This document shows, in pieces, positions 1 through 56,129 of a stretch of DNA of 56,129 bases. Each line of letters opens with the position of its first letter. Position 1 is the first letter of the stretch. The translations under genes were made by a program, and so were the position numbers. The stretch spans positions 1-56,129 of the forward strand of contig QZJU01000008.1 in NCBI GenBank assembly GCA_003597955.1. Direction: 5' to 3'. A model generated the notes under the pieces. The model worked only from the letters and a program-made list of their open reading frames with translations. It ran no database searches and was not told where the DNA came from. Source of the DNA: Candidatus Parcubacteria bacterium. GTDB taxonomy: Bacteria > Patescibacteriota > Patescibacteriia > PEXW01.

Positions 1-537
1 AAAGGTTTCACTTTAATTGAGTTATTGGTGGTTATTGCCATCATCGGCATTCTGTCAGCCGTGGGTTTGATCGCTTTGAATGGCGCTCGGGAAAAAGCCA
101 GAGATGTTGCAAGAAAAAGTGACCTAAAACAGCTTTCAACCGGTTTGGTATTATACAGTGATTCAAATAATGATACTTTTCCCGACTCTTCAACCAGTGG
201 CGTTGATACCTGGACAACCCAAGTAGGGGCTCAATTAGCCGAACGAGCCGATGCTGCTGGTTGCCCGGCATGTTTAATATATACAGCCCTAGTTGGTAAT
301 TCCAAATTTGTAGCCCGCTTGCCGAATGCGCCAACTGTTGGCCCCACGGATTTATCCAAAGAATATTGGTATATTTCATGCGAAGGTAATGGCAGTTCAG
401 CCCAGACCGACGCCAAGGCCTTTGCATTGGTAACCGAGCTGGAAAGACCCACAAGCGCAGCCGTAAATTGGTGGGTTTTCTCATCAACATCTTCCGAGGG
501 CAAAGAGACTGCGCCAACACCAACACCCTGCAATTAG
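1..537 (+). CDS. Type IV pilin-like protein (5' end cut by window edge)
   Basis: Window opens in frame with [23 protein letters not shown], a prepilin class III signal (G|FTLIE, Glu at +5, hydrophobic helix). Same frame as track ORF 25..537. Ser/Thr/Pro-rich C-terminal tail. Confidence 0.8.
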
Positions 538-540
538 TTT

Positions 541-2130
541 ATGATGACATACTTGCGATATTGGCTGCCCGTCGGCCTGTTATTGCTGATTTACGCGGTC
601 GCTTTCGGATTGCCGGAATTAAGCAATAAATGGCCGCATGTGGTCATTGGTTTTATGGCCCTGCCCCTGGCCTGGTCTTTTCATTATATAGTTAAGAAAA
701 GATTTTCTTGGCAAGAGCCGTTATTTTGGCTGGCAGTTTTTCTAGGCTTAAGTTTCATCTCCTCAATGGTTGCCGCAAATCCATATTCGGCCATTTTAAA
801 TTGGCTGGTTATATTTGTCGGCGCGATAATTTTTGTATTAATCAGAACCCTGACGCCAGAACACCGCCGGTTTTTACTAATTGGGCTTTTGATCATAAAT
901 TTTATTGGCATAACTTGGTGTGTTTTGGCAAAAAGAGTAAATTTTCCAATCGCCTGGCTGCCGCCGGCCGGAACTTTTCCAATAATTTTAGGCGGTTTGG
1001 GAATTTTCTCATTGGCTTTGATTTTTTTAACCCTAAGTTCAGCGACAAGGAAATTTCAGAAGATAATTTTAATTTTTCCGGTTATAGCATTTGCCGCACC
1101 CTTGTCTTTGCCGGGTTTTTATAAAAGCCTGGGTAATTCCTGGCAAAATACCCAAAAACAGATTCCTGTGATGTCAAAGATTTTAAAAGCCTACCCAATT
1201 TTTGGCATTGGCTTGGATAATTATCAATATCATTATCCACAAAATACCCGAGATACGGCCCTTTATGCAGTTCAATCCCCAAATGTGTGGTTTGAACATC
1301 TTATAAGTTTCGGGCCATTTGCTTTTTTAAGTTTTCTCGTGTTCTTATTCCTAGCATTAAAAAATATCTGGCATCATCAGCCCAAGACTGATCGCTTAAT
1401 ATTTTATGGCGGCATTTTTATGATGGCTATAATTTCCGCTATCACCAAAACTACTAATTTTCTAATTTTCATAATTGATTTTTGGATTTTACTCGGTTTA
1501 GGTGTCCAACCTTTTGCCACCCAAGAAGTAAAAGGCGCCAATACATTAAGTTTATTCAGGTATGTTTTAATTTGCGTCGGCCTTGTTTTTGCCATCCAAA
1601 GTTTGAGTATGGGTTGGGGTATTAACCGTTTTGCAAAAGCCGAGAGGTCCGCTTTAAATGGAGACACCAAAACCGCGGTTGAATTATATGCCCAATCATT
1701 GAAGTTTGATTTCGACCCGGAACAACGCCGCGCTTATGCCGAATCGCTGTGGCTACAGGAACACAATAGCAAGAACTTTGTGGATGCTGAGAAGCAAGCG
1801 AAATTAGCAATTAAGTGGAATCGGAAAGACGCTTTCGCAAGGCAGATTTTGGCAAGAATATATTTCTCCCAACAAAAATACGCCGAAGCTGAAAAACATT
1901 ATTCCGAAGCCCTGGCTCTGGACCCAATATTTTCCTTGGATGCTTATATTGCCCTAGCCGATGTTTATAAAAAACAGGAAAAACCCAAAGAGGAAGAAAA
2001 CATATTAGCTAAAGTTTTTGATTTTTACCCGCAGAATTTTACGCAGCAAAGCATGGCCAATCAAACCTTATTTCAGCAGCTAAGCCGGATCAAGGAGAGG
2101 CTGGAAAATTTAAAAGAGCCTAAAGAATAA
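541..2130 (+). CDS. O-antigen ligase (Wzy_C) family polytopic membrane protein with C-terminal TPR repeats; TfpO/PilO-like candidate
   Basis: About 10 predicted TM helices. PIFGIGLDNYQ and NVWFEHLISFG resemble conserved O-antigen-ligase family motifs. C-terminal third has TPR-like repeats (AYAESLWLQ..., AEKHYSEALALDP). Starts 4 nt after the pilin stop. Confidence 0.65.
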   Translation: MMTYLRYWLPVGLLLLIYAVAFGLPELSNKWPHVVIGFMALPLAWSFHYIVKKRFSWQEPLFWLAVFLGLSFISSMVAANPYSAILNWLVIFVGAIIFVLIRTLTPEHRRFLLIGLLIINFIGITWCVLAKRVNFPIAWLPPAGTFPIILGGLGIFSLALIFLTLSSATRKFQKIILIFPVIAFAAPLSLPGFYKSLGNSWQNTQKQIPVMSKILKAYPIFGIGLDNYQYHYPQNTRDTALYAVQSPNVWFEHLISFGPFAFLSFLVFLFLALKNIWHHQPKTDRLIFYGGIFMMAIISAITKTTNFLIFIIDFWILLGLGVQPFATQEVKGANTLSLFRYVLICVGLVFAIQSLSMGWGINRFAKAERSALNGDTKTAVELYAQSLKFDFDPEQRRAYAESLWLQEHNSKNFVDAEKQAKLAIKWNRKDAFARQILARIYFSQQKYAEAEKHYSEALALDPIFSLDAYIALADVYKKQEKPKEEENILAKVFDFYPQNFTQQSMANQTLFQQLSRIKERLENLKEPKE

Positions 2131-2150
2131 TTTATGTTATAATAAAAAAT

Positions 2151-2567
2151 ATGAACAAAAACAAAGGTTTTAGCATGATCAGCGTCGTTTTAACAAGTTT
2201 GATTTTCTTACTGGTGATTTTTTTTGGTTTAAGGATAATCGGCTCTGAACGAGCCAAAGCCCGGGACGCGCAAAGGGTGGCGGACATGGCTCGTTTGCAG
2301 GTTGGTTTCTTAATGCTTTACAACCGGACCGCCTCCTATGCCGCGGCTGCGCAAAACGGTTGCGACCAGGCCGGCAAGCCGGTTCGTGTTTGTAATTTAG
2401 CTCAGGATTTTCCAGAAGTTAAAAATTTCAAAGATCCGCGTGGTGGGGAATATACAATGAGTAAAGTTCCGGATGCGAATTCTTATGAAATTTCTTTTGA
2501 GCTGGAAGTCGGTGCCACGGGCTTGAGCAAGGGTAAACACACCCTCACGCCCGCGGGGATAAAGTAG
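2151..2567 (+). CDS. Pilin-like protein (prepilin-type N-terminus, no Glu+5)
   Basis: MNKNKG|FSMISVVLTSLIFLLVIFFG followed by ERAKARDAQRVADM, the same post-helix motif as the first pilin ([14 protein letters not shown]). Confidence 0.6.
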   Translation: MNKNKGFSMISVVLTSLIFLLVIFFGLRIIGSERAKARDAQRVADMARLQVGFLMLYNRTASYAAAAQNGCDQAGKPVRVCNLAQDFPEVKNFKDPRGGEYTMSKVPDANSYEISFELEVGATGLSKGKHTLTPAGIK

Positions 2568-2637
2568 AACCCGTATTTGCAAGATTGCTTCGTCATTCCG
2601 CTAAGAGCGGAACCCCTCGCAATGACGATAAAATAAA

Positions 2638-3405
2638 ATGAACATCATAATTTATATCTTTACCTTTCTTTTCGGCGCTTGCGTCGGCAGTTTTTTGAAT
2701 GTGGTGATTTATCGCCTGCCCCGGAAACGAAAATTTTTGGATTTCCAACAAAGGTCAAAATGCCCCAGGTGCCGGCACCTTTTAAGCTTCTGGGATTTAA
2801 TTCCGGTTTTCAGTTTTATTTTTTTAAAAGGCAAATGCCGGTTCTGCCGCAAAAGGATCAGCTGGCAGTACCCGCTAGTGGAATTAATGACCGGCTTGAT
2901 TTTCGTCTTGATTTATTGGCAGTACGGCCTGGCTTGGCAAAGCTTGATTGGCCTTATTGGCGTAAGTGTTTTAATCGTTCTGGCTTTTATTGATGGCTTG
3001 CATAAAATCGTACCCGACCAAATCAGTCTGCCGGCGATCGCCATAATTTTTTGCCTGCAGATTTTGGTTAACCCCGGAGAATACCTTAGTTTAATTTTAG
3101 GCGGGATTTTCGGCGCGACCTGGTTCTGGCTGCAATGGTTAATTTCCAAAGGTAAATGGGTTGGCAGCGGCGACATCCGTTTAGGCGCGCTTTTGGGCGT
3201 TTTCCTGGGCCTGGGCAGCGCGCTCTTGGCCATTTTCAGCGCTTATATCATTGGCAGCCTGTGGGCAATTCAGCTTTTAATTCGGGGTAAAGTGCGCTTG
3301 AAAAGCCAGTTACCTTTTGGGATTTTTTTGGGGATTTTGGGCATAGTTTGCTTTATTTTTGGGCCTGAAGTGGTATCCTGGTATAGGGAGTTAATTGGAT
3401 TGTAA
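2638..3405 (+). CDS. pilD: Prepilin peptidase (A24 family, PilD-like)
   Basis: N-terminal Cys motif CPRCRHLL...CRFCRKRISWQYPLVELMTG, multiple TM helices, conserved GSGDIRLGALLG region. Confidence 0.85.
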   Translation: MNIIIYIFTFLFGACVGSFLNVVIYRLPRKRKFLDFQQRSKCPRCRHLLSFWDLIPVFSFIFLKGKCRFCRKRISWQYPLVELMTGLIFVLIYWQYGLAWQSLIGLIGVSVLIVLAFIDGLHKIVPDQISLPAIAIIFCLQILVNPGEYLSLILGGIFGATWFWLQWLISKGKWVGSGDIRLGALLGVFLGLGSALLAIFSAYIIGSLWAIQLLIRGKVRLKSQLPFGIFLGILGIVCFIFGPEVVSWYRELIGL

Positions 3406-3458
3406 TTTTGAAAAAACATTTACCCCGTACAATTTTTTGTTAAAAGTGACTTTTTTGA

Positions 3459-3564
3459 CCCCGCACCACTTTTCATAAACAGAACTTAATATTTGACCAT
3501 GGATTTTCACCCGAAAAAATTTCCTCCTCAAAAAGAAAGTCCTTTGTTAAAAAGTGGTGCGGGA
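3459..3564 (+). repeat. Hairpin leader module copy 1 (arms 3459-3475 / 3548-3564, 72-nt loop)
   Basis: Left arm CCCCGCACCACTTTTCA, right arm TAAAAAGTGGTGCGGGA (15/17 complementary). The loop contains the start of the 3493 ORF. Confidence 0.85.
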
Positions 3565-4410
3565 TTTACCTTTATCGAAACTCTGGTGGCTTTGTCGGTC
3601 TTGATGATTTTGCTTGGTTTGATTTTGGCCACCTACCGTCGGGGAAATGAGGACAGTATTTTGAACCGAGAAATTACATTACTAATGAGCCGATTTAGAT
3701 TAGCTCAAGAACAAACCGCTGGCGGAACGGTTGGTCGATATTGCGAACAGCCATATTACGGCATTTCCTGCCAAACCGACTCGAATTGTCCTGGGGGGTA
3801 TGCGTGTCGAAGCGCTGACGCCCCAAAAGGCGGGTATGTGATGGCTTTTAATTGCGATCCAAAACCAGAATCCGGAGCGCAATGGGGTTGGGGTTTTGAT
3901 TACCCTAAAATTGGTGATGTAAGCAAAGCTAATACAACCCCGTATTTCCTTTTTGGGGAAAGAGTTTCTTGTGACAGTAATTGTTATTCTGGTAATGATA
4001 ATAATTGGGTTTATGGGTTGGCTGACGAAAAAACTTCGCTTTTTAGTCGTATTGTGGGCGATACGGTGGTAAGCACTTTTCAACTTGACAACCGCGCGAT
4101 TTTTAAGGATTTGCAAATAATTTCTTCAAACCAGGAAAAGTATTGGTGTAATTCCGCACTGCCTTGGCGAGTCGTGCCCGTACCCAGTGATTATCCCTTG
4201 ATCGCCACAGTTCGTTTTAAACCGTCCGATGGTCGGCAGATTGAAATAACCAATAACGTTAGCATAAAGACTCCTAGCGGTTATGATTGGACAAAAGTTG
4301 AAGTCATGTTCGGCTTGCGGAGCCGAAATACAGATTGTCAGGTTGTCGCTTTTAGCCGCGAAGGCGTAGTTAGCAAGTATCTTGATACCAATTGCAGTTT
4401 TGCAAATTAA
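3493..4410 (+). CDS. Large prepilin-like protein, paralog 1 (long leader, G|FTFIE)
   Basis: MTMDFHPKKFPPQKESPLLKSGAG|FTFIETLVALSVLMILLGL. Track start is TTG 3493; an in-frame ATG lies at 3499. N- and C-terminal thirds are shared with ORFs 4832 and 6288. Confidence 0.7.
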   Translation: MTMDFHPKKFPPQKESPLLKSGAGFTFIETLVALSVLMILLGLILATYRRGNEDSILNREITLLMSRFRLAQEQTAGGTVGRYCEQPYYGISCQTDSNCPGGYACRSADAPKGGYVMAFNCDPKPESGAQWGWGFDYPKIGDVSKANTTPYFLFGERVSCDSNCYSGNDNNWVYGLADEKTSLFSRIVGDTVVSTFQLDNRAIFKDLQIISSNQEKYWCNSALPWRVVPVPSDYPLIATVRFKPSDGRQIEITNNVSIKTPSGYDWTKVEVMFGLRSRNTDCQVVAFSREGVVSKYLDTNCSFAN

Positions 4411-4515
4411 TCCCGTACCACTTTTCATTAACAGACCTTAGTATTTACCATGAATTTTCACCCAAAAAAATTCCCTCCTCAAAAATCAAACCCTTTGTTG
4501 AAAAGTGGTGCGGGG
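4411..4515 (+). repeat. Hairpin leader module copy 2, carrying an orphan leader (ATG 4450) with no pilin body
   Basis: Arms TCCCGTACCACTTTTCA / TGAAAAGTGGTGCGGGG. The loop encodes MNFHPKKFPPQKSNPLLKSGAG, then the frame runs into GIY-YIG upstream sequence. Confidence 0.8.
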
Positions 4516-4537
4516 CTAACCATGTTAATATTTTATC

Positions 4538-4786
4538 ATGCACTACGTATATTTATTGACCAATCGGATAAATCAAACAATTTACATAGGCTCAACAAAT
4601 AACCTAAAGAGGCGGATTCAAGACCATAATAAGGGTTTGATATTTTCAACAAAAAGATATTTACCTTGGAAATTAATTTATTATGAAGCATATTCCGATG
4701 AAGCCTTAGCTCGAAGGAGAGAAAAGCGACTGAAATATCATGGCAATTCAATTCGTGAATTAAAAAAACGAGCAGGAATAACTTAA
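4538..4786 (+). CDS. Small GIY-YIG nuclease (COG2827 / YhbQ-like)
   Basis: YVYLLTNRINQTIYIGSTNNLKRRIQDHN...KRLKYHG, i.e. GIY-YIG core (YVY...YIG), conserved Arg and Glu positions. 82 aa single-domain form. Confidence 0.85.
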   Translation: MHYVYLLTNRINQTIYIGSTNNLKRRIQDHNKGLIFSTKRYLPWKLIYYEAYSDEALARRREKRLKYHGNSIRELKKRAGIT

Positions 4787-4798
4787 TTAATGGGTTTA

Positions 4799-4903
4799 CC
4801 CCGCACCACTTTTCACTAACCATCTAATTACTTGACTCAAGAACATTCACCAGAGAAATATCCAAAACCTAAAAAACGCCTTTTGTTGAAAAGTGGTGCG
4901 GGG
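4799..4903 (+). repeat. Hairpin leader module copy 3 (arms 17/17 complementary, 71-nt loop, loop type 2)
   Basis: CCCCGCACCACTTTTCA at 4799-4815 and TGAAAAGTGGTGCGGGG at 4887-4903. Confidence 0.9.
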
Positions 4904-5863
4904 TTTACTTTCATCGAAACTTTGGTCGCCATAGGCATTCTTTTGGCTTTGCTGGCTGTGGTCTTGGCCAATTACCGTCGGGGCAATGACGACAGCGTGT
5001 TAAATCGGGAAGTTAGCCTGATGATGTCGCGGGTCAGGTATGCCCAAGAACTGACTTCAGCCGGAACTATAAGCAAGCATTGTCAGGCACCGCATTACAA
5101 CAAGCAGTGCAGTTCCGATGCTGAATGCACAAGTTTTCCCGGCACAGGCCTAAAGGGTTGTCAGCCAAAGCATTGCAGCTTAACTACTGGAACAACTTGT
5201 GCTTCCGATGTAGACTGCCCCGGCGGTGAAAAATGCATATCCGCGACCTTAACACCCGAAGGCGGATATGTGATGGCTTTTAATTGCAAGCCGGATTATG
5301 CAAATTATCCATGGGATTATTATGCAAATTACCCCCAAATTGGGTTGGGTCCAATCCCATACTTTCTCTTTGCTGAGCGTATTGATTGTAAAAACGATTG
5401 TTATGTCAGATTTAATACTTCTTGGGTCTACGATAAATCTGACGGGATAATCAGTTTTTATTTAGCAAACCCTTTTCCGCCCGGAGCTAATCCAAAAGGC
5501 GAGACCGTGGTGGAAATTTTTAAACCTTCACGCCAGATTGTCTTAAGAGATATTCAGCTAATCTCGGGTGTAGATAAATATTCCTGTCAGACGGGTTCTC
5601 CCTGGCGTAATCGGACAATCGCCGGCAAGACCATCCCAGCAGATTATCCTTTGCAAGCTACAGTGAATTTTAAAACTCCTGATGGCCGAAAGTCGATGTT
5701 GACAGACAATATTAGCAAAACCACTCCTGCCGGGTTCGAATGGACGAAGTTAGAGGTTATGCTGGGTATAAAAAACCGCACTACGGATTGCCGGGTGGTA
5801 AGCATTACCAAAGACAGCGTTATCAGCCAGAGCCTTGACGAGAATTGCAGTTTTAGCTCTTAA
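4832..5863 (+). CDS. Large prepilin-like protein, paralog 2
   Basis: TTG start; ...KKRLLLKSGAG|FTFIETLVAIGILLALLAVVLANYRRGN. Cys-rich variable middle; C-terminus ...TDCRVVSITKDSVISQSLDENCSF is shared with the paralogs. Confidence 0.7.
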   Translation: MTQEHSPEKYPKPKKRLLLKSGAGFTFIETLVAIGILLALLAVVLANYRRGNDDSVLNREVSLMMSRVRYAQELTSAGTISKHCQAPHYNKQCSSDAECTSFPGTGLKGCQPKHCSLTTGTTCASDVDCPGGEKCISATLTPEGGYVMAFNCKPDYANYPWDYYANYPQIGLGPIPYFLFAERIDCKNDCYVRFNTSWVYDKSDGIISFYLANPFPPGANPKGETVVEIFKPSRQIVLRDIQLISGVDKYSCQTGSPWRNRTIAGKTIPADYPLQATVNFKTPDGRKSMLTDNISKTTPAGFEWTKLEVMLGIKNRTTDCRVVSITKDSVISQSLDENCSFSS

Positions 5864-5968
5864 TCCCGCATCACTTTTCACTAACCATCTAATTACTTGA
5901 CCCAAGGACATTCACCAGAGAAATATCCAAAACCTAAAAATCACCTTTTGATGAAAAGTGGTGCGGGA
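5864..5968 (+). repeat. Hairpin leader module copy 4, orphan type-2 leader (TTG 5897) with no pilin body
   Basis: Arms TCCCGCATCACTTTTCA / TGAAAAGTGGTGCGGGA. The terminal T1/A17 change is compensatory. Confidence 0.8.
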
Positions 5969-5990
5969 TCCATCATTATTATTTTTAAAA

Positions 5991-6240
5991 ATGTATTACG
6001 TTTATTTATTAATAAGTAGTAAGAGACGGACAATATACATCGGCTCTACAAATAATTTTAAGAAAAAGAATTAAGGAACATAATAAGGGACTAGTTTTTT
6101 CCACCAGAAGGTATATGCCATTGAAATTGTTCTATTATGAAGTATATACAGACGAAAAAGCCGTCCGACAAAGAGAAAAAAGTTTGAAATATCACGGTAA
6201 TTCAGTCAAGGAATTAAAAAGGAGAGTTGGTATATCTTAG
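5991..6240 (+). pseudogene. GIY-YIG nuclease pseudogene (single frameshift)
   Basis: Reads MYYVYLLISSKRRTIYIGSTNNFKKKN then stop. The +1 frame continues RKRIKEHNKGLVFSTRRYMPLKLFYYEVYTDEKAVRQREKSLKYHGNSVKELKRR, collinear with the intact copy at 4538. Confidence 0.75.
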
Positions 6241-6253
6241 ATCTATGGGTTTA

Positions 6254-6359
6254 CCCCGCACCACTTTTCATTAACAGACTGTAAATTTTGACCATGGATT
6301 TTCACCCGAAAAAATTCCCGACTCAAAAAGAAAGCTCTTTGTTGAAAAGTGGTGCGGGG
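6254..6359 (+). repeat. Hairpin leader module copy 5 (arms 17/17, 72-nt loop, loop type 1)
   Basis: CCCCGCACCACTTTTCA at 6254-6270 and TGAAAAGTGGTGCGGGG at 6343-6359. Confidence 0.9.
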
Positions 6360-7319
6360 TTTACTTTGATTGAAACCCTTGTTGCGACCGGGATACTATT
6401 GGGTTTATTGGCCGTGGTGCTGGCCAATTACCAAAGGGGCGCTCAAGAGAGCGCTTTACATAGAGAAGCTGAATTATTTATGTCAAATATCCGTTTGGTC
6501 CAGGAGCAAACTGCCGCTGGTCAAATCGTTAATTATTGCTTGCACTATGTGGGCGCTGATTGTTTAACTGGATGTTCGGGTTATTCTTGCAGTCCTAAGC
6601 AAGAAACGCCTAAGGGTGGTTTTGGGCTTTTGGTCGGGTGTCAGCTAAATAGCGAGCCCGGCTGGGATCAGCCCTGGATTATTTATGGCGCAAATAATTC
6701 CTATCCTTCTCAAAATTCCACGAAAAAACAGGCTTATTATCTTTTTTCTGATAACCGCGCATGCTGGAATAATACGGGAACCGATTACTGTTGTTACCCC
6801 CTAACCAATTTTAGCTGTATCGGTTATGACGAAGGAACTGGCGACGCAGCTTCGGGTTCAGATGGCATCGTCACCACTCGACAATTTACTTTACTAAAAG
6901 GTGATACCCTAGAAAGAGAGCATGTTTTAGATAAGCAAATAGAATTTAAAGATTTAAGGCTCACGCGATATGTTCAGACGACCGGGAGTTTAAAGACTTA
7001 TTCTTGCCGTTCAGTTCATCCCGATAACCATACCCCTTGGCGAAATTTAAAGGTTCCCCAAACAAATTCTATGGTTATCAGTAATTATCACCTTGCAGCT
7101 TTGTTAAGATTTTTACCGCCCAACGGTCGTAAAGTTGTCATTTCCGACAATATTGCGGATTACCCACCAGATGCGGCAGGTCAACCAGATAAAAACAATC
7201 CTTGGTTAAAGGCGGAAGTTATGCTGGGCATAAAAAACCGCGCTACGGATTGCCGGGTGGTGAGCGTTAGCAAAGAGGGAGTAATCAGCCAGTCAGTTGA
7301 TTCAGACTGTGCTTTTTAG
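6288..7319 (+). CDS. Large prepilin-like protein, paralog 3
   Basis: MTMDFHPKKFPTQKESSLLKSGAG|FTLIETLVATGILLGLLAVVLANYQRG. C-terminus ...TDCRVVSVSKEGVISQSVDSDCAF. Confidence 0.7.
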   Translation: MTMDFHPKKFPTQKESSLLKSGAGFTLIETLVATGILLGLLAVVLANYQRGAQESALHREAELFMSNIRLVQEQTAAGQIVNYCLHYVGADCLTGCSGYSCSPKQETPKGGFGLLVGCQLNSEPGWDQPWIIYGANNSYPSQNSTKKQAYYLFSDNRACWNNTGTDYCCYPLTNFSCIGYDEGTGDAASGSDGIVTTRQFTLLKGDTLEREHVLDKQIEFKDLRLTRYVQTTGSLKTYSCRSVHPDNHTPWRNLKVPQTNSMVISNYHLAALLRFLPPNGRKVVISDNIADYPPDAAGQPDKNNPWLKAEVMLGIKNRATDCRVVSVSKEGVISQSVDSDCAF

Positions 7320-7331
7320 TAAAGTTAGTGT

Positions 7332-8345
7332 GTGAAACCTAAGATTCGACGGGCAAAAAAACCAAAGAAAATTTTTAAAGGCGCGGCCCTGCTGGAGTCG
7401 GTTATTGCCATTGGCGTCATCATGACCGGCGTAGTCGGTTCTTTGGTTCTGATCAACACCACCATCAAACTTGGCCGGACCAACCAAGACCGGATTATTG
7501 CCCAAAATCTGGCTCGGGAAGGAATTGAGCTGGCATATGGTTTACGAAACTCCGCGACTTTGGTCCACACTGAAGATTCTACAGTTTCCTGGGATTCGTA
7601 TTTGTATAAGTTTACATTGAAATCGGGAAGCTACGACACTTTGTATGATTTAGGCACTGGCAATTATGATGCTGGAACTTGCGTCACCATTGCCGGCGGT
7701 GATGCCATTTTGGATATGTGTGACATTCAGGTTTTGTTATTACATTTATACGAAGGCGGCCCATTGCCTTCGATGTGTAACACCATTCCCAATGGCGGTA
7801 GCAATCCTTCCCCGGACGCCAATGGTTGTGATTTTAACAACGACGGCGTAACCGGAATTTTGGATGTGACATTCATGATCTCCTCATTTTATAAAGAATC
7901 ATACCAGTTTTCCGCTGGCTATCCTGTTTTGTCGACAAAATTTCAGCCCAACGCACAGCTAGTTTTTTATGATGTTCGTGACGGTGAGACTATAAATTTA
8001 AGTCAGATGTGGGACGATGCTCGCAGTCGGATACAGGTAAATAACGGCGCCTACGTGCAGAATGTGACCGAAGCCGGTAATACGCCGACCAAATTTTATC
8101 GAACCGTTATTATGCAGGAAGTATGCCGGGGCACTCAAAGCGGAAGCGAAGAGGCCGTTTTGGTGCCAACAGATTCAGTCTTAAATTGCTATGATTATGT
8201 GAAGGCGCAAGGTTGGTCAGATGCTGACGCTGGCACAATAAAAAAAGTTGGGGTTTTGGCTAATTCCGAAGTCCGTTGGCCAAGCCCAACCAGCGGGACT
8301 AAAGTTTTGTACCAAGAATATATTTATGACTGGCTTAACTTCTAA
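7332..8345 (+). CDS. Minor pilin-like protein (PilV-like N-terminus) with internal dockerin/EF-hand-like loop
   Basis: GTG start. KKIFKG|AALLESVIAIGVIMTGVVGSLVL prepilin-type signal. DFNNDGVTGILD matches the DxNxDGxxxxxD calcium loop of dockerin repeats. Confidence 0.6.
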   Translation: MKPKIRRAKKPKKIFKGAALLESVIAIGVIMTGVVGSLVLINTTIKLGRTNQDRIIAQNLAREGIELAYGLRNSATLVHTEDSTVSWDSYLYKFTLKSGSYDTLYDLGTGNYDAGTCVTIAGGDAILDMCDIQVLLLHLYEGGPLPSMCNTIPNGGSNPSPDANGCDFNNDGVTGILDVTFMISSFYKESYQFSAGYPVLSTKFQPNAQLVFYDVRDGETINLSQMWDDARSRIQVNNGAYVQNVTEAGNTPTKFYRTVIMQEVCRGTQSGSEEAVLVPTDSVLNCYDYVKAQGWSDADAGTIKKVGVLANSEVRWPSPTSGTKVLYQEYIYDWLNF

Positions 8346-8445
8346 CCCCGCACCACTTTTCATTAACAACCTTAATATTTGACCATGGATTTTCACCCGA
8401 AAAAATTCCCGACTCAAAAAGAAAACCCTTTGTTGAAAAAGGTGG
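8346..8445 (+). repeat. Hairpin leader module copy 6 (tandem duplicate, right arm truncated to TGAAAAAGGTGG)
   Basis: The 104-bp unit 8346-8449 repeats at 8450-8553. Its leader (TTG 8379) is orphaned and reads into the next left arm. Confidence 0.85.
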
Positions 8446-8449
8446 TTTA

Positions 8450-8554
8450 CCCCGCACCACTTTTCATTAACAACCTTAATATTTGACCATGGATTTTCAC
8501 CCGAAAAAATTCCCGACTCAAAAAGAAAACCCTTTGTTGAAAAGTGGTGCGGGG
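8450..8554 (+). repeat. Hairpin leader module copy 7 (arms 17/17, 71-nt loop)
   Basis: CCCCGCACCACTTTTCA at 8450-8466 and TGAAAAGTGGTGCGGGG at 8538-8554. Confidence 0.9.
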
Positions 8555-9322
8555 TTTACTCTTATTGAAGTCATCGTGGCTACTGCCGTTTTTTCTATGG
8601 CCATGGTTTTGGCCACCACAGTTTTCGTGGTTTTCCTGCAACAGCAAAGGCGCACAATCAATCAGCAGGAAATGCAGAATGACGCCCGGGCCGTGATGGA
8701 GGAAATCGCGCAAAAACTGCGAGAAGGCGTAGCTGACTATGCTTATTACGCCACGAATTTTAACCTAGCACCCCAAAAGCTTTTAAGCAGTTTGAACGGT
8801 TCGAATGATGAGTGTTTGGTGATTCGCGATGCGCTTAACGAGCAATATTTTTATCGCTTGGCAGGAGGCAAGATTCAGAAGTTTTCTACTTCGACGCCGG
8901 GCACTACTGCCTGCAGCACGATTGCCAACTGGTCGGATATTACACCCGCCTCTTTGACGGTTGAGGCATTTTCAATTTTTATTTCCCCTTCCCAAGATCC
9001 CTTTCAGGGCAAATCTTATAAGGCCTGCGGCAAGCCAGGTGACTTTTTGGATCCGCCGGATAACGACAAGTGTACAGATTGGGGAACTTTTTGCACCGTT
9101 GACGGAAACACCTGTGAATACCAAAAATTAACCAATAGCATTTTGACCTGCTATTGCACGCCCCAAAGGTTCGGCAATGTCGTTCCTTTGCATCCCAAAG
9201 TCACCATAAGCCTGAAAGTTTCCAGAGTTGCGGGTCAATTGACTTTAAGCGAAACTTACCAAACTACGATTACTAGCCGGATTTTCAAGAATTTCGATAA
9301 ATTAAACCGGTATGCGCCGTAA
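8483..9322 (+). CDS. Minor pilin-like protein (PilW-like) using the same leader module
   Basis: MTMDFHPKKFPTQKENPLLKSGAG|FTLIEVIVATAVFSMAMVLATTVFVVF. Cys-rich C-terminal half. Confidence 0.6.
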   Translation: MTMDFHPKKFPTQKENPLLKSGAGFTLIEVIVATAVFSMAMVLATTVFVVFLQQQRRTINQQEMQNDARAVMEEIAQKLREGVADYAYYATNFNLAPQKLLSSLNGSNDECLVIRDALNEQYFYRLAGGKIQKFSTSTPGTTACSTIANWSDITPASLTVEAFSIFISPSQDPFQGKSYKACGKPGDFLDPPDNDKCTDWGTFCTVDGNTCEYQKLTNSILTCYCTPQRFGNVVPLHPKVTISLKVSRVAGQLTLSETYQTTITSRIFKNFDKLNRYAP

Positions 9323-10583
9323 ATTCGCAAGAAACAAAAAATTTTTTAAAAGCCCAAACGGCGTGTCTTTGCTGGCGGCCTTATTGGTGATGTCGGTTGT
9401 CGTGGCTATCGGCATTACCGTCAGCACAATCGTGGTTTTTCAGGTTAAGGTCAATGCTGTGGTTTTTCAAGGCCATCAAAATTACTACATTGCGGAATCA
9501 GGCATTGAGCACGCTTTGAACGTCTTAAAAGAGAAAAAATCCGGGACGCTGGCCGCGGGTTTAACCGCGATCCAGACGGCAAATCCGTTCCCTGCCGGCA
9601 TTCCGGGCCAGGCGGATTTAACGCAAAGCATTGGTATAGCCGGCGGCGCGACCGTACCCACAGAATTAAAAGAAAATTCCAGCGTTTACATTGAGCTCTA
9701 TAATGTCGACGCCAGCATAACCCCAATTGCGCCGCAAACCCCAATCCTGTGCGTTTACGGTACAGGCAGTGGCGATGAAGTTTTGGAAGTGTCATGGGTT
9801 GCCTGGTCAGAAAGTTTGGAGATTTCCAATCCGCAAAAAACTCTGATTTCTCACACGAATTTCAGTCAAACAGCAAGTTGCGATGGGGGCGCCCATGATG
9901 GGCAGACTATAGACCTGACCAATTTTTTTCCGGCTTTTACACCAAGCGGTCAATTAGCCGGGTTCCGCATTAGGATTTCGGCCATTAAGCCCACTGCCAG
10001 TAGTCCCGGCGACGGTGCTGGCGATGTCAGTAATTTTGAGGTTTACACCAATCCTTCGAATTTAAGCACACAAATTCAAGTAAAGTCAGTCAGTAATACT
10101 GGCGGGCAAACCCAGGCTTTGATTGCGACTTTTCCGTGGTCAGAGCCGATTTCTTCATTTTTCGACTTCGTGATATTCAGTGGTGAAACTTTGAGAAAGG
10201 AAGTACCGGTTTCCATTGGTCAGAATGTTAAGAAATTCGGGCCATTTATCGTACAGGCCGGAACCAACGCCATTCCCGCAACCCCGTCAGACCCATTTGT
10301 CGGCTGTGATGCCAATCCTTGTGATTACTACATCAGACTTTTAAGCACTGGCACGCCCAGTCCATGGGGGACATTTCAAGTTACCACTTCGGGGCTAGGC
10401 ACGAACACAGTGATTGCAACCTCAAGTATCGCCAGCTGCATTTTACGCAATTCTTATACTTTTAGCGCGACCAGCGCTACCATAACTTTTCCAAGCCCTC
10501 TCCCGCCCTCGCTTTTCCAATACGAATTACTGTCAGAACCAACTTTTCGGGATACTAACGAAACTTATTGCCCGGGTAATTGA
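9312..10583 (+). CDS. PilX-like minor pilin / pilus-associated protein
   Basis: Basic N-terminus, then the hydrophobic helix GVSLLAALLVMSVVVAIGITVSTIVVF and YYIAESGIEHALNVL, resembling PilX N-terminal domains. Overlaps the previous ORF by 11 nt. Confidence 0.5.
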   Translation: MRRKFARNKKFFKSPNGVSLLAALLVMSVVVAIGITVSTIVVFQVKVNAVVFQGHQNYYIAESGIEHALNVLKEKKSGTLAAGLTAIQTANPFPAGIPGQADLTQSIGIAGGATVPTELKENSSVYIELYNVDASITPIAPQTPILCVYGTGSGDEVLEVSWVAWSESLEISNPQKTLISHTNFSQTASCDGGAHDGQTIDLTNFFPAFTPSGQLAGFRIRISAIKPTASSPGDGAGDVSNFEVYTNPSNLSTQIQVKSVSNTGGQTQALIATFPWSEPISSFFDFVIFSGETLRKEVPVSIGQNVKKFGPFIVQAGTNAIPATPSDPFVGCDANPCDYYIRLLSTGTPSPWGTFQVTTSGLGTNTVIATSSIASCILRNSYTFSATSATITFPSPLPPSLFQYELLSEPTFRDTNETYCPGN

Positions 10584-10613
10584 CCAGCAATTAACTAACT
10601 AATCGTCAGCACG

Positions 10614-11522
10614 CTAGCGGGCTGGCACAACCCGGGTTTTTATTTTTTGTTTTTCCACTTCGACTTTGACAAAGTGGTATTTGGCTTTGAAAATTCCGCC
10701 CAAAGCGCTTTGGGGCGGCTGGCCGCCACCGCCCGAAACCATCACCGGCACGCTTTTTAGGGTTTGGCCTTCGGCGTTTTTTTGAAGCGGCATTAAATAA
10801 TCTGCAGACGAATGGATGTGCCCGGTAAAAATTTGATCGGGCGGATATTTCCTCAAGATCTCGATAAATTTTTCATTGCTTTTTCGGGAAGCCATGGTTT
10901 CATCGTCGCCCACAATCTCGGCCAGGGGATAATTAAACGGCCGGTGGTAGGCGATCACCGTCAGTTGGTCGACGGCGGCGCGTTTCTGTAGATTGACCAA
11001 GTCATTTTCCAGCCAAGCCAATTCTTCTTCTGGAAAACCGACTTTTCGGTCTGCGTTATCCAATAAAACCAGGTGCAGATTTTCAATATCGAGCGATTGC
11101 CATTTTTGGCCAAAATTCTTCACCCAAATTCCGCGCGCCGGATCGGCTTTGATGTCGTGATTGCCGGGCACGAAATAAACCGGGATTTGCAAATTCATTT
11201 CCTGGTGAAGTTTTAAAAGTTCGTCGATTTCCGCCTGGGAACCCGTGGCCGTGGCGTCGCCCAAATTAATTAAAAATTTTATTTCCGAATCCGCAGCGAT
11301 TTGGGAAATTAGATCTCGGTAAATTTCATTATCACCCTCATTATCACCAATCACCGCGAAGCTGGTTTTCGAAGAAACCAAAGTTTTTAAAGGGTTAAGG
11401 TTGGTTAAAACCTCGAGATTCGAAGTGACCGGCTGCCACAAAAACCCCAGCGCGATTACGCCGGCGCAAGCGATCAACCCCAACAAAGAAATGCGGTATA
11501 CTGATTTCATAGTATTGTTCAA
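10614..11522 (-). CDS. Secreted/membrane-anchored metallophosphoesterase (calcineurin-like)
   Basis: Signal-anchor N-terminus. Motifs GDNEGDN, GDATATG, VPGNHD, GHIH in the canonical order. Confidence 0.8.
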   Translation of the reverse strand: MNNTMKSVYRISLLGLIACAGVIALGFLWQPVTSNLEVLTNLNPLKTLVSSKTSFAVIGDNEGDNEIYRDLISQIAADSEIKFLINLGDATATGSQAEIDELLKLHQEMNLQIPVYFVPGNHDIKADPARGIWVKNFGQKWQSLDIENLHLVLLDNADRKVGFPEEELAWLENDLVNLQKRAAVDQLTVIAYHRPFNYPLAEIVGDDETMASRKSNEKFIEILRKYPPDQIFTGHIHSSADYLMPLQKNAEGQTLKSVPVMVSGGGGQPPQSALGGIFKAKYHFVKVEVEKQKIKTRVVPAR

Positions 11523-11694
11523 GCATACAAGAAATTTAGAAACCTTTCCATTTTTGTTAATAAGTCGTTTTTCTCACAAAAAAATTAGGCAGGTCGATAA
11601 AGTAGGTGAGCAAGCTCACCACCTACGCGCTCATTTCTGCAATCGGAGGATACTTTGGACAGGTTGCCTGCAAACTGTTGTGTGAATAAAGATT

Positions 11695-11825
11695 GGCGAG
11701 CAACCTGCTCGCCAAGCCGGCATGGCAGGCGGAGCTCGCCACCTACCAACTAAACAACACAGAGCACAAACTCTATTTTTTAACATGGTATATTATTAAC
11801 AGCGTAGGTGCAGAGCTTGCTCTGC
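11695..11825 (+). repeat. REP-bearing composite repeat, left copy
   Basis: Contains palindromes GGCGAGC-aacct-GCTCGCC and GCAGAGC-tt-GCTCTGC. About 85 percent identical by eye to 12291-12419. Further REP-like hairpin GTAGGTGAGCAAGCTCACCACCTAC at 11602-11626. Confidence 0.75.
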
Positions 11826-11849
11826 TGGGACTATAACTAAGATAAATTA

Positions 11850-12290
11850 ATGCCATTTAAAAAGTCAATTCGATTAACAAGTTTTGATTATTCGTCTGAC
11901 GGAGCGTATTTTGTGACCATATGTACTTTTCAAAAATCCAAATTCATTATTCCGGCATACGAAATAATTTTGAAACGTGAGTTAAGGGAATTAGAAATAC
12001 GTTTTCGAGGCGTAAAAATAGATTTTTTTGTTTTTATGCCAACTCATTGCCATATCATATTTGTTTTTCGCAACGCTGAAGTCGATTTGCCAAAAGTTAT
12101 TCAGGCATTTAAATCAATAACAACCTTAAAATTAAAGAAAGCTGGATTCCACGGCAGTTATTTTTGGCAGAAGAATTATTATGAACATGTAGTTAGGGAC
12201 GAAGAAGCTTTGTATAGAATCAGGGAATATATTAAATTAAATCCTGAAAGCGAAAGACTGTTAAATTTTAGCCAGTCAAAACACGATTAG
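11850..12290 (+). CDS. REP-associated tyrosine transposase (RAYT, IS200/IS605 Y1 family)
   Basis: HUH motif in FMPTHCHIIF and catalytic Tyr region WQKNYYEHVVRDE. 146 aa. Flanked by REP-like palindromes. Confidence 0.8.
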   Translation: MPFKKSIRLTSFDYSSDGAYFVTICTFQKSKFIIPAYEIILKRELRELEIRFRGVKIDFFVFMPTHCHIIFVFRNAEVDLPKVIQAFKSITTLKLKKAGFHGSYFWQKNYYEHVVRDEEALYRIREYIKLNPESERLLNFSQSKHD

Positions 12291-12419
12291 GTCAGCAACC
12301 TGCCCGCCAAGCCGGCATGGCAGGCGGGGCTGGCCACCTACTCATTAAACAACACAGGGCACAGACTAGATTTTGAACACGGCATATATAAAATTCAGTA
12401 GGTGCAGAGCTTGCTCTGC
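12291..12419 (+). repeat. REP-bearing composite repeat, right copy
   Basis: Direct repeat of 11695-11825, ending in the same GTAGGTGCAGAGCTTGCTCTGC. Additional related fragments lie at 12445-12522. Confidence 0.75.
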
Positions 12420-12530
12420 CAGCCCTATTAAGTAATAGTTTTAGACAGGCGAGCGAGCTGGCCACCTACCCAAATTAAACAGCAAAGGTTAGTTGCTCTG
12501 CTAACTGTTGCGTGAAAAAAAGAAATATAA

Positions 12531-14552
<2,022 letters not shown>

Positions 14553-14564
14553 TATACTTAGCAT

Positions 14565-14846
14565 ATGCAACTGAATGAAAAAGACATTGCGCACCTGGCC
14601 AAGCTGGCGCGATTACATCTGGACGCCACAACTCAAAAAAGGTTTGCCGAACAGCTAACCCGGGTTATTGAATATGTGGAAATAATCAGTCAAGAAAAAA
14701 TCCCAGCCCAAGCTGAATATGAATCGGGCGCCGTGGACCCTCTAAATTTCCGACCTGACGAGAAAAAAGATTTTAAGGCAGAGGAACTAAAAAACCTGCC
14801 AGCTAAAAAATCCGGAGACTATATCGTTTCCCCGCCTTTAACCTAA
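14565..14846 (+). CDS. gatC: Asp/Glu-tRNA amidotransferase subunit C
   Basis: 93 aa, KDIAHLAKLARLHLD start typical of GatC. Immediately upstream of gatA. Confidence 0.85.
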   Translation: MQLNEKDIAHLAKLARLHLDATTQKRFAEQLTRVIEYVEIISQEKIPAQAEYESGAVDPLNFRPDEKKDFKAEELKNLPAKKSGDYIVSPPLT

Positions 14847-14850
14847 GACT

Positions 14851-16314
14851 ATGGATGTCAGGCTTTTGAACATTTCCGCCCTTCACCAAGCTTACGTCTC
14901 GGGGGATTTATCAGTTGAAGCGGTTGTCAGCGCGTATTTGGATGTGATTACAAGAAAGGATGAAAAGCTCGGTGCATTTTTAGAAGTTTTTGGCAGTGCC
15001 GCCATAAAACGCGCCGAAGAACTGGATCAGCGCCTGCGAAACGGAGAAAAACCCAACGGGCTTTTTGGCGTGCCAGTGGCGTTAAAAGATAATTTGTGTC
15101 TGGCTGGTACAAAAACCACGGCGGCTTCTAAAATTTTGGCAAATTATGTTGCCCCTTACACCGCCACGGCTGTTGAAAAACTTTTAGCCTCAGGCGCCGT
15201 GGTTCTGGGCAAGACCAATATGGATGAATTTGCCATGGGTTCGTCCACGGAAAATTCGTCTTTTCAAAAAACGAAAAATCCCTGGGACACCCAAAGAGTG
15301 CCTGGCGGTTCTTCGGGCGGTTCGGCCGCAGCAGTTGCCAGCCTAGAAACTTTGGTAGCTTTGGGTTCGGACACGGGCGGTTCGATTCGGCAGCCAGCCA
15401 GTTTCTGCGGCGTGGTCGGTTTTAAACCGACTTACGGCCGAGTCTCCCGTCATGGTTTAATCGCCCTGGCTTCGTCTTTGGACCAAATCGGGCCTTTTGC
15501 CAGAAATGTTGAAGATGCTTTTCGGGTCTACGCAACAATTGCGGGTCCGGATCCTTACGACCCGACGACGGTGACAGCCCCGATTTTCGACGCCGAGACA
15601 TTGCAGAAAGGTTTTAAGAATTTAAAAGTCGGGATTTTGAAAGATGCGCAGATTGAGGGTATGGACGAAAGCGTCGCTAAAAACATAAAGGAAGCGATCC
15701 GGCTGATGAAAAACAGCGGCGTCGAGGTTGTGGAGCTCAGCATACCACGAGCGCGCTTGAGCCTGGCCGTGTATTACCTGATTGTCACCAGCGAAGTTTC
15801 TTCCAACTTGGCTCGTTATGACGGCATTCGGTATGGCTTAACCGAAAAATTCAAAGCCTCGGAAAATTTCCTGGATTTTACCACCCGCGTGCGCGCCAAA
15901 GGCTTTGGCGCGGAAACCCAGCGTCGGATTTTACTCGGAACTTTTACGCTTTCCAAAGGATATGCCGACCGCTATTATCGCCAGGCTTTGCAGCTCAAGA
16001 GTGTTATTACGCAAGACTTTGCCAAAGCCTTTAAAAATGTGGATGTAATTTTTGGACCGACGGCGCCGACCGTAGCCTTTAAGCTCGGCGAAAAATTCGA
16101 AGATCCTTTGACTATGTACTTATCGGACATTTTCACGGATCCGGCTAACATCGCAAATTTGCCGGCGGTCTCTCTGCCCATCGGCTTTGCCCACCAATTG
16201 CCGGTTGGTGGGCAGTTTATGGGCCCGAGCTTTCGGGAAGATTTGGTGTTTCAGGCCGCGGCAGCTTTCGAAAAAATTAGTGGCATAACCGATTTGATCG
16301 CCCCCGCAGCCTGA
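14851..16314 (+). CDS. gatA: Asp/Glu-tRNA amidotransferase subunit A
   Basis: Amidase signature GGSSGGSAAAVA...GSDTGGSIRQPASFCG. Confidence 0.95.
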   Translation: MDVRLLNISALHQAYVSGDLSVEAVVSAYLDVITRKDEKLGAFLEVFGSAAIKRAEELDQRLRNGEKPNGLFGVPVALKDNLCLAGTKTTAASKILANYVAPYTATAVEKLLASGAVVLGKTNMDEFAMGSSTENSSFQKTKNPWDTQRVPGGSSGGSAAAVASLETLVALGSDTGGSIRQPASFCGVVGFKPTYGRVSRHGLIALASSLDQIGPFARNVEDAFRVYATIAGPDPYDPTTVTAPIFDAETLQKGFKNLKVGILKDAQIEGMDESVAKNIKEAIRLMKNSGVEVVELSIPRARLSLAVYYLIVTSEVSSNLARYDGIRYGLTEKFKASENFLDFTTRVRAKGFGAETQRRILLGTFTLSKGYADRYYRQALQLKSVITQDFAKAFKNVDVIFGPTAPTVAFKLGEKFEDPLTMYLSDIFTDPANIANLPAVSLPIGFAHQLPVGGQFMGPSFREDLVFQAAAAFEKISGITDLIAPAA

Positions 16315-16370
16315 TTTGCGCGAAATTCACAATTTTGATACTTTTTCATTATCCTTCTTAAGCAAAGTCT

Positions 16371-16748
16371 ATGCCTAAAACCAAAAAGGTTGTTGCGTTG
16401 ATCGAGGATGACGCCATGATCGCCGACATGTACAAGGCGAAATTTTCTAAAGCCGGTTTTGACATACAGAATGCCTTGGATGGCGCCACCGGCCTGGAAT
16501 TAATTAAAAGAGTCAAGCCGGATATCATCCTTTTGGATATCATTATGCCAAAACTTGATGGTTTTCAGGTTTTGCGGCAGTTGCGGGCTGAACCGGAATT
16601 CAAAAAGATCCCGGTCGTCATGCTGACGAATTTGGGCCAGGAAGAAGATGTGAAAAAGGGCCAAGAACTGGGCGCCACCGATTACTTCATCAAAACCAAC
16701 TTTACGCCCAGCGCAATTGTTGATAAAGTCAAATCCATTCTTAAATAA
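16371..16748 (+). CDS. Single-domain response regulator (CheY-like receiver)
   Basis: ALIEDD..., phospho-acceptor context ILLDIIMP, LTN and K near the C-terminus. No output domain. Confidence 0.85.
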   Translation: MPKTKKVVALIEDDAMIADMYKAKFSKAGFDIQNALDGATGLELIKRVKPDIILLDIIMPKLDGFQVLRQLRAEPEFKKIPVVMLTNLGQEEDVKKGQELGATDYFIKTNFTPSAIVDKVKSILK

Positions 16749-16765
16749 TTTTTTAAGCTTTGCAT

Positions 16766-17362
16766 ATGTCTACTTCTCATCCCCGCGAAGAGCGAACTCT
16801 AGTTTTAGTTAAGCCCGACGGCGTCAAACGCGGCCTTATTGGTGAAATTATCCACCGTTTGGAGCAAAGGAACCTTAAAATCATCGCCCTGAAAATGATC
16901 TGGGCGACCAAGCCGGAAATGGATAAGCATTACCCCAAAGACGAGGCGTGGATTACGCGCTTGGGCGAAAAAACCAAAAAAACCTACGATAAATATGGTT
17001 ATGATTTAAAAGGCGAACTCGGCTCCACCGATCTTTTTGAGATTGGAAAAATGGTCAGGAGCTGGCTAGTGGATTTTATGGTCAGCGGGCCAGTAGTAAA
17101 AATGGTGGTGCAGGGCGTACACGCGGTTGATATGGTCAGGAAAATTTCGGGTCAAACCATGCCTTCGCTGGCGGAAATGGGCACCATCCGCGGGGATTAT
17201 TCCGTGGATTCGGCCGCCGCTGCGAACAAGGAAAAACGAGCCGTGCATAACATTGTTCACGCTTCGGAAACGCCGGAAGAAGCCAAGCACGAAATTGACA
17301 ATTGGTTTACGCCGGAGGAAATTCACGCTTACAAACGCATGGAAGAAGACATTCAGTTCTAG
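16766..17362 (+). CDS. ndk: Nucleoside diphosphate kinase (long form)
   Basis: ERTLVLVKPDGVKRGLIGEII and active-site NIVHASE. I prefer ATG 16766 over the track TTG 16760. Confidence 0.9.
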   Translation: MSTSHPREERTLVLVKPDGVKRGLIGEIIHRLEQRNLKIIALKMIWATKPEMDKHYPKDEAWITRLGEKTKKTYDKYGYDLKGELGSTDLFEIGKMVRSWLVDFMVSGPVVKMVVQGVHAVDMVRKISGQTMPSLAEMGTIRGDYSVDSAAAANKEKRAVHNIVHASETPEEAKHEIDNWFTPEEIHAYKRMEEDIQF

Positions 17363-17383
17363 GCATTTAAAAAACAGAACCTA

Positions 17384-17414
17384 AAACGCCGGTAAGCAAA
17401 CCCGGCGTTTTTTT
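17384..17414 (+). terminator. Rho-independent terminator after ndk
   Basis: AAACGCCGG-9 nt-CCGGCGTTT followed by a T run. Confidence 0.7.
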
Positions 17415-17479
17415 GCTAAAAACCTGGCGATTTGGTATTTTCAGTTAGCTTTCAGCTTCAAAGTTGTATAGTGAAAAAT

Positions 17480-18175
17480 ATGAGGATACTAGTGATTGAA
17501 GACGATTACAAAATCGCCAATGCCATAAAAAAAGGCTTGGAGCAGGAATCTTACGCTGTGGATGCGTCTTATGACGGCAAGGAAAAACTAGGTTCGATTT
17601 TGTTGAACAAATACGACCTGGTCATTTTGGATCGAATGCTGCCCAGTACGGATGGTATAAGGATTTGCCGCATGTTAAGGCGGGAGAAGAACCATATCCC
17701 GATTTTGATTCTGACGGCCAAGGACAAATTACAGGATAAAATTGAAGGTTTAAACGCCGGCGCTGACGATTATTTGGTCAAGCCTTTTGCTTTTGAAGAG
17801 CTGCTGGCTCGGGTTCGCGCTTTGCTGCGGCGGCCGGAAAAAACCCTGGATGATATTTTGAAAGTTGGGGATTTGGAATTGAATCGCGTGAAGTTCACGG
17901 TAAAAAGGCGGGGTAAAAGCGTGGATTTATCCAGCAAAGAATTCGCGCTTTTGGAATATTTTATGCGAAACCCCGGCCGGATTTTGACCAAGGATAACAT
18001 TATCGCGCATGTCTGGGATTATGATGCTGATATTTTGCCCAACACCGTGGAAGTTTACATCGGCTATTTGCGGCAGAAGTTGGAAAAACCCTTTTCCGGC
18101 AGCCAGCCACTTTTTAAAACTCTGCGCGGTTTCGGTTATAAACTTGAAGACCCAGAAAGCCCAGAAAATTTATGA
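17480..18175 (+). CDS. OmpR-family response regulator
   Basis: MRILVIEDD, DLVILDRMLP, LTAKD, C-terminal winged helix (LSSKEFALLEYFMRNPGRIL...RGFGYKL). Start trimmed to ATG 17480 from track 17432. Confidence 0.9.
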   Translation: MRILVIEDDYKIANAIKKGLEQESYAVDASYDGKEKLGSILLNKYDLVILDRMLPSTDGIRICRMLRREKNHIPILILTAKDKLQDKIEGLNAGADDYLVKPFAFEELLARVRALLRRPEKTLDDILKVGDLELNRVKFTVKRRGKSVDLSSKEFALLEYFMRNPGRILTKDNIIAHVWDYDADILPNTVEVYIGYLRQKLEKPFSGSQPLFKTLRGFGYKLEDPESPENL

Positions 18176-19182
18176 CTTTTAAATCCACTTATTTAAAGTT
18201 GACCGGTTTTTATGTGCTTATCGTGATGCTTATCAGCGCGGTTTTCAGTCTGGTTATTTATAAAATTTCTTCCGTGGAAATCAACCGGGGCCTTATTCAG
18301 CAGGGCCAAATTTTCAGATCAACCCCTTTTAATGATTTTTTCCCGTCGACCCTGGATTTTGAAAACCTCCGACTAAAACAGTTGCGGGAGATCAATAAAC
18401 GCTTGCGGACGAATTTAATCTATTGCAATCTCTTAATTCTAGTTTTAGCTACCGGCGCCAGTTATTTCTGGGCGCGTCGAACCATCAAGCCCATCGAAGA
18501 AATGCTGGAAAGGCAAAATCGGTTTACGGCCGACGCCTCGCACGAATTAAGAACGCCTTTGACAGCCATGCGCACGGAAATCGAAGTCAGTTTGCGCGAC
18601 AAGGCCTTGGATCTCCCCAAAACCAAGCAGCTTTTGAGCAGCAATTTGGAGGAAATCGCCAAGCTCGAGACATTGTCCAGCGCGCTTTTAACTCTGGCTA
18701 ATTATGAAGAAAAACCGCAGATAATTTTTCAGAAAGTAGACTTGCCGAATGTCGTGGTCGAAGCCTACCAGAAGGTGGAAAGCCTGGCTTTAAAAAAGTC
18801 AATCGACTTTGAAAATCAGCCTCAGGCATTGCAAATTTTAGGCGACCAGAAGAGCCTAATTGAACTTTTCGTAATCTTGTTTGATAACGCCATCAAGTAC
18901 AGTCCGGAAAAGTCCCGGGTGATTATTAGTATGCACAAAATAAAAAACTTCGCGCAGATCTCAGTAAAGGATCAAGGCCGGGGTATCAAAGCTTCGGATT
19001 TGCCATATATTTTTAACCGATTCTACCGGGCCGACGCTTCGCGTTCCAAGACCCAGGTTGACGGTTTTGGTTTGGGACTTTCTATTGCGAAAAGAATCGT
19101 CGAGCTGCACAAAGGCGAAATTACTGTCGAAAGCTGGCCTGGCCACGGCAGCGAATTTAAAATAAAAATTCCTATAGCCTAA
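18172..19182 (+). CDS. Sensor histidine kinase
   Basis: Two TM helices, H-box ASHELRTPLTAM, N/G boxes DNAIKYS, DQGRGI, GFGLGLSI. Overlaps the regulator stop by 4 nt. Confidence 0.9.
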   Translation: MTFKSTYLKLTGFYVLIVMLISAVFSLVIYKISSVEINRGLIQQGQIFRSTPFNDFFPSTLDFENLRLKQLREINKRLRTNLIYCNLLILVLATGASYFWARRTIKPIEEMLERQNRFTADASHELRTPLTAMRTEIEVSLRDKALDLPKTKQLLSSNLEEIAKLETLSSALLTLANYEEKPQIIFQKVDLPNVVVEAYQKVESLALKKSIDFENQPQALQILGDQKSLIELFVILFDNAIKYSPEKSRVIISMHKIKNFAQISVKDQGRGIKASDLPYIFNRFYRADASRSKTQVDGFGLGLSIAKRIVELHKGEITVESWPGHGSEFKIKIPIA

Positions 19183-19229
19183 AAGCCTTTTTAAGCGAAT
19201 TTTCAGCTTTTTTGAGTAAGCTTTAAGGC

Positions 19230-20567
19230 ATGAGCTTAATCAATCGTGGCTTTAGAAACGCTTTTCGGAATGTTATCCGGACGGCCTCCATAACTTTCAT
19301 TTTGGCTTTGTCGATAGCCATGTCTTTGATCATGTTGATGTCATTAAAGACCGTGCAAGCGAAGATTGACGAAGTTAAAAGTTCGATTGGCAACACGATT
19401 GTGGTCTCACCCGCCGGCATCCGTGGATTTGAGGGCGGCGGCGAGTTGTTAACCGAAATCGAGGTTTCAAAAATCAGCGCTTTGCTGAACATCAGCAAAC
19501 TTAGCAAGATTTTGAATGCTCGTCTGACCACTGATGACACCAATTTAAAATCCGCCATCGAAGCCGGTTCGTTCGGCCGCCGAACCAGAATTAACGGCGG
19601 CGGTCAAACCCAAGTAAATGCCGACGGCGATTTTACGCCGCCAATAATGCTGACGGGCACCAGTGATTTATCCATCACCTCCAATCTTAATGTGAGCCAG
19701 CTGGAAATTACCCAAGGCGAAAAATTTGACGCCGGCAGTGATCAAAACGTGGCTTTGCTTGGCAAAACAATCGCCGAGAAAAACAGTCTAGTCGTGGACT
19801 CGACCTTTAAGGCTTTTGGCGAAGACATAAAAGTCGCGGGTATTTTCGAGGGCGGAAACACATTCGCAAATGGTTCAGTGCTTATGCCGCTGAAAGCCCT
19901 GCAAAGGCTTTCCGATCAGGTTGATCAAGTTTCCAGCCTGACAGTCCAAACTAATTCAATTGATACGCTTGCCAGCGTTCAAACCGCCATCAAAGCACAA
20001 TTGGGCGATAAAGCCGATGTAATTTCCCAGCAAGAAAATGCCGAGGAAGCCTTGCAGCCTTTGCAAAACATCAAAACAATTTCTTTATACAGCCTGTTTG
20101 GGGCTTTAGTGGCGGGTTCGATTATTATTTTTCTGACAATGTTGATGATAGTCCGTGAGCGCCGCAGAGAAATCGGAGTTTTGAAAGCCATCGGGGCTTC
20201 CAATTTAAAGATCGTGAATCAATTCGTGGTTGAGTCCATGGTTTTGACTTTGATGAGCAGCGTTGTGGGCATGATTTTAGGTGGGATTTTCAACAACCCC
20301 GTGTTAAATGTTTTAGCAAAAAACATTAAGGAGCCCGACCTCGGCTCCTCGTTTGCCGGTCCAGGTTTGGGTCGGGCTATAGTTAGAATTGGAAGCGGTT
20401 TGGTTCCCGGAGTCCAAGACACTTTACGGAACATTCAGGCCGCAGTGGGTTTTGATTTGATTCTTTACGGTTTGCTGGCCGCAATCCTAATCGCGGTTGT
20501 GGGCAGCGCCTTGCCGGCATTTTTAATTTCCAAGGTTCGGCCGGCCGAGGTTATGCGTTCAGAATAG
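19230..20567 (+). CDS. ABC transporter permease, FtsX/MacB type
   Basis: N-terminal TM, large extracytoplasmic domain, three C-terminal TM helices with the VRERRREIGVLKAIGAS motif. Confidence 0.85.
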   Translation: MSLINRGFRNAFRNVIRTASITFILALSIAMSLIMLMSLKTVQAKIDEVKSSIGNTIVVSPAGIRGFEGGGELLTEIEVSKISALLNISKLSKILNARLTTDDTNLKSAIEAGSFGRRTRINGGGQTQVNADGDFTPPIMLTGTSDLSITSNLNVSQLEITQGEKFDAGSDQNVALLGKTIAEKNSLVVDSTFKAFGEDIKVAGIFEGGNTFANGSVLMPLKALQRLSDQVDQVSSLTVQTNSIDTLASVQTAIKAQLGDKADVISQQENAEEALQPLQNIKTISLYSLFGALVAGSIIIFLTMLMIVRERRREIGVLKAIGASNLKIVNQFVVESMVLTLMSSVVGMILGGIFNNPVLNVLAKNIKEPDLGSSFAGPGLGRAIVRIGSGLVPGVQDTLRNIQAAVGFDLILYGLLAAILIAVVGSALPAFLISKVRPAEVMRSE

Positions 20568-20572
20568 AAAAT

Positions 20573-21238
20573 ATGCTTAAAGTTGAAAATCTAAGCAAGG
20601 AATTTCAAAGCGCGGGGCAAAAGGTCGTGGCGGTTAATCAAGTTAGTTTTGAGGTGCCGACCGGAGTTTTTAGCGTCATTATCGGCAAAAGCGGTAGCGG
20701 CAAAAGCACATTACTGGCTTTATTGGGTGCGTTGGATAAGCCAACTTCAGGCTCGATTAAGGTCGACAACGAAGACATTGTTAAAATGGGAGATAAAAAA
20801 CTAATACAGTATCGTCGAAAAAAAATCGGTTTTGTTTTTCAAAACTACAATTTAATTCCCAATTTAAGCGCTGTGGACAATGTGATATTGCCAATGGAGT
20901 TTACGGGCGTAAGTCGGAGTCGGCGGCGCGAAAAAGCCGCCAAGCTATTGGCGCAAGTGGGCATTACGGAAGATAAATTCAACCGAAAGCCCAGCCGGTT
21001 ATCGGGCGGCGAGCAGCAACGTGTGGCCATTGCTCGGGCCTTGGCCAATCAACCCCGCTTGGTTTTAGCGGATGAACCGACTGGAAATTTAGATAGCGCC
21101 ACGGGTGAAGTGATAATTAAACTTTTAAAGCACTTGGCGTACACCAAAGATACCACAATAATTGCGGTGACCCACGATGACGGCATTGCGAGAGAAGCCA
21201 AGCAGATTTTTCATTTGCAAGACGGCAGCTTGGTTTGA
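20573..21238 (+). CDS. ABC transporter ATP-binding protein (MacB/LolD-like)
   Basis: Walker A GKSGSGKST, signature LSGGEQQRVAIARAL, Walker B LVLADEPTGNLD. Confidence 0.95.
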   Translation: MLKVENLSKEFQSAGQKVVAVNQVSFEVPTGVFSVIIGKSGSGKSTLLALLGALDKPTSGSIKVDNEDIVKMGDKKLIQYRRKKIGFVFQNYNLIPNLSAVDNVILPMEFTGVSRSRRREKAAKLLAQVGITEDKFNRKPSRLSGGEQQRVAIARALANQPRLVLADEPTGNLDSATGEVIIKLLKHLAYTKDTTIIAVTHDDGIAREAKQIFHLQDGSLV

Positions 21239-21257
21239 GCAAAAGGCCCCTTGGAAT

Positions 21258-22151
21258 TTAAGTGTTTTTACTGATCGTCGCTAAGGCGATGGCGGCAATA
21301 AGCGTTATGCAGATGCCGAAATACTGGTGGCGCTGCAGTTTTTCCTTGTTTACGATTATGCCCAGCAAGGCCGCAAGTGCGATATAGCTCTCGGTAATGG
21401 CCACGGTTATGGAAATAGGCAAGACTGTTACCGCGGCGCCGAAGCCGAGCCAGGCAATGTTGTCGAACAGACTCTGGGCCAAAATCGGCCGCCAATGGGT
21501 TTTGGCGATTTTAAAAGTTTCCTTAACTTCTTTTTGAATTAACATCCAGCCCACGCAAAGGAACGCCACGATAGTATGAATGCCCCAAATGGCAAAAAGC
21601 GGGCTGGTTTGTTGGCTTAAGATACCAGTCATTATATTCACCGTGGCGGAAACGATTACGGCAAAAATGGCTAAGAACACGCCGTGTTCCAAAACGCTTT
21701 TTCTTCGGAAAAATTGCCACCAATGCCGTGGCTCGCGTCGAATTACGGTAATTACCAAACCGGCAAAGATTATTGCCGTAAAAATAAATTGCTGTAAATT
21801 TACGACTTCTTTCAGTATCAAAACTCCAATGGCGATGGTGGCCGGCAGTTCAAAACTCATTACCGGCTCGATAACGGAGAGTTTCCCGCGCCCTAAAGAT
21901 TCAAAAAGCAAAACCGCATAGATAAGAGTTACGATTGCGGTCAAAGCGAGAAAAAATAAAATATTGTTTTTCAGAAACACCGAAATGTCCTGCCAGGCAA
22001 AAGGCAAAAGTGCGAGGCAGCCGAGACTGCCGATGAAAAAAAGCGCGGGCACGGCGCCGATCAGACGCACTGAACGCTGTATGGCAAAATCGCCAAAGCC
22101 CCAGGCGATCAACGCGATAAACGCGGCGAGTAAACCAGCAATTTGTTCCAT
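21258..22151 (-). CDS. EamA/DMT family transporter
   Basis: 297 aa, about 10 TM helices arranged as two EamA-like halves. Confidence 0.75.
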   Translation of the reverse strand: MEQIAGLLAAFIALIAWGFGDFAIQRSVRLIGAVPALFFIGSLGCLALLPFAWQDISVFLKNNILFFLALTAIVTLIYAVLLFESLGRGKLSVIEPVMSFELPATIAIGVLILKEVVNLQQFIFTAIIFAGLVITVIRREPRHWWQFFRRKSVLEHGVFLAIFAVIVSATVNIMTGILSQQTSPLFAIWGIHTIVAFLCVGWMLIQKEVKETFKIAKTHWRPILAQSLFDNIAWLGFGAAVTVLPISITVAITESYIALAALLGIIVNKEKLQRHQYFGICITLIAAIALATISKNT

Positions 22152-22283
22152 AACGATTGGTTGAAAGGTTTATGTTTTTTGATTTTTGGATTTCCCTCGC
22201 CGCGGTTTTGGCAGTGAGGCCCTATTTCGCCCTTTTCATTCGGGCATAGAGTATGCTTGAACAAATTTTTTTCTCTGCTCGGG

Positions 22284-22357
22284 TCGGGGTGGCGGGACTT
22301 GAACCCGCGGCCTCATGCACCCCATGCATGCGCGCTAGCCAACTGCGCCACACCCCG
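22284..22357 (-). tRNA. tRNA-Pro (anticodon GGG), no encoded CCA
   Basis: Reverse complement folds as CGGGGTG-TG-GCGC-AGTTGGCTA-GCGC-G-CATGC-ATGGGGT-GCATG-AGGCC-GCGGG-TTCAAGT-CCCGC-CACCCCG-A, a standard cloverleaf with G37. Confidence 0.9.
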
Positions 22358-22750
22358 ACCCGAGCAGAGAAGTGTCTTTGCACCTTTGCGCCACACCCCG
22401 ACCTTAACTCAAAAAAAGCGCTAGACAACCGAGTTTGTCCCGCCGCATGGCAGTTCAATACCCCGATTGATGTCGTAAAATTATTTTACCGCCAAAGCGG
22501 CGGCTTTGTAAATTAGAAAGGCACTGAATTAATGTATAGTGCTTTCCTAATCCAGGAAACCGGCACAAAAAGCGGCGTCATGAGGACCTTTTTGAGTCGC
22601 TGGAGTGCGGGGATGGATGGAACCAAAAGAGAGAAGCCCCGGATGCAGCGAAGCGGAATCCGGGGAGCAGGTTAAATTTGATTTTTTTTGGCATTTTAGC
22701 TAATGTGACGCCGGAAATCGAACATTTTTAACTGAATATGGAGGATCAAG

Positions 22751-23041
22751 ATGACACCCGAAAAGGTTATAGAAGTTATTGGGATCTACCGCCAGCTTTT
22801 TGTTGGAAGGAATATCGGCAAAGTCGATTATCCTCACGACGAAATGCTTGATGGATTAATGCACGACCTCGAACACTGCCACGACATGCTCGACAAGATA
22901 GCCGAGTTTGTCCGTGAAGGACGGATGGAGAAAGCGTTTCGCTGGCTCGGATTTGTTCAAGGAGTTCTTTGGGCGAGCCGAGTTTATTCTCTCACTGATC
23001 TCAAGAATCACAACCGGCCGCTAGAAAAAAAGGAGGATTAA
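22751..23041 (+). CDS. Hypothetical small acidic, His-rich protein
   Basis: 96-aa ORF with a purine-rich stretch (aatatggaggatcaag) before the ATG. Its stop overlaps the next start (TAATG). Third codon positions look more G/C-rich than in neighbours. Confidence 0.55.
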   Translation: MTPEKVIEVIGIYRQLFVGRNIGKVDYPHDEMLDGLMHDLEHCHDMLDKIAEFVREGRMEKAFRWLGFVQGVLWASRVYSLTDLKNHNRPLEKKED

Positions 23042-23610
23042 TGCGTAAAATCGCGGCGAAAAAAATTGTGTATCTGTTGGTCGGCCAGCGCGGGGCGGGC
23101 AAAAGCCATTACGCCAAGCGCCTACTTGCCAAACAGTCCGAGCTCTTGTTTATAAGTCGTGATGAGATTCTCGTGCGTAAGTTCGGCTCCACCGACACGG
23201 ATCCTTACGGAGGCGCGCAGTGGTATGGCCTTGAAGTCATGAATCGTCTCCTTCGTTTCGTGCTCCGAACTCACTCGACGGTCAAGATTGTCCTTGACTG
23301 CTGGACCGGGAGCAGTAAAGAACGAGTCTCGCTTGTTAATAAGCTCCGGGAATTCGGTGCGACTCGGGTTGTAGCCCTCTATTTTGTGACCCCGCGCGAG
23401 ATTGTCAACTCTTGGTTCTGGCTCAAGCCGGGGATCGCTAAGTTGGAAGAGATGGGTAAGCGAAGCGGACGGAATCTTGTGTATTTCTCTGCCGATGCAC
23501 CCTTGCGAGATTACACTGCATTCCATCGACTCGCACAATGCATCAATTCCGATGGCTTTGACCGAGTTATTCGAATCGACCCCCGAAGCGAACCTATAAG
23601 TTTGGATTAA
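23041..23610 (+). CDS. P-loop kinase-like ATP-binding protein (AAA_33 / polynucleotide-kinase-like)
   Basis: Walker A VGQRGAGKSHYA; later SRDE and LDCW motifs in kinase-like order. 189 aa. Confidence 0.6.
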   Translation: MRKIAAKKIVYLLVGQRGAGKSHYAKRLLAKQSELLFISRDEILVRKFGSTDTDPYGGAQWYGLEVMNRLLRFVLRTHSTVKIVLDCWTGSSKERVSLVNKLREFGATRVVALYFVTPREIVNSWFWLKPGIAKLEEMGKRSGRNLVYFSADAPLRDYTAFHRLAQCINSDGFDRVIRIDPRSEPISLD

Positions 23611-23677
23611 AGTCATGAACTCGCAACAAGTTCCGAATGGGGCCGTCATCACCAGTGGCGGCTCCTTTTCTTTTTAA

Positions 23678-23709
23678 AAAAAGCACTAAACAAATGTTTA
23701 GTGCTTTTT
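23678..23709. terminator. Bidirectional terminator hairpin between convergent genes
   Basis: AAAAAGCACTAAACA / TGTTTAGTGCTTTTT palindrome, with an A-run on one side and a T-run on the other. Confidence 0.65.
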
Positions 23710-23718
23710 AGGAGCAGT

Positions 23719-24315
23719 TTATTCCTTTTTAAATTGCGGCGGGCGACCCTCGGGTTTGGGCATTTTGCCAAAACCAAAGACTTTGCTTAACCATTTGCGT
23801 TGATCTTGGTGTTGATAATATTTACACCAAACTCCTAAGTATTGGGCGCTGTCCTGCAAGATACTGCGCTCGATCATAAAATCATTAAAACGGTTCTGCC
23901 ACTCGGATTCCCTCAGCTTAAGTTTTTCTTGAGCAGTATTTTCCCAGGCCGCTTTGGTGATTTCCATTTCCGACTGATTTTTGGCCTGGAGCGCCACCAA
24001 ACTTTGTTCAAGGTCGTTCTTTTGTCTTTCCAAATCTCTACTTAAAGCTCGGACTTCGGTTTGGGATTCCTTAAGCAAACCAATTAAACTGTCGCGGATA
24101 ATCGCGTGTTCCACTCGGGTGTTGACCAAGATAGAATCTTGAGAGGTGATGACCTGTAAGCTGTGTTCAAATTGCCTTTTAGAACTTTCCAGGTCAGCCG
24201 CAAGCCGATTTTTTTCGGTCGAACGAGCGATGAAAAGAATAAAAGTGCTGGTAAAGGCGCCCAGTAAAATCAGGGCAATCCAGAGAAGGACGGTTTGGGC
24301 GGTTTTGTTTGACAT
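23719..24315 (-). CDS. Membrane-anchored coiled-coil protein, unknown function
   Basis: N-terminal TM helix (VLLWIALILLGAFTSTFILFIA) followed by heptad-rich Glu/Gln/Leu sequence. Confidence 0.6.
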   Translation of the reverse strand: MSNKTAQTVLLWIALILLGAFTSTFILFIARSTEKNRLAADLESSKRQFEHSLQVITSQDSILVNTRVEHAIIRDSLIGLLKESQTEVRALSRDLERQKNDLEQSLVALQAKNQSEMEITKAAWENTAQEKLKLRESEWQNRFNDFMIERSILQDSAQYLGVWCKYYQHQDQRKWLSKVFGFGKMPKPEGRPPQFKKE

Positions 24316-24466
24316 TAAAAACCTCCATGAAAAAAGGGTGTTTATTTGTTAAAAATTCAATTTTTATGCCCAAACTTAACACCGCGAATTGTTTTTGTCA
24401 AGTATTTTTTAAAAACAAAAAAGCGCCAGAAGAATTTGTGACGGTCTTTAATAATTTTCAGTTTTT

Positions 24467-24949
24467 TCAGTGATTTTGGTATTTTGGAAACCAAATTATC
24501 TTTACATTATGTTTCAGTATCGTGTCTTTGTCCTTGAACAAAAATTTGCCTTCCACATTTTTGCCCTGCAAAACCAAGGGCAGCCAAAAAATATCATCCG
24601 GCCACATTTCTTTATAGGGAATTTCGCTCAACGCAAACCATTGCGGCCGCATTTCTTCGGTTTCTTTCGGTTCACCATTAAAATGGCCGCAGCTGAACAG
24701 CTTTACTTCCAGAATATCAGCCTGTCCTTCAAATTCAAAAGCCAAAACTCCTCTGGATTTCAAATCCAAAGGGGTCAAACAAGCCTCTTCTAATAATTCC
24801 CGTCGGGCGGCCGCCTCCGGTGTTTCGTCAGCTTTAGCTTTGCCGCCAAAGCCGTTCCAGCGACCAGCGCCAAACCCGCGCTTTTTCATGCCCAATAAAA
24901 TCTGCTCTTGAGTATAGACAAGACACAGGGTTTGGGGGACGGTTGCCAC
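24467..24949 (-). CDS. NUDIX hydrolase (MutT/MTH1-like)
   Basis: Nudix box GGKAKADETPEAAARRELLEEACL. Confidence 0.85.
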   Translation of the reverse strand: MATVPQTLCLVYTQEQILLGMKKRGFGAGRWNGFGGKAKADETPEAAARRELLEEACLTPLDLKSRGVLAFEFEGQADILEVKLFSCGHFNGEPKETEEMRPQWFALSEIPYKEMWPDDIFWLPLVLQGKNVEGKFLFKDKDTILKHNVKIIWFPKYQNH

Positions 24950-24958
24950 GGCTTTAAA

Positions 24959-25141
24959 TTATTTTTTTGCCGCTTGTCTCGCCTCGTTTCGGATGCAGGA
25001 GGTGCAGGCCAGCACGCGCTTGCCGTTTTGGAATAAGGTTTGCAAATTAACGCGCTGACGTTTGATCGTGGCGATGTTGGAGTGGCTGCGCAAATTCGCC
25101 TTTAAAGCGCCCCGACCGCAAATGGAACAAACTCTTGCCAT
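24959..25141 (-). CDS. rpmB: 50S ribosomal protein L28
   Basis: MARVCSICGRGALKANLRSHSNIATIKRQRVNLQ. Confidence 0.9.
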   Translation of the reverse strand: MARVCSICGRGALKANLRSHSNIATIKRQRVNLQTLFQNGKRVLACTSCIRNEARQAAKK

Positions 25142-25206
25142 AAGGTATGATGTAAGGGTAATGTAAAAAAGCTATCATACTTAAACTTTCGTGACAAGTT
25201 AAAAAA

Positions 25207-25842
25207 ATGCTGCCTCTAAATTACTTTTTCGCGGGCCAACCCTTGGAAGCCATTGCCTCACTGCTCGCCATTGTCATTGCCATTACGGTTCACGAATTCA
25301 GCCACGCTTTTGTTTCGTTATTGCAGGGCGATTCCACTGCTGAATTGGAAGGCCGAGTGACTTTAAATCCGCTTTCCCATGTGGATCCTTTCGGGCTTCT
25401 GGCTTTGATTTTTTTAGGTTTTGGCTGGGGCAAACCAGTGCCGTTTAATCCGTATAACTTAAAGTTCAAGCGCTGGGGTCCGGCTTTGGTCTCTTTGGCC
25501 GGCCCGTTTTCAAATTTATTGGGGGTCATTGTTTTTGGCTTAGCCTTGAGGTTGGTTCTGCAGTTTACCGCCCTGCCTCCGGATAATCTGCTCATCACTT
25601 TTTTGTTTTTGCTGGTGGCCTTTAATATCGTTCTGATGATTTTTAACCTTTTGCCGATCCCGCCCTTGGACGGTTCGAAATTGCTGAATCTTTTGCCCCA
25701 GCAGTTCGCTGGTTTGGTTCAGTTTTTCAACAAATACGGCTTTGTCATCTTGATTGCCATCATCATCTTCGGCCAAGGGTATTTAAGCGCGATTTTTAGT
25801 ACGGTGGAAAGAGGGATTTTTAGCCTGATAATTCCAGGTTAA
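25207..25842 (+). CDS. Site-2 protease family (M50) zinc metalloprotease
   Basis: HEFSHA (HExxH) in the first TM region, NLLPIPPLDGSKL motif, multiple TM helices. Confidence 0.85.
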   Translation: MLPLNYFFAGQPLEAIASLLAIVIAITVHEFSHAFVSLLQGDSTAELEGRVTLNPLSHVDPFGLLALIFLGFGWGKPVPFNPYNLKFKRWGPALVSLAGPFSNLLGVIVFGLALRLVLQFTALPPDNLLITFLFLLVAFNIVLMIFNLLPIPPLDGSKLLNLLPQQFAGLVQFFNKYGFVILIAIIIFGQGYLSAIFSTVERGIFSLIIPG

Positions 25843-25878
25843 ACCAAAACCTTAAAGTCCGAATAATGTGGCAAAAGG

Positions 25879-25907
25879 TTGACAATTCATCAGCCTCGTG
25901 TTATTTT
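25879..25907 (+). promoter_or_regulatory. Candidate sigma-70-type promoter of the str operon
   Basis: TTGACA (25879-25884), 17-nt spacer, TATTTT (25902-25907), about 100 nt upstream of rpsL. Confidence 0.4.
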
Positions 25908-26008
25908 TGCAATTACTTAAAACCATTTAATCCCCATATCGAAATTTTCCGAAAGTGGGGCCCAGGATTCCCCGCTTTAATTTTAATTACCAAAACCTAC
26001 AATCTAAA

Positions 26009-26422
26009 ATGCCAACCATTAATCAGTTAGCTAGAAAAGGCCGAAAATCCAAAAAAGCCAAGTCCAAAACCCCGGCTCTGCAACCGGTTTTGAATGCGAT
26101 GAAGCGCTATCGCCACGAACTGCCTATGGGCAGCCCTTTTAAACGTGGAGTATGCGTAAAAGTCACCACTACCACGCCAAAAAAACCGAATTCGGCCTTG
26201 CGAAAAATTGCCCGCGTCAGGCTTTCAAATGGCATGGAAGTGACCGCCTACATTCCGGGTATTGGTCACAATTTGCAAGAACACTCAATTGTTTTGATAC
26301 GCGGCGGCAGGGTTAAAGACCTACCGGGCGTCAGGTACCACATTGTCAGGGGTGTTTATGACACTCAGGGGGTGGCCAACCGCAAACAAGGCCGGAGTCT
26401 TTACGGCTCCAAGAAAGGATAA
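26009..26422 (+). CDS. rpsL: 30S ribosomal protein S12
   Basis: [13 protein letters not shown]...[19 protein letters not shown]...[18 protein letters not shown]. Start trimmed from track 25955 to ATG 26009. Confidence 0.97.
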
Positions 26423-26425
26423 TTT

Positions 26426-26890
26426 ATGCACGGCAAAACCGCACCCAAAAGAAAAGTCCGACCTGATCCGAGGTATCAAAGCCAAGGTTTGGCGAAATTT
26501 ATCAACTATGTCATGGAGCGTGGCAAAAAATCCGTAGCCCAGAAAATAGTTTATGGTGCTTTGGAGCAAGTCGAGAAAAAAACCGGCAAAAAACCCCTGG
26601 ACGCTTTTGACTTGGCCATTCGGAATGTCTCACCGGTTGTGGAAGTTAAATCCCGGCGCGTTGGCGGCGCAAATTACCAAGTGCCGGTTGAAGTCCGCGG
26701 TGAAAGAAAGATGGCTTTGGCTTTTCGGTGGATTTTGGAGGCCGCTCGGAACAAGAAGGGCAGGCCGATGAACGAGAAGCTGGCAAATGAAATTATCGCT
26801 GCCATCAACAACGAAGGCGACGCCATCAAGAAAAAACAGGATGTTCACCGGATGGCTGAAGCTAACCGCGCCTTTGCGCATTTTGCGTAG
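26426..26890 (+). CDS. rpsG: 30S ribosomal protein S7
   Basis: ...[20 protein letters not shown]...ANRAFAHF. Confidence 0.97.
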
Positions 26891-26893
26891 ACC

Positions 26894-26926
26894 TACGAAT
26901 CTACGAATGCTTACGAATTTACGAAT
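26894..26926 (+). repeat. Four tandem TACGAAT heptamers (left boundary of GxxExxY cassette)
   Basis: TACGAAT at 26894, 26902, 26912 and 26920. Inverted relative to the ATTCGTA array at 27338-27362. Confidence 0.85.
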
Positions 26927-26932
26927 ATTGAG

Positions 26933-27328
26933 ATGGGAGGCGAGTTAAAAAGGAAAGATTTGGTTCATCCGGAGTTAAGTTATAAGGTAATAGGCATATT
27001 ATTTGAGGTTTTTAATGAATTAGGTCCTGGATTGCAAGAGAGGTATTATCAACGTGCTATTGCAGTAAGATTGAAACAGATCAATCTACCATACGCACAA
27101 GAAGTACGAGTTTCTTTAGATTTTAAGGTTGTAAATATTGGTGTATATTATTTGGACTTCTTAATAGAGAATAAAATTATTTTAGAAATTAAGCGTGGCA
27201 ATCGTTTTTTAAGGCAAAATATAGATCAAGTTGTTGGTTATTTAAAAGCATCGAAAAAGAAATTAGGTATTATCGCTAATTTTACAAACCAAGGCGTGAA
27301 ATACAAAAGAATTCTCAATTTATATTAA
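26933..27328 (+). CDS. GxxExxY protein (PD-(D/E)XK nuclease-like family)
   Basis: LVHPELSYKVIGILFEVFNELGPGLQERYYQRAI contains the family-defining G-x-x-E-x-x-Y (GLQERYY). Later DFLIENKIILEIK resembles a D...ExK nuclease core. Confidence 0.75.
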   Translation: MGGELKRKDLVHPELSYKVIGILFEVFNELGPGLQERYYQRAIAVRLKQINLPYAQEVRVSLDFKVVNIGVYYLDFLIENKIILEIKRGNRFLRQNIDQVVGYLKASKKKLGIIANFTNQGVKYKRILNLY

Positions 27329-27337
27329 TTTTCTTAG

Positions 27338-27362
27338 ATTCGTATATTCGTATTTATTCGTA
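27338..27362 (+). repeat. Three ATTCGTA heptamers (right boundary of GxxExxY cassette)
   Basis: ATTCGTA at 27338, 27346 and 27356, the reverse complement of the upstream heptamer. Confidence 0.85.
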
Positions 27363-27376
27363 ATTAGTAGTCATTT

Positions 27377-27508
27377 ATGCCCAGAGAATACAGCCTAGAA
27401 GACACCCGAAACATTGGCATTATCACCCATATTGACGCCGGCAAAACCACCCCGCACCAGTCGCTTCGCTCCGTTGCGGGGCAGGCTAAACTAAGTCTTA
27501 TTAAATAA
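27377..27508 (+). pseudogene. Ghost copy of the fusA 5' end (25 codons) fused to unrelated sequence
   Basis: Encodes [25 protein letters not shown], 24/25 aa identical to the real fusA start at 27512. About 21 of 75 nt differ, almost all synonymous. Homology ends at CCCCGCACCA. Confidence 0.8.
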
Positions 27509-27511
27509 CTT

Positions 27512-29587
27512 ATGCCAAGAGAATACTCACTTGAGGATACGAGGAATATCGGAATTATTGCTCATATTGATGCTGGTAAAACTACTGTATCAGAAAGAAT
27601 TTTGTTTTACACCGGCAAAAAGCATAAAATCGGCGAAGTACATGAAGGCGAAGCCGAAATGGACTGGATGGAACAGGAAAAAGAGCGGGGTATAACTATT
27701 ACCGCTGCGGCGACCACCTGCTTTTGGAAAAATAAGCGCATTAACCTGATTGACACGCCCGGGCACATTGATTTTACGGTGGAAGTTCAAAGATCTTTGC
27801 GCGTGCTGGATGGCGGCGTGGTAGTTTTTGACGGCGTGGCCGGAGTGGAATCGCAATCCGAAACCGTTTGGCATCAGGCGGAGAAGTTCGGCGTGCCCAG
27901 GATATGTTTCATAAATAAAATGGACCGGATGGGTGCGGATTTTTATTTCGACTTAAACAGCATTCACGAAAGACTAACCGCAAGAGCACACCCCTTGCAG
28001 TTGCCGATCGGCGCCGCCGAAACTTTTAAAGGCCTGGTCGATCTTCTGGAACGCAAGGCCATAATTTACAAAGACGATTTAGGCAAGGAATTTGAGCAGG
28101 TTGAAGTCCCGTCTGATATGAAAGAAAAAGTTGAAGAGTTTCGACACAAACTTTTGGAAGCGATCGTGGAACAGGATGAAAATTTATTGAACCAGTATTT
28201 GGAGGGCAAAGAGCCGCCCTTGGCCGACTTAAAAAAAGTTTTGCGCAAAGCCTGCATCAGCAACGCCATAGTTCCGGTACTGTGCGGTTCGGCTTTGAAA
28301 AACAAAGGCGTTCAGTTTTTGCTCGACGCCATCATTGAATACCTCCCAAATCCTTTGGAAATCCCCGTGACCAAAGGCATGGATCCGAAAACCAACCAGG
28401 AAATTCCTTGCGATCCGGCTGACGACAAACCGTTTGCGGCCTTGGTTTTCAAGATTGCGGCCGACCCCTTTGTGGGGAAGTTGGCTTTTTTTCGAGTTTA
28501 TTCCGGAACTTTGAACGCCGGCTCATATGTTTTAAACACCTCTACTGGCGACAAGGAGCGTATCGGCCGGATTGTCCGGTTGCACGCCAATCACCGGGAA
28601 GATGTGGATACGGTCTATGCCGGCGAAATTGCTGCGGCCGTGGGCCTAAAAAACACTTTTACCGGCCAAACCATTTGCGATCCTAATCGACCCGTGGTTT
28701 TGGAAAGCATTACTTTCCCCGCACCGGTCATTGATTTGGCGATTGAGCCCAAAACCAAAGCCGACCAGGAAAAGATGGGGCTGGCCATTCAACGCTTGGC
28801 TGAAGAAGACCCGACTTTTCGCGTAAAATACAACGAGGAAACCAACCAAACCATTATTTCCGGCATGGGCGAATTGCACCTGGAGATTATCGTTGACCGG
28901 ATGAAACGGGAATTCAAAGTCGAAGCGAATGTCGGCAAACCCCAAGTGGCTTACAAAGAAACGATTCTGGCCAACGCCGAAGGCGAAGGTAAGTATATCC
29001 GCCAGACCGGCGGCCGAGGTCAATACGGCCATTGCTGGGTTAAAGTTCAGCCCTTGGAAAGAGGCAAGGGCTATGAATTCGTGGATGAAGTCAAAGGCGG
29101 TTCGATTCCACAAGAGTACATTCAGCCCATAAACAAAGGCATTAAGGAAGCTTTGGACAAAGGCATTTTAGCCGGCTACCCGGTAATTGATATGCAAGTA
29201 ACGGTTTACGATGGTTCGTATCACGAGGTTGATTCCTCGGAAATGGCTTTTAAAATCGCCGGTTCCATGGCTGTGCAGGCCGCCGTTAAAAGGGCTAAAC
29301 CGATTTTGTTGGAGCCGATAATGAAAATTGAAGTCGTAACGCCGGAAACCTTCATGGGCGATGTGATCGGCGATCTGAATTCCAAACGCGCGCAAATAAA
29401 GGAAATGCGTGATCGCGGTAGCATGAAGGTCATTGATGCAGAAGTGCCTTTGGCGGAGATGTTTGGTTATGCCACGGCTTTAAGGTCAATGACCCAAGGT
29501 CGGGCTTCGTACAGCATGGAATTTTCCCATTACGCAGAAGTGCCCCGAAATGTGACTGAGCAGATAATCGCCAAGACCAAAGCTTAA
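27512..29587 (+). CDS. fusA: Elongation factor G
   Basis: [22 protein letters not shown]-domain motifs. 691 aa. Confidence 0.97.
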
Positions 29588-29619
29588 AGGTGAATCAGGC
29601 GGTGTTTGGTTTGGGTTGA

Positions 29620-29728
29620 CCCCGCACCGCTTTCCAGCCGAATACTTTTTACCTGCTTACAGAATATTCAGCCTGGCAAATATCTTTTACGCTTAAATCC
29701 AAGACTTGAGTTGGAAAGTGGTACGGGG
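29620..29728 (+). repeat. Hairpin module copy 8 (non-pilin context, unrelated 75-nt loop)
   Basis: Arms CCCCGCACCGCTTTCCA / TGGAAAGTGGTACGGGG, pairing with one G-U and one C-A. Confidence 0.8.
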
Positions 29729-29729
29729 T

Positions 29730-29758
29730 TTGACGAAAAATTCCGGTTCTGTTATACT
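29730..29758 (+). promoter_or_regulatory. Candidate promoter of tuf
   Basis: TTGACG (29730-29735), 17-nt spacer, TATACT (29753-29758). The -35 box starts 2 nt after the hairpin module's right arm. Confidence 0.55.
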
Positions 29759-29830
29759 CGCATTTGCACTTCTTAATATTTTTGACTGTTAAAACCTTAA
29801 AAATTTAATTTAATTAACCAAAACAAGACA

Positions 29831-31015
29831 ATGGCAGAAAATTTTGATCGCTCAAAACCGCACATAAATGTTGGCACCATTGGCCATGTAGACCATGGAA
29901 AAACCACTTTAACTGCGGCGATATTAAAAACCCTCGCTGAACGGGGCATGAAAGCTCAGCAAAAAGGCGTTGACCAGATTGATAACGCCCCTGAAGAAAA
30001 AGCTCGGGGTATTACCATTGCGACCGCGCACGTGGAGTACGAATCCGAAAAAAGGCACTACGCCCATGTTGACTGCCCGGGGCACGCGGATTATGTCAAA
30101 AACATGATTACCGGTGCGGCCCAGATGGATGGGGCAATTCTGGTCGTTTCCGCTGCTGACGGTCCCATGCCGCAAACCCGCGAACACATTCTTTTGGCTC
30201 GCCAAGTCGGCGTGCCGTACATCGTCGTCTTTATGAATAAAGTCGACATGGTTAACGACCCCGAACTCATCGATTTAGTCGAGGTTGAAATTCGCGATCT
30301 ATTAAAGAAATATGAATTCCCGGGTGAAACTACCCCGATTATCCGCGGCTCGGCCTTGAAGGCTCTGGAAGGCGACAAAGCTTCCCAGGACGCCATTATG
30401 CAATTAGTCAAAACTTTGGATGAATACATTCCCGAACCCAAACGCGATTTGGACAAGCCTTTTCTTATGCCGGTTGAAGATATATTCTCCATTGAAGGTC
30501 GCGGCACGGTTGCGACTGGCAGAATTGAGAGGGGCGTAATTAAGATCAACGAAGAAGTTGAAATCGTCGGCATTAAGGAAACTAAGAAAACCGTTATTAC
30601 CGGCATTGAAATGTTCAATAAATCATTGGAGCAGGGGCAAGCCGGCGACAATGCGGGCTTGCTTTTGCGGGGCACCAAGAAAGACGAAATCGAAAGAGGT
30701 CAAGTTTTGGCCAAGCCCGGCACTATCACTCCTCACACTGAATTCGAGTCAGAATGCTATATCTTGACCAAAGAAGAAGGTGGACGGCACACGCCTTTTA
30801 TGAAAGGCTACAAACCGCAGTTTTACATCCGGACTACAGATGTGACTGGCGAAGTGACCTTACCCGCTGGTACTGAAATGGTAATGCCTGGCGATACGGT
30901 CAAATTAGTCATTAAGCTTGTTGCTCCGGTCGCGTTGGAAGAAAAGCAGAGATTCGCAATTCGGGAAGGCGGTCACACGGTTGGCGCGGGTGTTGTCTTG
31001 AAAATTATGAAATAA
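29831..31015 (+). CDS. tuf: Elongation factor Tu
   Basis: [22 protein letters not shown]. 394 aa. Confidence 0.98.
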
Positions 31016-31022
31016 TAATTAA

Positions 31023-31054
31023 GCGCCCCGACCCCGTTAACGGGGTCGGGGCGC
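31023..31054 (+). terminator. Perfect 14-bp GC-rich hairpin after tuf
   Basis: GCGCCCCGACCCCG-TTAA-CGGGGTCGGGGCGC, followed by T-rich sequence. Confidence 0.7.
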
Positions 31055-31096
31055 CCTTAATTCTTAATTTGTTCTTTTGCCCTTTTATAGCTAAAA

Positions 31097-31453
31097 ATGA
31101 ATACTGAAGAAACACAATTGAATACCGCCCCGCGGCCGGAAGAAGAAGTTCATCAACGAATTAGAATTCGGATTCGGGGTTACGATCACAAAATAATCGA
31201 TCAATCGATCGAAACAATCATGGAAACCGCCAAGCGCACAGGCGCAACTGTTCGTGGTCCCATCCCTCTGCCCACCGAAAAAAATCGTTTCACGGTGATC
31301 CGGTCTTCTTTTGCCCACAAAAATTCTCGTGAACAATATGAAATGCGGACGCATAAAAGGCTGCTGGACATCGTGGATCCAACCCCAAAAACCGTTGATG
31401 CCCTAATGAATTTAAATTTACCAGCCGGGGTTGACGTGGAAATAAAAATGTAG
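31097..31453 (+). CDS. rpsJ: 30S ribosomal protein S10 (short N-terminal extension)
   Basis: [17 protein letters not shown]...[17 protein letters not shown]...HKRLLDI. Confidence 0.95.
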
Positions 31454-31681
31454 TTAAATGTTTTGAGGTCAGATTTCGTTTAAAATCCGAAATTTAGCCT
31501 TAAAATATTTTTACACCTATCGGCAGATAGGTTCTCGGGCTGAAAATACAGGTTTTTTAAGAATCGAGTCTTAAGCCCCAGATAACGATTTGCCCATTCT
31601 TTCCTTCCAAAGGTTTTAACGCCTGAGGAAAGCAATCTGGCATCTCAACAGTCGCCAGATTTTATTTTCTTTATAAGTTGT

Positions 31682-32290
31682 ATGGCCTTTATTCTCGCAA
31701 AAAAAATTGGCGTTAGCCAAAGGTTTACGGCAAACGGCTCGGTCGTCCCCGTAACTTTGGTGCAAGCCGGACCTTGCATAGTTACGCAAGTGAAAACTTC
31801 CGCCAAAGACGGTTATGATGCCGTGCAGGTTGGGTTTGAAGAGGTTCGCAAGCCGTTAGCCAAAGCCAAGGCCGGACACCTGCGCGAGACCAAACCCTTG
31901 AAGCATTTAAAGGAGTTTCGAGTTGCTAATTCTGAAGAATTTACCAAGGGCAAGGTTCTGGATGTTACCCTTTTTAAACCCGGAGAAAAGGTGAAAATCA
32001 CCGGAGTTTCCAAAGGTAAGGGTTTTCAGGGTGTGGTCAGGCGGCATCACTTTGGCGGCGGGCCGGCCAGTCACGGACATAAGGACAATTTACGAATGCC
32101 AGGCTCAATTGGCGCCACTTTTCCGCAGCATGTCATGAAAGGCTTGCGAATGGCCGGACACATGGGCAGCCGAAAAGTCAGCACGCGCAATTTGGAAATC
32201 GTGGAAGTTGAGCCGAATGAAAATCTTATGGCGATTAAAGGCGCGGTGCCGGGCGTGCGAAATTCTCTGGTAATGATCCAGACGCTTTAA
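31682..32290 (+). CDS. rplC: 50S ribosomal protein L3
   Basis: GVSKGKGFQGVVRRHHFGGGPASHG. Confidence 0.95.
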   Translation: MAFILAKKIGVSQRFTANGSVVPVTLVQAGPCIVTQVKTSAKDGYDAVQVGFEEVRKPLAKAKAGHLRETKPLKHLKEFRVANSEEFTKGKVLDVTLFKPGEKVKITGVSKGKGFQGVVRRHHFGGGPASHGHKDNLRMPGSIGATFPQHVMKGLRMAGHMGSRKVSTRNLEIVEVEPNENLMAIKGAVPGVRNSLVMIQTL

Positions 32291-32298
32291 AATAAGTT

Positions 32299-32946
32299 AT
32301 GCTTAACCCAAGTTTAAAAATTTCCGTTTTTTCCGAAGCTGGCAAACCAGTGAAACAGCTAGAATTGCCTAAAGAAATTTTTGGTGTGAAACCCAAGACC
32401 GACTTGTTGCACTTTGTGGCGAATGCGTATTTAGCCAACCAGCGCTTGGGTCTGGCTCATACCAAAACCAAAGCCGAAGTCCGTGGTGGCGGTCGTAAAC
32501 CCTGGCGTCAAAAAGGCACGGGGCGGGCTAGACAGGGCTCGATCCGAAGTCCGCAATGGCGCGGCGGCGGCGTGATCTTTGGTCCGCGTAGTAATCGAAA
32601 TTGGTCAGTAAAAATCAATCAAAAAGTTAAGCAGCTAGCTTTAGCTATGTCCTTATCCTCGAAATTGGCCGATCAAAGGCTAACCGTTGTCGATAAGTTG
32701 CCCACGGACGGGAAAACGAAAACTTTTGCCAAATTATTGCTGGCTAACAAGTTAAAAAGCAGAATCCTGGTGATCGCGGAAAAAACCCCGGTGGAACTAT
32801 TGCGCGCTATCCGTAATTTGAAAAATTTAAAAATTATCCGTGCCGACAGCCTGAATGCGCTCGATGCGTTGCAGTGCCGGTACTTGCTGATTTCTGAACC
32901 AAGTTTAGAAATCATTAAGCAAACCTTTTTTAAGAAAAATAAGTAA
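32299..32946 (+). CDS. rplD: 50S ribosomal protein L4
   Basis: RGGGRKPWRQKGTGRARQGSIRSPQWRGGGVIFGP. Confidence 0.95.
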   Translation: MLNPSLKISVFSEAGKPVKQLELPKEIFGVKPKTDLLHFVANAYLANQRLGLAHTKTKAEVRGGGRKPWRQKGTGRARQGSIRSPQWRGGGVIFGPRSNRNWSVKINQKVKQLALAMSLSSKLADQRLTVVDKLPTDGKTKTFAKLLLANKLKSRILVIAEKTPVELLRAIRNLKNLKIIRADSLNALDALQCRYLLISEPSLEIIKQTFFKKNK

Positions 32947-32954
32947 GTAAATGT

Positions 32955-33410
32955 ATGGGTTTGTTTGATCGATTAAGAAAAAAGCACGAAGCTGGCGGCC
33001 AGGCCAAAAAACCTGTGCATATTGCTGATAAATCCAAAAAAGCCGAATCTAAAGTTAAAGCGGAAACAAAAACTGAACCAGCAAAAACAAAAAAGGCCGA
33101 ACCAAAAACCAAATTGGTTAAGCAGCAAACGCAGGAAGCTTATCGGATTTTATTAAAGCCTTTGCAGACTGAAAAGCTTTCAAAACTCGGCCGAATTAAT
33201 CAATACGGCTTTGCCGTGCCGGTTCAGGCCACAAAGGTTGAAATCGGAAAGGCCGTAAAAGCCTTGTATGGTGTACAGCCGCTTAAGATTAATTGCGTGA
33301 AATACCCGGGCAAAGCCGTAAGATTTGGCCGAACCCAAGGCCGGCAAAAAGCTTGGAAAAAAGCCTATGTGTTGCTGAAGCCCGGGCAAACCATTGATAC
33401 CTCAAGTTAA
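32955..33410 (+). CDS. rplW: 50S ribosomal protein L23 with Lys-rich N-terminal extension
   Basis: C-terminal 95 aa are L23-like (ILLKPLQTEK...FAVPVQATKVEIGKAVKALYGV). About 55 aa of KxE/K-rich extension. Confidence 0.9.
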   Translation: MGLFDRLRKKHEAGGQAKKPVHIADKSKKAESKVKAETKTEPAKTKKAEPKTKLVKQQTQEAYRILLKPLQTEKLSKLGRINQYGFAVPVQATKVEIGKAVKALYGVQPLKINCVKYPGKAVRFGRTQGRQKAWKKAYVLLKPGQTIDTSS

Positions 33411-33413
33411 TTT

Positions 33414-34253
33414 ATGGCAATAAAAATTTACAAACCAACGACTCCGGGCCGACGCTTTGCTTCGGTAATCGACTGGAAAAAGGAAATTACAAAGGCAAAG
33501 CCCCAAAGATCTTTGCTAGTTTCCAAAAAAAGTTTGGCGGGCCGGAACAACCAGGGCAAAATAACTACGCGCCATCGTGGAGGCGGGGCTAAAAGAAAAA
33601 TTCGCTTGGTGGATTTTTTGCAAGCAAAATATGACGTGCCCGCTAAGGTTTTGGGCATTGAATACGATCCGAATCGTTCTGCCAACTTGGCATTGCTGCA
33701 GTACCCTGATGGTGAAAAATGTTATATTTTGGCTTCGGCGGATTTGCGCCCAGGTATGGAGGTAGTGAGCGCCCAACATCGTACTGAAATTAATCCCAGC
33801 AACCGTATGCCTCTGAAAGATATTCCAATCGGCATGCCAATTCATAATTTGGAATTGAACCCGGGCCGCGGCGGAGTCGCGGTAAGATCGGCCGGCGCTT
33901 GGGCCGTAGTTATGGGGGTGGAAGGCGAATTCGCCCAGGTCAAGATGTCGTCTGGTGAAATCCGGCTAATCTCGGCTAATGCCAGAGCTTCCCTGGGACA
34001 AGTTTCTAATGTCGATCATCGGAATGTGAGATTGGGCAAAGCCGGGCGCAAAAGACACTTGGGTTTTCGGCCAACAGTTCGCGGCAAAGCCATGAATCCT
34101 GTGGATCATCCGCACGGCGGCGGCGAAGGCAATCAGCCCATTGGTCTCAAGCACCCCAAGACCCCTTGGGGTAAACCAGCTCTGGGTGTGCCAACGCGTA
34201 TTAAAGGTAAGCATTCAGATCGCTTTATTTTAAAAACCCGTAAATCCAAATAA
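33414..34253 (+). CDS. rplB: 50S ribosomal protein L2
   Basis: ...RGKAMNPVDHPHGGGEG.... Confidence 0.97.
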   Translation: MAIKIYKPTTPGRRFASVIDWKKEITKAKPQRSLLVSKKSLAGRNNQGKITTRHRGGGAKRKIRLVDFLQAKYDVPAKVLGIEYDPNRSANLALLQYPDGEKCYILASADLRPGMEVVSAQHRTEINPSNRMPLKDIPIGMPIHNLELNPGRGGVAVRSAGAWAVVMGVEGEFAQVKMSSGEIRLISANARASLGQVSNVDHRNVRLGKAGRKRHLGFRPTVRGKAMNPVDHPHGGGEGNQPIGLKHPKTPWGKPALGVPTRIKGKHSDRFILKTRKSK

Positions 34254-34260
34254 TTAACTT

Positions 34261-34596
34261 ATGTCTAGATCTCTAAAAAAAGGTCCGTTTACTGATTCCA
34301 AACTGCTGAAAAAAGTCGGCAAACTTAAAGCCGGCGACAAGACGCTGATAAAAACCTGGTCGCGCGATTCGGTTATAACTCCGGAGATGGTCGGCTTTAC
34401 TTTTGGTGTACACAACGGCAAAAATCATATTTCGGTGAACGTTAGCGAAAATATGGTCGGTCACCGCTTGGGTGAATTCGCGCCGACGCGCAAGTTCGTC
34501 AAACACGGCGGACGTATGCAGCGGGAAGCCGAGCTCGCCGCCGCCGCAGCCGTCAAAACGGAGACTAAAGCGCCCGAGGCGCCTGAAAAGAAATAA
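34261..34596 (+). CDS. rpsS: 30S ribosomal protein S19
   Basis: SRSLKKGPF...[23 protein letters not shown]. Confidence 0.96.
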
Positions 34597-34599
34597 TTT

Positions 34600-35037
34600 A
34601 TGGAAAGCAAAGCTATCTTGCGAAATTTAAGATTCGCCCCGCGAAAAGTCAGGCTGGTCGCCGGGCTCTTGCGAGGCAAGAACGCCACGGAGGCCCGGGC
34701 AATCCTGCAAAACCTACCCAAAGGCTCCAGCCTGCCGTTTTTAAAGCTTTTGCAGTCGGCAGTGGCGAATGCCAAACAGAAAATTTCAATCACTGATGAT
34801 AAGCTAGTAATAAGCGAAATTCAGGTTGACATGGCTCCTCGGTTAAAAAGGTACGAACCGCGCGCCATGGGAAAGGCCGATGTGATTTTGAAGCATGCTT
34901 CGCACATTAAGCTTATACTTAAATCCACTGTCGAAACCGCGCCGGCCAAGCCCGCAAAACAACCGGCAAAAGCGGCCACTCAGTCAGCCAGTAAAAAAAC
35001 AGGCGATTCTAAGACTCATTCAAAGAAATCAAAGTAA
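34600..35037 (+). CDS. rplV: 50S ribosomal protein L22 (C-terminal extension)
   Basis: AILRNLRFAPRKVRLVAGLLRGKNATEA. Confidence 0.93.
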   Translation: MESKAILRNLRFAPRKVRLVAGLLRGKNATEARAILQNLPKGSSLPFLKLLQSAVANAKQKISITDDKLVISEIQVDMAPRLKRYEPRAMGKADVILKHASHIKLILKSTVETAPAKPAKQPAKAATQSASKKTGDSKTHSKKSK

Positions 35038-35041
35038 TTTT

Positions 35042-35695
35042 ATGGGACAAAAAACTCACCCAATGGCGTTTCGACTAGGTACGACTACAGATTGGACTTC
35101 AAAGTGGTTCGCCAAACGGGATTTTCACCAATTGCTGAAACAAGATGTTGAAGTAAAGAAAGCAATAAAGCTTAAGCTCCGGGCGGCCGGCGTTGCCCGG
35201 GTTGAAATTGAAAGATCGGGCAATTCGGTCACGGTTACGATTGTAACCGCCAAACCGGGGATTGTTATTGGTCGGGGCGGGGCAGGCGTTGAAGATTTGA
35301 AGAAGGCTTTGGCCAAGTTTTTCCCCGGTAATGTCAAATTCCGAGTAAACATTCAAGAAGTCGCTAATCCTTCATTGGTGGCCCAACTGGTCGTCCAGAA
35401 CATGATTGAACAGCTGGAAAAAAGATTGCCCTTTCGCCGCATTCTTAAGCAAGCCGTTGATCAGGTTAAAAAGGCTGGCGGTCAGGGCGTTAAAGTTATG
35501 GTGGCCGGCCGTTTGAACGGCGCGGACATCGCTCGCACCGAAGCCTTGAGCTGGGGCAAACTGCCGTTGCAGACCTTGCGCGCGGATGTGGACTTTGCTC
35601 GCGGCGCCGCGTTTACAACTTATGGCGCTATTGGCGTGAAAGTTTGGATCTACCGCGGCGAAATTTTTCACAAAAAGAACGAAGAAGGCAAATAA
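35042..35695 (+). CDS. rpsC: 30S ribosomal protein S3
   Basis: MGQKTHPMAFRLG..., KH domain. Start trimmed from track 34895, which overlaps rplV, to ATG 35042. Confidence 0.95.
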   Translation: MGQKTHPMAFRLGTTTDWTSKWFAKRDFHQLLKQDVEVKKAIKLKLRAAGVARVEIERSGNSVTVTIVTAKPGIVIGRGGAGVEDLKKALAKFFPGNVKFRVNIQEVANPSLVAQLVVQNMIEQLEKRLPFRRILKQAVDQVKKAGGQGVKVMVAGRLNGADIARTEALSWGKLPLQTLRADVDFARGAAFTTYGAIGVKVWIYRGEIFHKKNEEGK

Positions 35696-35698
35696 TTT

Positions 35699-36106
35699 AT
35701 GTTAACCCCCAAAAAAGTCAAACACCGCAAGCATCACCGTGGCCGCATCTCGGGTTTTGCCACGCAAAAAACCAATTTGAGTTTTGGCGCCTTTGGGTTA
35801 AAGGTCATGGAAGCCGGGTGGGTTTCGGCCCGTCAGATTGAGGCCGCTAGACGGGCGATTACTCGTTTACTACATCGCGGGGGTAAGATATGGATCCGCG
35901 TATTTCCAGACAAGGCCGTGACTATAAAAGGATCAGAGATCCGTATGGGTGGTGGCAAGGGGCCGGTTGACCACTATGTGGCAGTAGTTAAACCCGGTAC
36001 GATAATGTTTGAACTTGACGGTATTACGCCAGCTTTAGCCAAGGAAGCACTGGATTTAGCCGCGTACAAACTTTCAGTGAAGACCAAATTTATCGCCAAA
36101 ATTTAA
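35699..36106 (+). CDS. rplP: 50S ribosomal protein L16
   Basis: MLTPKKVKHRKHHRG...IWIRVFPDK. Confidence 0.96.
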   Translation: MLTPKKVKHRKHHRGRISGFATQKTNLSFGAFGLKVMEAGWVSARQIEAARRAITRLLHRGGKIWIRVFPDKAVTIKGSEIRMGGGKGPVDHYVAVVKPGTIMFELDGITPALAKEALDLAAYKLSVKTKFIAKI

Positions 36107-36122
36107 AATTCTAGAAAAACCT

Positions 36123-36326
36123 ATGGATTTGAAAGAATTAAAAATTAAGAATTCCTCGGAGCTGAAAAATTTATTGGCCGAAAGCCGAGAACGTTTGCGG
36201 GATTTGCGGTTTAAATTGGCGCAAGACGCTCAGAAGGATGTGAGAGAAATCCGGTCCGCAAAAAAATTAATTGCCAGAATTTTAACATTAATCAAGCAGC
36301 AAGAATTAAAACCCGTTAAAAAGTAA
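36123..36326 (+). CDS. rpmC: 50S ribosomal protein L29
   Basis: 67 aa, LRFKLAQ motif, conserved position between L16 and S17. Confidence 0.88.
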   Translation: MDLKELKIKNSSELKNLLAESRERLRDLRFKLAQDAQKDVREIRSAKKLIARILTLIKQQELKPVKK

Positions 36327-36330
36327 GTTT

Positions 36331-36591
36331 ATGTCCGAAAACTCTCCCAAAGAAATGCAAAGGACTTTTTCCGGCACTGTCGTATCAACAAAAATGCAGA
36401 AGACTCTGGCGGTTAGGGTGGACAGAGTCCTGGTTCATTCCAAGTACGGCAAACGCTTCGTTTCCAGTAAAAAGTATCTTGTCGACGCACCGACCGGTAA
36501 GTTCGAAGTTGGCCAAAAAGTCGAATTCGCGGAGTGCCGGCCGTTGTCCAGGCGAAAGCGCTGGCGCGTGATTACTAGATCGGAAAAATAA
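36331..36591 (+). CDS. rpsQ: 30S ribosomal protein S17
   Basis: GTVVSTKMQKTLAVRVDRVLVHSKYGKR. Confidence 0.93.
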   Translation: MSENSPKEMQRTFSGTVVSTKMQKTLAVRVDRVLVHSKYGKRFVSSKKYLVDAPTGKFEVGQKVEFAECRPLSRRKRWRVITRSEK

Positions 36592-36594
36592 TTT

Positions 36595-36966
36595 ATGGTT
36601 CAATTTCGTTCAAAACTGGTTTCCGCCGACAATACTGGCGCAAAAAACCTGCAGATAATCACGGTTTTAGGCGGCTATAAAAAGCGTTACGCGAAAATCG
36701 GGGATATAGTTCGCGTTGTGGTTAAGGATGCAATTCCGCACGCTAGCGTTAAAAAGGGTGAAATGCATTTTGCCGTGATCGTCCGCCAGCGCAAGGAAAC
36801 TCGTCGCGCCGACGGTTCTTACATTCGTTTTGACGATAATGCCGGAGTTATTGTTGACCCCAAATCCAAAGATCCTAAAGGCAGTCGAATTTTCGGGCCG
36901 GTGGCTAGAGAGCTTAAAAACAAAGGTTTTACCAAACTTATTTCTTTAGCTCCTGAAGTTTTATAA
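36595..36966 (+). CDS. rplN: 50S ribosomal protein L14
   Basis: [17 protein letters not shown]...IRFDDNAGV. Confidence 0.96.
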
Positions 36967-36970
36967 ATCT

Positions 36971-37285
36971 ATGAATTTCAAGACTAGCGATCAGGTTTAT
37001 GTCATTCGCGGCCAAGGTCGCGGGAAAAAAGGCAAAGTTTTGCAGGTTTTCCCTGGCAAAGATTTGGTCGTGGTCGAGGGCGTTAATGAGCGGACTCGCC
37101 ACATTCGCAGCCGCAAGAGCCGGGAAAAAGGCCAAAAGATCTCATTTTTTGCGCCGATTTCGGCGGCTAATGCCATGCTTTTTTGCACCAAGTGTGGCAA
37201 ACCACGACGTCGCAAAATCTTTGTTTCGGCCGACGGTAAGAAACAGCGTGTCTGCGTTAAATGTAATTCCGTCTTTGGTTTATGA
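36971..37285 (+). CDS. rplX: 50S ribosomal protein L24 (C-terminal CxxC...CxxC variant)
   Basis: KOW region VYVIRGQGRGKKGKVLQV. C-terminus CTKCGK...CVKCN. Confidence 0.9.
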   Translation: MNFKTSDQVYVIRGQGRGKKGKVLQVFPGKDLVVVEGVNERTRHIRSRKSREKGQKISFFAPISAANAMLFCTKCGKPRRRKIFVSADGKKQRVCVKCNSVFGL

Positions 37286-37902
37286 AAAATTTAACCCCCA
37301 GATTATTGGAAAAATATCGGAAAATTATCATCCCAACCCTGATGAAAGACTTGGGGTTGGCGAATGTTAATGCCGTGCCAAAAATCCATAAAATCGTCAT
37401 TAATTCCAGCTTTGGCAATGGCCTAAAAGATGCCAAATTGCAAGAGGTGGTGGTCTCGACTTTGACCAGAATCAGCGGGCAAAAACCGGTTTTAACCAAA
37501 GCCCGGAAATCCATTTCGGCTTTTAAGGTCCGTAAAGGCATGGCCATCGGTGCCTCGGTCACCTTAAGAGGCCACCGAATGTATGAGTTTCTGGATAAGC
37601 TTATAAATGTCGCTCTGCCTAGAATTCGTGATTTTCGGGGAGTTTCACCTGAGGCCCTTGATCAGCAAGGAAATTTTTCAATCGGTTTTAAGGAGCATTT
37701 GGCCTTTCCCGAAATTCGTTCCGATGAAGTGGAAAAAATTCATGGCCTAGAAGTTGTCCTTTGCACGACAGCCCAAAACCCTAAAACCGGTCAAGCCCTG
37801 TTGCACGCCTTTGGTTTTCCTTTCCGTGAGGATGTGAAGACTTCCGAAGACACTTTAAGACCCAAAAAACCGGAATTAAAATCCAAGAAATCTAATAAAT
37901 AA
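37282..37902 (+). CDS. rplE: 50S ribosomal protein L5 (Lys-rich C-terminal extension)
   Basis: ...[18 protein letters not shown]..., [14 protein letters not shown]. Confidence 0.95.
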
Positions 37903-37903
37903 T

Positions 37904-38089
37904 ATGTCCACCCAAGCCTTACAGGCGAAAGCCAAACGTAAAACCAAATTCTCCACTCGAAAAATCCGGCGCTGTTGGCGTTGCGGCCGGCGGCGAGGCT
38001 ATATGCGGAAATTCGATCTCTGCCGCATATGTGTAAGAGAACTGGCTAACCGTGGAGAAATTCCGGGTTTGCGTAAAGCAAGTTGGTAA
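37904..38089 (+). CDS. rpsN: 30S ribosomal protein S14, type Z (zinc form)
   Basis: 61 aa, [25 protein letters not shown]...PGLRKASW. Confidence 0.95.
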
Positions 38090-38101
38090 ATTATTAAAAA
38101 T

Positions 38102-38485
38102 ATGGATTCAATTGCAGAAATGTTAACACGGATTAGGAATGCCGGTTTAGCCCGTCAGCGAACCGTCACCATCCCGTATTCAAAAATGCGATTTAACATC
38201 GTCTCGCTTTTGGTTAGTGAAGCGTATTTAGCCGCGGCCTTGCCATCGCCGGACAAAAAAACTTTTACCGTAACCTTGAAGTTCAACCCAGATGGAACCA
38301 GCTTCATTCAGGAGATTGTTAGACAGTCTAAACCCAGCCGCCGACTGTATGTCTCGGTTGGCGCCATTCCCCGAGTGAAAAACGGTTTGGGTTTGGCTAT
38401 CATTTCCACCCCCCAAGGTTTGATGAGCGATAAAGAAGCCAGAAAAAAACACATTGGCGGGGAACTAATTTGCACCGTATCCTAA
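38102..38485 (+). CDS. rpsH: 30S ribosomal protein S8
   Basis: DSIAEMLTRIRNA...GGELICTVS. Confidence 0.95.
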   Translation: MDSIAEMLTRIRNAGLARQRTVTIPYSKMRFNIVSLLVSEAYLAAALPSPDKKTFTVTLKFNPDGTSFIQEIVRQSKPSRRLYVSVGAIPRVKNGLGLAIISTPQGLMSDKEARKKHIGGELICTVS

Positions 38486-38494
38486 AAAACAATT

Positions 38495-39046
38495 ATGTCC
38501 AGAATCGGCAAAAAATCTATAACTTTAGCGGAAGGCGTCACTCTCATTGTCCAGGACAATGAATTTAAATTTAGCGGGCCTAAAGGCAGTTTGGTCCTGA
38601 ATTTGAATCCTCGTATAAAAGTTAAAATTGAAGGCCAAACATTGACTGTAAGCGTGCCGAATCCTAATAACCGTTTTGACCGCTCGCTCTGGGGCTTGGG
38701 TCGGCAGTTGTTGGCAAACGCCGCGATCGGGGTTAAGCAAGGCTTTGAAAAGCGTTTGGAAATCCACGGCGTGGGTTTTAAAGCAAGTCTTCAGGGTTCG
38801 AATTTGCAGCTGAATTTGGGCTTTTCCCATCCCGTAATTTTCACTCCACCAAAAAATATAACCCTGGCTGTTGAGAAAAATGTTATTATTGTGTCGGGTG
38901 TTGATAAGCAGTTAGTTGGGGAAACTGCCGCAGAAATCCGCCGTTTGAAGCCGCCCGAACCATACAAAGGTAAGGGCATTAAATACGCCGAAGAAGTTGT
39001 ACGCCGCAAAGCTGGCAAGGTGGTAAAAGCCGCAGGCGCTAAATAA
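38495..39046 (+). CDS. rplF: 50S ribosomal protein L6
   Basis: MSRIGKKSI...[11 protein letters not shown]. Confidence 0.95.
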
Positions 39047-39050
39047 ACCT

Positions 39051-39422
39051 ATGAGACACATTTCTCGGAAAATTCAACGTCAGCATAGACATCGCCGGAT
39101 CCGCGCAAAAATTTTTGGCACGGTCGAGCGCCCACGGTTGGCGGTTTTTCGTTCGGCCAAACATATTGCCGCCCAAATCATTAATGATCAATCAGGAAAA
39201 ACATTAGTCGCCGCCACTGATAAGCACTTGCCGAAAAACTCAAAATTGCTTAAGGCATACTCTGCCAAAAGCGCCGTGGCTTTTGCTGTGGGCCAGCTGT
39301 TGGCGGAACGCGCAGTGGCCAAGAAAATTTCTAAGGTGGTTTTTGATAACGGTGGTTTCCAGTATTTAGGCCGGGTTAAAGCCCTGGCCGAAGGCGCTCG
39401 CTCCGGAGGTTTGAAGTTTTAA
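39051..39422 (+). CDS. rplR: 50S ribosomal protein L18
   Basis: [34 protein letters not shown]...[16 protein letters not shown]. Confidence 0.95.
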
Positions 39423-39432
39423 TAATTTTTAT

Positions 39433-39933
39433 ATGTCACAAACAAGTCGTTCAATGTCAGGCCGTAAAGGCTTCCGGGAAAGGGAAAAATCTGAATTTGA
39501 TCAGAAAACCATTGATTTGGCCCGCGTCACGAGAGTTGTCGCTGGCGGTAAAAGAATGCGCTTTCGGGCGTGCGTGGTGGTGGGCGACCGCAAAGGCCGA
39601 GTCGGCATGGGTGTTGCAAAAGGCGCGGATGTTCAGAGCGCCGTAGAAAAAGCAGTCGCAGCCGCCAAACGGCATTTGATTAGCGTGGTTTTATACAAGA
39701 CTACTATCCCGCACCCGCTAAACGTTAAATTTAAAGCCGCCAGAATAATTTTAAAACCGGCACCGCCAGGCTCAGGCGTCATCGCTGGCGGCGCGGCCCG
39801 GGCGGTTTTAAGCTTGGCCGGAATTCGAGATGTAATCAGCAAAATGCTGGGCTCAAAGAATAAAATTAACAATGTTCGAGCCGTGATTTTGGCTTTGAGC
39901 AAATTGCGGCCGCGTACCGAGCCGAAAAAGTAA
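39433..39933 (+). CDS. rpsE: 30S ribosomal protein S5
   Basis: ...VTRVVAGGKRMRFRACVVVGDRKGRVGMGVAKG. Confidence 0.95.
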   Translation: MSQTSRSMSGRKGFREREKSEFDQKTIDLARVTRVVAGGKRMRFRACVVVGDRKGRVGMGVAKGADVQSAVEKAVAAAKRHLISVVLYKTTIPHPLNVKFKAARIILKPAPPGSGVIAGGAARAVLSLAGIRDVISKMLGSKNKINNVRAVILALSKLRPRTEPKK

Positions 39934-39948
39934 GCTTTTTAAGAATGT

Positions 39949-40443
39949 ATGGTTATAAACCTTTCTAATTTATCGCCAAAAACCGGCAGTCGCCGGAAGA
40001 AAATTCGGGTCGGTCGGGGCAATGCCTCGGGTCACGGCACTTTTTCCGGCCGCGGCATTAAAGGCCAGCGCGCTCGCAGCGGTGGCCGAAAGCGCTTAGC
40101 TCGCCGGGGCCTAAAGCAAATGCTTTTGCAATTACCTAAAGCTCGTGGTTTTCAAAGCTTGGATTTTAAGTTTAAGGCTCTTAATTTGGAAGAGTTGAAC
40201 AAGTATTTCCAGGCGGGTGAAAAAGTGGATTTGGCCGCTTTACAAAAAGTAAAATTAATAAAAACTAATGATTTTGTGAAAATTCTTGGTCAAGGCGAAT
40301 TAAAAAAACCGCTGCAAGTGTGGGCTCACGCCTTTTCTAAAAGCGCGGAAGCGGCTATTACCAAAGCTGGCGGCGCTGCAAATCGGATTGCTTTTCCTGC
40401 TCAGCCCAAACCCAAAAGACAAGCGGACAAACTAAAAGCTTAA
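39949..40443 (+). CDS. rplO: 50S ribosomal protein L15 (follows S5 directly; no L30 gene)
   Basis: ...RVGRGNASGHGTFSGRGIKGQRARSGG. Confidence 0.93.
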   Translation: MVINLSNLSPKTGSRRKKIRVGRGNASGHGTFSGRGIKGQRARSGGRKRLARRGLKQMLLQLPKARGFQSLDFKFKALNLEELNKYFQAGEKVDLAALQKVKLIKTNDFVKILGQGELKKPLQVWAHAFSKSAEAAITKAGGAANRIAFPAQPKPKRQADKLKA

Positions 40444-40454
40444 ATAGAGCGTTT

Positions 40455-41738
40455 ATGTTTGAAAGAATAAGCCAACTCTGGCGCGCCAAAGATTTACGAA
40501 AAACCCTGTTGTTCGTGCTTTTAATGTTGCTGATTTTTAGAATCATGGCGCACATTCCAGTGCCCGGAATTGATCCAACAGGCTTAAAGCAGGTTTTGCA
40601 GGGCAATCCTTTGCTCGGACTTTTAAATCTTTTTTCCGGCGGCGGTTTGCAGAATTTTTCAATTGTTATGTTGGGAGTGGGACCTTACATCACCGCTTCG
40701 ATTATAATGCAGTTGTTGACAATGATAGTGCCGAAATTGGAAGCCATGCAAAAAGAAGGAGAACAGGGTCAGCATCGCATAAATCAATACACCCGCTATT
40801 TAACCGTGCCCATGACGGTTTTAAACGCCTTTGGTACCCTGACTTTTTTAAAACAGCAGGGCGCGGGCAACATTCTGGGCAACTTAAGTCCATTCCAGTT
40901 AGTCACCGCAATGTTGAGCATTTTGGGCGGTACTATGCTTTTAATGTGGATTGGGGAATTGATTAACGAGAAAAAAGTTGGAAACGGCATTTCCTTGTTG
41001 ATTTTCGCAGGTATTGTGGCCCAACTGCCTCAATCGGTCCAGCAGACCCTGAGCGTTGTTGATGCTACGCAGATTTTCACAATCGCCGCTTTTTTGGTGA
41101 TTGGCATCGTTACCATTGCGGGCGTGGTCTTTGTGACCGAAGGCCAGCGAAATATCCCCGTGACTTACGCCAAGCGGATTATGGGACAGCAATCTGCCGG
41201 CAGTGTCAATACTCATTTACCTTTGCGGGTCAATCAAGCTGGGGTAATTCCGATCATCTTCGCTGTCTCCATAATTTTAGTGCCGCCATTAATCGCCCAG
41301 TTTTTCACCAACAGCAATATCGCCTGGGTGGCTAACCTGGCGACATGGATAAACACCACCTTCCAAAATCAAACCTTTTATGGCGTGGCCTATTTTGTCC
41401 TGGTCGTGGCCTTCACTTATTTTTACACAGCCGTGGTGTTCCAGCCGAATAACATAGCGGAGAATTTACAGAAGCAGGGCGGCTTTATTCCCGGCATTCG
41501 GCCCGGTCCACCCACGGCGCAATACTTGAGTTTCGTTTCCAACCGCATAATTCTGGGCGGGGCGTTATTCTTGGGCGTCATTGCCGTTTTGCCGACCGTT
41601 ATGCAATCCGCCACCAACATTCAATCTTTGGCAATTGGCGGCACCAGTTTACTGATCGTTGTCAGTGTGGTCTTGGAAAGCGTTAAACAGATCCAAGCCC
41701 AGTTGGTTATGCGGGATTACGAAGCTTTTTACAAATAG
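40455..41738 (+). CDS. secY: Preprotein translocase subunit SecY
   Basis: 10-TM protein. LFSGGGLQNFSIVMLGVGPYITASIIMQLL and GGFIPGIRPG motifs. Confidence 0.96.
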   Translation: MFERISQLWRAKDLRKTLLFVLLMLLIFRIMAHIPVPGIDPTGLKQVLQGNPLLGLLNLFSGGGLQNFSIVMLGVGPYITASIIMQLLTMIVPKLEAMQKEGEQGQHRINQYTRYLTVPMTVLNAFGTLTFLKQQGAGNILGNLSPFQLVTAMLSILGGTMLLMWIGELINEKKVGNGISLLIFAGIVAQLPQSVQQTLSVVDATQIFTIAAFLVIGIVTIAGVVFVTEGQRNIPVTYAKRIMGQQSAGSVNTHLPLRVNQAGVIPIIFAVSIILVPPLIAQFFTNSNIAWVANLATWINTTFQNQTFYGVAYFVLVVAFTYFYTAVVFQPNNIAENLQKQGGFIPGIRPGPPTAQYLSFVSNRIILGGALFLGVIAVLPTVMQSATNIQSLAIGGTSLLIVVSVVLESVKQIQAQLVMRDYEAFYK

Positions 41739-41824
41739 GCAATTTTCGCAAAAACTTTTTTGTTAGTAGAGCTTCATTTGGTTAATTTGCACCGGTGGGG
41801 TATAGTTAGAAGGTCTTTTCGAAA

Positions 41825-42505
41825 ATGATTACCTCCCATCCCCGACCTCTAAATTTAATTTTGCTTGGCCCGCCCGGGTCTGGCAAAGGCACGCAAGCGC
41901 AAATGTTGGCTGAGCGTTTTTTTCTTTATCACCTGTCAGGGGGTGATTTGTTCCGCAAGGTCATCGCCCAAGGAGACAGCAAGGATCCATTGGTGGCGGA
42001 AATAAAAGCACGTTATGATCAAGGCATTCCTCAGCCTGACCATATAGCTTTGGAATTGATTGAAAAGGAAATTAGCCGCTTGCACCATAAAACTGGCTTT
42101 GTTTTTGATATGTTTCCCTCTTCTTTGCCTCAAGCCATTGCCCTAGAAAGAATCGTCAAAGTTTATGACCTGCGGGACCCAATGGCTATTTTGATCCAAG
42201 TTTCGGAAGAAGAGACCCTAGTCCGATTGACCAAAAGAAAGTATTGCCAATTTGATGAGCGAGTTTACCACCCACAGGACATAAGTTACAAAAAAGGTCG
42301 GTGCGAGACCTGCGGTCAAGTTCTGATTACTCGTTCGGATGACCAGCCAGATGTCGTTAGAAAACGATACGGTACTTACGTGCAAATTATCAAAGTCCTT
42401 TCCGAGTTTTATAAAAGCCAAGGCCGGCTTCTGGAAATTAACGGTGAACAGTCTATAGTCGATGTTTTTAGAGATATTTTGCGCGCTCTCGCTCCTCACC
42501 TATGA
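41825..42505 (+). CDS. adk: Adenylate kinase (zinc-lid type)
   Basis: P-loop GPPGSGKGTQA. Lid CQFD...CETCG. Confidence 0.92.
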   Translation: MITSHPRPLNLILLGPPGSGKGTQAQMLAERFFLYHLSGGDLFRKVIAQGDSKDPLVAEIKARYDQGIPQPDHIALELIEKEISRLHHKTGFVFDMFPSSLPQAIALERIVKVYDLRDPMAILIQVSEEETLVRLTKRKYCQFDERVYHPQDISYKKGRCETCGQVLITRSDDQPDVVRKRYGTYVQIIKVLSEFYKSQGRLLEINGEQSIVDVFRDILRALAPHL

Positions 42506-43248
42506 CAATACTGAAAAATTCGGATGAAATCGAAAACCTAAAAGCCGGCGGTAGGATTTTGGCCGGTGTTTTGGCTGAACTCAAGAAATCAGTCAGGCCA
42601 GGTGTAAAAGCTAAAACGCTGGATGCCTTGGCGGAAAAGCTGATCATAAAAGCTAAAGCCACTCCGGCATTTAAGGGCTACCAGGGCTTTCCAGCTAGCT
42701 TATGCGTTTCCGTAAATTCGGAAGTGGTACACGGCCTGCCTGGCAATAAGGTATTCAAAAGCGGCGATTTAGTGGGGTTGGATTGCGGCGTTAAATATAG
42801 AGGTTTGTTTACAGACGCGGCCATAACTATGGGCGTTGGGCAACTTTCGCCAAAAGCCAAGAAATTGACTTCCGTGGCTAGGGAGGCATTTTTTCAAGCC
42901 GCCAAAATCATCAAACCAGGTGTTACGACCGGCGACATCGGTAATGCCATCCAGGTTTTTGTGGAAGCCAATGGTTATAATGTTGTGCGCGCCCTGGTCG
43001 GCCATGGCGTGGGCCGGCAGGTCCATGAGGAGCCGAAATTGCCGAATTACGGTACTCCGGGCACGGGCATGAAATTGCCGGTCGGCGTTGTTTTGGCCAT
43101 TGAGCCAATGGTGGTGGAAGGTCACTATCAGGTCGTGACCGCCAAAGACAATTGGACCGTGATCACAGCCGACAGCGGCTTGGCCGCACATTATGAACAC
43201 ACAGTTTTGGTCACAGAGAACGGCTGCGAAATCATTACGAAATTATGA
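42502..43248 (+). CDS. map: Type I methionine aminopeptidase
   Basis: VVHGLPG, GDLVGLDCG, metal ligands in HGVGRQVHEEP and LAIEPMV, EHTVLVTE. Confidence 0.95.
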   Translation: MTILKNSDEIENLKAGGRILAGVLAELKKSVRPGVKAKTLDALAEKLIIKAKATPAFKGYQGFPASLCVSVNSEVVHGLPGNKVFKSGDLVGLDCGVKYRGLFTDAAITMGVGQLSPKAKKLTSVAREAFFQAAKIIKPGVTTGDIGNAIQVFVEANGYNVVRALVGHGVGRQVHEEPKLPNYGTPGTGMKLPVGVVLAIEPMVVEGHYQVVTAKDNWTVITADSGLAAHYEHTVLVTENGCEIITKL

Positions 43249-43643
43249 AACTATTGGCTATAGATTGGGGCGAAAAAAGATTGGGTTTGGCAATAAGCCA
43301 AGATGAAAAATGGGCTTTCCCTTGGAAAGTTTTGGAAATTACTGGTTTGACTAAGGCTATTGAAGCAATTTCAGAAATAATCGAAGCGGAAAAAATCGAA
43401 ACTTTAGTGATCGGGTTGCCAATCGGCCTAAATGGCAAAGACACCGAACAAACAAGTCGAATTAGAGAAATTGTGGCCGACCTGCGAAATGTTTTGGAGG
43501 TACCTGTGGAAACCGTTGACGAACGACTGACCAGCGAAGCTGCGGAGAAGCTTAATCTAGAATCGGGTAAAACAAAAGGGCCGACTGATGCGGTTGCAGC
43601 CGCGCAAATTCTGGAAACTTTTTTACAGCAGAAAAATTCATGA
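43245..43643 (+). CDS. ruvX: YqgF/RuvX-like putative pre-16S rRNA nuclease / Holliday junction resolvase
   Basis: LAIDWGEKRLGLAIS...GLPIGLNGKDTEQ...VDERLTS. Confidence 0.85.
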   Translation: MKLLAIDWGEKRLGLAISQDEKWAFPWKVLEITGLTKAIEAISEIIEAEKIETLVIGLPIGLNGKDTEQTSRIREIVADLRNVLEVPVETVDERLTSEAAEKLNLESGKTKGPTDAVAAAQILETFLQQKNS

Positions 43644-44734
43644 ATTATTTGTTTTTCGGTTTGCTGGCCTGTGTTTTTTCGCTTTTGCTAACGCCCGTGA
43701 TTCGGCGGTACAGCTTGCGTAAGAACATCGTCGACCTGCCGGCCGTGGCGCCCAAGCGCAAAATACATGACCAGCCAATGCCGCTTTTAGGCGGCTGGGC
43801 GATCTTTTTGAGCTTTTGCCTGTCAGCTTGGCTAATGGCAATCTTCAATCCAGATTTTTTTGCCGGCTTTTTTATGACCAAATATTTGGTCGGCATAACT
43901 TTTGCTGGTTTGGTCTTGATGATCGGCGGGTATTTGGACGACAGATACCATTTAAAACCGAGCCGCCAGATCTGCTTCCCGATTTCGGCCGCTGTCATCG
44001 TCGTTGCCGCCGGCATCGGCATTTCGTACATCACCAACCCTTTTGGCGGCACGATTGTTCTGGATCAGTGGGCTCTGACGCTTTTTTCCTTGAACGGTTT
44101 GCCTTATAAACTGGTCCTCTTCGCCGATATCTTCACTTTAGTTTGGCTTTTAGCCACGACTTATACGACGAAAATTTTAGACGGTTTGGATGGTCTGGTG
44201 TCTGGCATAACGGTAATTGGCGGAAGCATTATTTGCATCTTAAGTTTGACCAAAGAGGTAGCTCAACCTGAAACTGCGGTTTTGGCGGCGATTTTGGCTG
44301 GAGCAGCCCTGGGTTTTTTGGTTTGGAACTGGCACCCGGCCAAGATTTTTTTGGGCGAAGGCGGTTCAACCTGGACCGGCTTTATGCTGGGGACTTTAGC
44401 CATCATCGCGGGCGGGAAAATCGCCACCGCGCTTCTAATTTTGGGCATCCCGGCCTTGGATATACTCTGGGCGATTGGCCGCCGGGTATTTGCCAGAAAA
44501 TCCGCCTTTGTCTCTGACCGCGGGCATTTGCATTTTCGCTTACTAGACGCGGGATTTTCACATCGCCAAGCTGTTTTGCTTTTGTACACGCTCACGGCGG
44601 TTTTCGGGAGTGTGACTTTGGTGACGCGCGGCTCGCAAAAACTATACGCCCTGCTGGTTTTGGCCTTAGTCATGATTTTGCTGACCCTGGCCGTGATCTT
44701 GGTTTATCGGAAAAAAATAAAGACCCATTCGTGA
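43640..44734 (+). CDS. Glycosyltransferase family 4 polyprenyl-phosphate sugar-1-phosphate transferase (WecA/MraY-like)
   Basis: About 10-11 TM helices. GGYLDDRYHLKP, KILDGLDGL, FLGEGGSTWTGFMLG motifs. Confidence 0.8.
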   Translation: MNYLFFGLLACVFSLLLTPVIRRYSLRKNIVDLPAVAPKRKIHDQPMPLLGGWAIFLSFCLSAWLMAIFNPDFFAGFFMTKYLVGITFAGLVLMIGGYLDDRYHLKPSRQICFPISAAVIVVAAGIGISYITNPFGGTIVLDQWALTLFSLNGLPYKLVLFADIFTLVWLLATTYTTKILDGLDGLVSGITVIGGSIICILSLTKEVAQPETAVLAAILAGAALGFLVWNWHPAKIFLGEGGSTWTGFMLGTLAIIAGGKIATALLILGIPALDILWAIGRRVFARKSAFVSDRGHLHFRLLDAGFSHRQAVLLLYTLTAVFGSVTLVTRGSQKLYALLVLALVMILLTLAVILVYRKKIKTHS

Positions 44735-44771
44735 AAATGGGTCTGAAGAAGAATTTTTGGTTTTAAAATTA

Positions 44772-45203
44772 TTAGTTAAACACCCGCTGCAAGATGAAAG
44801 TTTTCATGATGTTTGGTTTTTGCTTTTCGAATTCCTTTCGAATTTTTTCGCCCCGGGCAATCGCGTTTTGGACATCTTTGAGACTTATGACTGCGGGGCC
44901 GATAAGGTCACCTGGGTATTTAAGGTCATCGAAGGCTTCAATAATTTCTTTCCAGGTAGAGTACCAATTTTCTTCTTGGTTGCTTTTGCCAAACATGGCA
45001 GTCTGGAAGGTAATTGCGTTCACCAGACAGGCCCGCGCTTTATCCTGGCAGCATTCCAAAGTCAGGATTTTTGTCAGGCTGTCTACAATCCCCACCTTGT
45101 CTACGAATGAGGACATTAATTTGGTTTGCAAATCATCCAAAAGAGCCAAGGCTTCGTCATTGAAAATTTCCTCGGCGGTCCGCGGCGTGCTTCCCTTTGG
45201 CAT
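44772..45203 (-). CDS. Hypothetical protein
   Basis: 143-aa ORF with a good RBS (GGAAAGGGAG about 8 nt before the ATG) and protein-like composition. The two overlapping + strand ORFs look spurious (Phe/Ser-rich). Confidence 0.55.
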   Translation of the reverse strand: MPKGSTPRTAEEIFNDEALALLDDLQTKLMSSFVDKVGIVDSLTKILTLECCQDKARACLVNAITFQTAMFGKSNQEENWYSTWKEIIEAFDDLKYPGDLIGPAVISLKDVQNAIARGEKIRKEFEKQKPNIMKTFILQRVFN

Positions 45204-45305
45204 TTAATGGCTCCCTTTCCTTTTTGGTGTTTAGTTGCGGTTTTTGATTTGACAGTCTATTGTAGTATCAAGACCGTAAAAAGTCAAACCCCTTAATAAA
45301 AATCT

Positions 45306-45800
45306 ATGCAAAAAAGCTTAATAATTTTTATTTCCGTCGGACTGTTATTAATCGGCTTGGCTTGGTCAGCGGGCGGCCATGAGATTTCCAATTACCTGCC
45401 ATACTATTACCAACGGGTTTTGGGAAAATCCGCAAAGGTGGAAATCAGGAACCAGGTGACCAAAGTGGAAGTCGCCCGGTCTGACTCGGCCAAAGCCAAA
45501 GGCTTGAGCCGCAGAAAAAAATTACCTTATGACAAAGGTATGCTTTTTTTGTTTGATGAACCCGGATATTACGAATTTTGGATGAAAGATATGTTTATTC
45601 CGCTGGATATCGTTTGGATTTCCGGAGATAAAATCGTTGAAATCACCCGGAGCGTCTTGCCGCCTGTCAAAGACGCTGAACCGGCAAAGGTGAAGCCCAG
45701 CCGGCAGGCGGACAAGGTCTTGGAGGTTTACGCGGGCACGGCCAGCCAATGGCAAGTCGGCGATTTCGCCAGAATCAATTTTGATGCCTGGGTGAAGTAA
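45306..45800 (+). CDS. DUF192-domain protein with signal anchor
   Basis: GMLFLFDEPGYYEFWMKDMFIPLDIVWI resembles the DUF192 core. N-terminal TM/signal. Confidence 0.7.
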   Translation: MQKSLIIFISVGLLLIGLAWSAGGHEISNYLPYYYQRVLGKSAKVEIRNQVTKVEVARSDSAKAKGLSRRKKLPYDKGMLFLFDEPGYYEFWMKDMFIPLDIVWISGDKIVEITRSVLPPVKDAEPAKVKPSRQADKVLEVYAGTASQWQVGDFARINFDAWVK

Positions 45801-45801
45801 A

Positions 45802-45906
45802 CCCCGCACCACTTTCCAAATTAAACCTTAGGTTTAGTGTAAGGTTATTTGCCTAATAAATATTTTAGTACTAAATGTTGGCGTTTTGCTGGAAAGTGGT
45901 GCGGGG
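45802..45906 (+). repeat. Hairpin module copy 9 (non-pilin context, unrelated 71-nt loop)
   Basis: Arms CCCCGCACCACTTTCCA / TGGAAAGTGGTGCGGGG, 17/17 complementary. The left arm starts 2 nt after the DUF192 stop. Confidence 0.85.
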
Positions 45907-45935
45907 TTGACTGGCTTTCAGATTTTTGGTAAATT
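45907..45935 (+). promoter_or_regulatory. Candidate promoter of rplU
   Basis: TTGACT (45907-45912), immediately after the right arm, 17-nt spacer, TAAATT (45930-45935). Confidence 0.5.
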
Positions 45936-45968
45936 TAGCCTACTAAATTTTTTAGGAATTATATTTGT

Positions 45969-46280
45969 ATGTCAAAAATCGCAGTTATTAAGACCGGGGG
46001 CAAACAGTACCTGGTGAAGACCGGCCAAGTTTTAAGAGTGGAAAAATTGCCGGGCGAGCCAAAAGCTAAAATTATTTTTGATGAAGTATTGATGACCGCC
46101 GACGGTACCGAAGCAAAAGTCGGCCAACCTTTGGTGGCCGGCGTTAAGGTCGAAGCCGAAATATTAAAACAGGGACTTGGCAAGAAGCTCTATGTGGAAA
46201 CTTACCGGGCCAAGACTCGCAAGCACCGCAAAATCGGCCACCGGCAGATGTTTACTGAAGTAAAGATAATAAAAGTATAA
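45969..46280 (+). CDS. rplU: 50S ribosomal protein L21
   Basis: KIAVIKTGGKQYLVKTGQVLRVEKL...RKHRKIGHRQ. Confidence 0.95.
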   Translation: MSKIAVIKTGGKQYLVKTGQVLRVEKLPGEPKAKIIFDEVLMTADGTEAKVGQPLVAGVKVEAEILKQGLGKKLYVETYRAKTRKHRKIGHRQMFTEVKIIKV

Positions 46281-46457
46281 TTTTTTAAGATTGCTTAAAA
46301 TAACCCAACCAAGTTAGTTTTGGTTGATGGTTTTAGTATTAGAAAGTGGTATTGTTTAGGGTTGCGGTCAGGAGAAGCAGCAACTAAAAAAATTTACGAT
46401 AACAACGTTCTGCCCGCTATTGCTTCGGTGTGGCGATCGAGGAGCTTATATCCAGAA

Positions 46458-47522
46458 TTAAACCCGATTTTTATTATTCATCATCGTCCAGTAAGCGTCA
46501 ATTTCTTCGGACGAGAGGAATTTCCGCATGGCTTGCTGGAAAAGCGTCCATTTGGTGCCGGGTCGCCAAGCCCTATCCGGTCCGCCTGGGGTTTTTTTGG
46601 CTTGCCAACGGTTGTGGAAAAATCGAAAATCCCGTCCGTCCATCTTGACCAGGGCTTTAATCGCGTTAGCCGGTAAGTCTCCGGACCGGGCTTTGACTTT
46701 TTGCAGCTGGGTGCTTTTTTTCCAGATATTTTCCGGCGCCAGATTGGTGGTGAACTGGACATCAATTTGTTTTTTGGCCGAAGGGTCTTCCTGGACTTCT
46801 AAGCCCTGCAAATGATGGACATTGGCGATGATAAAGTCGATTTTGTCCTGGACATCCTGCTTGACATCAGCGTCGTAAACCTTGAAAAAGTCGTGATTGA
46901 TGGAGATTTTTTTGAAGAAATTTTTTACCGCCCGTTCAATTTGCAAGCCAAAGTGTTCTTGGCCGGTTTCCAAGTCATTCAGGATCCTTTGGTAAGTTTC
47001 CCTAGTTAGCTTGTCCAATTTGGGGTTTTCCGTTTCCTGTAGCAAAAGCGCCTGGTTGTATGCCTGCTGCATTTCCCTTTTGGCCTCCGCTTGGAGATAG
47101 GCTGATTTAACTTCTTTGGAAACCCGCTTGTCAAAATAATATTTCAGGCCCCATTCGCCGTCCGTCAGCAAGTCGCCTAAAGTAAGTTCCTGCCTTTTGC
47201 CTTGCTCGTCAACATAAAAAAGCTGGTTCCCGCTTTGTTCAATTTTCCAAGAGTTCGCCGCGTTTTCCGGCTTAGTTTCCAAGTTTTCCAAATGCTCGCC
47301 TTGAAATTCGGTTTTTTCAAAATCCGTTTTGATTTTGGCCGCCAGGGCTTCCATCTTGGTTTGGGTTTCTGGCGTTAAGTCGAAATCGAGTTTAGGCAAA
47401 GCAAAATCCGTCAAAGCTAAAACTTCCGGCTTTTCTGCCGTTTCGTCCTTATGTACTTCTGTCCGTTCCCCAGTTTCCGGTGCGTCAGGCTGGAACGGGC
47501 GGGTTTCAATCTCCCCAATCAT
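46458..47522 (-). CDS. Hypothetical protein (acidic N-terminal half, basic C-terminus)
   Basis: 354-aa ORF with no motif I can name confidently. DKIDFIIANV...QIDVQFTT is only loosely nuclease-like. Confidence 0.5.
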   Translation of the reverse strand: MIGEIETRPFQPDAPETGERTEVHKDETAEKPEVLALTDFALPKLDFDLTPETQTKMEALAAKIKTDFEKTEFQGEHLENLETKPENAANSWKIEQSGNQLFYVDEQGKRQELTLGDLLTDGEWGLKYYFDKRVSKEVKSAYLQAEAKREMQQAYNQALLLQETENPKLDKLTRETYQRILNDLETGQEHFGLQIERAVKNFFKKISINHDFFKVYDADVKQDVQDKIDFIIANVHHLQGLEVQEDPSAKKQIDVQFTTNLAPENIWKKSTQLQKVKARSGDLPANAIKALVKMDGRDFRFFHNRWQAKKTPGGPDRAWRPGTKWTLFQQAMRKFLSSEEIDAYWTMMNNKNRV

Positions 47523-47532
47523 AAGCGCAGGG

Positions 47533-48138
47533 TTAAATGCTCCGGCGGCCTTTTAAGGCATCGCCCAGGGTGACCTCATCAGCGTATTCCAAATCCGCGC
47601 CCAAAGGCAAGCCCCGGGCCAGCCGAGAAAGCTTGATTTTCAGTGGCCGCAGCAATTTGGCCAGATACAGAATGGTTGTCTCGCCTTCAACATCTGGATT
47701 GAGCGCAAAAATAACCTCGACGATCGGCGGTTCGGAATTTTTGATCCGATTCAGAAGCCCATTGATGTTCAGGTCATCGGCCGTCACGCCGGTGAGAGGG
47801 TTTAAAACCCCGCCCAAGACATGGTAAACGCCCCAAAATTCCCCGGTGCGCTCGATAGCGGCCAAGTCTTGAGTTTCAGCCACCACACCAATAAGAGTGC
47901 GATCGCGCTTTTCATCCAGGCAGATTTTGCAGGGCGAGCTGGAATTCCATTGCCCGCAAACTGCGCATTTCTTAATTCGGTCTTTGACCTCCAAAATGTG
48001 CTTGGTCAGCAATTTGCGGTCATCGTCCCGCATTTTAACAATGTGAAACGCCAGCCGCTCCGCGGATTTTGGGCCAATGCCCGGCAAGCGGTTGAGAGCG
48101 TCAATAAGATTTTGCAAACTCTCGGCGTAGAGTGCCAT
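47533..48138 (-). CDS. recR: Recombination protein RecR
   Basis: HhH LPGIGPKSAERLAFH, Cys4 CAVCGQWNSSSPCKIC, Toprim region. Confidence 0.95.
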   Translation of the reverse strand: MALYAESLQNLIDALNRLPGIGPKSAERLAFHIVKMRDDDRKLLTKHILEVKDRIKKCAVCGQWNSSSPCKICLDEKRDRTLIGVVAETQDLAAIERTGEFWGVYHVLGGVLNPLTGVTADDLNINGLLNRIKNSEPPIVEVIFALNPDVEGETTILYLAKLLRPLKIKLSRLARGLPLGADLEYADEVTLGDALKGRRSI

Positions 48139-48147
48139 TTTTTGATT

Positions 48148-48441
48148 TTAGCCCAAATTCGGCAAACCGCCCATGTCTTTTACCTTTTTGGCCATTTTAT
48201 GCTGGGCTTTTTTTATGGCGTCATTGACCGCGTCCTGAACGCCCTTTTGCACATCCGCCGCTCGGTTGGGCGAGAGCAAGTCCGGATCGATGAAAACAGT
48301 TTGCACGCTTTGGTTGCCGTCCATGGAAATTTTTACTTTGCCCCAGGCGCCGCTGCCTTCCACATTTTCCTCTTTGAGGGCGCTTTGGATTTTTTTGGCT
48401 TGGTCGCGGTAGTCTTTGATTTGCTTGAGTTTTTCGAACAT
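48148..48441 (-). CDS. ybaB: YbaB/EbfC family nucleoid-associated protein
   Basis: 97 aa, ...GSGAWGKVKISMDGNQSV..., located upstream of recR as in many bacteria. Confidence 0.85.
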   Translation of the reverse strand: MFEKLKQIKDYRDQAKKIQSALKEENVEGSGAWGKVKISMDGNQSVQTVFIDPDLLSPNRAADVQKGVQDAVNDAIKKAQHKMAKKVKDMGGLPNLG

Positions 48442-48468
48442 ATTTTATTGGAATTAAGATTAAAGTTT

Positions 48469-49851
48469 TTAAACCGGGGGCGGGCCGACTACGCTTTCGT
48501 CGGCCTTGCTTTCAAATCTGACCTTGTTTTCGTTGAAAATTAATTCCACATGGCCGGTCGGGCCGTTGCGGTGCTTGGCAATGTGGATTTCCGCCAGATT
48601 TTTTTTCAAAGGGTCGATGTCGCGGTCATACATAGCCGGTCGGTAAATAAACATCACCACATCCGCGTCTTGCTCAATAGAGCCGGATTCCCGCAAATCC
48701 GCCAATTGCGGAATCTTTCTTTCCCGGTTTTCTACCGCCCGGGATAATTGCGACAGGGCAATAACAGGGATATTTAATTCCCGTGCGATGGCTTTTAAGC
48801 CACGGGTGATTTCCGCCACTTCCTGCACCCGGTTTTCCACGCCATAGCGGCCTTCCATCAATTGCAGATAGTCGACGACGATCATGCCTAATCCATGTTC
48901 GGCCTGCAAGCGCCGGGCTTTGGTGCGCATCATCATGACATTGCTAGTGGCGGAATCATCGATGTAAATCGGGGCCTCTGAAAGAATGCCCATGGCATGG
49001 CCGATCTTTGGGAAATCATTGTCTTCCGGATTGTCTGAGAGACGGCCTGTGCGCATTTTCCATAAATCCACGCCGGCTTCGGCGCAGAGCATGCGGTCGA
49101 CCAGCTGTTCTTTGGACATTTCCAGCGAAAACAAACCAACGGGTACACCGGTGTTAATTGCCGCGTGCCGGGCGAAATCCAGAGCCAAAGAAGTTTTGCC
49201 CATGCTAGGCCGAGCGGCGACGATTACCAAATCGCTTTTTTGAAAACCGGCCAGAAGTTTATCTATGTCTGGAAAGCCGCTGGTGATGCCCCGGAGCTTG
49301 CCCGCGCCTTTGTGTAATTCGTCGATGCGGTCGAAAGCTTCGGAAAGTACAGAACGAATAGGAATGAAATTTTGCTTTAAGTATCTTTGGGAGACCGAAA
49401 AGATTGATTGTTCGGCCGCGTCCAATAGCTGCTCCACATCCTCGGCTTCCTGGTAGCCGATGCTGGTAATTTCCGAAGCGGCGCTTAAAAGCCGGCGCAA
49501 GGTGGCTTTTCTTTGCACGATGTTGGCATAATTCACCACATTACTGGCCGTTGGCACGACATTCGCCAGCGAAGTCAATGCGCTTAAGCCCCCGATTTTT
49601 TCCAAGATTTTCCTTTCTTCCAGCCGATTGGATAGACTGACTACATCGATCGGTTCGTGCCGCTCATACAAGTCTTGCATGGCTTCGAATATCCAGCCAT
49701 GGACATCTCGGTAAAAGTCTTCCGGCCGCAAAATATCTGCGACTTTGATAATTGCGTCTTTGTCGATTAAAAGCGAGCCCAGTAGGGCTTGTTCGGCCTC
49801 CAAGTTTTGCGGCGGAATTTTGTCGGTTGGTTTTAATTGGCCGTCTGACAT
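48469..49851 (-). CDS. dnaB: Replicative DNA helicase DnaB
   Basis: PPQNLEAEQALLGSLL, Walker A ARPSMGKTSLAL, IVVDYLQLM, SQLSR. Confidence 0.96.
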   Translation of the reverse strand: MSDGQLKPTDKIPPQNLEAEQALLGSLLIDKDAIIKVADILRPEDFYRDVHGWIFEAMQDLYERHEPIDVVSLSNRLEERKILEKIGGLSALTSLANVVPTASNVVNYANIVQRKATLRRLLSAASEITSIGYQEAEDVEQLLDAAEQSIFSVSQRYLKQNFIPIRSVLSEAFDRIDELHKGAGKLRGITSGFPDIDKLLAGFQKSDLVIVAARPSMGKTSLALDFARHAAINTGVPVGLFSLEMSKEQLVDRMLCAEAGVDLWKMRTGRLSDNPEDNDFPKIGHAMGILSEAPIYIDDSATSNVMMMRTKARRLQAEHGLGMIVVDYLQLMEGRYGVENRVQEVAEITRGLKAIARELNIPVIALSQLSRAVENRERKIPQLADLRESGSIEQDADVVMFIYRPAMYDRDIDPLKKNLAEIHIAKHRNGPTGHVELIFNENKVRFESKADESVVGPPPV

Positions 49852-49949
49852 AGGGTCTAATTATCTTACCTGGCTTAGATAGTCAAAGCAAGGTGGTTAA
49901 ATCCCCAGTTTTTCCACTTTTTTCAACATTTATGATATGCTGATTTTCT

Positions 49950-50483
49950 ATGTCAGACTCGCAACAAGTATTAGTTGTTTTGGATGTGGAAACCACCGGT
50001 TTAAGACCCGAAGAAGGGCACGAAATTATCGAGGTGGCCGTCCAAAAGATTCAGGACCGGCAGGTTATTGGGGAATTTGTAAGCCTGGTAGCCACGAACC
50101 GGATCATTGACGCAGAAACCGAGAAAGTTCACGGCATCACCAATGCTTTATTAGCCGTCGAAGGCAAACCGGCTTCTGAAGTTTTTCCTAAATTGATAGA
50201 GTTTATCGGTACGGCGCCGATTGTCGGGCATAATGTCGGTTTTGACATGGCCTTTATCAATTCGCATTTAAAAAGGTTGGATTTGCCGATTCTGGACAAC
50301 CCGCTATTAGACACCATTGCGCAAGCGAAAAGATTGCTGCTGATCCCTAGCTACAGTTTGGAAAAAGTCGCGGCGTACTTCAAAATTCCCCAGCCCCAGG
50401 CGCATCGCGCCAAAGCGGATGTAGAAACCACGCGTGAAGTGTTTTGGAAATTAGTCGAGCGGGCTAAGCAGCAGAAAGCCTAA
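49950..50483 (+). CDS. DnaQ-like 3'-5' exonuclease (DEDDh)
   Basis: Exo motifs VVLDVETTGL, GHNVGFDMAFI, HRAKADVETT. Confidence 0.88.
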   Translation: MSDSQQVLVVLDVETTGLRPEEGHEIIEVAVQKIQDRQVIGEFVSLVATNRIIDAETEKVHGITNALLAVEGKPASEVFPKLIEFIGTAPIVGHNVGFDMAFINSHLKRLDLPILDNPLLDTIAQAKRLLLIPSYSLEKVAAYFKIPQPQAHRAKADVETTREVFWKLVERAKQQKA

Positions 50484-50796
50484 AAGCGTTTGCGGGTGGC
50501 CATATAGACGACCCCCAAAACCACGACCAATAAAATTACGACGAATAATTGACCTCCGGACATATAAACTTAGTATATCTTAAACCAGGAGTGATAGGAA
50601 TATTGCGCTTGAAATTTTTTTAAATATGAGGCACAATAGCGTCATTAAGAATTGCCATGCGTTTATAGTCCCGAACCCGCCATACGGGGGGCCGCGGATC
50701 CTCGTTCCGCCGCAGAGCGGCGAGAACGGGACTCAATTCAGAGATTTACACTTAAAAACTGTTCAGATTAAAATTATAAGCCAAAGCAGAATTTAC

Positions 50797-50872
50797 GCGC
50801 CTATAGCTCAATTGGCAGAGCAGGGGCCTTTTAAGCCCAAGGTTGGAGGTTCGATTCCTCCTGGGCGCACCA
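50797..50872 (+). tRNA. tRNA-Lys (anticodon UUU), CCA encoded
   Basis: GCGCCTA-TA-GCTC-AATTGGCA-GAGC-A-GGGGC-CTTTTAA-GCCCA-AGGTT-GGAGG-TTCGATT-CCTCC-TGGGCGC-A-CCA. One G-A mismatch at 27:43. Confidence 0.9.
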
Positions 50873-52309
50873 ACTAGAAAATGAGGCGCTTTGCGCCGCC
50901 ACAGCCCAGCCCAAATGGGCTTCAAATCGCAGCGTTTTGCCTTTCAAAAGAAAGTTCGAGCCGATATTTTTCATTGAATTCTTAATTTCCAAGAGGTCGC
51001 GCGAGATTGCGACTTTTTTGGCTTGCTTGCTTAGTAAAATGAATTCTCGCATGGGTTCGAGCCAAACCAAACCCTCGCCCCGGAGTTGAGCGAATTTTTC
51101 CTCAATTCTCACTTTTTCATTTACTAGGGTGTCTTTCTTGGATAAATACTCCGAAGTGGAAATAGATCGCTCTAGCTTTGCGTCTAAAAGATTGTCCAAT
51201 TTCTTTTCAACAACGATCAACGTATCTTTTTTCTCTTGGGCGAGGGCTTTAGTGGTTTGCTCATTACGTTCTTTTTCCGTATCTAGCTTCGCCAGCATTT
51301 TATCAGCCCAATCATCACGAATAGAATGGCTGGTTAAAGTCGCCCTCATTTGCTCAACCAGTGCTTCTTCACGCAAGAATTTAGTTTCGCATTTGCCTTT
51401 CTTCTTAGTGCAACGGTAGTACGTATGTCCTTTCTGGCTTTCAGCTGTAATGTAGCAGCCGCAAGAAGCGCATTTCATCAAACCAAGAAAGGCAAAGTTG
51501 TGTTTCTTTACTTCCCTCGCGCGACCTCGTTTACGCATCATCGCCCGGGCCTTATCAAATAAATCTCTAGAAATGAATGTGTCGTGGCTTCCTTGGTACG
51601 TTTCATCCCAGTAAGTGAACACGCCGACGTAAAAGGTATTTTTCAGCATGTTTTGCATCATACTGGCGGAAAACGGATGCCCCCAGTGGCTTTTAATTTT
51701 GGCTTTGGTATTGCACCATTTGGCAAGCGCATCTAGTGTCCAGTCGCCGGTTAAGTACATAGCGAAAATTTTCTTCACTATCTTGGCTTCTCGCTTTTCA
51801 ATCAGCACTTTTCTGCTCTTCGGGTCATTAAAGTAACCAAGTGGTGCCATAGACGGCCACTCACCACGGCGTAGTTTTTGTCTCAAGCCCCGTTTTACGT
51901 TTTCCGAGAGATTGTCCACGTAGTACTTGGATTGCCCAAAGGCAATATTCAGCATGAATTTCCCTTGCGGCGTGTTCTCAAACCAAAATGTGGGGAATTT
52001 CAGGTTTTGAATTTTATCCCTATCGGTCAGGTAAATGACCTGCCCACCGTCTACGGGGTTTCTAGCTAATCTGTCGGGGTGCCAGGCGATGATGCCATTG
52101 GCTTCGCCTTTTTCAATTCTCTTGAGCATCTCATTGAAGATTTTTCGCCCGGGTTCTTTGGCAGTTTTTGCCTCGCAGAGCGAGGCGACGATTTCAAGTT
52201 TTTCTTTGGCGGCAAATTCTTTTAATTCATCAATTTGAGATTCAATACTTAAAACCTGACGATCCTCCTCGTCAGTGGATTTTCTGGCGTAGAGAAAATA
52301 TTTATCCAT
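50831..52309 (-). CDS. Large serine recombinase 1 (resolvase/invertase catalytic domain + recombinase + zinc-ribbon domains)
   Basis: N-terminal YARKSTDEEDRQVLSIESQ (catalytic Ser context), DRLARNP, Cys cluster CASCGC...YYRCTKKKGKC, coiled-coil tail. The last 13 codons are antisense to tRNA-Lys. Confidence 0.88.
   Translation of the reverse strand: MDKYFLYARKSTDEEDRQVLSIESQIDELKEFAAKEKLEIVASLCEAKTAKEPGRKIFNEMLKRIEKGEANGIIAWHPDRLARNPVDGGQVIYLTDRDKIQNLKFPTFWFENTPQGKFMLNIAFGQSKYYVDNLSENVKRGLRQKLRRGEWPSMAPLGYFNDPKSRKVLIEKREAKIVKKIFAMYLTGDWTLDALAKWCNTKAKIKSHWGHPFSASMMQNMLKNTFYVGVFTYWDETYQGSHDTFISRDLFDKARAMMRKRGRAREVKKHNFAFLGLMKCASCGCYITAESQKGHTYYRCTKKKGKCETKFLREEALVEQMRATLTSHSIRDDWADKMLAKLDTEKERNEQTTKALAQEKKDTLIVVEKKLDNLLDAKLERSISTSEYLSKKDTLVNEKVRIEEKFAQLRGEGLVWLEPMREFILLSKQAKKVAISRDLLEIKNSMKNIGSNFLLKGKTLRFEAHLGWAVAAQSASFSSWCAQEESNLQPWA
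50867..50945. repeat. IR-A left copy (79 bp, begins with the tRNA 3' end GCACCA)
   Basis: Base-for-base reverse complement of 52376-52454, checked by hand. Confidence 0.9.
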
Positions 52310-52327
52310 ACCTTTGTAAAGTTAATG

Positions 52328-52358
52328 ATAAAGAGGGGGGAAAGTGCGCTTTTGGCCC
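52328..52358 (-). promoter_or_regulatory. Shared upstream motif, copy upstream of recombinase 1
   Basis: On the minus strand reads GGGCCAAAAGCGCACTTTCCCCCCTCTTTAT, 19-49 nt upstream of the recombinase 1 ATG. Near-identical motif at 52594-52623 upstream of the XRE gene. Confidence 0.5.
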
Positions 52359-52375
52359 CCTGCGCTAACGCGCAG

Positions 52376-52454
52376 GAAAGGCAAAACGCTGCGATTTGAA
52401 GCCCATTTGGGCTGGGCTGTGGCGGCGCAAAGCGCCTCATTTTCTAGTTGGTGC
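52376..52454. repeat. IR-A right copy (79 bp, ends with TGGTGC)
   Basis: Perfect reverse complement of 50867-50945. Confidence 0.9.
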
Positions 52455-52542
52455 AGTCTTTTTGAGAAAATACGAACCGAGTTTGCGGGCGGCGGCTCGC
52501 GCGCGGAGGAGACCCAGCCGCCGCCCGCTGCCGCGCCGTTTT
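52449..52542. repeat. IR-B left copy (94 bp, begins with TGGTGC; contains a 12-bp GC hairpin)
   Basis: Perfect reverse complement of 54606-54699. Overlaps IR-A by the 6-bp core. Confidence 0.9.
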
Positions 52543-52593
52543 AAAAACTGCCAAAGAACCCTAGAGGAAAAATATCGGCTCTCACTTTCTTTT

Positions 52594-52623
52594 GGGCCAA
52601 AAGCGCACTTCCCCCTTCTTTGT
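52594..52623 (+). promoter_or_regulatory. Shared upstream motif, copy upstream of the XRE gene
   Basis: GGGCCAAAAGCGCACTTCCCCCTTCTTTGT, 63-92 nt upstream of ATG 52686. Confidence 0.5.
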
Positions 52624-52685
52624 TGATTAGTCCACTTTGGACTATTCCATACTGGACTATATCATGAATATGTGGAACAATCAAT

Positions 52686-52907
52686 ATGCAAGACGATATA
52701 TACTCAAAAGAGCATAAAAAACTCATAGTACGCATAATACAAGCCCGAAAAGAGGCAGGATTAAGCCAGGTGGAAGCTGCTAAGCGACTTGGGCGATCCC
52801 AGTCTTATATTTCTAAAATGGAAGTGGGGCAGAGAAAAATTGACGTTATTGAGTTGAAAAAAATCGCAAGAATTTACGACAAACCGCTTAATTATTTTAT
52901 TAACTAA
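52686..52907 (+). CDS. XRE-family helix-turn-helix transcriptional regulator
   Basis: ARKEAGLSQVEAAKRLGRSQSYISKMEVGQRKIDVIELKKIA, a typical HTH_3 domain. Confidence 0.88.
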   Translation: MQDDIYSKEHKKLIVRIIQARKEAGLSQVEAAKRLGRSQSYISKMEVGQRKIDVIELKKIARIYDKPLNYFIN

Positions 52908-52911
52908 ACCT

Positions 52912-53727
52912 ATGAGCGACACAACGAAAACGAAGGCTTGTCCACGGTGCAAAACACAAATCGATGCAAAAGCATCTAAATGCCCAAATTGCCACAGCGA
53001 TCTACGCAACTGGTTTATACGTCATCCGATTTGGACAATCCTTATTCTACTTGTAGCAATCGGGATAATTAGTAGCGCTGTGAGCAACAGTGAAAATACT
53101 AACCAAGCTACTTCTAATAACACCGCCACATCCATAAACGAAAATGCAGCTCAGACTAATACTAATAGTGATGAGCAGGCAACCGATATTAGCCAATCCG
53201 TCAATGAAAGTGGAACAACAGGGGAAGTCATCAAAACAAATTCTACGACCTCAGCTAACACTAATCAAAGTCCAACACCAGAGCCAACATCAAGCGTAAC
53301 AGTTAGCCAAAAAAATGCCGTTGCACAAGCAAAATCCTACTTAAGCACTTCTGCATTTTCTCACGATGGGTTGGTTGCTCAATTGGAGTATGAAAAGTTT
53401 TCGCACGCTGACGCTGTTTATGGTGCTGATAACTCTGGCGCTGACTGGAACGTACAAGCCGTTAAAAGTGCAAAATCGTATTTAGCTACTTCTGCTTTTT
53501 CACTTGGTGGTTTAATAAACCAGTTGAAATACGATAAATTCACTCAAGCGCAGGCAGAACATGGGGCTAATAACTCTAATGCTGATTGGAATGAGCAAGC
53601 TGTTAAATCGGCAAAATCGTATATGGAAACATCAAACTTTTCACGCGATAGTTTAATTGCGCAGCTAAAGTACGACCAATTTACTCAAGCCCAAGCAGAA
53701 TATGGAGCTGGTGCAGTTGGACTATGA
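52912..53727 (+). CDS. Membrane-anchored protein with N-terminal zinc ribbon and three Ltp-like (phage superinfection-exclusion lipoprotein family) repeats
   Basis: CPRCKTQIDAKASKCPNCH, TM IWTILILLVAIGIISSAV, Asn/Thr/Ser-rich linker, then three copies of A(V/Q)KSAKSYL.TSAFS..GL..QL.Y.KF..A.A.YGA.NS.ADWN. Confidence 0.75.
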   Translation: MSDTTKTKACPRCKTQIDAKASKCPNCHSDLRNWFIRHPIWTILILLVAIGIISSAVSNSENTNQATSNNTATSINENAAQTNTNSDEQATDISQSVNESGTTGEVIKTNSTTSANTNQSPTPEPTSSVTVSQKNAVAQAKSYLSTSAFSHDGLVAQLEYEKFSHADAVYGADNSGADWNVQAVKSAKSYLATSAFSLGGLINQLKYDKFTQAQAEHGANNSNADWNEQAVKSAKSYMETSNFSRDSLIAQLKYDQFTQAQAEYGAGAVGL

Positions 53728-53805
53728 CAGTTACGGAAAAGTTGAATTAGATTTTTCACAAAAGAAAACACCAGAGACAACGATCACGTTCAATAAAATA
53801 TTAGT

Positions 53806-54522
53806 ATGGGATTTTTGAGAATATTTAGCAAAAGTAAGGATAAGCGAAAAGCAGAATGCCCTTATTGCAGTAGTGCCCTCGAAAAACCGCCAGCTAGAAA
53901 GACGAAATGCCCGCACTGCGGGAAATATATTTTTGTTCGGACACATCCAAAGAATCGTGAGCGTGTCGTCGTAACCGAAGAACAAGCAGCCGCAATAGAT
54001 AATGAGTGGCTCGTACAGCAAACCGCCAGTGACCCGTCATTGGGCGGCGAGGAAGAATTTTACCAAGAAAAGGAGATTTTACAGAAACGTTTTGGGAAAG
54101 TGCCATCCGTAAGTGATATTAAGTGGGGGCTGCTAAATAAACGGGCCGGAGAGGCAATGAAAAAATCAGATTTCTCAGCCCTGTCAGGTATTTATTTTCA
54201 AATGGCACTTCAGAAACACGAGGAGGGAAAGGACTGTCACATGGAGCAAGCCCAAGCCCAAAAAATGCAACTCATGGCTTTAAAACAAAATGATGTAGTC
54301 GGCCGTGTTGAGATATTTTCTAAGGATGGCTGTGAAGAATGTCAAAAACTGAATGGGAAGAAATTTAGTGTTGAAGAAGCGCTAAAATATAATCCCCTCC
54401 CTGTAATCCACTGCACTCATAAGTTAAATAAAAATGCTCCGAGTAGTTGGTGTCGCTGTACTTATTTACCAATCGTTTCAGATGATGTTGATTTGAAAGG
54501 AGCTTGGTTGGGCGATAAATAG
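53806..54522 (+). CDS. Hypothetical protein with N-terminal zinc ribbon and C-terminal Cys motif resembling the phage Mu gpF / SPP1 gp7 head-morphogenesis domain
   Basis: CPYCSS...CPHCGKYIFV; C-terminus DGCEECQKLNGKKFSVEEA...PLPVIHCTHKLN...WCRCTY. The domain assignment is from memory only. Confidence 0.45.
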   Translation: MGFLRIFSKSKDKRKAECPYCSSALEKPPARKTKCPHCGKYIFVRTHPKNRERVVVTEEQAAAIDNEWLVQQTASDPSLGGEEEFYQEKEILQKRFGKVPSVSDIKWGLLNKRAGEAMKKSDFSALSGIYFQMALQKHEEGKDCHMEQAQAQKMQLMALKQNDVVGRVEIFSKDGCEECQKLNGKKFSVEEALKYNPLPVIHCTHKLNKNAPSSWCRCTYLPIVSDDVDLKGAWLGDK

Positions 54523-54603
54523 AGAAGAATTTGCCGCCAAAGAGGATAATTTGATAAAATTATCTTCAGCGCCGCAAGAGCGGCGCAGAAAAACTTGAAA
54601 TCG

Positions 54604-56129
54604 TCAAAACGGCGCGGCAGCGGGCGGCGGCTGGGTCTCCTCCGCGCGCGAGCCGCCGCCCGCAAACTCGGTTCGTATTTTCTCAAAAAGACTGCACCAT
54701 AGACGAAACGCAGGCTGGAGATTGTCATTTCGACGCACGTCTATTAGCGAAATCGAGGGTTCGATCATTAGCTTGTGAACCTCAGGACTGACAATCGCAC
54801 TTCGGATCAACTGAAACGGTTTGACGGCTTCAATATTAAGTATTCCATCCCTCAGAGTGAGGTTCGAACCTACGGAATGCAGAATCTCGCGTTTGTCTCG
54901 GTCGGTTCCCTTCTGGAATCTCCTGACGGCAACGCCGGCAAATTCAAAGATATTGGCACATCGCTTTCCTACTTCGGAAGAGTGGTGTTTCCTCTTGGCA
55001 ACCGATTCCTGCAGACCAATACGCTCATCCTCCAGTTCGCGCTTCTTCTCAATATATTCTTCGTCTGAAAGCAGTCCCCGGATTCTTAGATTCGTCAGTT
55101 CGGATAACTCTTTGGCACAAGCCCCAAGCCGTCGCTCAATGGATAAAGCCTGTTCCGCTTCCAATACCTTGTCTTTATCATCAAGCGATTTCAGATGACG
55201 GAGGGTCCAACCCACCAAAACTTTGGGAATGGAGATTTGTTCCAGGAATTGCACGATCTGTCGCTCCAATTTGTTCAATTCAATCACCCTTTGACCGCAC
55301 TTGATTCCTGGTCTTCTCTTTGTGCAATGGTAATAGACATATTGGTGCCCCTGACGGTTCACTTTGTGCTCTGCAGTCACCGACGCACCGCATTCTCCAC
55401 ACTTAATTAGACCGGTGAAAGCGAATTCGCGGTGGCGAGGGCGCGGACTGGAATTATTGGTCAAAAGTCTCTGAACGAGGTCGAATTCAGATTTGCTCAC
55501 CATCGCTTCATGCGCACCTCGACAACTCAGACCCCGACGGACGATGAGACCGTAATAAAAGGGATTCCGGAATAGATCATAAATAGCGGAAAGGGCCATG
55601 GGACCGCCGCCCTGCCGGCGAAAGACACGAGTCCTTAGGCCCCATTCCTTCGTTGCGATTGCAAGAATCCTCGGTGGCGTGATATTGCCAGTCAACATCA
55701 TATCCCACATCTTGCGAATAAGCCGGAACCGTTCCGGGTCTTTAACGATTGTCCGGCTGTTACGGTCATTCAAATATCCGATCGGCGGGACTCCCGGCAG
55801 CCAGCCGGCCTCCAGCTTCGCCCTCAATCCCCGTTTCACGTTATCCGAAAGATCATCGACATATTTTTTCGCCATGCCGAATTCCAGTTGCATCCAGAAC
55901 TTGTCGTTACTGGTATTGGAAAAAGAGCGCTGGGGAGTATGGATCGCCTTAAGCTTGCCTTCTTCCATCGCCCAGATAATCGCACCGCCGTCGACGGGAT
56001 TCCGAGCCAGCCGGTCGAGTTTCCAACAGAGTGTCAAGACCCCCAAAATTAAGACACTTTTTCGACGAGTGGGAGCAGCCGTTGGGCAAACAATACCGGC
56101 GGCATTTTCAGTACCGAATGAATACGGGT
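54604..56129 (-). CDS. Large serine recombinase 2 (5' end probably beyond window edge)
   Basis: Collinear with recombinase 1 from LDRLARNPVDGG onward; Cys cluster CGECGA...YYHCTKRRPGIKC. The frame stays open upstream of track start 56046 to the window end, and the catalytic Ser region is not in the window. Confidence 0.85.
   Translation of the reverse strand, partial: PYSFGTENAAGIVCPTAAPTRRKSVLILGVLTLCWKLDRLARNPVDGGAIIWAMEEGKLKAIHTPQRSFSNTSNDKFWMQLEFGMAKKYVDDLSDNVKRGLRAKLEAGWLPGVPPIGYLNDRNSRTIVKDPERFRLIRKMWDMMLTGNITPPRILAIATKEWGLRTRVFRRQGGGPMALSAIYDLFRNPFYYGLIVRRGLSCRGAHEAMVSKSEFDLVQRLLTNNSSPRPRHREFAFTGLIKCGECGASVTAEHKVNRQGHQYVYYHCTKRRPGIKCGQRVIELNKLERQIVQFLEQISIPKVLVGWTLRHLKSLDDKDKVLEAEQALSIERRLGACAKELSELTNLRIRGLLSDEEYIEKKRELEDERIGLQESVAKRKHHSSEVGKRCANIFEFAGVAVRRFQKGTDRDKREILHSVGSNLTLRDGILNIEAVKPFQLIRSAIVSPEVHKLMIEPSISLIDVRRNDNLQPAFRLWCSLFEKIRTEFAGGGSRAEETQPPPAAAPF
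54606..54699. repeat. IR-B right copy (94 bp, ends with GCACCA)
   Basis: Perfect reverse complement of 52449-52542. Encodes the last 31 codons of recombinase 2. Confidence 0.9.

What the first reader, a model, noticed from the sequence alone, without database searches (positions are those of the whole stretch)
3459..8554. Prepilin leader peptides are encoded inside a repeated ~105-bp hairpin module with 17-nt inverted arms
There are seven copies within 5 kb; coordinates are in the feature list. The left arm CCCCGCACCACTTTTCA begins 0-13 nt after the preceding stop codon. The right arm TGAAAAGTGGTGCGGGG is translated as (L)KSGAG, the residues just before the predicted prepilin peptidase cut G|FT(L/F)IE. 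The 71-72 nt between the arms contain the start codon and the rest of an unusually long (~24 aa) leader. That leader comes in two in-frame sequence types (MDFHPKKFPxQK... and TQEHSPEKYPKPKK...). Arms are 17/17 complementary in copies 3, 5 and 7. In copies 2 and 4 the differences are C>T in the left arm (giving G-U in a + strand transcript), plus a paired T1/A17 change in copy 4. That pattern favours an RNA helix that would sequester the start codon and leader. Alternatives are a micro-inverton ON/OFF switch for each pilin gene, or a mobile leader cassette that turns downstream ORFs into prepilins.
Basis: partly seen in the sequence, partly recalled or inferred. Interest (0 to 1): 0.8.

Follow-up and report, generated by a model that had tools for sequence, protein, structure and literature searches.

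The report
Mobile hairpin element rewrites prepilin leaders
The repeated 105-bp hairpin modules are miniature copies of a mobile DNA element, linked to a small GIY-YIG nuclease gene, that inserts at the codons for the prepilin cleavage site and replaces the pilin's leader peptide with one it encodes itself.

Summary
There are seven modules at 3459-8554, with 17-nt arms 71-72 nt apart, and the right arm is read as (L)KSGAG just before G|FT(L/F)IE.

The modules are not specific to pilins. Two more sit upstream of the tuf and rplU promoters in this window. More than 100 occur in other genomes, mostly Patescibacteria, including inside 23S rRNA genes.

They behave as insertions:
- 55 of 89 have identical 4-nt flanking repeats (TNNA, inside a GTNNAC-like target).
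- Removing the element plus one repeat restores canonical short prepilin starts (for example MNKRG|FTLIE) in about ten independent cases.
- One syntenic pair of loci shows the filled and empty states.

The same arms bracket an 81-86-aa GIY-YIG nuclease gene in 279-369-bp elements. About 90 public protein clusters are GIY-YIG-prepilin fusions joined by the arm-encoded K(S/N)GAG|FTLIE.

In the window, four modules are working leaders. Three are decaying older copies left upstream by repeated insertion at the same site, two of them separated from the working copy by GIY-YIG genes.

Arm pairing is kept by compensatory changes across the family, but without a sense-strand G·U bias. A pilin-specific RNA switch is therefore not supported. 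I found no prior description.

The parts
2638..3405 (+). Prepilin peptidase (PilD, peptidase A24). It would cut the module-encoded leaders after ...KSGAG.
   Evidence: Pfam A24_N_bact 1.8e-35 and Peptidase_A24.
3423..3450 (+). Decayed older mini-element (CCCCGTACAATTTT..TTAAAAGTGAC), preceded by TTTA.
   Evidence: Degenerate arm match; sequence.
3459..3564 (+). Module copy 1 (loop type 1), the working leader of pilin A. Left arm 3459-3475, right arm 3548-3564 with two G>A changes. ATG at 3499.
3499..4410 (+). Prepilin A. Leader MDFHPKKFPPQKESPLLKSGAG, then FTFIE.
   Evidence: ORF; N_methyl motif from residue 21; appears as database protein P0005.
4411..4515 (+). Module copy 2 (type 1), an older copy cut off from pilin B. 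Its frame runs into the GIY-YIG upstream region and stops. The left arm has two C>T changes.
4538..4786 (+). Intact 82-aa GIY-YIG nuclease gene lying between copies 2 and 3.
   Evidence: Pfam GIY-YIG 8.4e-19. Homologues at 55% identity or more are always next to or inside the same arms.
4792..4798 (+). GGG (interpreted as a right-arm remnant) plus TTTA, the left copy of the 4-nt duplication of copy 3. The right copy is at 4904-4907.
   Evidence: The same '..GGG TTTA + left arm' junction follows GIY-YIG genes in L085, L089, L091 and L100.
4799..4903 (+). Module copy 3 (type 2), the working leader of pilin B. Arms are perfectly complementary. Possible starts are TTG at 4832 or TTG just before the right arm.
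   Evidence: The public gene call P0007 starts at MLKSGAG.
4832..5863 (+). Prepilin B (..KSGAG|FTFIE).
5864..5968 (+). Module copy 4 (type 2), an older copy cut off from pilin C.
5991..6240 (+). Degraded GIY-YIG gene: two tblastn pieces in different frames, plus premature stops.
   Evidence: tblastn 62-65% identity in two pieces.
6254..6359 (+). Module copy 5 (type 1), the working leader of pilin C. Flanked by TTTA at 6250-6253 and 6360-6363.
6294..7319 (+). Prepilin C. Leader MDFHPKKFPTQKESSLLKSGAG, then FTLIE.
8346..8449 (+). Module copy 6 (type 1), the older member of a tandem pair. Its right arm is reduced to TGAAAAAGGTGG.
8450..8554 (+). Module copy 7 (type 1), the working leader of pilin D. 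Flanked by TTTA at 8446-8449 and 8555-8558.
8489..9322 (+). Prepilin D, a minor pilin whose only resemblance to pilins A-C is at the N-terminus (47% identity over 19% of the query).
   Evidence: N_methyl 1.8e-05; TIGR02532; precomputed PF27121.
29620..29728 (+). Non-coding module between fusA and tuf. Its right arm abuts the tuf promoter: -35 TTGACG at 29730-29735, 17-nt spacer, -10 TATACT at 29753-29758.
45802..45906 (+). Non-coding module 1 nt after the stop of a DUF192 gene. Its right arm abuts the rplU promoter: TTGACT at 45907-45912, 17-nt spacer, TAAATT at 45930-45935.

Best explanation
The module is a miniature, ORF-less member of a family of mobile palindromic DNA elements. These have 14-17-bp inverted-repeat arms and a variable loop of 8 to about 290 nt.

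Shown:
- The family inserts at G|TNNA|C sites and duplicates the central four bases.
- GGN TTY ACN, the codons for the prepilin cleavage site G|FT, fits that target, as does the promoter -35 box GTTGAC(A).
- An insertion into a prepilin gene separates the original start codon and leader from the mature part. The element's right end (..AAA AGT GGT GCN GGG) followed by the duplicated TTTA rebuilds ..KSGAG|FT.
- In every pilin-associated copy a start codon inside the element gives an open frame into the pilin.
- In this window, copies 1, 3, 5 and 7 lead into pilins A-D. Copies 2, 4 and 6 and a stub before copy 1 are older copies pushed upstream by repeated insertion at the same regenerated site.
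- The same arms bracket an 81-86-aa GIY-YIG nuclease gene in larger elements.
- That gene is often fused in frame through the right arm to the pilin.

Inferred:
- Translation starts at the element's start codon, and prepilin peptidase (2638-3405) cuts after the final Gly, so the pilin matures normally.
- In the fusions the nuclease itself acts as the leader that the peptidase removes.
- The GIY-YIG nuclease mobilises the family, possibly by restriction-enzyme-like staggered cuts at GTNNAC. Such cuts would let an element move only between sites with the same central bases.
- Adjacent arm-TTTA-arm junctions decay because perfect palindromes with short spacers are unstable.
- Arm complementarity is a requirement of the element itself (a DNA or RNA hairpin), not a pilin control device.
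For: Family and spread. A scan of GTDB representative genomes found 83 loci across many Patescibacteria lineages and a few other phyla.

Target duplication. 55 of 89 elements have identical 4-nt flanks, against 8.9 expected (maximum 20 in 2000 shuffles), and only 2 are purely inverted. G is the commonest base before the left repeat and C after the right repeat, each in 40 of 89.

Empty-site reconstruction gives canonical prepilin starts:
- L069 MNKRG|FTLIE, L073 MVNREQLNKG|FTLIE, L026 ..SAGQRG|FTMME, L085 MTGLTSRRG|FTLIE.
- L091 MPKKG|F.
- L119 MKG|F, L123 MENNQKTLTG|F, L131/L140 MSTKKG|F, L142 MKNKNLKG|F, L126 MKNKG|F.

Syntenic filled and empty loci. L147 has MNNRG|FTILE and MIGNKG|YTLIEM. 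At the orthologous genes, L131 has MSTKKGF-[arm-GIY-arm]-FTILE and MTGKTCKGF-[module]-FTLVEM. Uninterrupted homologues are P0137, P0139 and P0165.

GIY-YIG link.
- Every homologue examined at 55% identity or more touches the arms.
- A metagenome scan found 28 loci, many of them arm-GIY-arm units of 279-369 bp sitting at G|FT codons with TTTA or TTCA repeats.
- In the fusion search 113 proteins passed the E-value cut-off. By my count of the listed lengths and Pfam columns about 90 are long GIY-YIG proteins, and 42 carry both GIY-YIG and N_methyl.
- The junctions read K(S/N)GAG|FTLIE. A Pfam scan of the L131 fusion confirmed both domains.

Long-term function in the pilins. Orthologous pilins at 34-46% identity keep the module and the KSGAG leader. 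The ATG-to-arm stretch is 17 codons in nine copies from the window and three other contig sets (L085, L088, L089), with no stop codon.

Hairpin constraint. 95.2% of arm positions are paired and 10 of 17 pairs have changes on both sides, reached by 0 of 500 shuffles.
Against: No transposition or cleavage has been observed; mobility is inferred from comparisons.
- The 82-aa GIY-YIG protein has no recognisable DNA-binding domain, and no GIY-YIG enzyme is an established transposase.
- GIY-YIG could instead be a secondary parasite of the hairpin loops. Loops also hold REP-like hairpins, and one holds a tRNA gene.
- None of the 83 GTDB loci has a GIY-YIG gene directly next to its module.
- About a third of elements lack identical flanks, including copy 1 and the tuf and rplU copies of this window.
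- Which start codon the window's pilins use is unresolved. TTG, GTG or ATG always sits just before the right arm, and a weak promoter-like site lies inside type-1 loops.
- Codon-position statistics for the loop are weak: 193, 153 and 151 differences at positions 1, 2 and 3.
- Arms that stay perfect at orthologous pilins over deep divergence could also mean a local host function, which this model does not need.
Confidence: 0.8

Rival explanations
1. cis-regulatory RNA helix. The + strand transcript folds into the 17-bp stem, which encloses the start codon and leader and controls translation or stability of each pilin mRNA.
For: The modules fold far better than shuffled sequence, with z-scores of -4 to -8. 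The arms covary. In L085 a synonymous change in the right arm is matched by a change in the non-coding left arm. The arms remain perfect at pilins only 45% identical.
Against: The helix is common to the whole family, including promoter-proximal, rRNA and GIY-YIG-carrying copies. There is no sense-strand G·U excess: 3 G·U against 5 C·A in 34 oriented elements, and 4 against 3 in the window. Loop length ranges from 8 to 288 nt at pilin genes. The start codon is in the loop. Loops occur in both orientations relative to the adjacent promoter. No Rfam family matches. Template switching within quasi-palindromes can produce 'compensatory' changes without selection (general knowledge).
Confidence: 0.1
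2. Host-beneficial hairpin. The module serves as a transcription insulator or terminator, an mRNA 3' stabiliser or an RNase III processing site, and is spread by recombination. Its presence in pilin leaders is a by-product.
For: The modules sit directly after stop codons and directly before -35 boxes of highly expressed genes such as tuf, rplU and pilins. 35 arm ends abut a TTGAC box that is followed, 16-18 nt on, by a -10-like hexamer of variable quality. The arms are conserved while loops diverge. Inside 23S rRNA genes such stems would suit RNase III excision.
Against: This does not explain the 4-nt direct repeats, the intact ancestral leaders stranded upstream, the filled and empty orthologous sites, or the exclusive link with one GIY-YIG clade. 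No U-tract follows the stem. Divergent gene contexts also occur (based on crude gene calls).
Confidence: 0.1
3. The hairpin modules move independently by an unknown enzyme. The GIY-YIG gene is only a passenger or homing parasite that lodges in or beside them.
For: GIY-YIG genes occur both inside the arms and between two modules. Loops tolerate other cargo, namely REP-like hairpins and a tRNA gene. The GTDB loci show modules with no adjacent GIY-YIG gene.
Against: In compact 279-282-bp units the ORF starts 1 nt after the left arm and runs straight into the right arm, which looks like a co-adapted unit. Every close GIY-YIG homologue examined is attached to these arms. A compensated 1-nt insertion in both arms travels with a diverged GIY-YIG gene (L103).
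Confidence: 0.2
4. Micro-inverton. Recombination between the arms flips the 71-nt loop and switches each pilin gene ON or OFF.
For: Perfect inverted repeats flank a short segment that contains the start codon.
Against: No invertase lies near the cluster. Three assemblies of a related species show the same loop orientation. In the flipped state an ATG or GTG would still sit in frame before AAA AGT GGT GCG GGG (minus-strand translations), so flipping would not switch the gene off. The flanking direct repeats and empty sites point to insertion.
Confidence: 0.03

Closest known systems
[quoted passage not shown] Neisseria Correia elements
   Same: About 100 bp, terminal inverted repeats, short target duplications, many copies, mostly intergenic. 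They can supply promoters or become part of genes. Larger partners share the same ends.
   Different: The partner ORF is an 81-86-aa GIY-YIG nuclease, not a DDE, HUH, serine or tyrosine transposase. The target is a GTNNAC-like palindrome with a 4-nt duplication. The inner arm positions vary freely but stay paired, so pairing itself, not just a protein-binding sequence, is conserved.
Rickettsia palindromic elements (RPE), selfish palindromes inserted in frame in protein-coding genes
   Same: Palindromic elements of about 100 bp, translated as part of host proteins without destroying them.
   Different: RPEs add internal peptide segments at varied positions. This element hits one defined motif, the signal-peptide cleavage site, and replaces the N-terminal leader, which the host peptidase then discards. 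I detected no sequence relationship. This comparison rests on my own knowledge.
Homing endonuclease genes carried by group I introns or inteins (GIY-YIG family, e.g. I-TevI) and free-standing homing endonuclease genes
   Same: A GIY-YIG nuclease gene sits inside a highly conserved coding sequence and is arranged so the host protein still matures. The best NCBIfam hit of the window's protein is 'group I intron endonuclease', below its cut-off.
   Different: No intron or intein is present. If the host product is rescued, this would be by the prepilin peptidase cutting off a leader that contains, or has replaced, the nuclease. The element has inverted-repeat ends and target duplications, which homing does not produce. 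The protein has no DNA-binding extension.
REPIN-RAYT systems (REP doublets mobilised by a single-copy Y1 transposase)
   Same: Hairpin-forming doublets of about 100 nt, a small nuclease gene flanked by its own repeats, and many ORF-less copies.
   Different: The window contains a true RAYT (11850-12290) with its own GTAG..CTAC REPs, which are a different repeat family. The modules have no GTAG motif, their arms are not themselves palindromic, and they have target duplications.
23S rRNA intervening sequences excised by RNase III
   Same: The same arms bracket insertions inside 23S rRNA genes of Verrucomicrobiae and Nomurabacteria. A long terminal stem is the known RNase III substrate in such sequences. 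A 2024 survey reports non-intron, GIY-YIG-encoding and short ORF-less insertions in rRNA genes of Candidate Phyla Radiation bacteria (PMC11270868).
   Different: Excision was not tested here. In mRNA contexts, cutting the stem would destroy the leader coding region. I did not check whether the published rRNA insertions are the same family.

Membership tests
MITE (non-autonomous transposable element) | Small size with terminal inverted repeats | tested here: met
   Total length about 36-115 bp for ORF-less copies (about 105 bp in this window); 14-17-bp arms, 95.2% paired across 71 distinct arm pairs.
MITE (non-autonomous transposable element) | Target-site duplication | tested here: met
   55 of 89 elements have identical 4-nt flanks against 8.9 expected.
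MITE (non-autonomous transposable element) | Presence/absence at orthologous sites | tested here: met
   L131 (filled) against L147 (empty) at two adjacent pilin genes; about ten empty-site reconstructions.
MITE (non-autonomous transposable element) | A larger element with the same ends that encodes a recognised transposase | tested here: inconclusive
   Larger elements with the same arms exist, but they encode a GIY-YIG nuclease that is not a known transposase class.
GIY-YIG homing endonuclease gene | GIY-YIG catalytic domain | tested here: met
   Pfam PF01541, 8.4e-19.
GIY-YIG homing endonuclease gene | Residence in a self-splicing intron or intein, or free-standing insertion without target duplication | tested here: not met
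   No intron family was found by Rfam. The elements have inverted repeats and TTTA/TTCA duplications.
GIY-YIG homing endonuclease gene | Sequence-specific cleavage of the empty target | not testable with these tools
   Needs biochemistry.
Structured cis-regulatory RNA | Covarying helix | tested here: met
   10 of 17 pairs have changes on both sides.
Structured cis-regulatory RNA | Strand specificity (G·U tolerated, C·A avoided on the transcribed strand) and a constant gene context | tested here: not met
   C·A 5 against G·U 3 on the sense strand. Contexts include pilins, promoters, rRNA genes, RHS genes and a tRNA gene.
Inverton (invertible promoter or coding switch) | Nearby site-specific invertase, and both orientations observed | tested here: not met
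   No invertase lies in or near the cluster. Related assemblies show a single orientation. Read-level evidence cannot be obtained with these tools.
REP/REPIN-RAYT | GTAG-containing palindromic REP units flanking a Y1 transposase | tested here: not met
   The window's RAYT is flanked by different repeats (GTAGGTG..CACCTAC). No module arm lies near it.
Integron attC site | R''/R' core sites (RYYYAAC/GTTRRRY) and an IntI integrase | tested here: not met
   The flanks are mostly direct, not inverted. I compared the flanking GTNNAC sequences by eye with the core-site consensus recalled from memory. No tyrosine recombinase turned up among the window ORFs scanned.
Type IV prepilin (class III signal peptide) | Leader ending in Gly, then F-T-L-I-E and a hydrophobic helix; a peptidase A24 gene nearby | tested here: met
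   N_methyl/TIGR02532 hits start at residue 21. PilD lies at 2638-3405.

The most novel reading that the evidence does not exclude
This would be a new class of prokaryotic mobile element with two unusual properties. First, a minimal GIY-YIG nuclease, bracketed by hairpin-forming inverted repeats, moves by restriction-like cut-and-paste at GTNNAC sites. Second, it makes its insertions harmless by lodging in the cleavable leader of type IV prepilins. The nuclease is translated as the prepilin's leader and released in the cytoplasm by the host prepilin peptidase. That would be a third route, after introns (RNA splicing) and inteins (protein splicing), by which a homing-type nuclease gene can sit inside an essential coding sequence. 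The window's 105-bp modules would be its ORF-less derivatives.
Probability: 0.4. Interest if true: 0.95.

Novelty: new variant of a known kind. Interest (0 to 1): 0.85.

Why it matters
If this holds, four things follow.
- It explains the unusually long, oddly uniform '..KSGAG' prepilin leaders in Patescibacteria. It also explains why hundreds of database proteins named only 'GIY-YIG nuclease family protein' are really nuclease-pilin fusions.
- It gives the abundant small GIY-YIG proteins of these bacteria a concrete, testable role.
- It shows a mobile element rescuing its host gene by donating a replacement signal peptide, that is, coding sequence arising from a repeat element.
- It may account for some of the uncharacterised short and GIY-YIG-encoding insertions reported in rRNA genes of Candidate Phyla Radiation bacteria.

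For annotation, start codons and leader lengths of pilins in these genomes need to be re-read with the element in mind.

Tried and rejected
- Rfam at gathering and at permissive thresholds gave only two tRNAs and chance microRNA-like hits on the modules.
- Full-text searches for the arm sequence, for MITEs in Patescibacteria, for GIY-YIG with inverted repeats and target duplications, for GIY-YIG with Candidate Phyla Radiation, and for GIY-YIG with prepilin found no description of this element.
- RAYT as the mobilising enzyme: rejected, because the window's RAYT has its own GTAG REPs.
- GIY-YIG adjacency in the 83 GTDB loci: only three or four distant homologues, 1-2 kb away. The link appeared only when close homologues were followed.
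- Strand-specific G·U test: no bias.
- Codon-position test for translation of the loop: no third-position excess overall, and only a mild synonymous excess within the window.
- Promoter scan of the cluster: weak sites inside type-1 loops, not above background.
- Gene-context classification with crude ORF calls: all orientations occur, so it was uninformative.
- Considered from memory and dropped: DNA-uptake sequences (too few copies, always paired), integron attC sites, Xer/dif sites, tRNA-derived elements (ARAGORN found none).
- A derivation of the short type-1 loop from the GIY-YIG ORF by internal deletion is suggestive at best and is not claimed.

Full report
**1. The observation**

The 17-nt arm and its complement, allowing up to 3 mismatches, occur 17 times in the 56-kb window against 0.2 expected by chance. 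Seven modules lie between 3459 and 8554 with 71-72 nt between the arms. All fold far better than shuffled sequence, with z-scores of -5.2 to -7.9 for the six pilin-cluster copies folded. The right arm is read as (L)KSGAG directly before FT(L/F)IE in four ORFs, and a peptidase A24 gene lies just upstream. The two loop types are real.

- Copy 1 is 53 nt from the pilD stop.
- The right arm of copy 1 has two G>A changes.
- The right arm of copy 6 is truncated.
- Copies 2, 4 and 6 do not lead into a pilin.

**2. The module is not pilin-specific**

Two further modules with unrelated loops lie between fusA and tuf (29620-29728) and upstream of rplU (45802-45906). Their right arms abut good promoters: TTGACG-17-TATACT and TTGACT-17-TAAATT.

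A scan of one genome per GTDB species for the 12-nt arm cores, 65-95 nt apart, returned 83 loci. Many Patescibacteria lineages are represented, some genomes with 14 or more copies. There are also a few Thermodesulfobacteriota, Verrucomicrobiae, Gammaproteobacteria-labelled MAGs, an Arthrobacter and a cyanobacterium.

Loops are mostly unrelated between copies. A recognisable loop subfamily (CTAAGCAAATA...) is shared by Kerfeldbacteria, another Patescibacteria genome and a relative of this window's organism (L085). It occurs in both orientations relative to the adjacent promoter.

Some copies sit inside 23S rRNA genes: four Verrucomicrobiae species at one site, and three copies in a Nomurabacteria gene. 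One pair of arms encloses a tRNA gene.

**3. The modules are insertions**

- 55 of 89 elements carry identical 4-nt sequences on both sides (TTGA, TCAA, TAAA, TTTA, TTCA, TACA and others). The shuffle expectation is 8.9, the maximum in 2000 shuffles is 20, and only two cases are purely inverted.
- G is the commonest base before the left repeat and C after the right one. The target therefore looks like G|TNNA|C, and both junctions of an inserted element regenerate such a site.
- The prepilin cleavage codons GGG TTT ACN and the -35 box GTTGAC(A) both fit this target.
- Deleting the element plus one repeat restores canonical short prepilin starts in about ten independent contigs: MNKRG|FTLIE, MVNREQLNKG|FTLIE..QRG|FTMME, MTGLTSRRG|FTLIE, MPKKG|FTLVE, MKG|F, MENNQKTLTG|F, MSTKKG|F, MKNKNLKG|F and MKNKG|F.
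- One syntenic pair gives the classical filled/empty comparison at two neighbouring pilin genes: L147 is empty and L131 is filled.
- Uninterrupted homologues of the interrupted pilin exist as separate database proteins.

**4. The GIY-YIG connection**

In the window, an intact GIY-YIG gene (4538-4786) and a degraded one (5991-6240) each lie between an upstream module and '..GGG TTTA' plus the next module.

I followed the closest homologues, at 55-70% identity. Every one examined is attached to the same arms.
- Some are followed by '..GG(G) TTTA/TTCA-module-prepilin': L085-87, L089/90, L091/92, L098/99 and L100-102.
- Others are enclosed by the arms: L093-97 (L093-96 at the RFTG codons of an RHS gene fragment, L097 elsewhere in RHS repeat sequence) and L103-110. 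In L103-110 both arms carry a matching 1-nt insertion.

A homologue at 50% identity (L111) lacks the arms.

A metagenome scan for 'left arm, up to 30 nt, ATG TAY TAY GT' gave 28 loci. Many of these are compact arm-GIY-arm units of 279-369 bp. Most sit at G|FT codons of prepilin genes with TTTA or TTCA repeats and a stranded ancestral leader upstream.

Downstream of the nuclease ORF, the pilin is expressed in one of two ways:
- It restarts at an ATG that overlaps or follows the nuclease stop codon, as in MKAKSGAG|FTLIE.
- The nuclease ORF runs in frame through the right arm into the pilin.

A search with one such fusion returned 113 proteins. By my count of the listed lengths and Pfam columns about 90 are long GIY-YIG proteins, and 42 carry both GIY-YIG and N_methyl. 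In the sequences I retrieved, the junction reads K(S/N)GAG|FTLIE. Some also read through whole extra modules, with the left arm translated as GLPSTTF or PAPLF.

**5. Reading the window with this model**

- Copies 1, 3, 5 and 7 are the current leaders of pilins A-D.
- Copies 2, 4 and 6 and the stub at 3423-3450 are earlier insertions at the same regenerated GTTTAC site. They are now upstream and decaying: C>T changes in the left arms of copies 2 and 4, and a truncated right arm in copy 6.
- I infer that the consistent truncation of the arm that would otherwise face the next copy across only TTTA reflects the instability of perfect short-spacer palindromes.
- Orthologous pilins in other species (34-46% identity) keep one module per gene with a homologous type-1 loop. 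The ATG-to-arm length is exactly 17 codons in nine copies. The module-encoded leaders have therefore been functional for a long time.
- Other prepilin-like genes in the window (2151, 7332, 9312) have ordinary leaders and no module.

**6. The hairpin**

Across 71 distinct arm pairs, 95.2% of positions pair and 10 of 17 pairs show changes on both sides, a level reached by 0 of 500 shuffles. The three inner positions vary freely yet stay complementary. Variants coexist within single contigs.

Pairing is therefore a requirement of the element. It is not shown to be an RNA property. In 34 pilin-associated elements whose sense strand is known, mismatches are C·A 5 against G·U 3. In the window the split is 3 against 4.

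Template switching in quasi-palindromes could also keep the arms matched without selection; this point is general knowledge, not tested here. A DNA hairpin or cruciform recognised by the nuclease, or an RNA stem that lets RNase III remove rRNA insertions, both remain possible. I could not discriminate between them.

**7. What remains uncertain**

- Which start codon the window's pilins use. The options are the ATG or TTG in the loop, or the TTG just before the right arm; public gene calls differ. A weak promoter-like site lies inside type-1 loops, and codon-position statistics are weak.
- Whether the GIY-YIG protein is the mobilising enzyme or a passenger.
- The chemistry of movement.
- Why about a third of copies, including copy 1, tuf and rplU, lack matching flanks.

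**8. Comparison and novelty**

The modules meet the structural criteria of MITEs. They resemble Rickettsia palindromic elements in being translated. Their partner gene resembles homing endonuclease genes in sitting inside a conserved coding motif.

Three features have no counterpart that I know of or could find in the searchable literature:
- A GIY-YIG partner with inverted-repeat ends and 4-nt duplications.
- Targeting of the prepilin cleavage site.
- Rescue of the host protein through leader cleavage by the prepilin peptidase.

A 2024 survey noting non-intron GIY-YIG-encoding and short ORF-less insertions in rRNA genes of Candidate Phyla Radiation bacteria may have seen the same family in another context.

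**Verdict**

The RNA-switch interpretation is not supported. The 'mobile leader cassette' alternative is essentially right and leads to an apparently undescribed family of mobile elements.

Noticed in passing
window 11560-12480: A REP-associated tyrosine transposase (RAYT, 11850-12290; NCBIfam NF047646 1.2e-19) is flanked on both sides by GTAGGTG..CACCTAC hairpins. This is a separate REP/RAYT system in this genome (which I take to be Patescibacteria), unrelated to the modules.
   Followed up: partly
window 22268-22417: tRNA-Pro(GGG) (22281-22358, minus strand) lies inside a perfect 21-nt inverted repeat (22271-22291 / 22351-22371) that extends its acceptor stem. A third partial copy lies at 22394-22417. 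This may be a processing stem or the trace of a duplication or integration.
   Followed up: no
window 50797-56046: Two large serine recombinases (50831-52309, overlapping the 3' end of tRNA-Lys at 50797-50872, and 54604-56046) flank an Ltp-type lipoprotein gene (52912-53727). This is probably an integrated phage-like element at the tRNA gene.
   Followed up: no
window 31023-31054: A perfect 16+16-nt GC-rich palindrome (GCGCCCCGACCCCGTT/AACGGGGTCGGGGCGC) lies just after the tuf stop codon. It is terminator-like and not related to the module arms.
   Followed up: no
L131/L132, L140, L126; proteins P0130-P0242: About 90 public protein clusters are in-frame fusions of a GIY-YIG nuclease domain to many different type IV (pseudo)pilins. 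The junction ..K(S/N)GAG|FTLIE is encoded by the element's right arm. The few that carry a source name are labelled 'GIY-YIG nuclease family protein', 'putative endonuclease' or 'hypothetical protein'.
   Followed up: partly
L010, L013, L028, L049 (Verrucomicrobiae); L015 (Nomurabacteria); L038: The same arms bracket insertions inside 23S rRNA genes: one conserved site in four Verrucomicrobiae species, and three copies within the first 900 model positions in a Nomurabacteria gene. In L038 they enclose a tRNA gene (1431-1501).
   Followed up: partly
L002, L012, L025, L029, L055, L057 (Komeilibacteria MHKL01): The loops of many modules in this genome contain a second, nested hairpin, GTAGGGACAGGTTT(T)AAAACCTGTCCCTAC. 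It has the GTAG..CTAC ends typical of REP sequences, so the loops seem to be landing sites for another repeat family.
   Followed up: no
L093-L097, L121, L127: Arm-GIY-arm elements are inserted in an orphan RHS toxin cassette at the conserved RFTG(H/Q)ELDEET core codons (CGT TTT ACC) in L093-96, L121 and L127, and elsewhere in RHS repeat sequence in L097. This is a second conserved protein motif that fits the target.
   Followed up: partly
window 2151-2567, 7332-8345, 9312-10583: Three further prepilin-like ORFs in the same cluster have ordinary leaders of their own (MNKNKG|FSMISV; 17-aa basic leaders ..KIFKG|AALLE and ..KSPNG|VSLLA) and no module. Module-bearing and module-free prepilins therefore coexist in one operon.
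   Followed up: no

What the first reader, a model, noticed from the sequence alone, without database searches (positions are those of the whole stretch)
4499..6270. GIY-YIG nuclease genes sit exactly at the palindromic junction between two hairpin modules
Where two modules abut without cargo (8434-8466), a right arm meets the next left arm across TTTA. The undamaged form GTGGTGCGGGG-TTTA-CCCCGCACCAC would have 11-nt arms that are perfect reverse complements across the 4-nt TTTA spacer. Both GIY-YIG genes lie in that centre: ...GTGCGGGG|ctaacc-GIY-YIG-ttaatgGG|TTTACCCCGCAC at 4515-4799, and the equivalent arrangement at 5968-6254. Each is preceded by an orphan leader copy cut off from any pilin body, and followed by a complete module plus an intact pilin paralog. 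The second nuclease gene (5991-6240) carries a single frameshift in an A-run near codons 24-27. Established: GIY-YIG enzymes include homing endonucleases, and free-standing small COG2827 members are often multicopy. Inference: the nuclease cassette targets the arm-arm palindrome and brings or regenerates a leader copy so the downstream pilin stays expressed. This could also drive gene conversion among the pilin paralogs.
Basis: partly seen in the sequence, partly recalled or inferred. Interest (0 to 1): 0.7.

Follow-up and report, generated by a model that had tools for sequence, protein, structure and literature searches.

The report
Hairpin-repeat nuclease genes in pilin array
Two small GIY-YIG nuclease genes sit between copies of a ~105-base hairpin repeat that also encodes the signal-peptide end of neighbouring pilus-protein genes. 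This looks like a version, in ultra-small (CPR) bacteria, of the recently described Ssn nuclease/hairpin-repeat system, and in related genomes the nuclease is even fused in frame to the pilin as a giant leader peptide.

Summary
Nine copies of a 17-nt-armed hairpin module occur in the window, seven of them in a type IV pilin operon. An intact 82-aa GIY-YIG gene (4538-4786) and a copy with one frameshift (5991-6240) each lie between the 3' arm of one module and TTTA plus the 5' arm of the next.

In about 160 related loci this nuclease family is tightly tied to such inverted repeats (57% against 5% in a control), often with 4-nt flanking duplications. Its closest clade sits at the 5' end of pilin genes. 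A syntenic relative carries the gene at a different module boundary. However, the usual position is inside or just upstream of a hairpin, not in an arm-arm palindrome.

The nearest characterised relatives are Ssn nucleases (2025), which cut single-stranded DNA just upstream of a hairpin repeat. I therefore read this as an Ssn-like nuclease/hairpin-repeat element that has colonised pilin 5' ends, with its 3' arm translated as the leader end ...KSGAG|FT.

Apparently unreported: at least 80 protein clusters are in-frame GIY-YIG-prepilin fusions. Nuclease activity, cleavage target and mobility are all untested.

The parts
2638..3405 (+). Prepilin peptidase (PilD-type), the enzyme that would cut after the leader encoded by the modules
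   Evidence: Pfam A24_N_bact E 1.8e-35 and Peptidase_A24 E 2.2e-11
3459..3564 (+). Hairpin module (A-type loop) in front of pilin paralogue 1. C-arm 3459-3474, G-arm 3549-3564
   Evidence: RNA fold -36.1 kcal/mol, z -5.8
3493..4410 (+). Pilin paralogue 1 (305 aa). Its leader MTMDFHPKKFPPQKESPLLKSGAG|FTFIE is encoded by the loop and the G-arm
   Evidence: N_methyl motif; 50% identical to the 300-aa pilin of L291
4411..4515 (+). Hairpin module with an orphan leader (ORF 4450-4602 runs into the nuclease region, no pilin body). C-arm 4411-4426 has a U.G wobble; G-arm 4500-4515
4516..4537 (+). 22-nt spacer CTAACCATGTTAATATTTTATC between the G-arm and the nuclease ATG. It is homologous to the spacer before copy 2
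   Evidence: repeat D3: 4490-4610 vs 5943-6063, 71%
4538..4786 (+). GIY-YIG nuclease gene 1, intact, 82 aa, single domain (Ssn-like)
   Evidence: PF01541 E 8.4e-19. Catalytic Y5, Y16, R26, H30 and E62 conserved. 45-47% identical to SRM-flanked Ssn-type proteins
4787..4798 (+). 3' junction TTAATGGGTTTA. GGGTTTA directly precedes the next C-arm; the predicted Ssn-type cut zone is a few nt 5' of the hairpin
   Evidence: The same (AT)GGGTTTA-C-arm junction occurs at 6241-6253 and in L291, L204, L122 and L289. The cut position is inferred from PMC11893778
4799..4903 (+). Hairpin module (B-type loop) flanked by TTTA on both sides. It supplies the leader MTQEHSPEKYPKPKKRLLLKSGAG of pilin 2
   Evidence: TTTA/TTTA flanks
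4832..5863 (+). Pilin paralogue 2 (343 aa). No orthologue in the syntenic relative L291. Same reading frame as nuclease gene 1, separated by two TAA stops
5864..5968 (+). Hairpin module (B-type loop; 93-94% identical to the 4799 module over both the loop and the whole module) with an orphan leader (ORF 5897-6019)
5991..6240 (+). GIY-YIG nuclease gene 2, disrupted by one extra A in the run at 6063-6067. The repaired product is 82 aa and 66% identical to copy 1
6254..6359 (+). Hairpin module (A-type loop) flanked by TTTA on both sides; supplies the leader of pilin 3
   Evidence: z -7.6
6288..7319 (+). Pilin paralogue 3 (343 aa)
   Evidence: 44% identical to the 334-aa pilin of L291
8346..8449 (+). 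Hairpin module with a shortened G-arm (GAAAAAGGTGG). It starts directly after the stop codon of the 337-aa gene. Identical over 95 nt to the next module
8434..8466 (+). Cargo-free arm-arm junction (damaged G-arm, TTTA, C-arm)
   Evidence: A similar lesion occurs at the junction with the equivalent position in L291
8450..8554 (+). Hairpin module flanked by TTTA on both sides; supplies the leader of the 279-aa pilin (8483-9322)
   Evidence: N_methyl E 1.8e-5
29620..29728 (+). Same hairpin arms with an unrelated loop, between fusA and tuf
45802..45906 (+). Same hairpin arms with an unrelated loop, directly after a stop codon and upstream of rplU
   Evidence: (z -8.5)

Best explanation
The region holds a Patescibacteria (CPR) variant of the Ssn-type pairing of a nuclease with a hairpin repeat.

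What is there. The repeat is a ~105-nt module: C-arm CCCCGCACCACTTTTCA, a ~70-nt loop, and G-arm TGAAAAGTGGTGCGGGG. It behaves like a miniature inverted-repeat element, and three copies here are flanked by a TTTA duplication. The 82-aa single-domain GIY-YIG protein is its cognate nuclease. Its gene lies between two complete hairpins, which is the 'repeat-gene-repeat' layout described for ssnA.

Link to the pilins. The repeat has colonised the 5' ends of type IV pilin paralogues. The loop supplies a start codon and a basic leader. The G-arm is translated as the last leader residues (L)KSGAG. The TTTAC flank encodes the first residues, F-T, of the mature pilin, so the pilin is still made and is processed by PilD.

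Inferred mechanism, by analogy with Ssn. The nuclease binds the hairpin when the DNA is single-stranded (at replication, or during DNA uptake) and cuts a few nucleotides 5' of the C-arm, in or next to GGGTTTA. Repair from another repeat copy then spreads or homogenises the repeats and carries the adjacent nuclease gene along. This would explain why the gene abuts GGGTTTA-C-arm and why it is present at different module boundaries in related genomes.

What is shown: the anatomy, the family-wide association with hairpins, the 4-nt duplications, the presence/absence differences, and the in-frame fusions in relatives. What is inferred: nuclease activity, single-strand specificity, the cut position and the spreading mechanism.
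For: 1. Anatomy. Nine modules, stable stems, and the G-arm coding for KSGAG|FT. PilD is in the operon.

2. Protein. One GIY-YIG domain with the catalytic residues intact. It is 45-47% identical over residues 3-66 to Azospirillum and Rhizobium proteins. The Azospirillum gene (L283) is flanked on both sides by a near-canonical Ssn repeat, CGTCATCCCCGCGAAGGCGGGGATCCAG; the Rhizobium gene (L282) is flanked by a more divergent variant, CGTCATCCCAGGG...CCCTGGGAT. The best hit to a solved structure is only E 0.03 (UPF0213, SLX1).

3. Published biology. Ssn proteins are ~94-aa single-domain GIY-YIG enzymes. They bind hairpin repeats only as single-stranded DNA and cut a few nt upstream. The stem can be supplied by two separate strands. 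The gene is typically flanked by the repeats, which occur in many genomic copies (PMC11893778).

4. Family-wide association. An inverted repeat of score >=11 brackets 57% of the 161 gene copies scored (159 in other loci, plus the window's two), against 5% in a permuted control. Arm sequence changes along with the protein clade (CCCAGCACC, CCCGGTAGT, ATCCCACACATAAC, CCGCGTAAAAGGC...), with compensating changes in the two arms.

5. Insertion signatures. 31 of 80 elements have a 4-nt direct repeat at symmetric boundaries, against 6% in a control; the repeats are TATG, TTTA, TGGA, TGAA and others. 30 of 80 have an ORF of >=50 codons starting at an ATG within -2 to +7 nt of the G-arm end.

6. Pilin link. 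Of the 12 closest loci, 11 sit directly upstream of a pilin N-terminus; L289, found separately, does too. Of 14 with a canonical motif, 11 are in the pilin's frame and 8 have no stop. At least ~80 clusters at 50% identity are GIY-YIG plus prepilin fusions.

7. Turnover. The syntenic relative L291 carries the gene at a different boundary and lacks the block from nuclease 1 through pilin 2 to nuclease 2.

8. The same arms occur as short-loop hairpins after genes in other Patescibacteria (L046, L063).

9. Loops within the window are 81-99% identical within each loop type (65-71% between types), while the pilins are 28-38% identical.
Against: - No biochemical data exist for any CPR member.
- The repeat does not match the published Ssn repeat consensus beyond the CCCCGC/GCGGGG stem base.
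- The last ~16 residues differ from the SRM-flanked proteins (KYHGNxIRELKKR against KxWNRxWKIxLIE), so membership of the Ssn clade (cd10448) is not established.
- The window's topology (G-arm, gene, C-arm) is the reverse of the commonest one in relatives (C-arm, gene, G-arm).
- U.G/G.U wobbles on the + strand in three modules, and hairpins that follow stop codons directly, are equally compatible with a role in RNA.
- GIY-YIG enzymes do not catalyse strand transfer, so the 4-nt duplications have no worked-out mechanism.
- Only one 56-kb window of the genome was available, so the genome-wide copy number is unknown.
Confidence: 0.6

Rival explanations
1. The nuclease is a classical duplex-DNA homing endonuclease. 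Its recognition site is the perfect palindrome formed where a G-arm meets the next C-arm (GTGGTGCGGGG-TTTA-CCCCGCACCAC). The cassette inserts into its centre and carries a leader copy.
For: - Three occupied G-arm|gene|TTTA-C-arm junctions: two in the window and one in L291.
- All six unoccupied junctions in nuclease-bearing loci have a mutated G-arm, as expected for resistant alleles: window 8434, L204, L123, L205, L125 and L291 m2|m3.
- The only two intact junctions in the genome collection lie in loci without the gene.
- Presence/absence differences between syntenic genomes.
Against: - Most relatives have the gene inside a single hairpin, or upstream of a hairpin with no preceding G-arm.
- In L123, L205 and L125 the junction lies next to the gene, unoccupied.
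- The protein is only a catalytic domain with no DNA-binding module, unlike I-TevI or Seg enzymes.
- Ssn relatives show no activity on duplex DNA (PMC11893778).
- The damaged G-arm at 8434 resembles the one at the junction with the equivalent position in L291, and also an ordinary short leader (TTGAAAAAAGGATTT in L291). It may therefore be old or ancestral rather than a resistance mutation.
- The two copies in the window may come from one duplication.
Confidence: 0.15
2. The system is domesticated and not mobile. The hairpins act in RNA between cistrons, as 3'-end stabilisers or RNase III sites, or by masking the start codon and leader. The nuclease is a host factor made together with pilins, for example to process or restrict incoming single-stranded DNA at the pilus/competence machinery, as SsnA modulates transformation in Neisseria.
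For: - Wobble pairs are U.G/G.U on the mRNA-sense strand in modules 4411, 5864 and 29620.
- C-arms start directly after stop codons. The G-arms of modules 29620 and 45802 are followed by -35/-10-like hexamers.
- In-frame fusions would give one nuclease per pilin, released at the cytoplasmic face of the membrane (prepilin topology is established knowledge).
- Ssn affects transformation (PMC11893778).
- The same hairpin occurs as a short terminator-like stem in other CPR genomes.
Against: - 4-nt flanking duplications are far above the control level.
- The gene sits at different boundaries in syntenic genomes.
- One copy here is frameshifted.
- Elements sit exactly at the start codons of unrelated genes.
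- Modules are much more alike than the genes they precede.
- No Rfam family matches, and the promoter scan is not above background.
- This reading does not exclude the main one, because domestication of a once-mobile element is possible.
Confidence: 0.2
3. There is no functional link. The nuclease genes are passengers, and their identical setting is simply the result of tandem duplication of a unit made of module, nuclease, module and pilin within an expanding pilin array.
For: - The flanks of the two copies are homologous (repeat D3).
- The two nuclease copies are 66% identical and the pilin paralogues 28-38%, so both are old duplicates.
- Each copy's best match among the sequences collected here is roughly the other copy.
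Against: The association of this protein family with bracketing inverted repeats and with pilin 5' ends recurs across about 150 other loci from many genomes. L291 has the gene at a different boundary.
Confidence: 0.05

Closest known systems
Ssn nucleases and their NTS/SRM hairpin repeats (SsnA of Neisseria meningitidis; Chenal et al., Nat Commun 2025, PMC11893778)
   Same: - A single-domain GIY-YIG protein of about 80-95 aa.
- The gene is flanked by hairpin-forming inverted repeats, and the same repeat is dispersed in further copies.
- The stem base is CCCGC/GCGGG.
- 45-47% identity over two thirds of the protein to proteins whose genes carry SRM-type repeats on both sides, near-canonical in L283 and more divergent in L282.
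- Nuclease clade and repeat sequence change together.
   Different: - The host is CPR/Patescibacteria, which that paper does not mention.
- The arms are 17 nt, with long loops of ~70 nt that can hold a coding leader or the nuclease gene itself. The published repeat is a 28-nt hairpin with a conserved 5' flank.
- The repeat overlaps coding sequence (the prepilin leader), whereas NTS repeats are rarely inside genes.
- The C-terminal ~16 residues differ.
- In-frame fusion to prepilins and 4-nt flanking duplications are not described for Ssn.
- Activity has not been tested here.
Free-standing GIY-YIG homing endonucleases (phage T4 Seg proteins, I-TevI)
   Same: - GIY-YIG catalytic core.
- The gene lies next to a conserved host sequence and varies in presence between related genomes.
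- The flanking host sequence (the leader) is duplicated or regenerated.
   Different: - No DNA-binding domain.
- No intron.
- Bracketing inverted repeats and 4-nt duplications are not features of homing endonuclease genes.
- No close full-length relatives in viral contigs.
REP/BIME repeats with RAYT (Y1 HUH) transposases, and IS200/IS605 'peel and paste' elements
   Same: - Short palindromic repeats recognised as single-stranded hairpins by a small nuclease.
- The nuclease gene is flanked by the repeats.
- Insertion next to a specific tetranucleotide (IS608 uses TTAC; my own knowledge).
   Different: - The enzyme here is GIY-YIG, which forms no covalent intermediate and performs no strand transfer.
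- The window's own Y1 transposase gene (11850-12290) is flanked by unrelated repeats.
Palindromic miniature elements that sit in or at genes (Rickettsia palindromic elements, Neisseria Correia elements; my own knowledge)
   Same: Elements of about 100-150 bp with terminal inverted repeats and short target duplications. They are tolerated in or at coding sequence, and sometimes translated or providing expression signals.
   Different: Those elements have no associated GIY-YIG gene and no link to prepilin leaders.
Inteins and self-splicing introns that carry homing endonucleases
   Same: This is a functional analogy only. In the fused relatives, the selfish protein would be removed from the host protein after translation, leaving the host product intact.
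   Different: Removal would be done by the host prepilin peptidase at G|F, not by self-splicing. This is an inference and has not been shown.

Membership tests
Ssn nuclease / SRM repeat system (cd10448) | Single-domain GIY-YIG protein of about 80-100 aa | tested here: met
   82 aa; PF01541 covers residues 1-71, E 8.4e-19; catalytic residues conserved
Ssn nuclease / SRM repeat system (cd10448) | Sequence falls in the cd10448 clade | tested here: inconclusive
   45-47% identity over residues 3-66 to two proteins whose genes carry SRM-type repeats on both sides, which is far better than UPF0213 or SLX1 (E 0.03-0.2). The C-terminal 16 residues differ, and neither CDD nor an SsnA sequence was available
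Ssn nuclease / SRM repeat system (cd10448) | Gene flanked on both sides by hairpin-forming repeats | tested here: met
   Modules 4411 and 4799 flank copy 1; modules 5864 and 6254 flank copy 2
Ssn nuclease / SRM repeat system (cd10448) | Same repeat present in many further genomic copies | tested here: met
   Nine copies in 56 kb, two of them outside the pilin operon. The genome-wide count could not be tested
Ssn nuclease / SRM repeat system (cd10448) | Repeat matches the NTS/SRM consensus CGTCATTCCCGCGMAVGCGGGAATCYRG | tested here: not met
   Only the CCCCGC/GCGGGG stem base and a loosely similar GTnnAC 5' flank are shared. The arms are longer and the loop is about 70 nt
Ssn nuclease / SRM repeat system (cd10448) | Cuts only single-stranded DNA, a few nt upstream of the hairpin | not testable with these tools
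   Needs a biochemical assay
Free-standing GIY-YIG homing endonuclease | Catalytic domain joined to a sequence-specific DNA-binding domain | tested here: not met
   The protein is only the catalytic domain
Free-standing GIY-YIG homing endonuclease | Occupied and empty alleles exist, and the empty allele is cleaved | tested here: inconclusive
   Presence/absence differences between the window and L291. Cleavage cannot be tested
IS/MITE-like element (terminal inverted repeats plus target duplication) | Terminal inverted repeats | tested here: met
   17-nt arms in the window; 57% of the 161 scored gene copies (159 in other loci) against 5% control
IS/MITE-like element (terminal inverted repeats plus target duplication) | Short direct duplication of the target | tested here: met
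   TTTA/TTTA at modules 4799, 6254 and 8450. 31 of 80 elements in relatives against 6% control. The other six window modules lack a perfect duplication
IS/MITE-like element (terminal inverted repeats plus target duplication) | Encodes a recognised transposase | tested here: not met
   GIY-YIG is the only ORF, and no transposase family is matched
Type IV prepilin (class III signal peptide) for the downstream genes | G|F(T/S)xxE cleavage/methylation motif followed by a hydrophobic helix | tested here: met
   KSGAG|FTFIETLVA and similar. N_methyl hits: above Pfam's gathering score for the 8483 pilin (24.5 vs 21.2 bits), below it for the 3493 and 4832 pilins (19.6 and 16.4 bits), none for the 6288 pilin, which nevertheless has the motif. 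The fusion protein P0139 has PF01541 plus PF07963
Type IV prepilin (class III signal peptide) for the downstream genes | Cognate prepilin peptidase present | tested here: met
   ORF 2638-3405 has A24_N_bact and Peptidase_A24
REP/RAYT system | Repeats associated with a Y1 (HUH) transposase | tested here: not met
   The Y1_Tnp gene at 11850-12290 is flanked by unrelated 136-nt direct repeats
Integron gene cassettes (attC hairpins) | Tyrosine integrase and attC core sites | tested here: not met
   No integrase in or near the array. The only recombinases are serine recombinases beyond 50 kb. The module carries a coding leader rather than attC cores

The most novel reading that the evidence does not exclude
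The hairpin-bracketed GIY-YIG units may be a previously unrecognised class of autonomous mobile element that carries only a small nuclease. On this reading they insert with a 4-nt duplication exactly at the 5' end of open reading frames, either at the start codon or, in pilins, at the leader/mature boundary.

The pilin-specific lineage would then hide in its host gene by becoming the prepilin leader. The GIY-YIG domain is translated in frame as an ~85-130-aa leader and is removed by the host prepilin peptidase. That would be a protein-level counterpart of an intein, and it would release an active nuclease at the cytoplasmic face of the pilus/DNA-uptake machinery. The short modules in this window would be its ORF-less derivatives.
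Probability: 0.35. Interest if true: 0.85.

Novelty: new variant of a known kind. Interest (0 to 1): 0.66.

Why it matters
- The Ssn family was characterised only in 2025, and its role outside Neisseria is open. Its authors noted the insertion-sequence-like gene layout but gave no evidence of mobility. The loci gathered here supply such evidence: flanking 4-nt duplications, placement exactly at start codons, and different occupancy in syntenic genomes. They also extend the system to CPR bacteria.
- The overlap of a selfish or regulatory DNA hairpin with the coding sequence of the prepilin leader is an unusual way for an element to live inside an expressed gene.
- So is the existence of at least ~80 protein clusters in which a whole nuclease domain takes the place of the leader.
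- CPR bacteria depend on type IV pili for DNA uptake and for attachment to host cells. A nuclease for single-stranded DNA that is made together with pilins could affect transformation or pilin diversification.
- All of this can be tested with oligonucleotide cleavage assays and a PilD co-expression experiment.

Tried and rejected
- a 14-mer arm search of the genome collection was too unspecific and returned chance hits in unrelated phyla. Only L046 and L063 were useful. One scan was wasted.
- Rfam found nothing in the region, only two tRNAs in the whole window.
- the promoter/terminator scan of 3400-8700 was not above the shuffled background, so I make no promoter claim for the pilin modules.
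- the only other contig encoding the exact protein (L121) is 100% identical to the window, so it gives no strain-level variants.
- viral contigs hold only matches to the N-terminal motif and no full-length relatives, so there is no evidence for a phage vector.
- no supplementary files of the Ssn paper are held, so no SsnA sequence could be obtained. I used plasmid-borne SRM-flanked homologues instead.
- my impression by eye that the module downstream of the L291 nuclease resembles the window's B-type loop (which would suggest that nuclease and downstream module move together) failed. Identity is 67-68% to B-type and 64-69% to A-type. I dropped the claim.
- integron/attC reading rejected, because there is no integrase.
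- link to the neighbouring Y1 transposase rejected, because its flanking repeats are different.
- comparison of the two window copies is uninformative. They are about as far from each other as from copies in other genomes.
- I tried to reconstruct the pre-insertion sequence at 4799 as a former in-frame fusion. Removing the module plus one TTTA puts nuclease and pilin out of frame, so the history cannot be reconstructed from this window.

Full report
SETTING

The window comes from a CPR/Patescibacteria-type genome. It carries a ribosomal protein operon, ligA and gatCA, and the closest nuclease homologues are named Levybacteria, Daviesbacteria and 'Patescibacteria group'. Positions 2151-10583 form a type IV pilus operon. 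It contains a PilD-type prepilin peptidase at 2638-3405 and several pilin-like genes with the G|FTLIE motif.

THE REPEAT

The arm GAAAAGTGGTGCGGGG occurs 17 times, against 0.76 expected. The arms pair into nine modules, each consisting of:
- a C-arm, CCCCGCACCACTTTTCA;
- a loop of about 70 nt;
- a G-arm, TGAAAAGTGGTGCGGGG.

The eight modules that were folded (all but 8346) give 17-20 bp stems, with z-scores from -4.4 to -8.5. Seven modules lie in the pilin operon. There the loop holds an in-frame start codon and a basic peptide. The G-arm encodes the leader end (L)LKSGAG, and the following TTTAC encodes F-T of the mature pilin.

Two loop types exist. A-type loops (five copies) are 81-99% identical to one another, and the two B-type loops are 93% identical. 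The pilin paralogues they precede are only 28-38% identical. Modules 8346 and 8450 are identical over 95 nt. The repeats are therefore homogenised, or spread recently, independently of the genes.

Two further modules have the same arms but unrelated loops. One lies between fusA and tuf, the other upstream of rplU. The same arms occur as short-loop hairpins behind genes in other Patescibacteria (L046, L063).

THE NUCLEASE GENES

- Copy 1 (4538-4786) is an intact 82-aa single GIY-YIG domain.
- Copy 2 (5991-6240) has one extra A at 6063-6067. Once repaired it is 66% identical to copy 1.
- Each copy lies between a G-arm and (AT)GGGTTTA plus the next C-arm.
- Each follows an orphan leader and precedes a complete module plus a pilin.

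WHAT RELATIVES SHOW

I collected about 160 loci that encode relatives. I scored 161 gene copies with sufficient flanks: 159 in those loci, plus the window's own two.

1. An inverted repeat of score >=11 brackets the gene in 57% of copies, against 5% when upstream and downstream flanks are permuted between loci. The usual layout is a C-arm abutting the ATG and a G-arm just after the stop, so the gene lies inside the hairpin. The arm sequence differs between protein clades, with matching changes in both arms.

2. Of 80 well-defined elements, 31 carry a 4-nt direct repeat at symmetric boundaries, against 6% in a control. The repeats are TATG, TTTA, TGGA, TGAA and others. In 30 of the 80, an ORF of >=50 codons starts at an ATG within a few nt of the G-arm end. 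These are discrete insertions placed exactly at the 5' ends of genes.

3. The clade closest to the window (>=60% identity) sits at pilin 5' ends: 11 of the 12 closest loci, and also L289, found separately. Layouts vary:
   - GGGTTTAC, C-arm, gene, G-arm, TTTAC, pilin (L203, L213, L206);
   - the same, followed by an extra hairpin (L123, L205, L125);
   - gene, GGGTTTA, hairpin, pilin (L202, L204, L122, L289, L291 and the window).

4. The nuclease ORF is often fused in frame to the pilin. The pattern is ...ELKKRIGL, a linker of 0-50 aa, then KSGAG|FTLIE. Eight of 14 loci with a canonical motif have no stop, and 11 of 14 share the frame. A search of 1.84 billion representative proteins with one such fusion returned about 85 long proteins among the best 150 that span both domains (my count). 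They carry Pfam GIY-YIG plus N_methyl, keep the catalytic residues and include Buchananbacteria proteins annotated only as hypothetical. Where the downstream hairpin has a long loop with its own start codon (the window, L204, L291, L206), the nuclease ORF ends in a stop. Where the loop is short and has no start codon (L122, L202), the ORF reads through. This fits selection to keep the pilin expressed.

A SYNTENIC COMPARISON

L291 shares gene order from pilC to the two-component system. LigA is 74% identical and PilD 67%.
- It has orthologues of pilins 1 and 3 but not of pilin 2.
- It has no nuclease gene between them.
- It has one nuclease gene (68% identical to copy 1) between the 366-aa gene and the last pilin. 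That is the boundary where the window has only modules 8346 and 8450.

The gene therefore occupies different module boundaries in related genomes. In L291 the gene again lies between a G-arm and ATGGGTTTA plus C-arm. An unoccupied junction with a similarly damaged G-arm (AAAAAAGGTGGGA-TTTAT-C-arm) follows it. So the lesion at 8434 may be old. It also resembles an ordinary short leader (TTGAAAAAAGGATTT, encoding LKKG|F) seen in L291.

THE PALINDROME TEST

The intact junction GGTGCKGGGTTTACCCMGCACC occurs in only two genomes of the collection. Both hits are in SDR epimerase genes, where GGTGGTGCGGGGTTTA encodes the Rossmann motif GGAGF. In each, a module with no nuclease gene is inserted after TTTA, and the 5' end of the gene is present on both sides. 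This shows that modules can enter other genes at the same sequence while regenerating the 5' end. It neither proves nor excludes that the junction is a cleavage target.

CLOSEST KNOWN SYSTEM

The literature search points to the Ssn family. Its members are ~94-aa single-domain GIY-YIG enzymes. They bind a hairpin repeat only as single-stranded DNA and cut a few nt upstream. The stem can be formed from two separate strands. The gene is flanked by the repeats, which occur in hundreds of copies, and the authors remark that this layout resembles an insertion sequence.

The window protein is 45-47% identical over residues 3-66 to Azospirillum and Rhizobium proteins. The Azospirillum gene is flanked on both sides by a near-canonical Ssn repeat; the Rhizobium gene is flanked by a more divergent variant. 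The repeat here shares only the CCCCGC stem base with the Ssn consensus, and the C-terminus differs. I therefore call it Ssn-like and do not claim membership. No paper in the held library mentions GIY-YIG with prepilins, or this system in CPR bacteria. One paper notes GIY-YIG ORFs in non-intron insertions of CPR rRNA genes, which may be the same kind of element.

INTERPRETATION

The best-supported reading is an Ssn-like nuclease/hairpin element that has colonised pilin 5' ends. The predicted cut zone, a few nt 5' of the C-arm, coincides with the GGGTTTA boundary next to which the gene sits.

The rivals are not excluded:
- duplex homing into the palindrome;
- a domesticated role in RNA or in DNA uptake;
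- simple duplication.

The second of these can coexist with the main reading. Activity, strand specificity, the origin of the 4-nt duplications and any effect on pilin diversification remain inferences.

Noticed in passing
window 11699-12428: An IS200-like Y1 transposase ORF (11850-12290; Pfam Y1_Tnp E 3e-8) is bracketed by ~136-nt direct repeats (11699-11834 and 12294-12428; 74-88% identical) that are unrelated to the pilin hairpin. In the syntenic relative L291 the same slot holds a DUF559 endonuclease-like gene instead.
   Followed up: partly
window 50797-56046: A tRNA (50797-50869) is followed by two large serine recombinase genes on the minus strand (50831-52309 and 54604-56046), an Ltp-type lipoprotein gene (52912-53727) and a GC-rich ~44-nt repeat pair whose two copies are largely reverse complements of each other (52485-52528 / 54620-54663; listed as direct repeat D7, 73% identical). 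This is probably an integrated element or a prophage remnant.
   Followed up: partly
L129, L136, L151, L155, L229, L233, L259 and others (flanks of the GIY-YIG gene near position 3000): In a more distant clade (45-62% identity), a 20-25-nt inverted repeat CCC(C/G)G(T/G)AGT... brackets the nuclease gene. The element sits exactly at the start codon of an unrelated gene, with TATG, ATGA or TGAA duplicated on both sides. 30 of 80 elements have a long ORF starting at the G-arm end.
   Followed up: partly
L284 1800-2000 (minus strand) and L285 6860-7010: The intact G-arm-TTTA-C-arm palindrome occurs inside SDR epimerase genes, where GGTGGTGCGGGGTTTA encodes the Rossmann motif GGAGF. A module without a nuclease gene is inserted after TTTA, and the gene's start and N-terminal codons appear on both sides. 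In L285 the two copies are different sequences.
   Followed up: partly
window 29729-29775 and 45907-45940: The G-arms of the two non-pilin modules are followed directly by sigma-70-like hexamers (TTGACG-17-TATACT before tuf; TTGACT-17-TAAATT before rplU). The C-arm of module 45802 starts one base after a stop codon, so the hairpin may act as operon punctuation. These were read by eye only.
   Followed up: no
window 8345-8439 vs 8449-8543: Two adjacent modules are 100% identical over 95 nt and differ only in the G-arm. Loops are 81-99% identical within each loop type (65-71% between the A and B types), far more alike than the pilin genes. This points to concerted evolution or recent spread.
   Followed up: partly
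window 3493-4410, 4832-5863, 6288-7319: The three large pilin paralogues are conserved in their N-terminal fifth (62-67% aa) and C-terminal fifth (38-51% aa; 87% nt identity between 5753-5830 and 7215-7292) and very divergent in between. This mosaic is compatible with cassette-like variation.
   Followed up: partly
window 4538-4909: Nuclease gene 1 and pilin 2 are in the same reading frame, separated only by two TAA codons (4784 and 4817). L204 shows the same frame relationship, also with stops. This may be a trace of a former fusion, or chance.
   Followed up: partly
L291 1121-1468, 5537-5932, 13489-13857: The syntenic relative carries three copies of a small DUF559/MTES_1575 endonuclease-like gene scattered through the same region. 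This is another multicopy small nuclease gene in a CPR genome.
   Followed up: no
literature (PMC11270868): In CPR rRNA genes, GIY-YIG ORFs are reported in insertions that are not introns. Hairpin-bracketed elements like those seen here could be such insertions and could be removed from rRNA by RNase III-type processing.
   Followed up: no

Follow-up and report, generated by a model that had tools for sequence, protein, structure and literature searches.

A second, synonymously diverged fusA start between a GxxExxY cassette and a hairpin repeat in a Candidatus Parcubacteria genome

Organization of the rpsG-fusA locus

The window, a 56,129-nucleotide stretch of DNA from a Candidatus Parcubacteria bacterium, encodes an EF-G that is 90% identical to that of Ca. 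Kerfeldbacteria CG08_land_8_20_14_0_20_43_14. Its rpsG and fusA genes are separated by 621 nt, whereas this gap is typically 20-130 nt long in ~150 other genomes, and the slot that follows rpsG has a GC content of 26-36%, as compared to ~48% in its flanks. A sequence-only reading of the same DNA had placed in this gap heptamer repeats, a GxxExxY gene, a truncated copy of the fusA start (hereafter the ghost), a junction with a hairpin module and a short hairpin, and all of these elements are present. From the proximal to the distal end, the locus comprises the following features:

26426-26890, + strand: rpsG (ribosomal protein S7), 154-aa ORF; Pfam Ribosomal_S7 in the precomputed annotation of the identical contig L001
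26887-27374, + strand: polymorphic slot from the rpsG stop to the old fusA start, holding the GxxExxY cassette in the window strain
26894-26926, + strand: left array, four TACGAAT heptamers with spacers of 1, 3 and 1 nt
26933-27328, + strand: GxxExxY / PDDEXK_3 gene, 131 aa, catalytic signature intact (PF13366 and TIGR04256 profile matches)
27338-27369, + strand: right array, three ATTCGTA and one ATTAGTA, mirror image of the left array
27377-27451, + strand: ghost, fusA codons 1-25, most likely the displaced native start
27377-27508, + strand: 43-codon ORF running from the ghost ATG through the hairpin to a TAA 3 nt before the resident ATG
27449-27486, + strand: hairpin element H (ACCCCGCACCAGTCGCTTCGCTCCGTTGCGGGGCAGGC), palindromic and repeated at dispersed sites; overlaps ghost codons 24-25 at its left edge through the microhomology CCACC
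27487-27511, + strand: AT-rich leader from H to the resident start codon, read directly
27512-29587, + strand: resident fusA (EF-G, 691 aa), full length, all EF-G Pfam domains found
27548-27607, + strand: recoded tract, P-loop codons 13-32, A/T-ending almost throughout (GC3 2/20)
29619-29729, + strand: degenerate ~105-bp hairpin module in the fusA/tuf spacer; its ACCCCGCACC arm is common with H

Two public runs that are independent of each other, one of DNA and one of RNA, each contain the ghost-hairpin-fusA stretch 27375-27762 on a single contig, which rules out an assembly artefact as the source of the ghost. Scans of genomes and metagenomes with S7 returned only relatives of at most 70% identity; the close relatives compared below were obtained by exact-protein look-ups.

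The GxxExxY gene and its heptamer arrays

The cassette ORF matches PF13366 (E=3.9e-28, 98.6 bits for a cut-off of 22) and TIGR04256 'GxxExxY' (E=1.9e-29, 102.4 bits for a cut-off of 35). The eponymous motif reads GLQERYY (residues 33-39), and the PD-(D/E)XK catalytic residues E36, D75, E85 and K87 are invariant across 13 homologues. By its sequence, the protein is a clear GxxExxY member possessing all the catalytic residues, and a nuclease activity is predicted. Sequence searches did not return a solved structure for any relative, nor did the literature searched contain biochemistry of the family, which has been described as being of unknown function and subject to many horizontal transfers (PMC3424549).

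The heptamer TACGAAT occurs 14 times in the window, against 5.95 +/- 2.2 expected, a number reached in none of 100 shuffles. The copies of the left array start at 26894, 26902, 26912 and 26920, and their inverted counterparts ATTCGTA at 27338, 27346 and 27356. A fourth copy on the right, the variant ATTAGTA (27363-27369), had been missed by the earlier reading. The two arrays form an inverted repeat (25 nt, 84% complementary), and the same layout of four heptamers spaced 1-3-1 recurs in nine cassettes from eight other lineages, two of which (L175 and L189) carry TACTAAT with ATTAGTA on both sides. Minimum-free-energy and centroid folds both pair the left with the right array, leaving the spacers unpaired, and lineage-specific bases lengthen the complementarity in several lineages. 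Double changes affect only 2 of the 21 consensus pairs of this stem (three sequence instances), and the covariation term is unfavourable. Protein-binding terminal repeats fit these arrays as well as the RNA stem of an intervening-sequence-like processing element would. Rfam does not contain a match for the arrays, and the literature searched holds no description of inverted four-heptamer arrays (TACGAAT/TACTAAT, 1-3-1) or of a preferred rpsG-fusA slot. In structural terms, two 33-nt inverted four-heptamer arrays bound the cassette module.

Distribution and age of the cassette

The cassette, with the same arrays, is found in the rpsG-fusA spacer of contigs L162-167, L168-173, L174, L175-177, L179/180 and L189. 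The slot is filled in seven lineages, is empty in L181 and has other content in a sister strain of the window strain, represented by contigs from the runs X1 and X2. These contigs are 99% identical to the window up to 26886 and again from 27375, with a different sequence in between that begins with TTAAAATGCTGGATAGTGAATGCCT and ends with TAATTAAGATTAATCACTTTTCTTGAC. Flanking genes are free of co-conversion tracts, their 99% identity with the cassette-less sister strain extending up to the boundaries. The sequence-only reading had asked whether relatives carry the cassette elsewhere; it does exist in two other, unrelated gene contexts (L178 and L185-188). To be mentioned separately, a GC-rich insert in the right array of L162 is a different small element and not H.

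Between the window and L162, the cassette displays 82% nucleotide identity (pS 0.56, pN 0.08), while pS reaches 0.82 for rpsG and 0.72 for fusA. This divergence of the same order indicates that the cassette predates the event that produced the ghost. The GxxExxY protein has a history of its own: identities among the window, L162 and L180 are 85, 52 and 52%, as compared to 89-90% for EF-G and 84-89% for S7. EF-G identity correlates with S7 identity (Spearman 0.69) and not significantly with GxxExxY identity (0.29), and in this identity comparison the GxxExxY gene tree is incongruent with that of the host. The cassette had been proposed to be mobile. Its heptamer-bounded organization and its uneven carriage among strains agree with this, but at least six further lineages harbor it at the same position, which makes it a long resident. 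It is a long-resident, self-contained module of a Kerfeldbacteria-like CPR group, the content of which is occasionally swapped or lost.

Two fusA starts in tandem

The ghost and the resident start lie in direct tandem, 135 nt apart, with 60 nt (27452-27511) separating the end of the former from the new start codon. They differ at 21 of 75 nucleotides but at a single residue of 25 (T17 in the ghost, A17 in the resident), as the earlier reading had estimated, and this excess of synonymous changes is highly significant (P ~1e-9, Nei-Gojobori counts, binomial test). The pS between the copies is ~1.05, compared with 0.72-0.75 between orthologues. The ghost T17 replaces an alanine kept in every relative examined, and the corresponding ghost codon in X1/X2 is GCC (Ala), so that the ghost has accumulated no amino-acid change in the sister strain and one in the window. 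On these counts, the two starts are coding sequences that diverged under purifying selection. It follows that one of them would be the product of allelic replacement and not a fresh duplicate; the recent local duplication, against which the earlier reading had asked its ghost to be checked, is not borne out, as the changes are strongly synonymous.

Which of the two is the newcomer can be addressed by position and composition. The ghost directly follows the right array, where L168, L174, L175, L180 and L189 have their real start codon. Its GC3 (0.60) is close to that of the fusA body (0.56), whereas the first 25 resident codons have a GC3 of 0.24 and the first 32 a GC3 of 0.22, the lowest among 45 window genes. 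A general 5' AT bias does not exist across the window genes (mean difference -0.016). Composition switches near codon 32 of the resident gene. Its codons 26-29 read GTA TCA GAA AGA in the window and GTT TCC/TCA GAG CGN in the ghost-free L162, L168, L174 and L175. The ghost is therefore more likely to be the old native start, and the earlier suggestion that it is an immigrant allele is not supported by these data. The AT-rich leader does not harbor a Shine-Dalgarno-like motif, and, pilin leaders apart, the window contains no other ghost start.

The donor lineage had been proposed as a further check. Relatives were compared to this end, without a donor being found: among 158 distinct fusA P-loop segments from the loci retrieved, nucleotide identity follows GC content and has no discriminating power. 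The resident P-loop tract is matched best by the resident copy of L182 (41/45), which is not decisive.

The hairpin element H

H, an imperfect palindrome of 38 nt, recurs in several contexts that are unrelated to each other. The predicted CCCCGCA...TGCGGGG hairpin folds as expected, and the proposed junction with a hairpin-module arm is confirmed: CCCCGCACCA is exact at 27450-27459 and occurs 13 times in the window, all other occurrences being in the arms of ~105-bp modules. These modules have 18-nt terminal inverted repeats and are also present outside pilin genes. With 1-3 mismatches, H is found in four contigs of the groundwater run X6, three of which have distinct, unrelated flanks; the fourth, of 61 nt with palindromic flanks, possibly reflects fold-back during assembly. 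H is a dispersed repeat in its own right. It does not match any Rfam family, promoter-like or terminator-like sites are absent at H and the leader, and exact-pattern scans of viral collections for H and for the AT-type tract returned nothing. As a separate observation, the ghost architecture is seen again at the GIY-YIG genes of the window, which have orphan pilin leaders on one side and fresh leaders on the other.

Recurrence in a sister strain and in a distant lineage

The sister strain (X1/X2), though devoid of the cassette, possesses the ghost, H and fusA at 99% identity, while cassette-bearing relatives have no ghost. The ghost is therefore independent of the cassette. The strain-level difference that the sequence-only reading had proposed to look for exists for the cassette and not for the ghost, which is kept. 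Of its proposed recombination scar, the allelic replacement of fusA stands, but the scar of a cassette insertion does not, the cassette being older and occurring independently of the ghost.

A parallel is offered by L182, a distant CPR contig, and by L183, which present three fusA starts in tandem: two ghosts and the resident. In L182 the cassette is absent from the 2.4 kb upstream. After copy 1 (18 codons) comes a shorter stretch, interpreted as what is left of a degenerate H, and copy 2 (38 codons) runs up to a hairpin with ~81% identity to H as judged by eye. Junctions fall on CAC or CCAC/CCACC microhomologies. The copies differ almost only synonymously (P 6e-15), and the upstream ones look more decayed, with the degenerate hairpin after copy 1 and a His18 to Arg change in copy 2. 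Lineage-specific residues are shared within each genome: both window copies encode ED, and the three L182 copies EQ. In other phyla, short ORFs for the EF-G N terminus were not counted as ghosts; the one inspected, L184, belongs to a frameshift-ridden long-read assembly.

A local tandem duplication that took in the leader and the 5' end of fusA, mediated by microhomology of H with the P-loop codons and followed by recoding of the working copy in place, would account for the direct tandem arrangement, the microhomologies at the junctions and the presence of lineage-specific residues in both copies. Copies born this way are, however, identical at the outset, while here synonymous sites are saturated and a ghost free of constraint shows 0-1 amino-acid changes. 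Moreover, the H that this mechanism requires upstream of the ghost is absent, and the leaders of the L182 copies are unrelated to one another. Such a duplication is considered very improbable.

Origin of the resident start

The best explanation, to which about an even chance is given, is that the ghost is the displaced native start, that H, the leader and the recoded 5' end were imported, and that the cassette is a separate and older feature. A segment from a related genome, made up of H, the AT-rich leader of 25 nt and a fusA 5' end with different synonymous codons, would have recombined with the chromosome. On its right side, an ordinary homologous crossover may have taken place within fusA, downstream of ~codon 32. 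On its left side, the sequences would have been too diverged to pair, and the edge of H would have been joined to native codons 24-25 via the 5-nt CCACC, a joint of the kind that homology-facilitated illegitimate recombination, or the repair of a break from a diverged template, would be expected to leave. Native codons 1-25 would thereby have been stranded in the 43-codon ORF that passes through H and ends 3 nt before the new ATG. EF-G would be made from the new start, with ribosomes probably re-initiating after the ghost ORF by translational coupling. The donor must be a fairly close relative, since both copies encode the lineage residues, and yet synonymous sites are saturated (pS ~1.0). Genomes, metagenomes, runs and viral collections did not yield a genome with H, the leader and an AT-type fusA but no ghost, and a ghost fused directly to the fusA body was found in no strain.

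The reverse direction has also been considered. Here the resident start and its H leader would be native, and the ghost, a piece of another fusA allele, would have been imported with or beside the cassette and become attached illegitimately to H, at its left edge, during a failed cassette exchange. Alleles are indeed exchanged at the slot, hence donor DNA running from the rpsG end through the cassette to the fusA start must circulate, and a microhomology joint at H fits equally well. Codon usage at Ser6 is also in line with it, TCA being shared by the resident and its two closest relatives, L162 and L180, and AGC by the ghost and the more distant L168. Over the 75 nt, L180 is slightly closer to the resident start (62 identities versus 58 to the ghost), L162 having 59 to the ghost and 58 to the resident. 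Conversely, the cassette is about as diverged from that of L162 as the flanking genes are, which speaks against a recent import, and an ancestral start should then follow it. A ghost is also present in the sister strain, where this cassette is missing between sharp boundaries and the flanks are 99% identical. One would have to accept H and the AT-type tract as native to two lineages as distant as 76% EF-G identity and absent from all nearer relatives, the sharp GC3 drop within a native gene would be left without explanation, and L182 would need a donor already bearing a ghost. The reverse direction is therefore judged unlikely.

An additional feature is not accounted for by the import of a start as described above. 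The recoded tract covers codons 13-32 in both the window and L182, despite ghosts of 25 and 38 codons, respectively, and is identical at 53 of 60 nucleotides between them, while the EF-G genes share only 76% protein and 70% DNA identity. An initial idea, that the tract ends at a fixed distance past each ghost and that both would hence stem from one event, was dropped on the basis of these identical limits. Identity in extent points to selection on the tract, which simple recombination does not explain.

In a nuclease-driven version of the import, a sequence-specific, homing-endonuclease-like enzyme, possibly of the GIY-YIG or GxxExxY type, would cut the GC-type fusA P-loop, and cells would survive through repair from an immune, synonymously recoded allele; the ghost end would mark the break and H would be part of the immune module. 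In both ghost-bearing genomes the tract indeed coincides with the coding stretch of highest conservation, its GC3 being near zero; the copies differ at essentially every synonymous site, well above the orthologue level; the positions at which ghosts end (codons 18, 25 and 38) are grouped around the tract; the GIY-YIG genes between pilin leaders have the same architecture; and the event recurred in L182. Against this, the interval between ghost and resident lacks a nuclease gene, the P-loop codons of cassette-bearing relatives are still of the ordinary GC type, ghosts occur in L182 and in the sister strain in the absence of the GxxExxY cassette, and the near-identity of the AT tracts could be convergence on the few available A/T-ending codons. 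A nuclease-driven origin is thus held to be quite doubtful. The same low likelihood is given to a related proposal, according to which the AT-recoded P-loop start, together with its leader and H, would constitute a small mobile fusA 'start-replacement' module that spreads among CPR by virtue of its immunity to a P-loop-targeting nuclease. If this were true, each sweep would strand the previous start, and the tandem ghosts of L182 would be successive rounds of an arms race.

Comparison with known systems

Several known systems share part of this architecture. In the naturally transformable Acinetobacter baylyi, Streptococcus pneumoniae and Pseudomonas stutzeri, homology-facilitated illegitimate recombination combines one homologous anchor with one illegitimate joint at a short, G+C-rich microhomology of 3-10 bp, so that foreign DNA is inserted beside the anchor with a small loss of recipient DNA (PMC6382021). 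The import of H, leader and start would be of this type, with ~156 nt gained, ~21 nt lost and a joint at CCACC according to the present analysis. It differs in that those events come from laboratory selections, while in the window the start of an essential gene would have been remodelled in nature, and in that a duplicated coding fragment would have been left, repeatedly at the edge of one hairpin repeat.

The fusA chimera, with its displaced native end as a ghost, also resembles the E. coli icd gene. Upon integration of prophage e14 or phage 21, icd becomes chimeric, the incoming terminal part showing mainly synonymous differences and the native end becoming a ghost. The icd case concerns the 3' end, and involves an integrase, two junctions with the same core and an entire prophage separating the copies. 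By contrast, fusA is affected at its 5' end, with ~60 nt devoid of an ORF between the copies and without an integrase; its ghost ends at codon 25 while new-type sequence extends to ~codon 32, the L182 ghosts ending at 18 and 38.

In Allomyces atp6 and with the free-standing homing endonucleases of T4-like phages, a nuclease-associated mobile segment carries the end of its target gene and the old end is left as a pseudogene. For Allomyces, an atp6 hybrid gene with a GIY-YIG endonuclease ORF was reportedly described by Paquin et al. in 1994. The GIY-YIG/orphan pilin leader units of the window have exactly this layout. The fusA locus departs from it, lacking a nuclease gene between the copies, with the GxxExxY gene upstream of the ghost and older. 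The cassette itself is reminiscent of a free-standing homing-endonuclease cassette: a nuclease gene alone between conserved genes, the presence of which varies among close relatives. Finally, H is comparable to REP/MITE-like repeats, being palindromic and present in several unrelated contexts; no cognate transposase was identified. H sits at the breakpoints of gene-start duplications, which, to our knowledge, is not a described property of REP elements.

Implications

Few genes are as conserved and as refractory to exchange as fusA, which is used as a phylogenetic marker. The start of such a gene appears to be replaceable by a synonymously recoded copy behind a mobile hairpin, recurrently so in two distant CPR lineages. 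Core translation genes in these reduced genomes can thus be remodelled by illegitimate recombination, and ghosts of this kind would be datable footprints of the remodelling. The GxxExxY family, for its part, gains a testable DNA context, made of inverted four-heptamer arrays, a preferred slot and allele turnover. This context provides a first handle on what these widespread small nucleases may do.

The rpsG-fusA gap

The best S7 matches of this organism, among the species-representative genomes searched, belong to CPR/Patescibacteria and reach 70% at most; Candidatus Kerfeldbacteria CG08_land_8_20_14_0_20_43_14 is the source of the nearest EF-G (90%) and the nearest GxxExxY protein (85%). In the window sequence, rpsG ends at 26890 and full-length fusA starts at 27512. 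The resulting gap of 621 nt compares with a usual 20-130 nt elsewhere (about 150 other genomes) and comprises:

26894-26926: four TACGAAT heptamers, the first element
26933-27328: GxxExxY/PDDEXK_3 gene (131 aa), a clear family member by profile match
27338-27369: three ATTCGTA heptamers and a fourth, variant ATTAGTA
27377-27451: copy of fusA codons 1-25 (the ghost)

All the elements listed by the sequence-only reading are present; the fourth right-hand heptamer, ATTAGTA, had been overlooked. Heptamer clustering is far beyond chance, as is the synonymous bias (P about 1e-9) of the differences between the ghost and the true (resident) fusA start, which amount to 21 of 75 nt and one residue. Homology of the ghost stops at CCCCGCACCA, and a short hairpin (H, 38 nt, 27449-27486) then follows. 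Ghost, hairpin and fusA start are spanned by single contigs in two independent public runs (one DNA, one RNA), ruling out an assembly artefact as the source of the arrangement.

Enlarged rpsG-fusA gaps (435-2985 nt) containing unrelated genes are also seen in other CPR genomes (L004, L005, L007, L013, L014, L065 and L080; L-numbers denote contigs or loci of other genomes). Within CPR, insertions have hit this spacer repeatedly.

The GxxExxY cassette

Exact-protein look-ups place GxxExxY homologues in the same slot in six further lineages (L162-167, L162 being the closest relative, L168-173, L174, L175-177, L179/180 and L189). In L178 the cassette, i.e., the gene with its flanking arrays, lies between a ferredoxin-thioredoxin-reductase-like gene and a transketolase gene; in L185-188 its neighbours are two very large genes. 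All copies exhibit four heptamers spaced 1-3-1 upstream of the gene, mirrored downstream. Their sequence is TACGAAT, or TACTAAT in L175 and L189, the variant switching jointly on both sides. In several lineages a few lineage-specific bases prolong the complementarity of the arrays; the short spacers do not pair. Left and right arrays pair in cassette RNA folds (minimum-free-energy and centroid), and their consensus fold shows double changes at only two pairs, with an unfavourable covariation term. An RNA or DNA stem and protein-binding terminal repeats are equally good readings of the arrays.

Every cassette is AT-rich compared with its host. Homologues invariably carry the nuclease residues E36, D75, E85 and K87, and the gene, under purifying selection (pN 0.08, pS 0.56, window vs L162), looks functional. 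Cassette divergence between the window and L162 is about that of rpsG and fusA, and the cassette was therefore present in their common ancestor. EF-G and S7 of L180 are as close to the window's as those of L162, yet its GxxExxY allele is 52% identical; L181 has no cassette. A sister strain, represented in public runs X1 and X2, shares 99% identity with the window up to 26886 and from 27375 on, with different sequence between, and nothing of the window cassette is found at the slot in its contigs. In this slot the cassette is thus long established, with occasional exchange.

The sister-strain slot starts with TTAAAATGCTGGATAGTGAATGCCT and ends with TAATTAAGATTAATCACTTTTCTTGAC; AGTGAAT (left) and AATCACT (right) are near-inverted heptamers, and the slot may therefore harbor a different cassette type. 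In L162 (4449-4545), a G+C-rich element of ~85 nt with inverted ends (CCACCCGCC ... GGCGGTGG), unrelated to H, sits within the right heptamer array.

Origin of the ghost

The ghost had been read as a scar of cassette insertion. This reading is not supported: in the sister strain the ghost occurs in the absence of the cassette, no cassette-bearing relative has a ghost, and the cassette is the older of the two. The initial observation stands, its interpretation only in part, ghost and cassette being separate. Most likely, the ghost records that the start of fusA was replaced later on, in an event linked to a mobile hairpin. A native 5' fragment of fusA would be retained as the ghost and joined, via 3-5 nt of G+C-rich microhomology, to a defined edge of the hairpin; about 156 nt of different sequence would precede the return to host-type sequence within fusA. 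One homologous crossover and one illegitimate joint would yield this anatomy, a combination known from transforming DNA that has a single homologous anchor (PMC6382021). Genome, metagenome and viral-collection scans found no donor of the new start.

That the ghost is the native start has, in our estimation, an even chance. The cassette being ancestral, the start directly after it should be the ancestral one; the ghost lies directly 3' of the right array, the position of the real start in L168, L174, L175, L180 and L189 (array-to-start sequence ATTAGTAGTCATTT-ATG in the window, ATTAGTAGACT-ATG in L168). Its GC3 (0.60) is close to that of the fusA body (0.56), while the first 32 resident codons have the lowest value (0.22) among 45 window genes, whose starts show no general AT bias. 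Position and GC3 favour the ghost as native over the earlier proposal that it evolved in another fusA allele or genome. Its single residue change hits an Ala conserved in every relative examined and is missing in the sister strain, as expected for recently released sequence. Nucleotide identity to the nearest relatives fails to separate the two starts, which counts against a native ghost. The reverse direction, with the resident start native, is improbable: it agrees with Ser6, encoded by TCA in the resident, L162 and L180 and by AGC in the ghost and L168, but H and an extreme A/T-ending tract (codons 13-32) co-occur in both ghost-bearing genomes, whereas closer relatives lack H and none has a comparably extreme tract.

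Between ghost and resident nearly all synonymous sites differ (pS about 1.05; orthologues, 0.72-0.75), yet the lineage-specific residues encoded are the same in both. Recoding affects one and the same P-loop stretch in the window and in L182, a distant CPR contig, with 53/60 nt identical between the two. The recoded tract could be shared by convergence on the few A/T-ending codons, or could mark an allele favoured for its evasion of a nuclease recognising conserved P-loop coding DNA. At fusA in the window, the copies have no nuclease gene between them.

Hairpin modules and pilin units

H occurs at 1-3 mismatches on four contigs of groundwater run X6 (summed depth about 69). Three have distinct, unrelated flanks; the fourth, of 61 nt with palindromic flanks, may be an assembly fold-back. 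H is accordingly a highly conserved dispersed repeat; it matches no Rfam family, promoter or terminator. Its outer 10 nt are common to the ~105-bp palindromic modules of the window, which possess 18-nt terminal inverted repeats (ACCCCGCACCACTTTTCA ... TGAAAAGTGGTGCGGGGT) and are listed here together with two GIY-YIG units:

3458-3565: module
4411-4518: module
4447-4786: orphan pilin leader and GIY-YIG gene of the first GIY-YIG unit
4798-4904: module
5863-5970: module
5897-6240: orphan pilin leader and GIY-YIG gene of the second GIY-YIG unit
6253-6360: module
8345-8555: module
29619-29729: module
45801-45907: module

The module right arm 5' of pilin-like genes encodes the prepilin leader LLKSGAGFT. 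Since two modules lie in non-pilin spacers (fusA-tuf, and DUF192-like gene-rplU), their behaviour is that of a dispersed MITE-like repeat. Near tuf, the best promoter-like site (29730-29758, TTGACG-17-TATACT, 10/12 matches) begins directly 3' of the degenerate module 29619-29729 in the fusA-tuf spacer. Elsewhere in the window, the large minus-strand ORFs 50831-52309 and 54604-55968 are probable paralogues, as their N-termini are similar (tblastn E=2e-8).

In the GIY-YIG units, an orphan pilin leader is cut off just after GGTGCGGGG and followed by a small GIY-YIG gene, 3' of which lie a fresh hairpin module and a pilin gene that is intact. Of the two GIY-YIG genes, the first (4538-4786) is intact and the second apparently broken by a stop codon. 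The position of these genes between orphan and fresh leaders implies that nuclease-linked start replacement occurs in this genome. The units share the ghost-start architecture of fusA, but only they have a nuclease gene between the copies.

Recurrence in a second CPR lineage

A ghost-ORF search retrieved L182, whose sequence is the same in an independent Logan assembly (L183) and whose EF-G is only 76% identical to the window's. Its fusA adjoins neither rpsG nor tuf, and neither rpsG nor a GxxExxY gene is found within the 2.4 kb available upstream. At 2436-2711 (same in L183), two fusA ghosts in succession precede the full gene, forming three tandem starts:

Copy 1: 18 codons, an apparent degenerate hairpin remnant 3' of it
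Copy 2: 38 codons, conserved His18 changed to Arg, a hairpin homologous to the window's 3' of it
Copy 3: full fusA gene

The junction hairpins of copy 2 and the window read CCCCGCACAATTCGCTTCGCTCGTGTACGGGGCA and CCCCGCACCAGTCGCTTCGCTCCGTTGCGGGGCA, respectively. The single window junction and the two in L182 each coincide with CAC or CCACC, common to the P-loop codons and the hairpin left edge. The ghost ORF stops 3 nt before the next start codon in the window, and the L182 ORFs 8 nt inside the next copy (copy 1) and 14 nt before it (copy 2). This proximity suggests that termination and re-initiation may drive EF-G synthesis; the spacers are AT-rich, making stops at such positions not improbable by chance. 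The ghost phenomenon recurs in a second CPR lineage and merits a wider survey.

Follow-up and report, generated by a model that had tools for sequence, protein, structure and literature searches.

A probable integrative element at a tRNA-Lys gene of a Candidatus Parcubacteria contig, with two abutting inverted repeats and a spare internal attachment site

A recombinase gene that lies inside its own invertible segment is already known from hin in Salmonella, although the earlier note on this DNA was aware of no such case. RecV of C. difficile, which that note had listed among the serine recombinases, is a tyrosine recombinase. The locus analysed here is compared below with the large serine integrases. 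In attB of these enzymes the motifs for the second DNA-binding domain sit 5 bp nearer the centre than they do in attP, and in the published model the hybrid sites are locked and so unable to pair with attP (PMC11722253). Transposon-type large serine recombinases, TnpX and TndX among them, work without a directionality factor (PMC5704250).

The stretch of DNA analysed (the window) is, as the earlier note had not remarked, an entire contig of 56,129 bp, the end of which falls within a gene that we call recombinase 2. The region of interest starts at tRNA-Lys(UUU) (50797-50872, + strand, identified by ARAGORN) and contains two inverted repeats whose arms are 100% complementary. The arms of the first are 79 nt long (50867-50945 and 52376-52454) and those of the second 94 nt (52449-52542 and 54606-54699); all remaining inverted matches in the region are of 29 nt or less, and perfect repeats of this length within 5 kb cannot have arisen by chance. 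The only overlap of the two repeats is the hexamer TGGTGC at 52449-52454, the complement of which, GCACCA, is found at 50867-50872 and 54694-54699 and constitutes tRNA positions 71-76, the 3' end of tRNA-Lys. Our re-computation reproduced the three junctions, repeats and coordinates of the earlier note, including the 6-bp core common to the junctions and the tRNA end.

The first junction, J1, joins the tRNA through the core copy at 50867-50872 (no strand assigned) to arm X (50873-50945, - strand, defined by repeat and ORF). J2 spans 52376-52542 (+ strand) and is composed of X' (52376-52448), the core (52449-52454) and arm Y (52455-52542). J3 (54606-54699, - strand) consists of arm Y' (54606-54693) and the core at 54694-54699. 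Arm X carries a motif conserved in the family, TTGAC/TTGCA-(A/T)TTTCC, and its minus strand encodes the last 24 residues of recombinase 1 that precede the core. Arm Y contains a mimic of the tRNA T-loop, CGAAC, at 52473-52477, together with a G+C-rich hairpin.

Recombinase 1 (50831-52309, - strand, from ORF and Pfam analysis) is a full-length large serine recombinase of 492 aa with Resolvase, Recombinase and Zn_ribbon_recom domains and with matches to two structures of the SPbeta integrase, 9dxd and 9dxh. Its reading frame crosses X and the core into the tRNA, which in antisense supplies its final 11 codons beyond the core. Since the attachment site lies inside the 3' end of the ORF, the tail beyond the core is set by whatever DNA is joined there; the ORF coordinates bear out the earlier observation that both recombinase ORFs run through the repeats, and the proposal that recombination at the core alters a recombinase C-terminus is upheld. 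In the region upstream of the gene (52310-52375, - strand) a conserved block resembling a promoter occupies 52337-52358, and a small palindrome lies at 52360-52375. Within the gene, at about codons 30-56, is a conserved DNA block of the form A - hairpin - B (52141-52221, - strand; hairpin at 52170-52186). The 7-bp palindrome of the hairpin covaries across 62 sequences and the synonymous-site entropy of block A is low.

The assignment of attachment sites that best accounts for these features has J1, J2 and J3 as the hybrid, attP and hybrid sites (attR, attP and attL) of a large serine integrase. J2, taken as an intact attP, carries two P-type half-sites, X being a P-type half-site with an extension, whilst J1 (tRNA|X, B'-P type) and J3 (Y'|flank, P'-B type) each pair one P-type half-site with a target-derived half. 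The tRNA would represent the attB-derived target, with its T-loop GTTCG (50849-50853) as the B'-type half-site motif, judged by position relative to the junction. Over 34 nt, arm Y has the highest information content (37.4 bits), followed by the tRNA arm (28.5) and X (26.9); past the J3-type junction the DNA of relatives is unconserved (8.2 bits over 34 nt) and, by eye, often resembles a tRNA terminator. Core and tRNA overlap by 6 nt in 31 of 45 loci and by 4-10 nt overall.

On this basis we consider, with a probability of roughly 0.72, that 50873-54699 (3,827 bp) is one integrative element inserted at the 3' end of tRNA-Lys by recombinase 1. Because the junction hexamer equals tRNA positions 71-76, insertion of the element leaves the tRNA with its discriminator base and CCA restored. 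Crossover would fall at about tRNA positions 71-72; about this point X and Y appear to be imperfectly palindromic, each arm having GAAAT at +10 to +14. The excised circle, deduced from the integrated form, would carry two identical 167-bp attP-bearing repeats in inverted orientation, separating a recombinase segment of 1,430 bp from a cargo segment of 2,063 bp. Integration would use the copy that lies where the genes converge and split it into J1 and J3, leaving the second copy intact between divergent promoters as J2. Gene conversion, or else a copying step, may maintain the identity of the two copies. The earlier proposal that J1 and J3 are direct repeats bounding an excisable unit is retained in this model. 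Neither an empty site with the same downstream DNA nor the excised circle was found. A 99.93%-identical strain (L088) matches the window over 46710-50873, diverges 1 nt past the tRNA end and lacks all that follows there, with no recombinase near the point of divergence; its downstream DNA has a 13-nt inverted copy of the 3' part of the tRNA, and it may not be a virgin site.

The cargo operon (52686-54522, + strand, from ORF and Pfam analysis) encodes an XRE-family HTH protein (52686-52907, HTH_3), a protein with three Ltp repeats (52912-53727, Lipoprotein_Ltp) and a 238-aa product that has CxxC pairs and matches no family (53806-54522), all on the + strand. Among relatives the cargo differs, and includes restriction-modification genes, Mrr, radical SAM, SRPBCC and methyltransferases.

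We also observed, as the earlier note had not, that further short pieces of the recombinase-1 gene adjoin the outer ends of both Y arms. Inverted matches on the + strand place copies of B (52543-52571), a C-terminal fragment (52567-52594) and the promoter block (52594-52615) beside Y, and a copy of block A (54525-54543 plus 54587-54605, split by a 43-nt insert with a small palindrome) beside Y'. In nearly all of 41 relatives the order and spacing of the B, C-terminal and promoter-block copies are the same; a copy of the promoter-like block is found in relatives too, as is a block A copy adjoining the distal Y arm.

The double layout recurs in related genomes. A recombinase-flanking repeat of at least 50 nt is present in 74 of 83 loci (relatives 48-91% identical), and in 41 of these it abuts a second repeat, 60 nt or longer, around 583-5,235 bp of cargo. 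A tRNA gene, of 13 different types across the family, lies at the recombinase 3' end in 60 loci. The same two abutting repeats stand beside tRNA-Arg(CCT) in a 209,908-bp MEGAHIT k141 contig (L003); its X arms differ from those of the window at 7 of 79 positions, whilst the copies within each element are identical at 79/79. Many small relatives have no obvious directionality factor, a point against the integrative reading where their excision is concerned. The double-repeat layout with a spare internal attP is, we conclude, the standard design of a large CPR element family.

Recombinase 2 (54604-56031, - strand) is only 32% identical to recombinase 1. Its frame, open from 54604 to the window end on the - strand, passes through the core into Y', so that Y' of the element described above now supplies the codons for its 30 C-terminal residues. 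Its likeness to serine recombinases begins at the equivalent of recombinase-1 residue 74, and the catalytic N-terminus is thus absent from the window, which the earlier note had not remarked. In 7 of 10 loci the relatives of recombinase 2 have their end within a tRNA gene, and they have no flanking repeats. From these similarities recombinase 2 appears to be the remnant of a separate, older, truncated tRNA-targeting element of a sister family without repeats, next to which the recombinase-1 element would have landed, and of which only the truncated gene is visible. The earlier suggestion of two nested elements is half right: recombinase 2 belongs to a different element, but the X- and Y-bounded segments belong to a single one. 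As the J3 flank in the window is another recombinase gene and not native chromosome, the right boundary of the element rests on family analogy.

It is unlikely, in our assessment, that the locus is a double inverton or shufflon, in which the recombinase would reversibly invert both its own 1.4-kb segment, bounded by the X arms, and the 2.1-kb segment of cargo, bounded by the Y arms, and so alter its C-terminus and the direction in which the cargo is expressed. Two perfect inverted-repeat pairs do share one recombinase core, and TnpX and TndX set a precedent for work without a directionality factor (PMC5704250). A + strand ORF (52344-52544, 66 aa), present as the earlier note described, also runs through X', core and Y in one frame, and the in-frame Y tail is open for a median of 27 codons versus 4 and 3 in the other frames. 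However, a Y-encoded tail was fused to a full-length recombinase in 0 of 55 database hits, all of which were stand-alone ORFs of 32-75 aa; the only matches to the 66-aa ORF of the window were itself and its L003-type counterpart. The 'native' gene form predicted for the circle is thus unobserved, which counts against the integrative reading as well, and the open frame in Y could instead serve the small stand-alone ORF. Orientation is likewise difficult to reconcile with routine flipping: the cargo faces the same way in all but one of 41 loci, and the 3' end of the recombinase gene points into the tRNA in 60 loci as against 2 with the tRNA on the promoter side. The latter count is a difficulty for the integrative reading too, since about equal numbers would be expected if both attP copies were equally usable. 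In one locus (L085) tRNA-Asn is joined to the promoter-side arm, so that the recombinase segment faces the other way from that of a 91%-identical relative (L066) with the usual arrangement, as an inverton would predict. Both site copies can thus be joined to a tRNA, but the two tRNA-Asn genes are only 87% identical and the hosts are different, so separate integration can account for the difference. Many contigs break at or beside a repeat (L004, L016, L065, L075 and L086/L087, among others), which would suit inversion, but such breaks are expected at any repeat longer than k, and L016 has overlaps of 55 nt, as a final k of 55 would give. Finally, the locked state of hybrid sites in the integrase model would prevent J1 and J3 from pairing with attP (PMC11722253).

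A composite origin is also improbable: a recombinase unit with 167-bp terminal inverted repeats (Y'-core-X ... X'-core-Y) would have inserted into the A/B hairpin of a resident element's recombinase gene, decay of which would have left a cargo slot bordered by A, B and the C-terminal fragment. The gene fragments fit this idea in that A lies at the outer end of one Y arm and B at that of the other in nearly all of the 41 loci, blocks that in the live gene are separated only by a 17-nt palindrome, and in several loci B copy and C-terminal fragment form one continuous reading frame, like an internally deleted gene. Moreover, one locus (L081) has a recombinase segment between tRNA-type junctions with neither Y arms nor cargo. 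Its arms, however, are only 81% identical, and neither unit is seen alone in active form; the arrangement is invariant even across relatives only 48% identical, and a serine recombinase acts at the core and not at outer repeat ends. Substitutions specific to a lineage occur alike in the fragments and in the live gene, indicating present-day homogenisation or function rather than a fossil. These co-evolving copies of A, B and the C-terminal fragment are left unexplained by the integrative-element reading. The composite reading concerns origin and is compatible with the element moving today as one unit.

The refuting case raised earlier, a fold-back or strand-switch assembly chimera at repeats near k-mer length, is prompted by one repeat matching a MEGAHIT k value (79), by a contig end 1.4 kb beyond the repeats and by two assemblies of this organism that both break off in recombinase 2, at points no more than 22 nt apart, but is already refuted for the architecture and has next to no probability, since the layout recurs in independent assemblies (the k141 MEGAHIT contig of 210 kb, a 201-kb SPAdes MAG contig (L005/L006) and, split over two contigs, a JGI assembly (L086/L087)) and in dozens of unrelated MAGs with element-specific repeats and different tRNAs, and misassembly cannot yield the 5-bp half-site rule or intact reading frames; only the last ~100 nt (56032-56129) are of uncertain origin.

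We return, then, to a single integrative element and its relation to the large serine integrases. In all 36 of 36 loci the distance between the junction and CGAAC is exactly 5 nt greater in Y than in the tRNA, an offset that matches the published 5-bp rule distinguishing attP from attB (PMC11722253). The double-repeat design that this family of CPR elements builds around these sites has apparently not been described before.

The structure that adjoins tRNA-Lys in the window is best explained as an integrated serine-recombinase element that carries the spare attP typical of its family and lies beside the remnant of an older element. It comprises the tRNA-Lys(UUU) gene (50797-50872) and two abutting perfect inverted repeats, one of 79 nt with arms X and X' (50867-50945 and 52376-52454) and one of 94 nt with arms Y and Y' (52449-52542 and 54606-54699), whose sole overlap is the hexamer TGGTGC at 52449-52454. 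This hexamer, or its complement GCACCA, forms the core of three junctions: J1 (tRNA-Lys, core, X), J2 (X', core, Y) and J3 (Y', core, flank). The coordinates assigned to these features in the earlier note were all correct on re-examination. Between the arms of the 79-nt repeat lies a complete large serine recombinase gene, recombinase 1 (50831-52309, minus strand, 492 aa), in which a resolvase domain (PF00239, residues 5-151, E = 4.3e-22) is followed by the Recombinase (PF07508, residues 173-261) and Zn_ribbon_recom (PF13408, residues 274-318) domains. The motif YARKSTDEE can be read at residues 7-15, and we infer a catalytic role for the serine nucleophile from the family to which the protein belongs. 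Structural matches to recombinase 1 are chains 9dxd and 9dxh of the SPbeta integrase, although the similarity is distant.

The core corresponds to tRNA positions 71-76, and the 3' end of tRNA-Lys is rebuilt by the incoming DNA. As a direct repeat at J1 and J3 the core bounds a 3,827-bp unit, element 1 (50873-54699), whose distal repeat consists of the 6-nt core only, with no displaced tRNA 3' fragment. A strain contig that lacks the island (L088, a Logan contig from another run) is 99.93% identical to the window over 46710-50873, departs from it completely 1 base past the tRNA, and has no recombinase nearby, so all DNA from 50873 onwards is strain-variable. A search of the genome collection for the empty-site junction of this contig gave no match. 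About 55 nt downstream of its tRNA, the same contig carries a 13-nt inverted copy of the 3' part of tRNA-Lys (CCCAGGAGGAATC) with a T-run (4164-4240), which could be the scar of an earlier element or an unusual terminator.

We fetched 80 loci containing relatives 48-91% identical to recombinase 1, mostly from Patescibacteria MAGs, and carried out a scripted analysis over 83 loci. A repeat of at least 50 nt flanks the recombinase in 74 of the 83, usually with arms that are 97-100% identical, and in 60 loci a tRNA gene lies on the opposite strand at the recombinase 3' end. The repeat arm and the tRNA end overlap by exactly 6 nt in 31 of 45 loci, and 13 types of tRNA are targeted. A second repeat of at least 60 nt abuts the first in 41 loci, enclosing 583-5,235 bp. 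The double-repeat layout is thus a hallmark of the family. Family elements are tiny (2.4-7 kb); no directionality-factor candidate was identified in them, and many relatives carry one unrelated cargo gene only.

The half-sites at the three junctions were compared with all junctions written in the recombinase reading direction. Past the core, arm Y always contains (A/T)(T/C)CGAAC, which resembles the antisense of the tRNA T-loop (TTCGAAC). The pentamer CGAAC lies exactly 5 nt farther from the junction in Y than in the tRNA at 36 of the 36 loci that have it on both sides, the usual positions being +19 in Y and +14 in the tRNA arm. In large serine integrases, attB has the motifs for the second DNA-binding domain 5 bp nearer its centre than attP does, and in the published model it is this offset that tells the two sites apart (PMC11722253). 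Since the 5-nt offset fits the published rule, we assign Y as a P-type half-site and the tRNA arm as a B-type half-site. From this assignment it follows that J2 (X'-core-Y) is an intact attP, and that J1 (tRNA joined to X) and J3 (Y' joined to the flank) are hybrid integration products.

The three junctions have 4-6 nt in common (tRNA positions 71-74 or 71-76). The symmetry of X and Y points to a putative crossover centre at about tRNA positions 71-72. With the centre placed there, the X and Y consensus sequences read as an imperfect palindrome, each arm having GAAAT at +10 to +14. Over 34 nt the information content is 26.9 bits for arm X, 37.4 bits for arm Y and 28.5 bits for the tRNA arm, as against 8.2 bits for the flank beyond J3, where no second conserved half-site was found. 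Because the X, Y and tRNA arms are informative and the J3 flank is not, target recognition seems to be almost wholly via the tRNA. At many loci the native tRNA gene apparently lacks an encoded CCA, the three-way identity then being 4 nt, and in such cases the discriminator base and CCA appear to come from the element. At two further loci (L037, 7430-7529; L060, 5680-5750) the recombinase 3' end is joined, with no tRNA, to a Y-like half-site of a different sequence type that has CGAAC at the attP-type distance; these may be insertions into another element's site.

We infer a free circular form with two inverted attP copies. Joining J3 to J1 would close a circle in which two identical 167-bp segments (X'-core-Y), inverted relative to each other, separate the recombinase segment from the cargo segment. 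One attP copy would lie between divergent promoters and the other between convergent gene ends, and integration via the convergent copy would produce exactly the arrangement seen in the window. The tRNA can be joined at either attP copy, as is evident from a pair of loci with 91% nucleotide identity in different hosts: in L085 (1870-2110) tRNA-Asn is joined to the arm on the recombinase promoter side, whereas in L066 (1-230 and 1600-1800) tRNA-Asn is at the recombinase 3' end in the usual arrangement. No replication gene is present among the cargo. At another locus (L081, 5780-7600) the recombinase has a tRNA-type junction on either side: towards the promoter stands a complete tRNA-Ala(CGC), and at the 3' end come a tRNA-Ala 3' fragment and then a complete tRNA-Ala(TGC). 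The arms share only 81% identity, and the locus has neither Y arms nor cargo. This locus looks like a decayed product in which the internal site recombined with a second tRNA.

The earlier note had offered, as one of two readings of the perfect inverted repeats around each segment, a double inverton. The two segments are indeed each enclosed by inverted copies, but the orientation data argue against this proposal. With the B and C-terminal-fragment copies described below as markers of the proximal end of the cargo segment and the A copy as marker of its distal end, 40 of 41 loci have the cargo facing the same way with respect to J2. Likewise, the recombinase reads into the tRNA in 60 loci against 2 with the tRNA on the promoter side, and the tail encoded by Y is found on no full-length recombinase among 55 protein matches. 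Frequent flipping is not supported by these counts, since both states would be expected in public assemblies; flipping at a low level may occur. The three sites differ in their half-sites, unlike the short identical sites (about 26 bp) of Hin/Gin-type invertons.

The possibility that the repeats are a fold-back assembly chimera, which the earlier note also considered, is rejected because the structure recurs in separate assemblies and in related loci. The window is one complete contig of 56,129 bp, and another contig of its organism, 6,847 bp long (NCBI JAGUZB010000003.1, equal to JGI Ga0394679_059776), has an identical structure. A relative with a 91% identical recombinase (locus L003) is in a 209,908-bp MEGAHIT k141 contig, where abutting 95-nt and 79-nt repeats adjoin tRNA-Arg(CCT) in the same arrangement; the organism is also represented by a 201-kb SPAdes MAG contig and by two JGI contigs broken at the Y repeat. 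In a third relative, 83% identical, a 75-nt repeat adjoins tRNA-Arg(TCG). Exact pattern searches of the genome collection gave no match to a 34-nt X/core pattern and one matching genome (L005) for a 44-nt Y pattern. A 41-nt Y pattern matched two metagenome contigs, which represent one L003-type element split at Y, and had no match among viral contigs. Some very short contigs (L016, L075 and the 1,471-bp L050, at 116x coverage) consist of the recombinase segment and partial repeat arms. One of these short contigs has far higher coverage than those of a sister MAG obtained in the same study; several copies per genome, free circles or just repeat collapse could explain this.

Two folding models were also considered. 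A tRNA-like RNA fold of Y' was rejected, its putative T-stem being unpaired. Single-stranded folding by analogy with CTX phage or integron attC sites, in which the repeats would anneal to give a duplex attP, was set aside because cleavage of such a stem by a serine recombinase would produce chromosome ends capped by hairpins.

The flank beyond J3 contains the remnant of the older element. Past J3 the frame of recombinase 2 (54604-56129, minus strand) continues as far as the window end. The protein is 32% identical to recombinase 1, and the alignment begins at the equivalent of recombinase 1 residue 74, so the catalytic N-terminus is missing in the window. Over the last 98 nt (56032-56129) the frame stays open and is unrelated to serine recombinases; this stretch has no match in the window, in the island-free strain contig or in the fetched loci. 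Two independent assemblies of the window organism end within 22 nt of each other in recombinase 2, which suggests a repeat or structural heterogeneity at this point. Relatives of recombinase 2 (35-57% identical) end inside tRNA genes at 7 of 10 loci, and no flanking repeats of at least 30 nt were found at any of the 10. The recombinases of this sister family (L091-L098) end in tRNA Ser, Leu, Asp and Gln genes and have no flanking inverted repeats, making them the natural comparison group for what the spare site adds. In the simplest history a sister-family element would have integrated first at tRNA-Lys, and element 1 would then have entered at the rebuilt end of the tRNA, a Y'-encoded tail taking the place of the final residues of recombinase 2.

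The cargo between the 94-nt arms in the window is on the plus strand and encodes an XRE-type HTH protein, a protein with three Ltp repeats, and a 238-aa protein without a family match. Pfam places the Ltp-repeat protein in a family of phage surface lipoproteins; Ltp from phage TP-J34 prevents phage DNA from being injected. Across the family the cargo slot opens with a small XRE-type gene in one clade and holds a single unrelated gene in others. Sampled cargo includes an EcoRI-type methylase, a GmrSD/HNH nuclease, an N6/N4 DNA methylase and Mrr, together with a radical SAM enzyme, an SRPBCC protein, an FAD oxidoreductase and a SAM methyltransferase.

The repeats and parts of the recombinase gene evolve in concert. 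Comparison of the window with L003 shows 7 differences over the 79 positions of arm X, yet within either element both copies of the arm are the same, which indicates that the repeat copies are being homogenized. In addition, copies of four pieces of the recombinase gene abut the outer ends of the Y arms at 52543-52615 and 54525-54605. These pieces are block A (gene nt about 85-117), block B (about 135-155), a C-terminal fragment (about 1332-1359) and a promoter block, the copy of A being at the other Y arm. Their order and spacing are kept in almost every one of the 41 loci, and substitutions specific to a lineage appear in both fragment copy and gene. Synonymous-site entropy is 0.62 in A and 0.59 in the C-terminal fragment, compared with a gene mean of 1.40. 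The copy of A in the window is split by a 43-nt insert (54544-54586) carrying a small palindrome, GCGCCGC AAGA GCGGCGC, and inserts of ~53-83 nt occur at the matching place in several relatives.

Between A and B the recombinase 1 gene contains a 17-nt palindrome with a 7-bp stem (52170-52186, with flanks 52141-52221; codons 42-47). It is kept in 62 family members, with compensatory changes at its 7 pairs, including at synonymous positions, and with changes on both sides in 5 of the 7. Overall, 90% of cells are paired compared with 75% in shuffles, none of 500 shuffles reaching the observed value, and when the 3' partners are slid by 1-3 columns only 30-44% of cells pair. The fragments and hairpin may be accessory binding sites, remnants of an ancestral nested insertion that conversion has preserved, or homology arms used in exchanging cargo.

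As the core falls within the recombinase ORF, the residues encoded past it vary with the DNA to which it is joined. Where Y follows the core, the recombinase frame has a median open length of 27 codons, compared with 4 and 3 in the other two frames, and encodes a conserved peptide ending ...(I/V)RT(E/H/D)F...; where the tRNA follows, the tail varies and its median length is 18 codons. The open Y frame fits either a native Y-encoded tail that is replaced on integration or selection on a small ORF at J2. This stand-alone ORF (52344-52544, 66 aa) spans J2, and its predicted product duplicates the recombinase C-terminal residues followed by the Y tail; on dozens of public contigs it is called as a protein of 32-75 aa (P0121-P0177). 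A Y-tail peptide from a large subfamily, searched against 5.8 billion proteins, gave 55 matches, all of 32-75 aa and all corresponding to the stand-alone ORF, with 0 of the 55 being a full-length recombinase with the Y tail. The window's own 66-aa ORF matched only itself and its L003 counterpart in a protein search.

It is conceivable, but in our judgement improbable, that the spare inverted attP and its small ORF of 65-75 aa form a built-in directionality device. Were this so, a recombinase dimer at J2, between the locked hybrid sites, could replace a directionality factor, or the small protein that duplicates the recombinase tail could stand in for it. Either would permit excision of elements too small to hold an RDF gene. 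The change of tail on integration, from Y-encoded to tRNA-antisense-encoded, could report the state of the element to the enzyme, and the A, B and C-terminal-fragment copies and the conserved hairpin would be accessory sites of the machine. Such a device would constitute a new mode of control over serine-integrase direction, in a family whose target recognition would rest on the universal tRNA T-arm.

Large serine integrases are leading genome-engineering tools whose usefulness is restricted by the choice of targets and by their reliance on a separate directionality factor. The family described here reads a near-universal DNA feature (the tRNA T-arm and acceptor end), tolerates any sequence on the other side of the target, and has its core retuned to different tRNAs (13 types) in elements down to about 2.4 kb. 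Adherence to the exact 5-bp rule in the natural sites of dozens of diverged members provides independent comparative confirmation of the structural half-site model. Routes of gene exchange in CPR/Patescibacteria are poorly known, and these elements are widespread as carriers of cassettes with defence and accessory genes. The spare attP, the attP in the integrase ORF and the co-evolving fragments are concrete oddities open to testing.

The family shares with large serine integrases (phiC31, Bxb1, A118/LI, SPbeta SprA) the resolvase, recombinase and zinc-ribbon domains, a short common core, attP outer motifs 5 bp farther out than those of attB, and the formation of hybrid attL and attR on integration. 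It differs in targeting tRNA 3' ends via the universal T-arm with an essentially unconstrained outer attB half, in having attP inside the integrase ORF, in keeping a second complete inverted attP internally, and in its small size (2.4-7 kb), often with no directionality-factor candidate. Islands of tyrosine integrases in tRNA genes (Islander-type, P4-like) similarly insert at the tRNA 3' end, which the element restores, accrete in tandem at one tRNA and hold variable cargo including defence genes; in contrast, the enzyme here is a serine recombinase, and the identity spans only 4-6 nt, not the tens of nt of a displaced tRNA fragment. The islands catalogued by Islander in tRNA and tmRNA genes are attributed to tyrosine integrases (PMC4383910), and mobilisable elements with serine recombinases are reported to insert inside protein genes (PMC5704250).

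TnpX and TndX (Tn4451, Tn5397) are likewise large serine recombinases that carry small elements. The targets of these elements are loosely defined, with a flanking GA dinucleotide, and the elements are not known to have long inverted repeats, a tRNA target or an internal spare site. Their excision yields circles and does not require a directionality factor (PMC5704250).

The putative circle would resemble the yeast 2-micron plasmid (FLP/FRT) in having two unique segments, one of them with the recombinase gene, and identical inverted repeats that hold the recombinase target, a likeness of layout that does not imply a relationship. FLP is a tyrosine recombinase, the plasmid replicates autonomously, and its flipping serves copy amplification, whereas the family element has no replication gene and no flipping was detected. 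Like Hin, Gin and Cin, the enzyme is a serine recombinase associated with inverted sites, hin also lying inside its own invertible segment, and the Hin/Gin/Cin enhancer in the 5' coding part of the recombinase gene is reminiscent of the A-hairpin-B block (codons 30-56). Hin, Gin and Cin are small, Fis-dependent recombinases with a C-terminal HTH and 26-bp sites, whereas here a large serine recombinase is found with 79-94 nt repeats in an orientation that is fixed across genomes. In the integration-dependent immunity of mycobacteriophages, reportedly described by Broussard et al. in 2013, attP lies inside the repressor gene. As here, it is at the 3' end of an ORF and integration replaces the encoded C-terminal tail; there, however, the ORF is that of a repressor and the integrase is of the tyrosine type, whilst here it is the recombinase ORF itself. 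In a literature search of incomplete coverage, so that a prior description is possible, the architecture, the spare attP, the attP in the integrase ORF and the co-evolving fragments were not found described. The family shows five departures from described systems: the tRNA target, the nearly unconstrained second attB half, the attP within the recombinase ORF, the inverted spare attP, and the co-evolving gene fragments.
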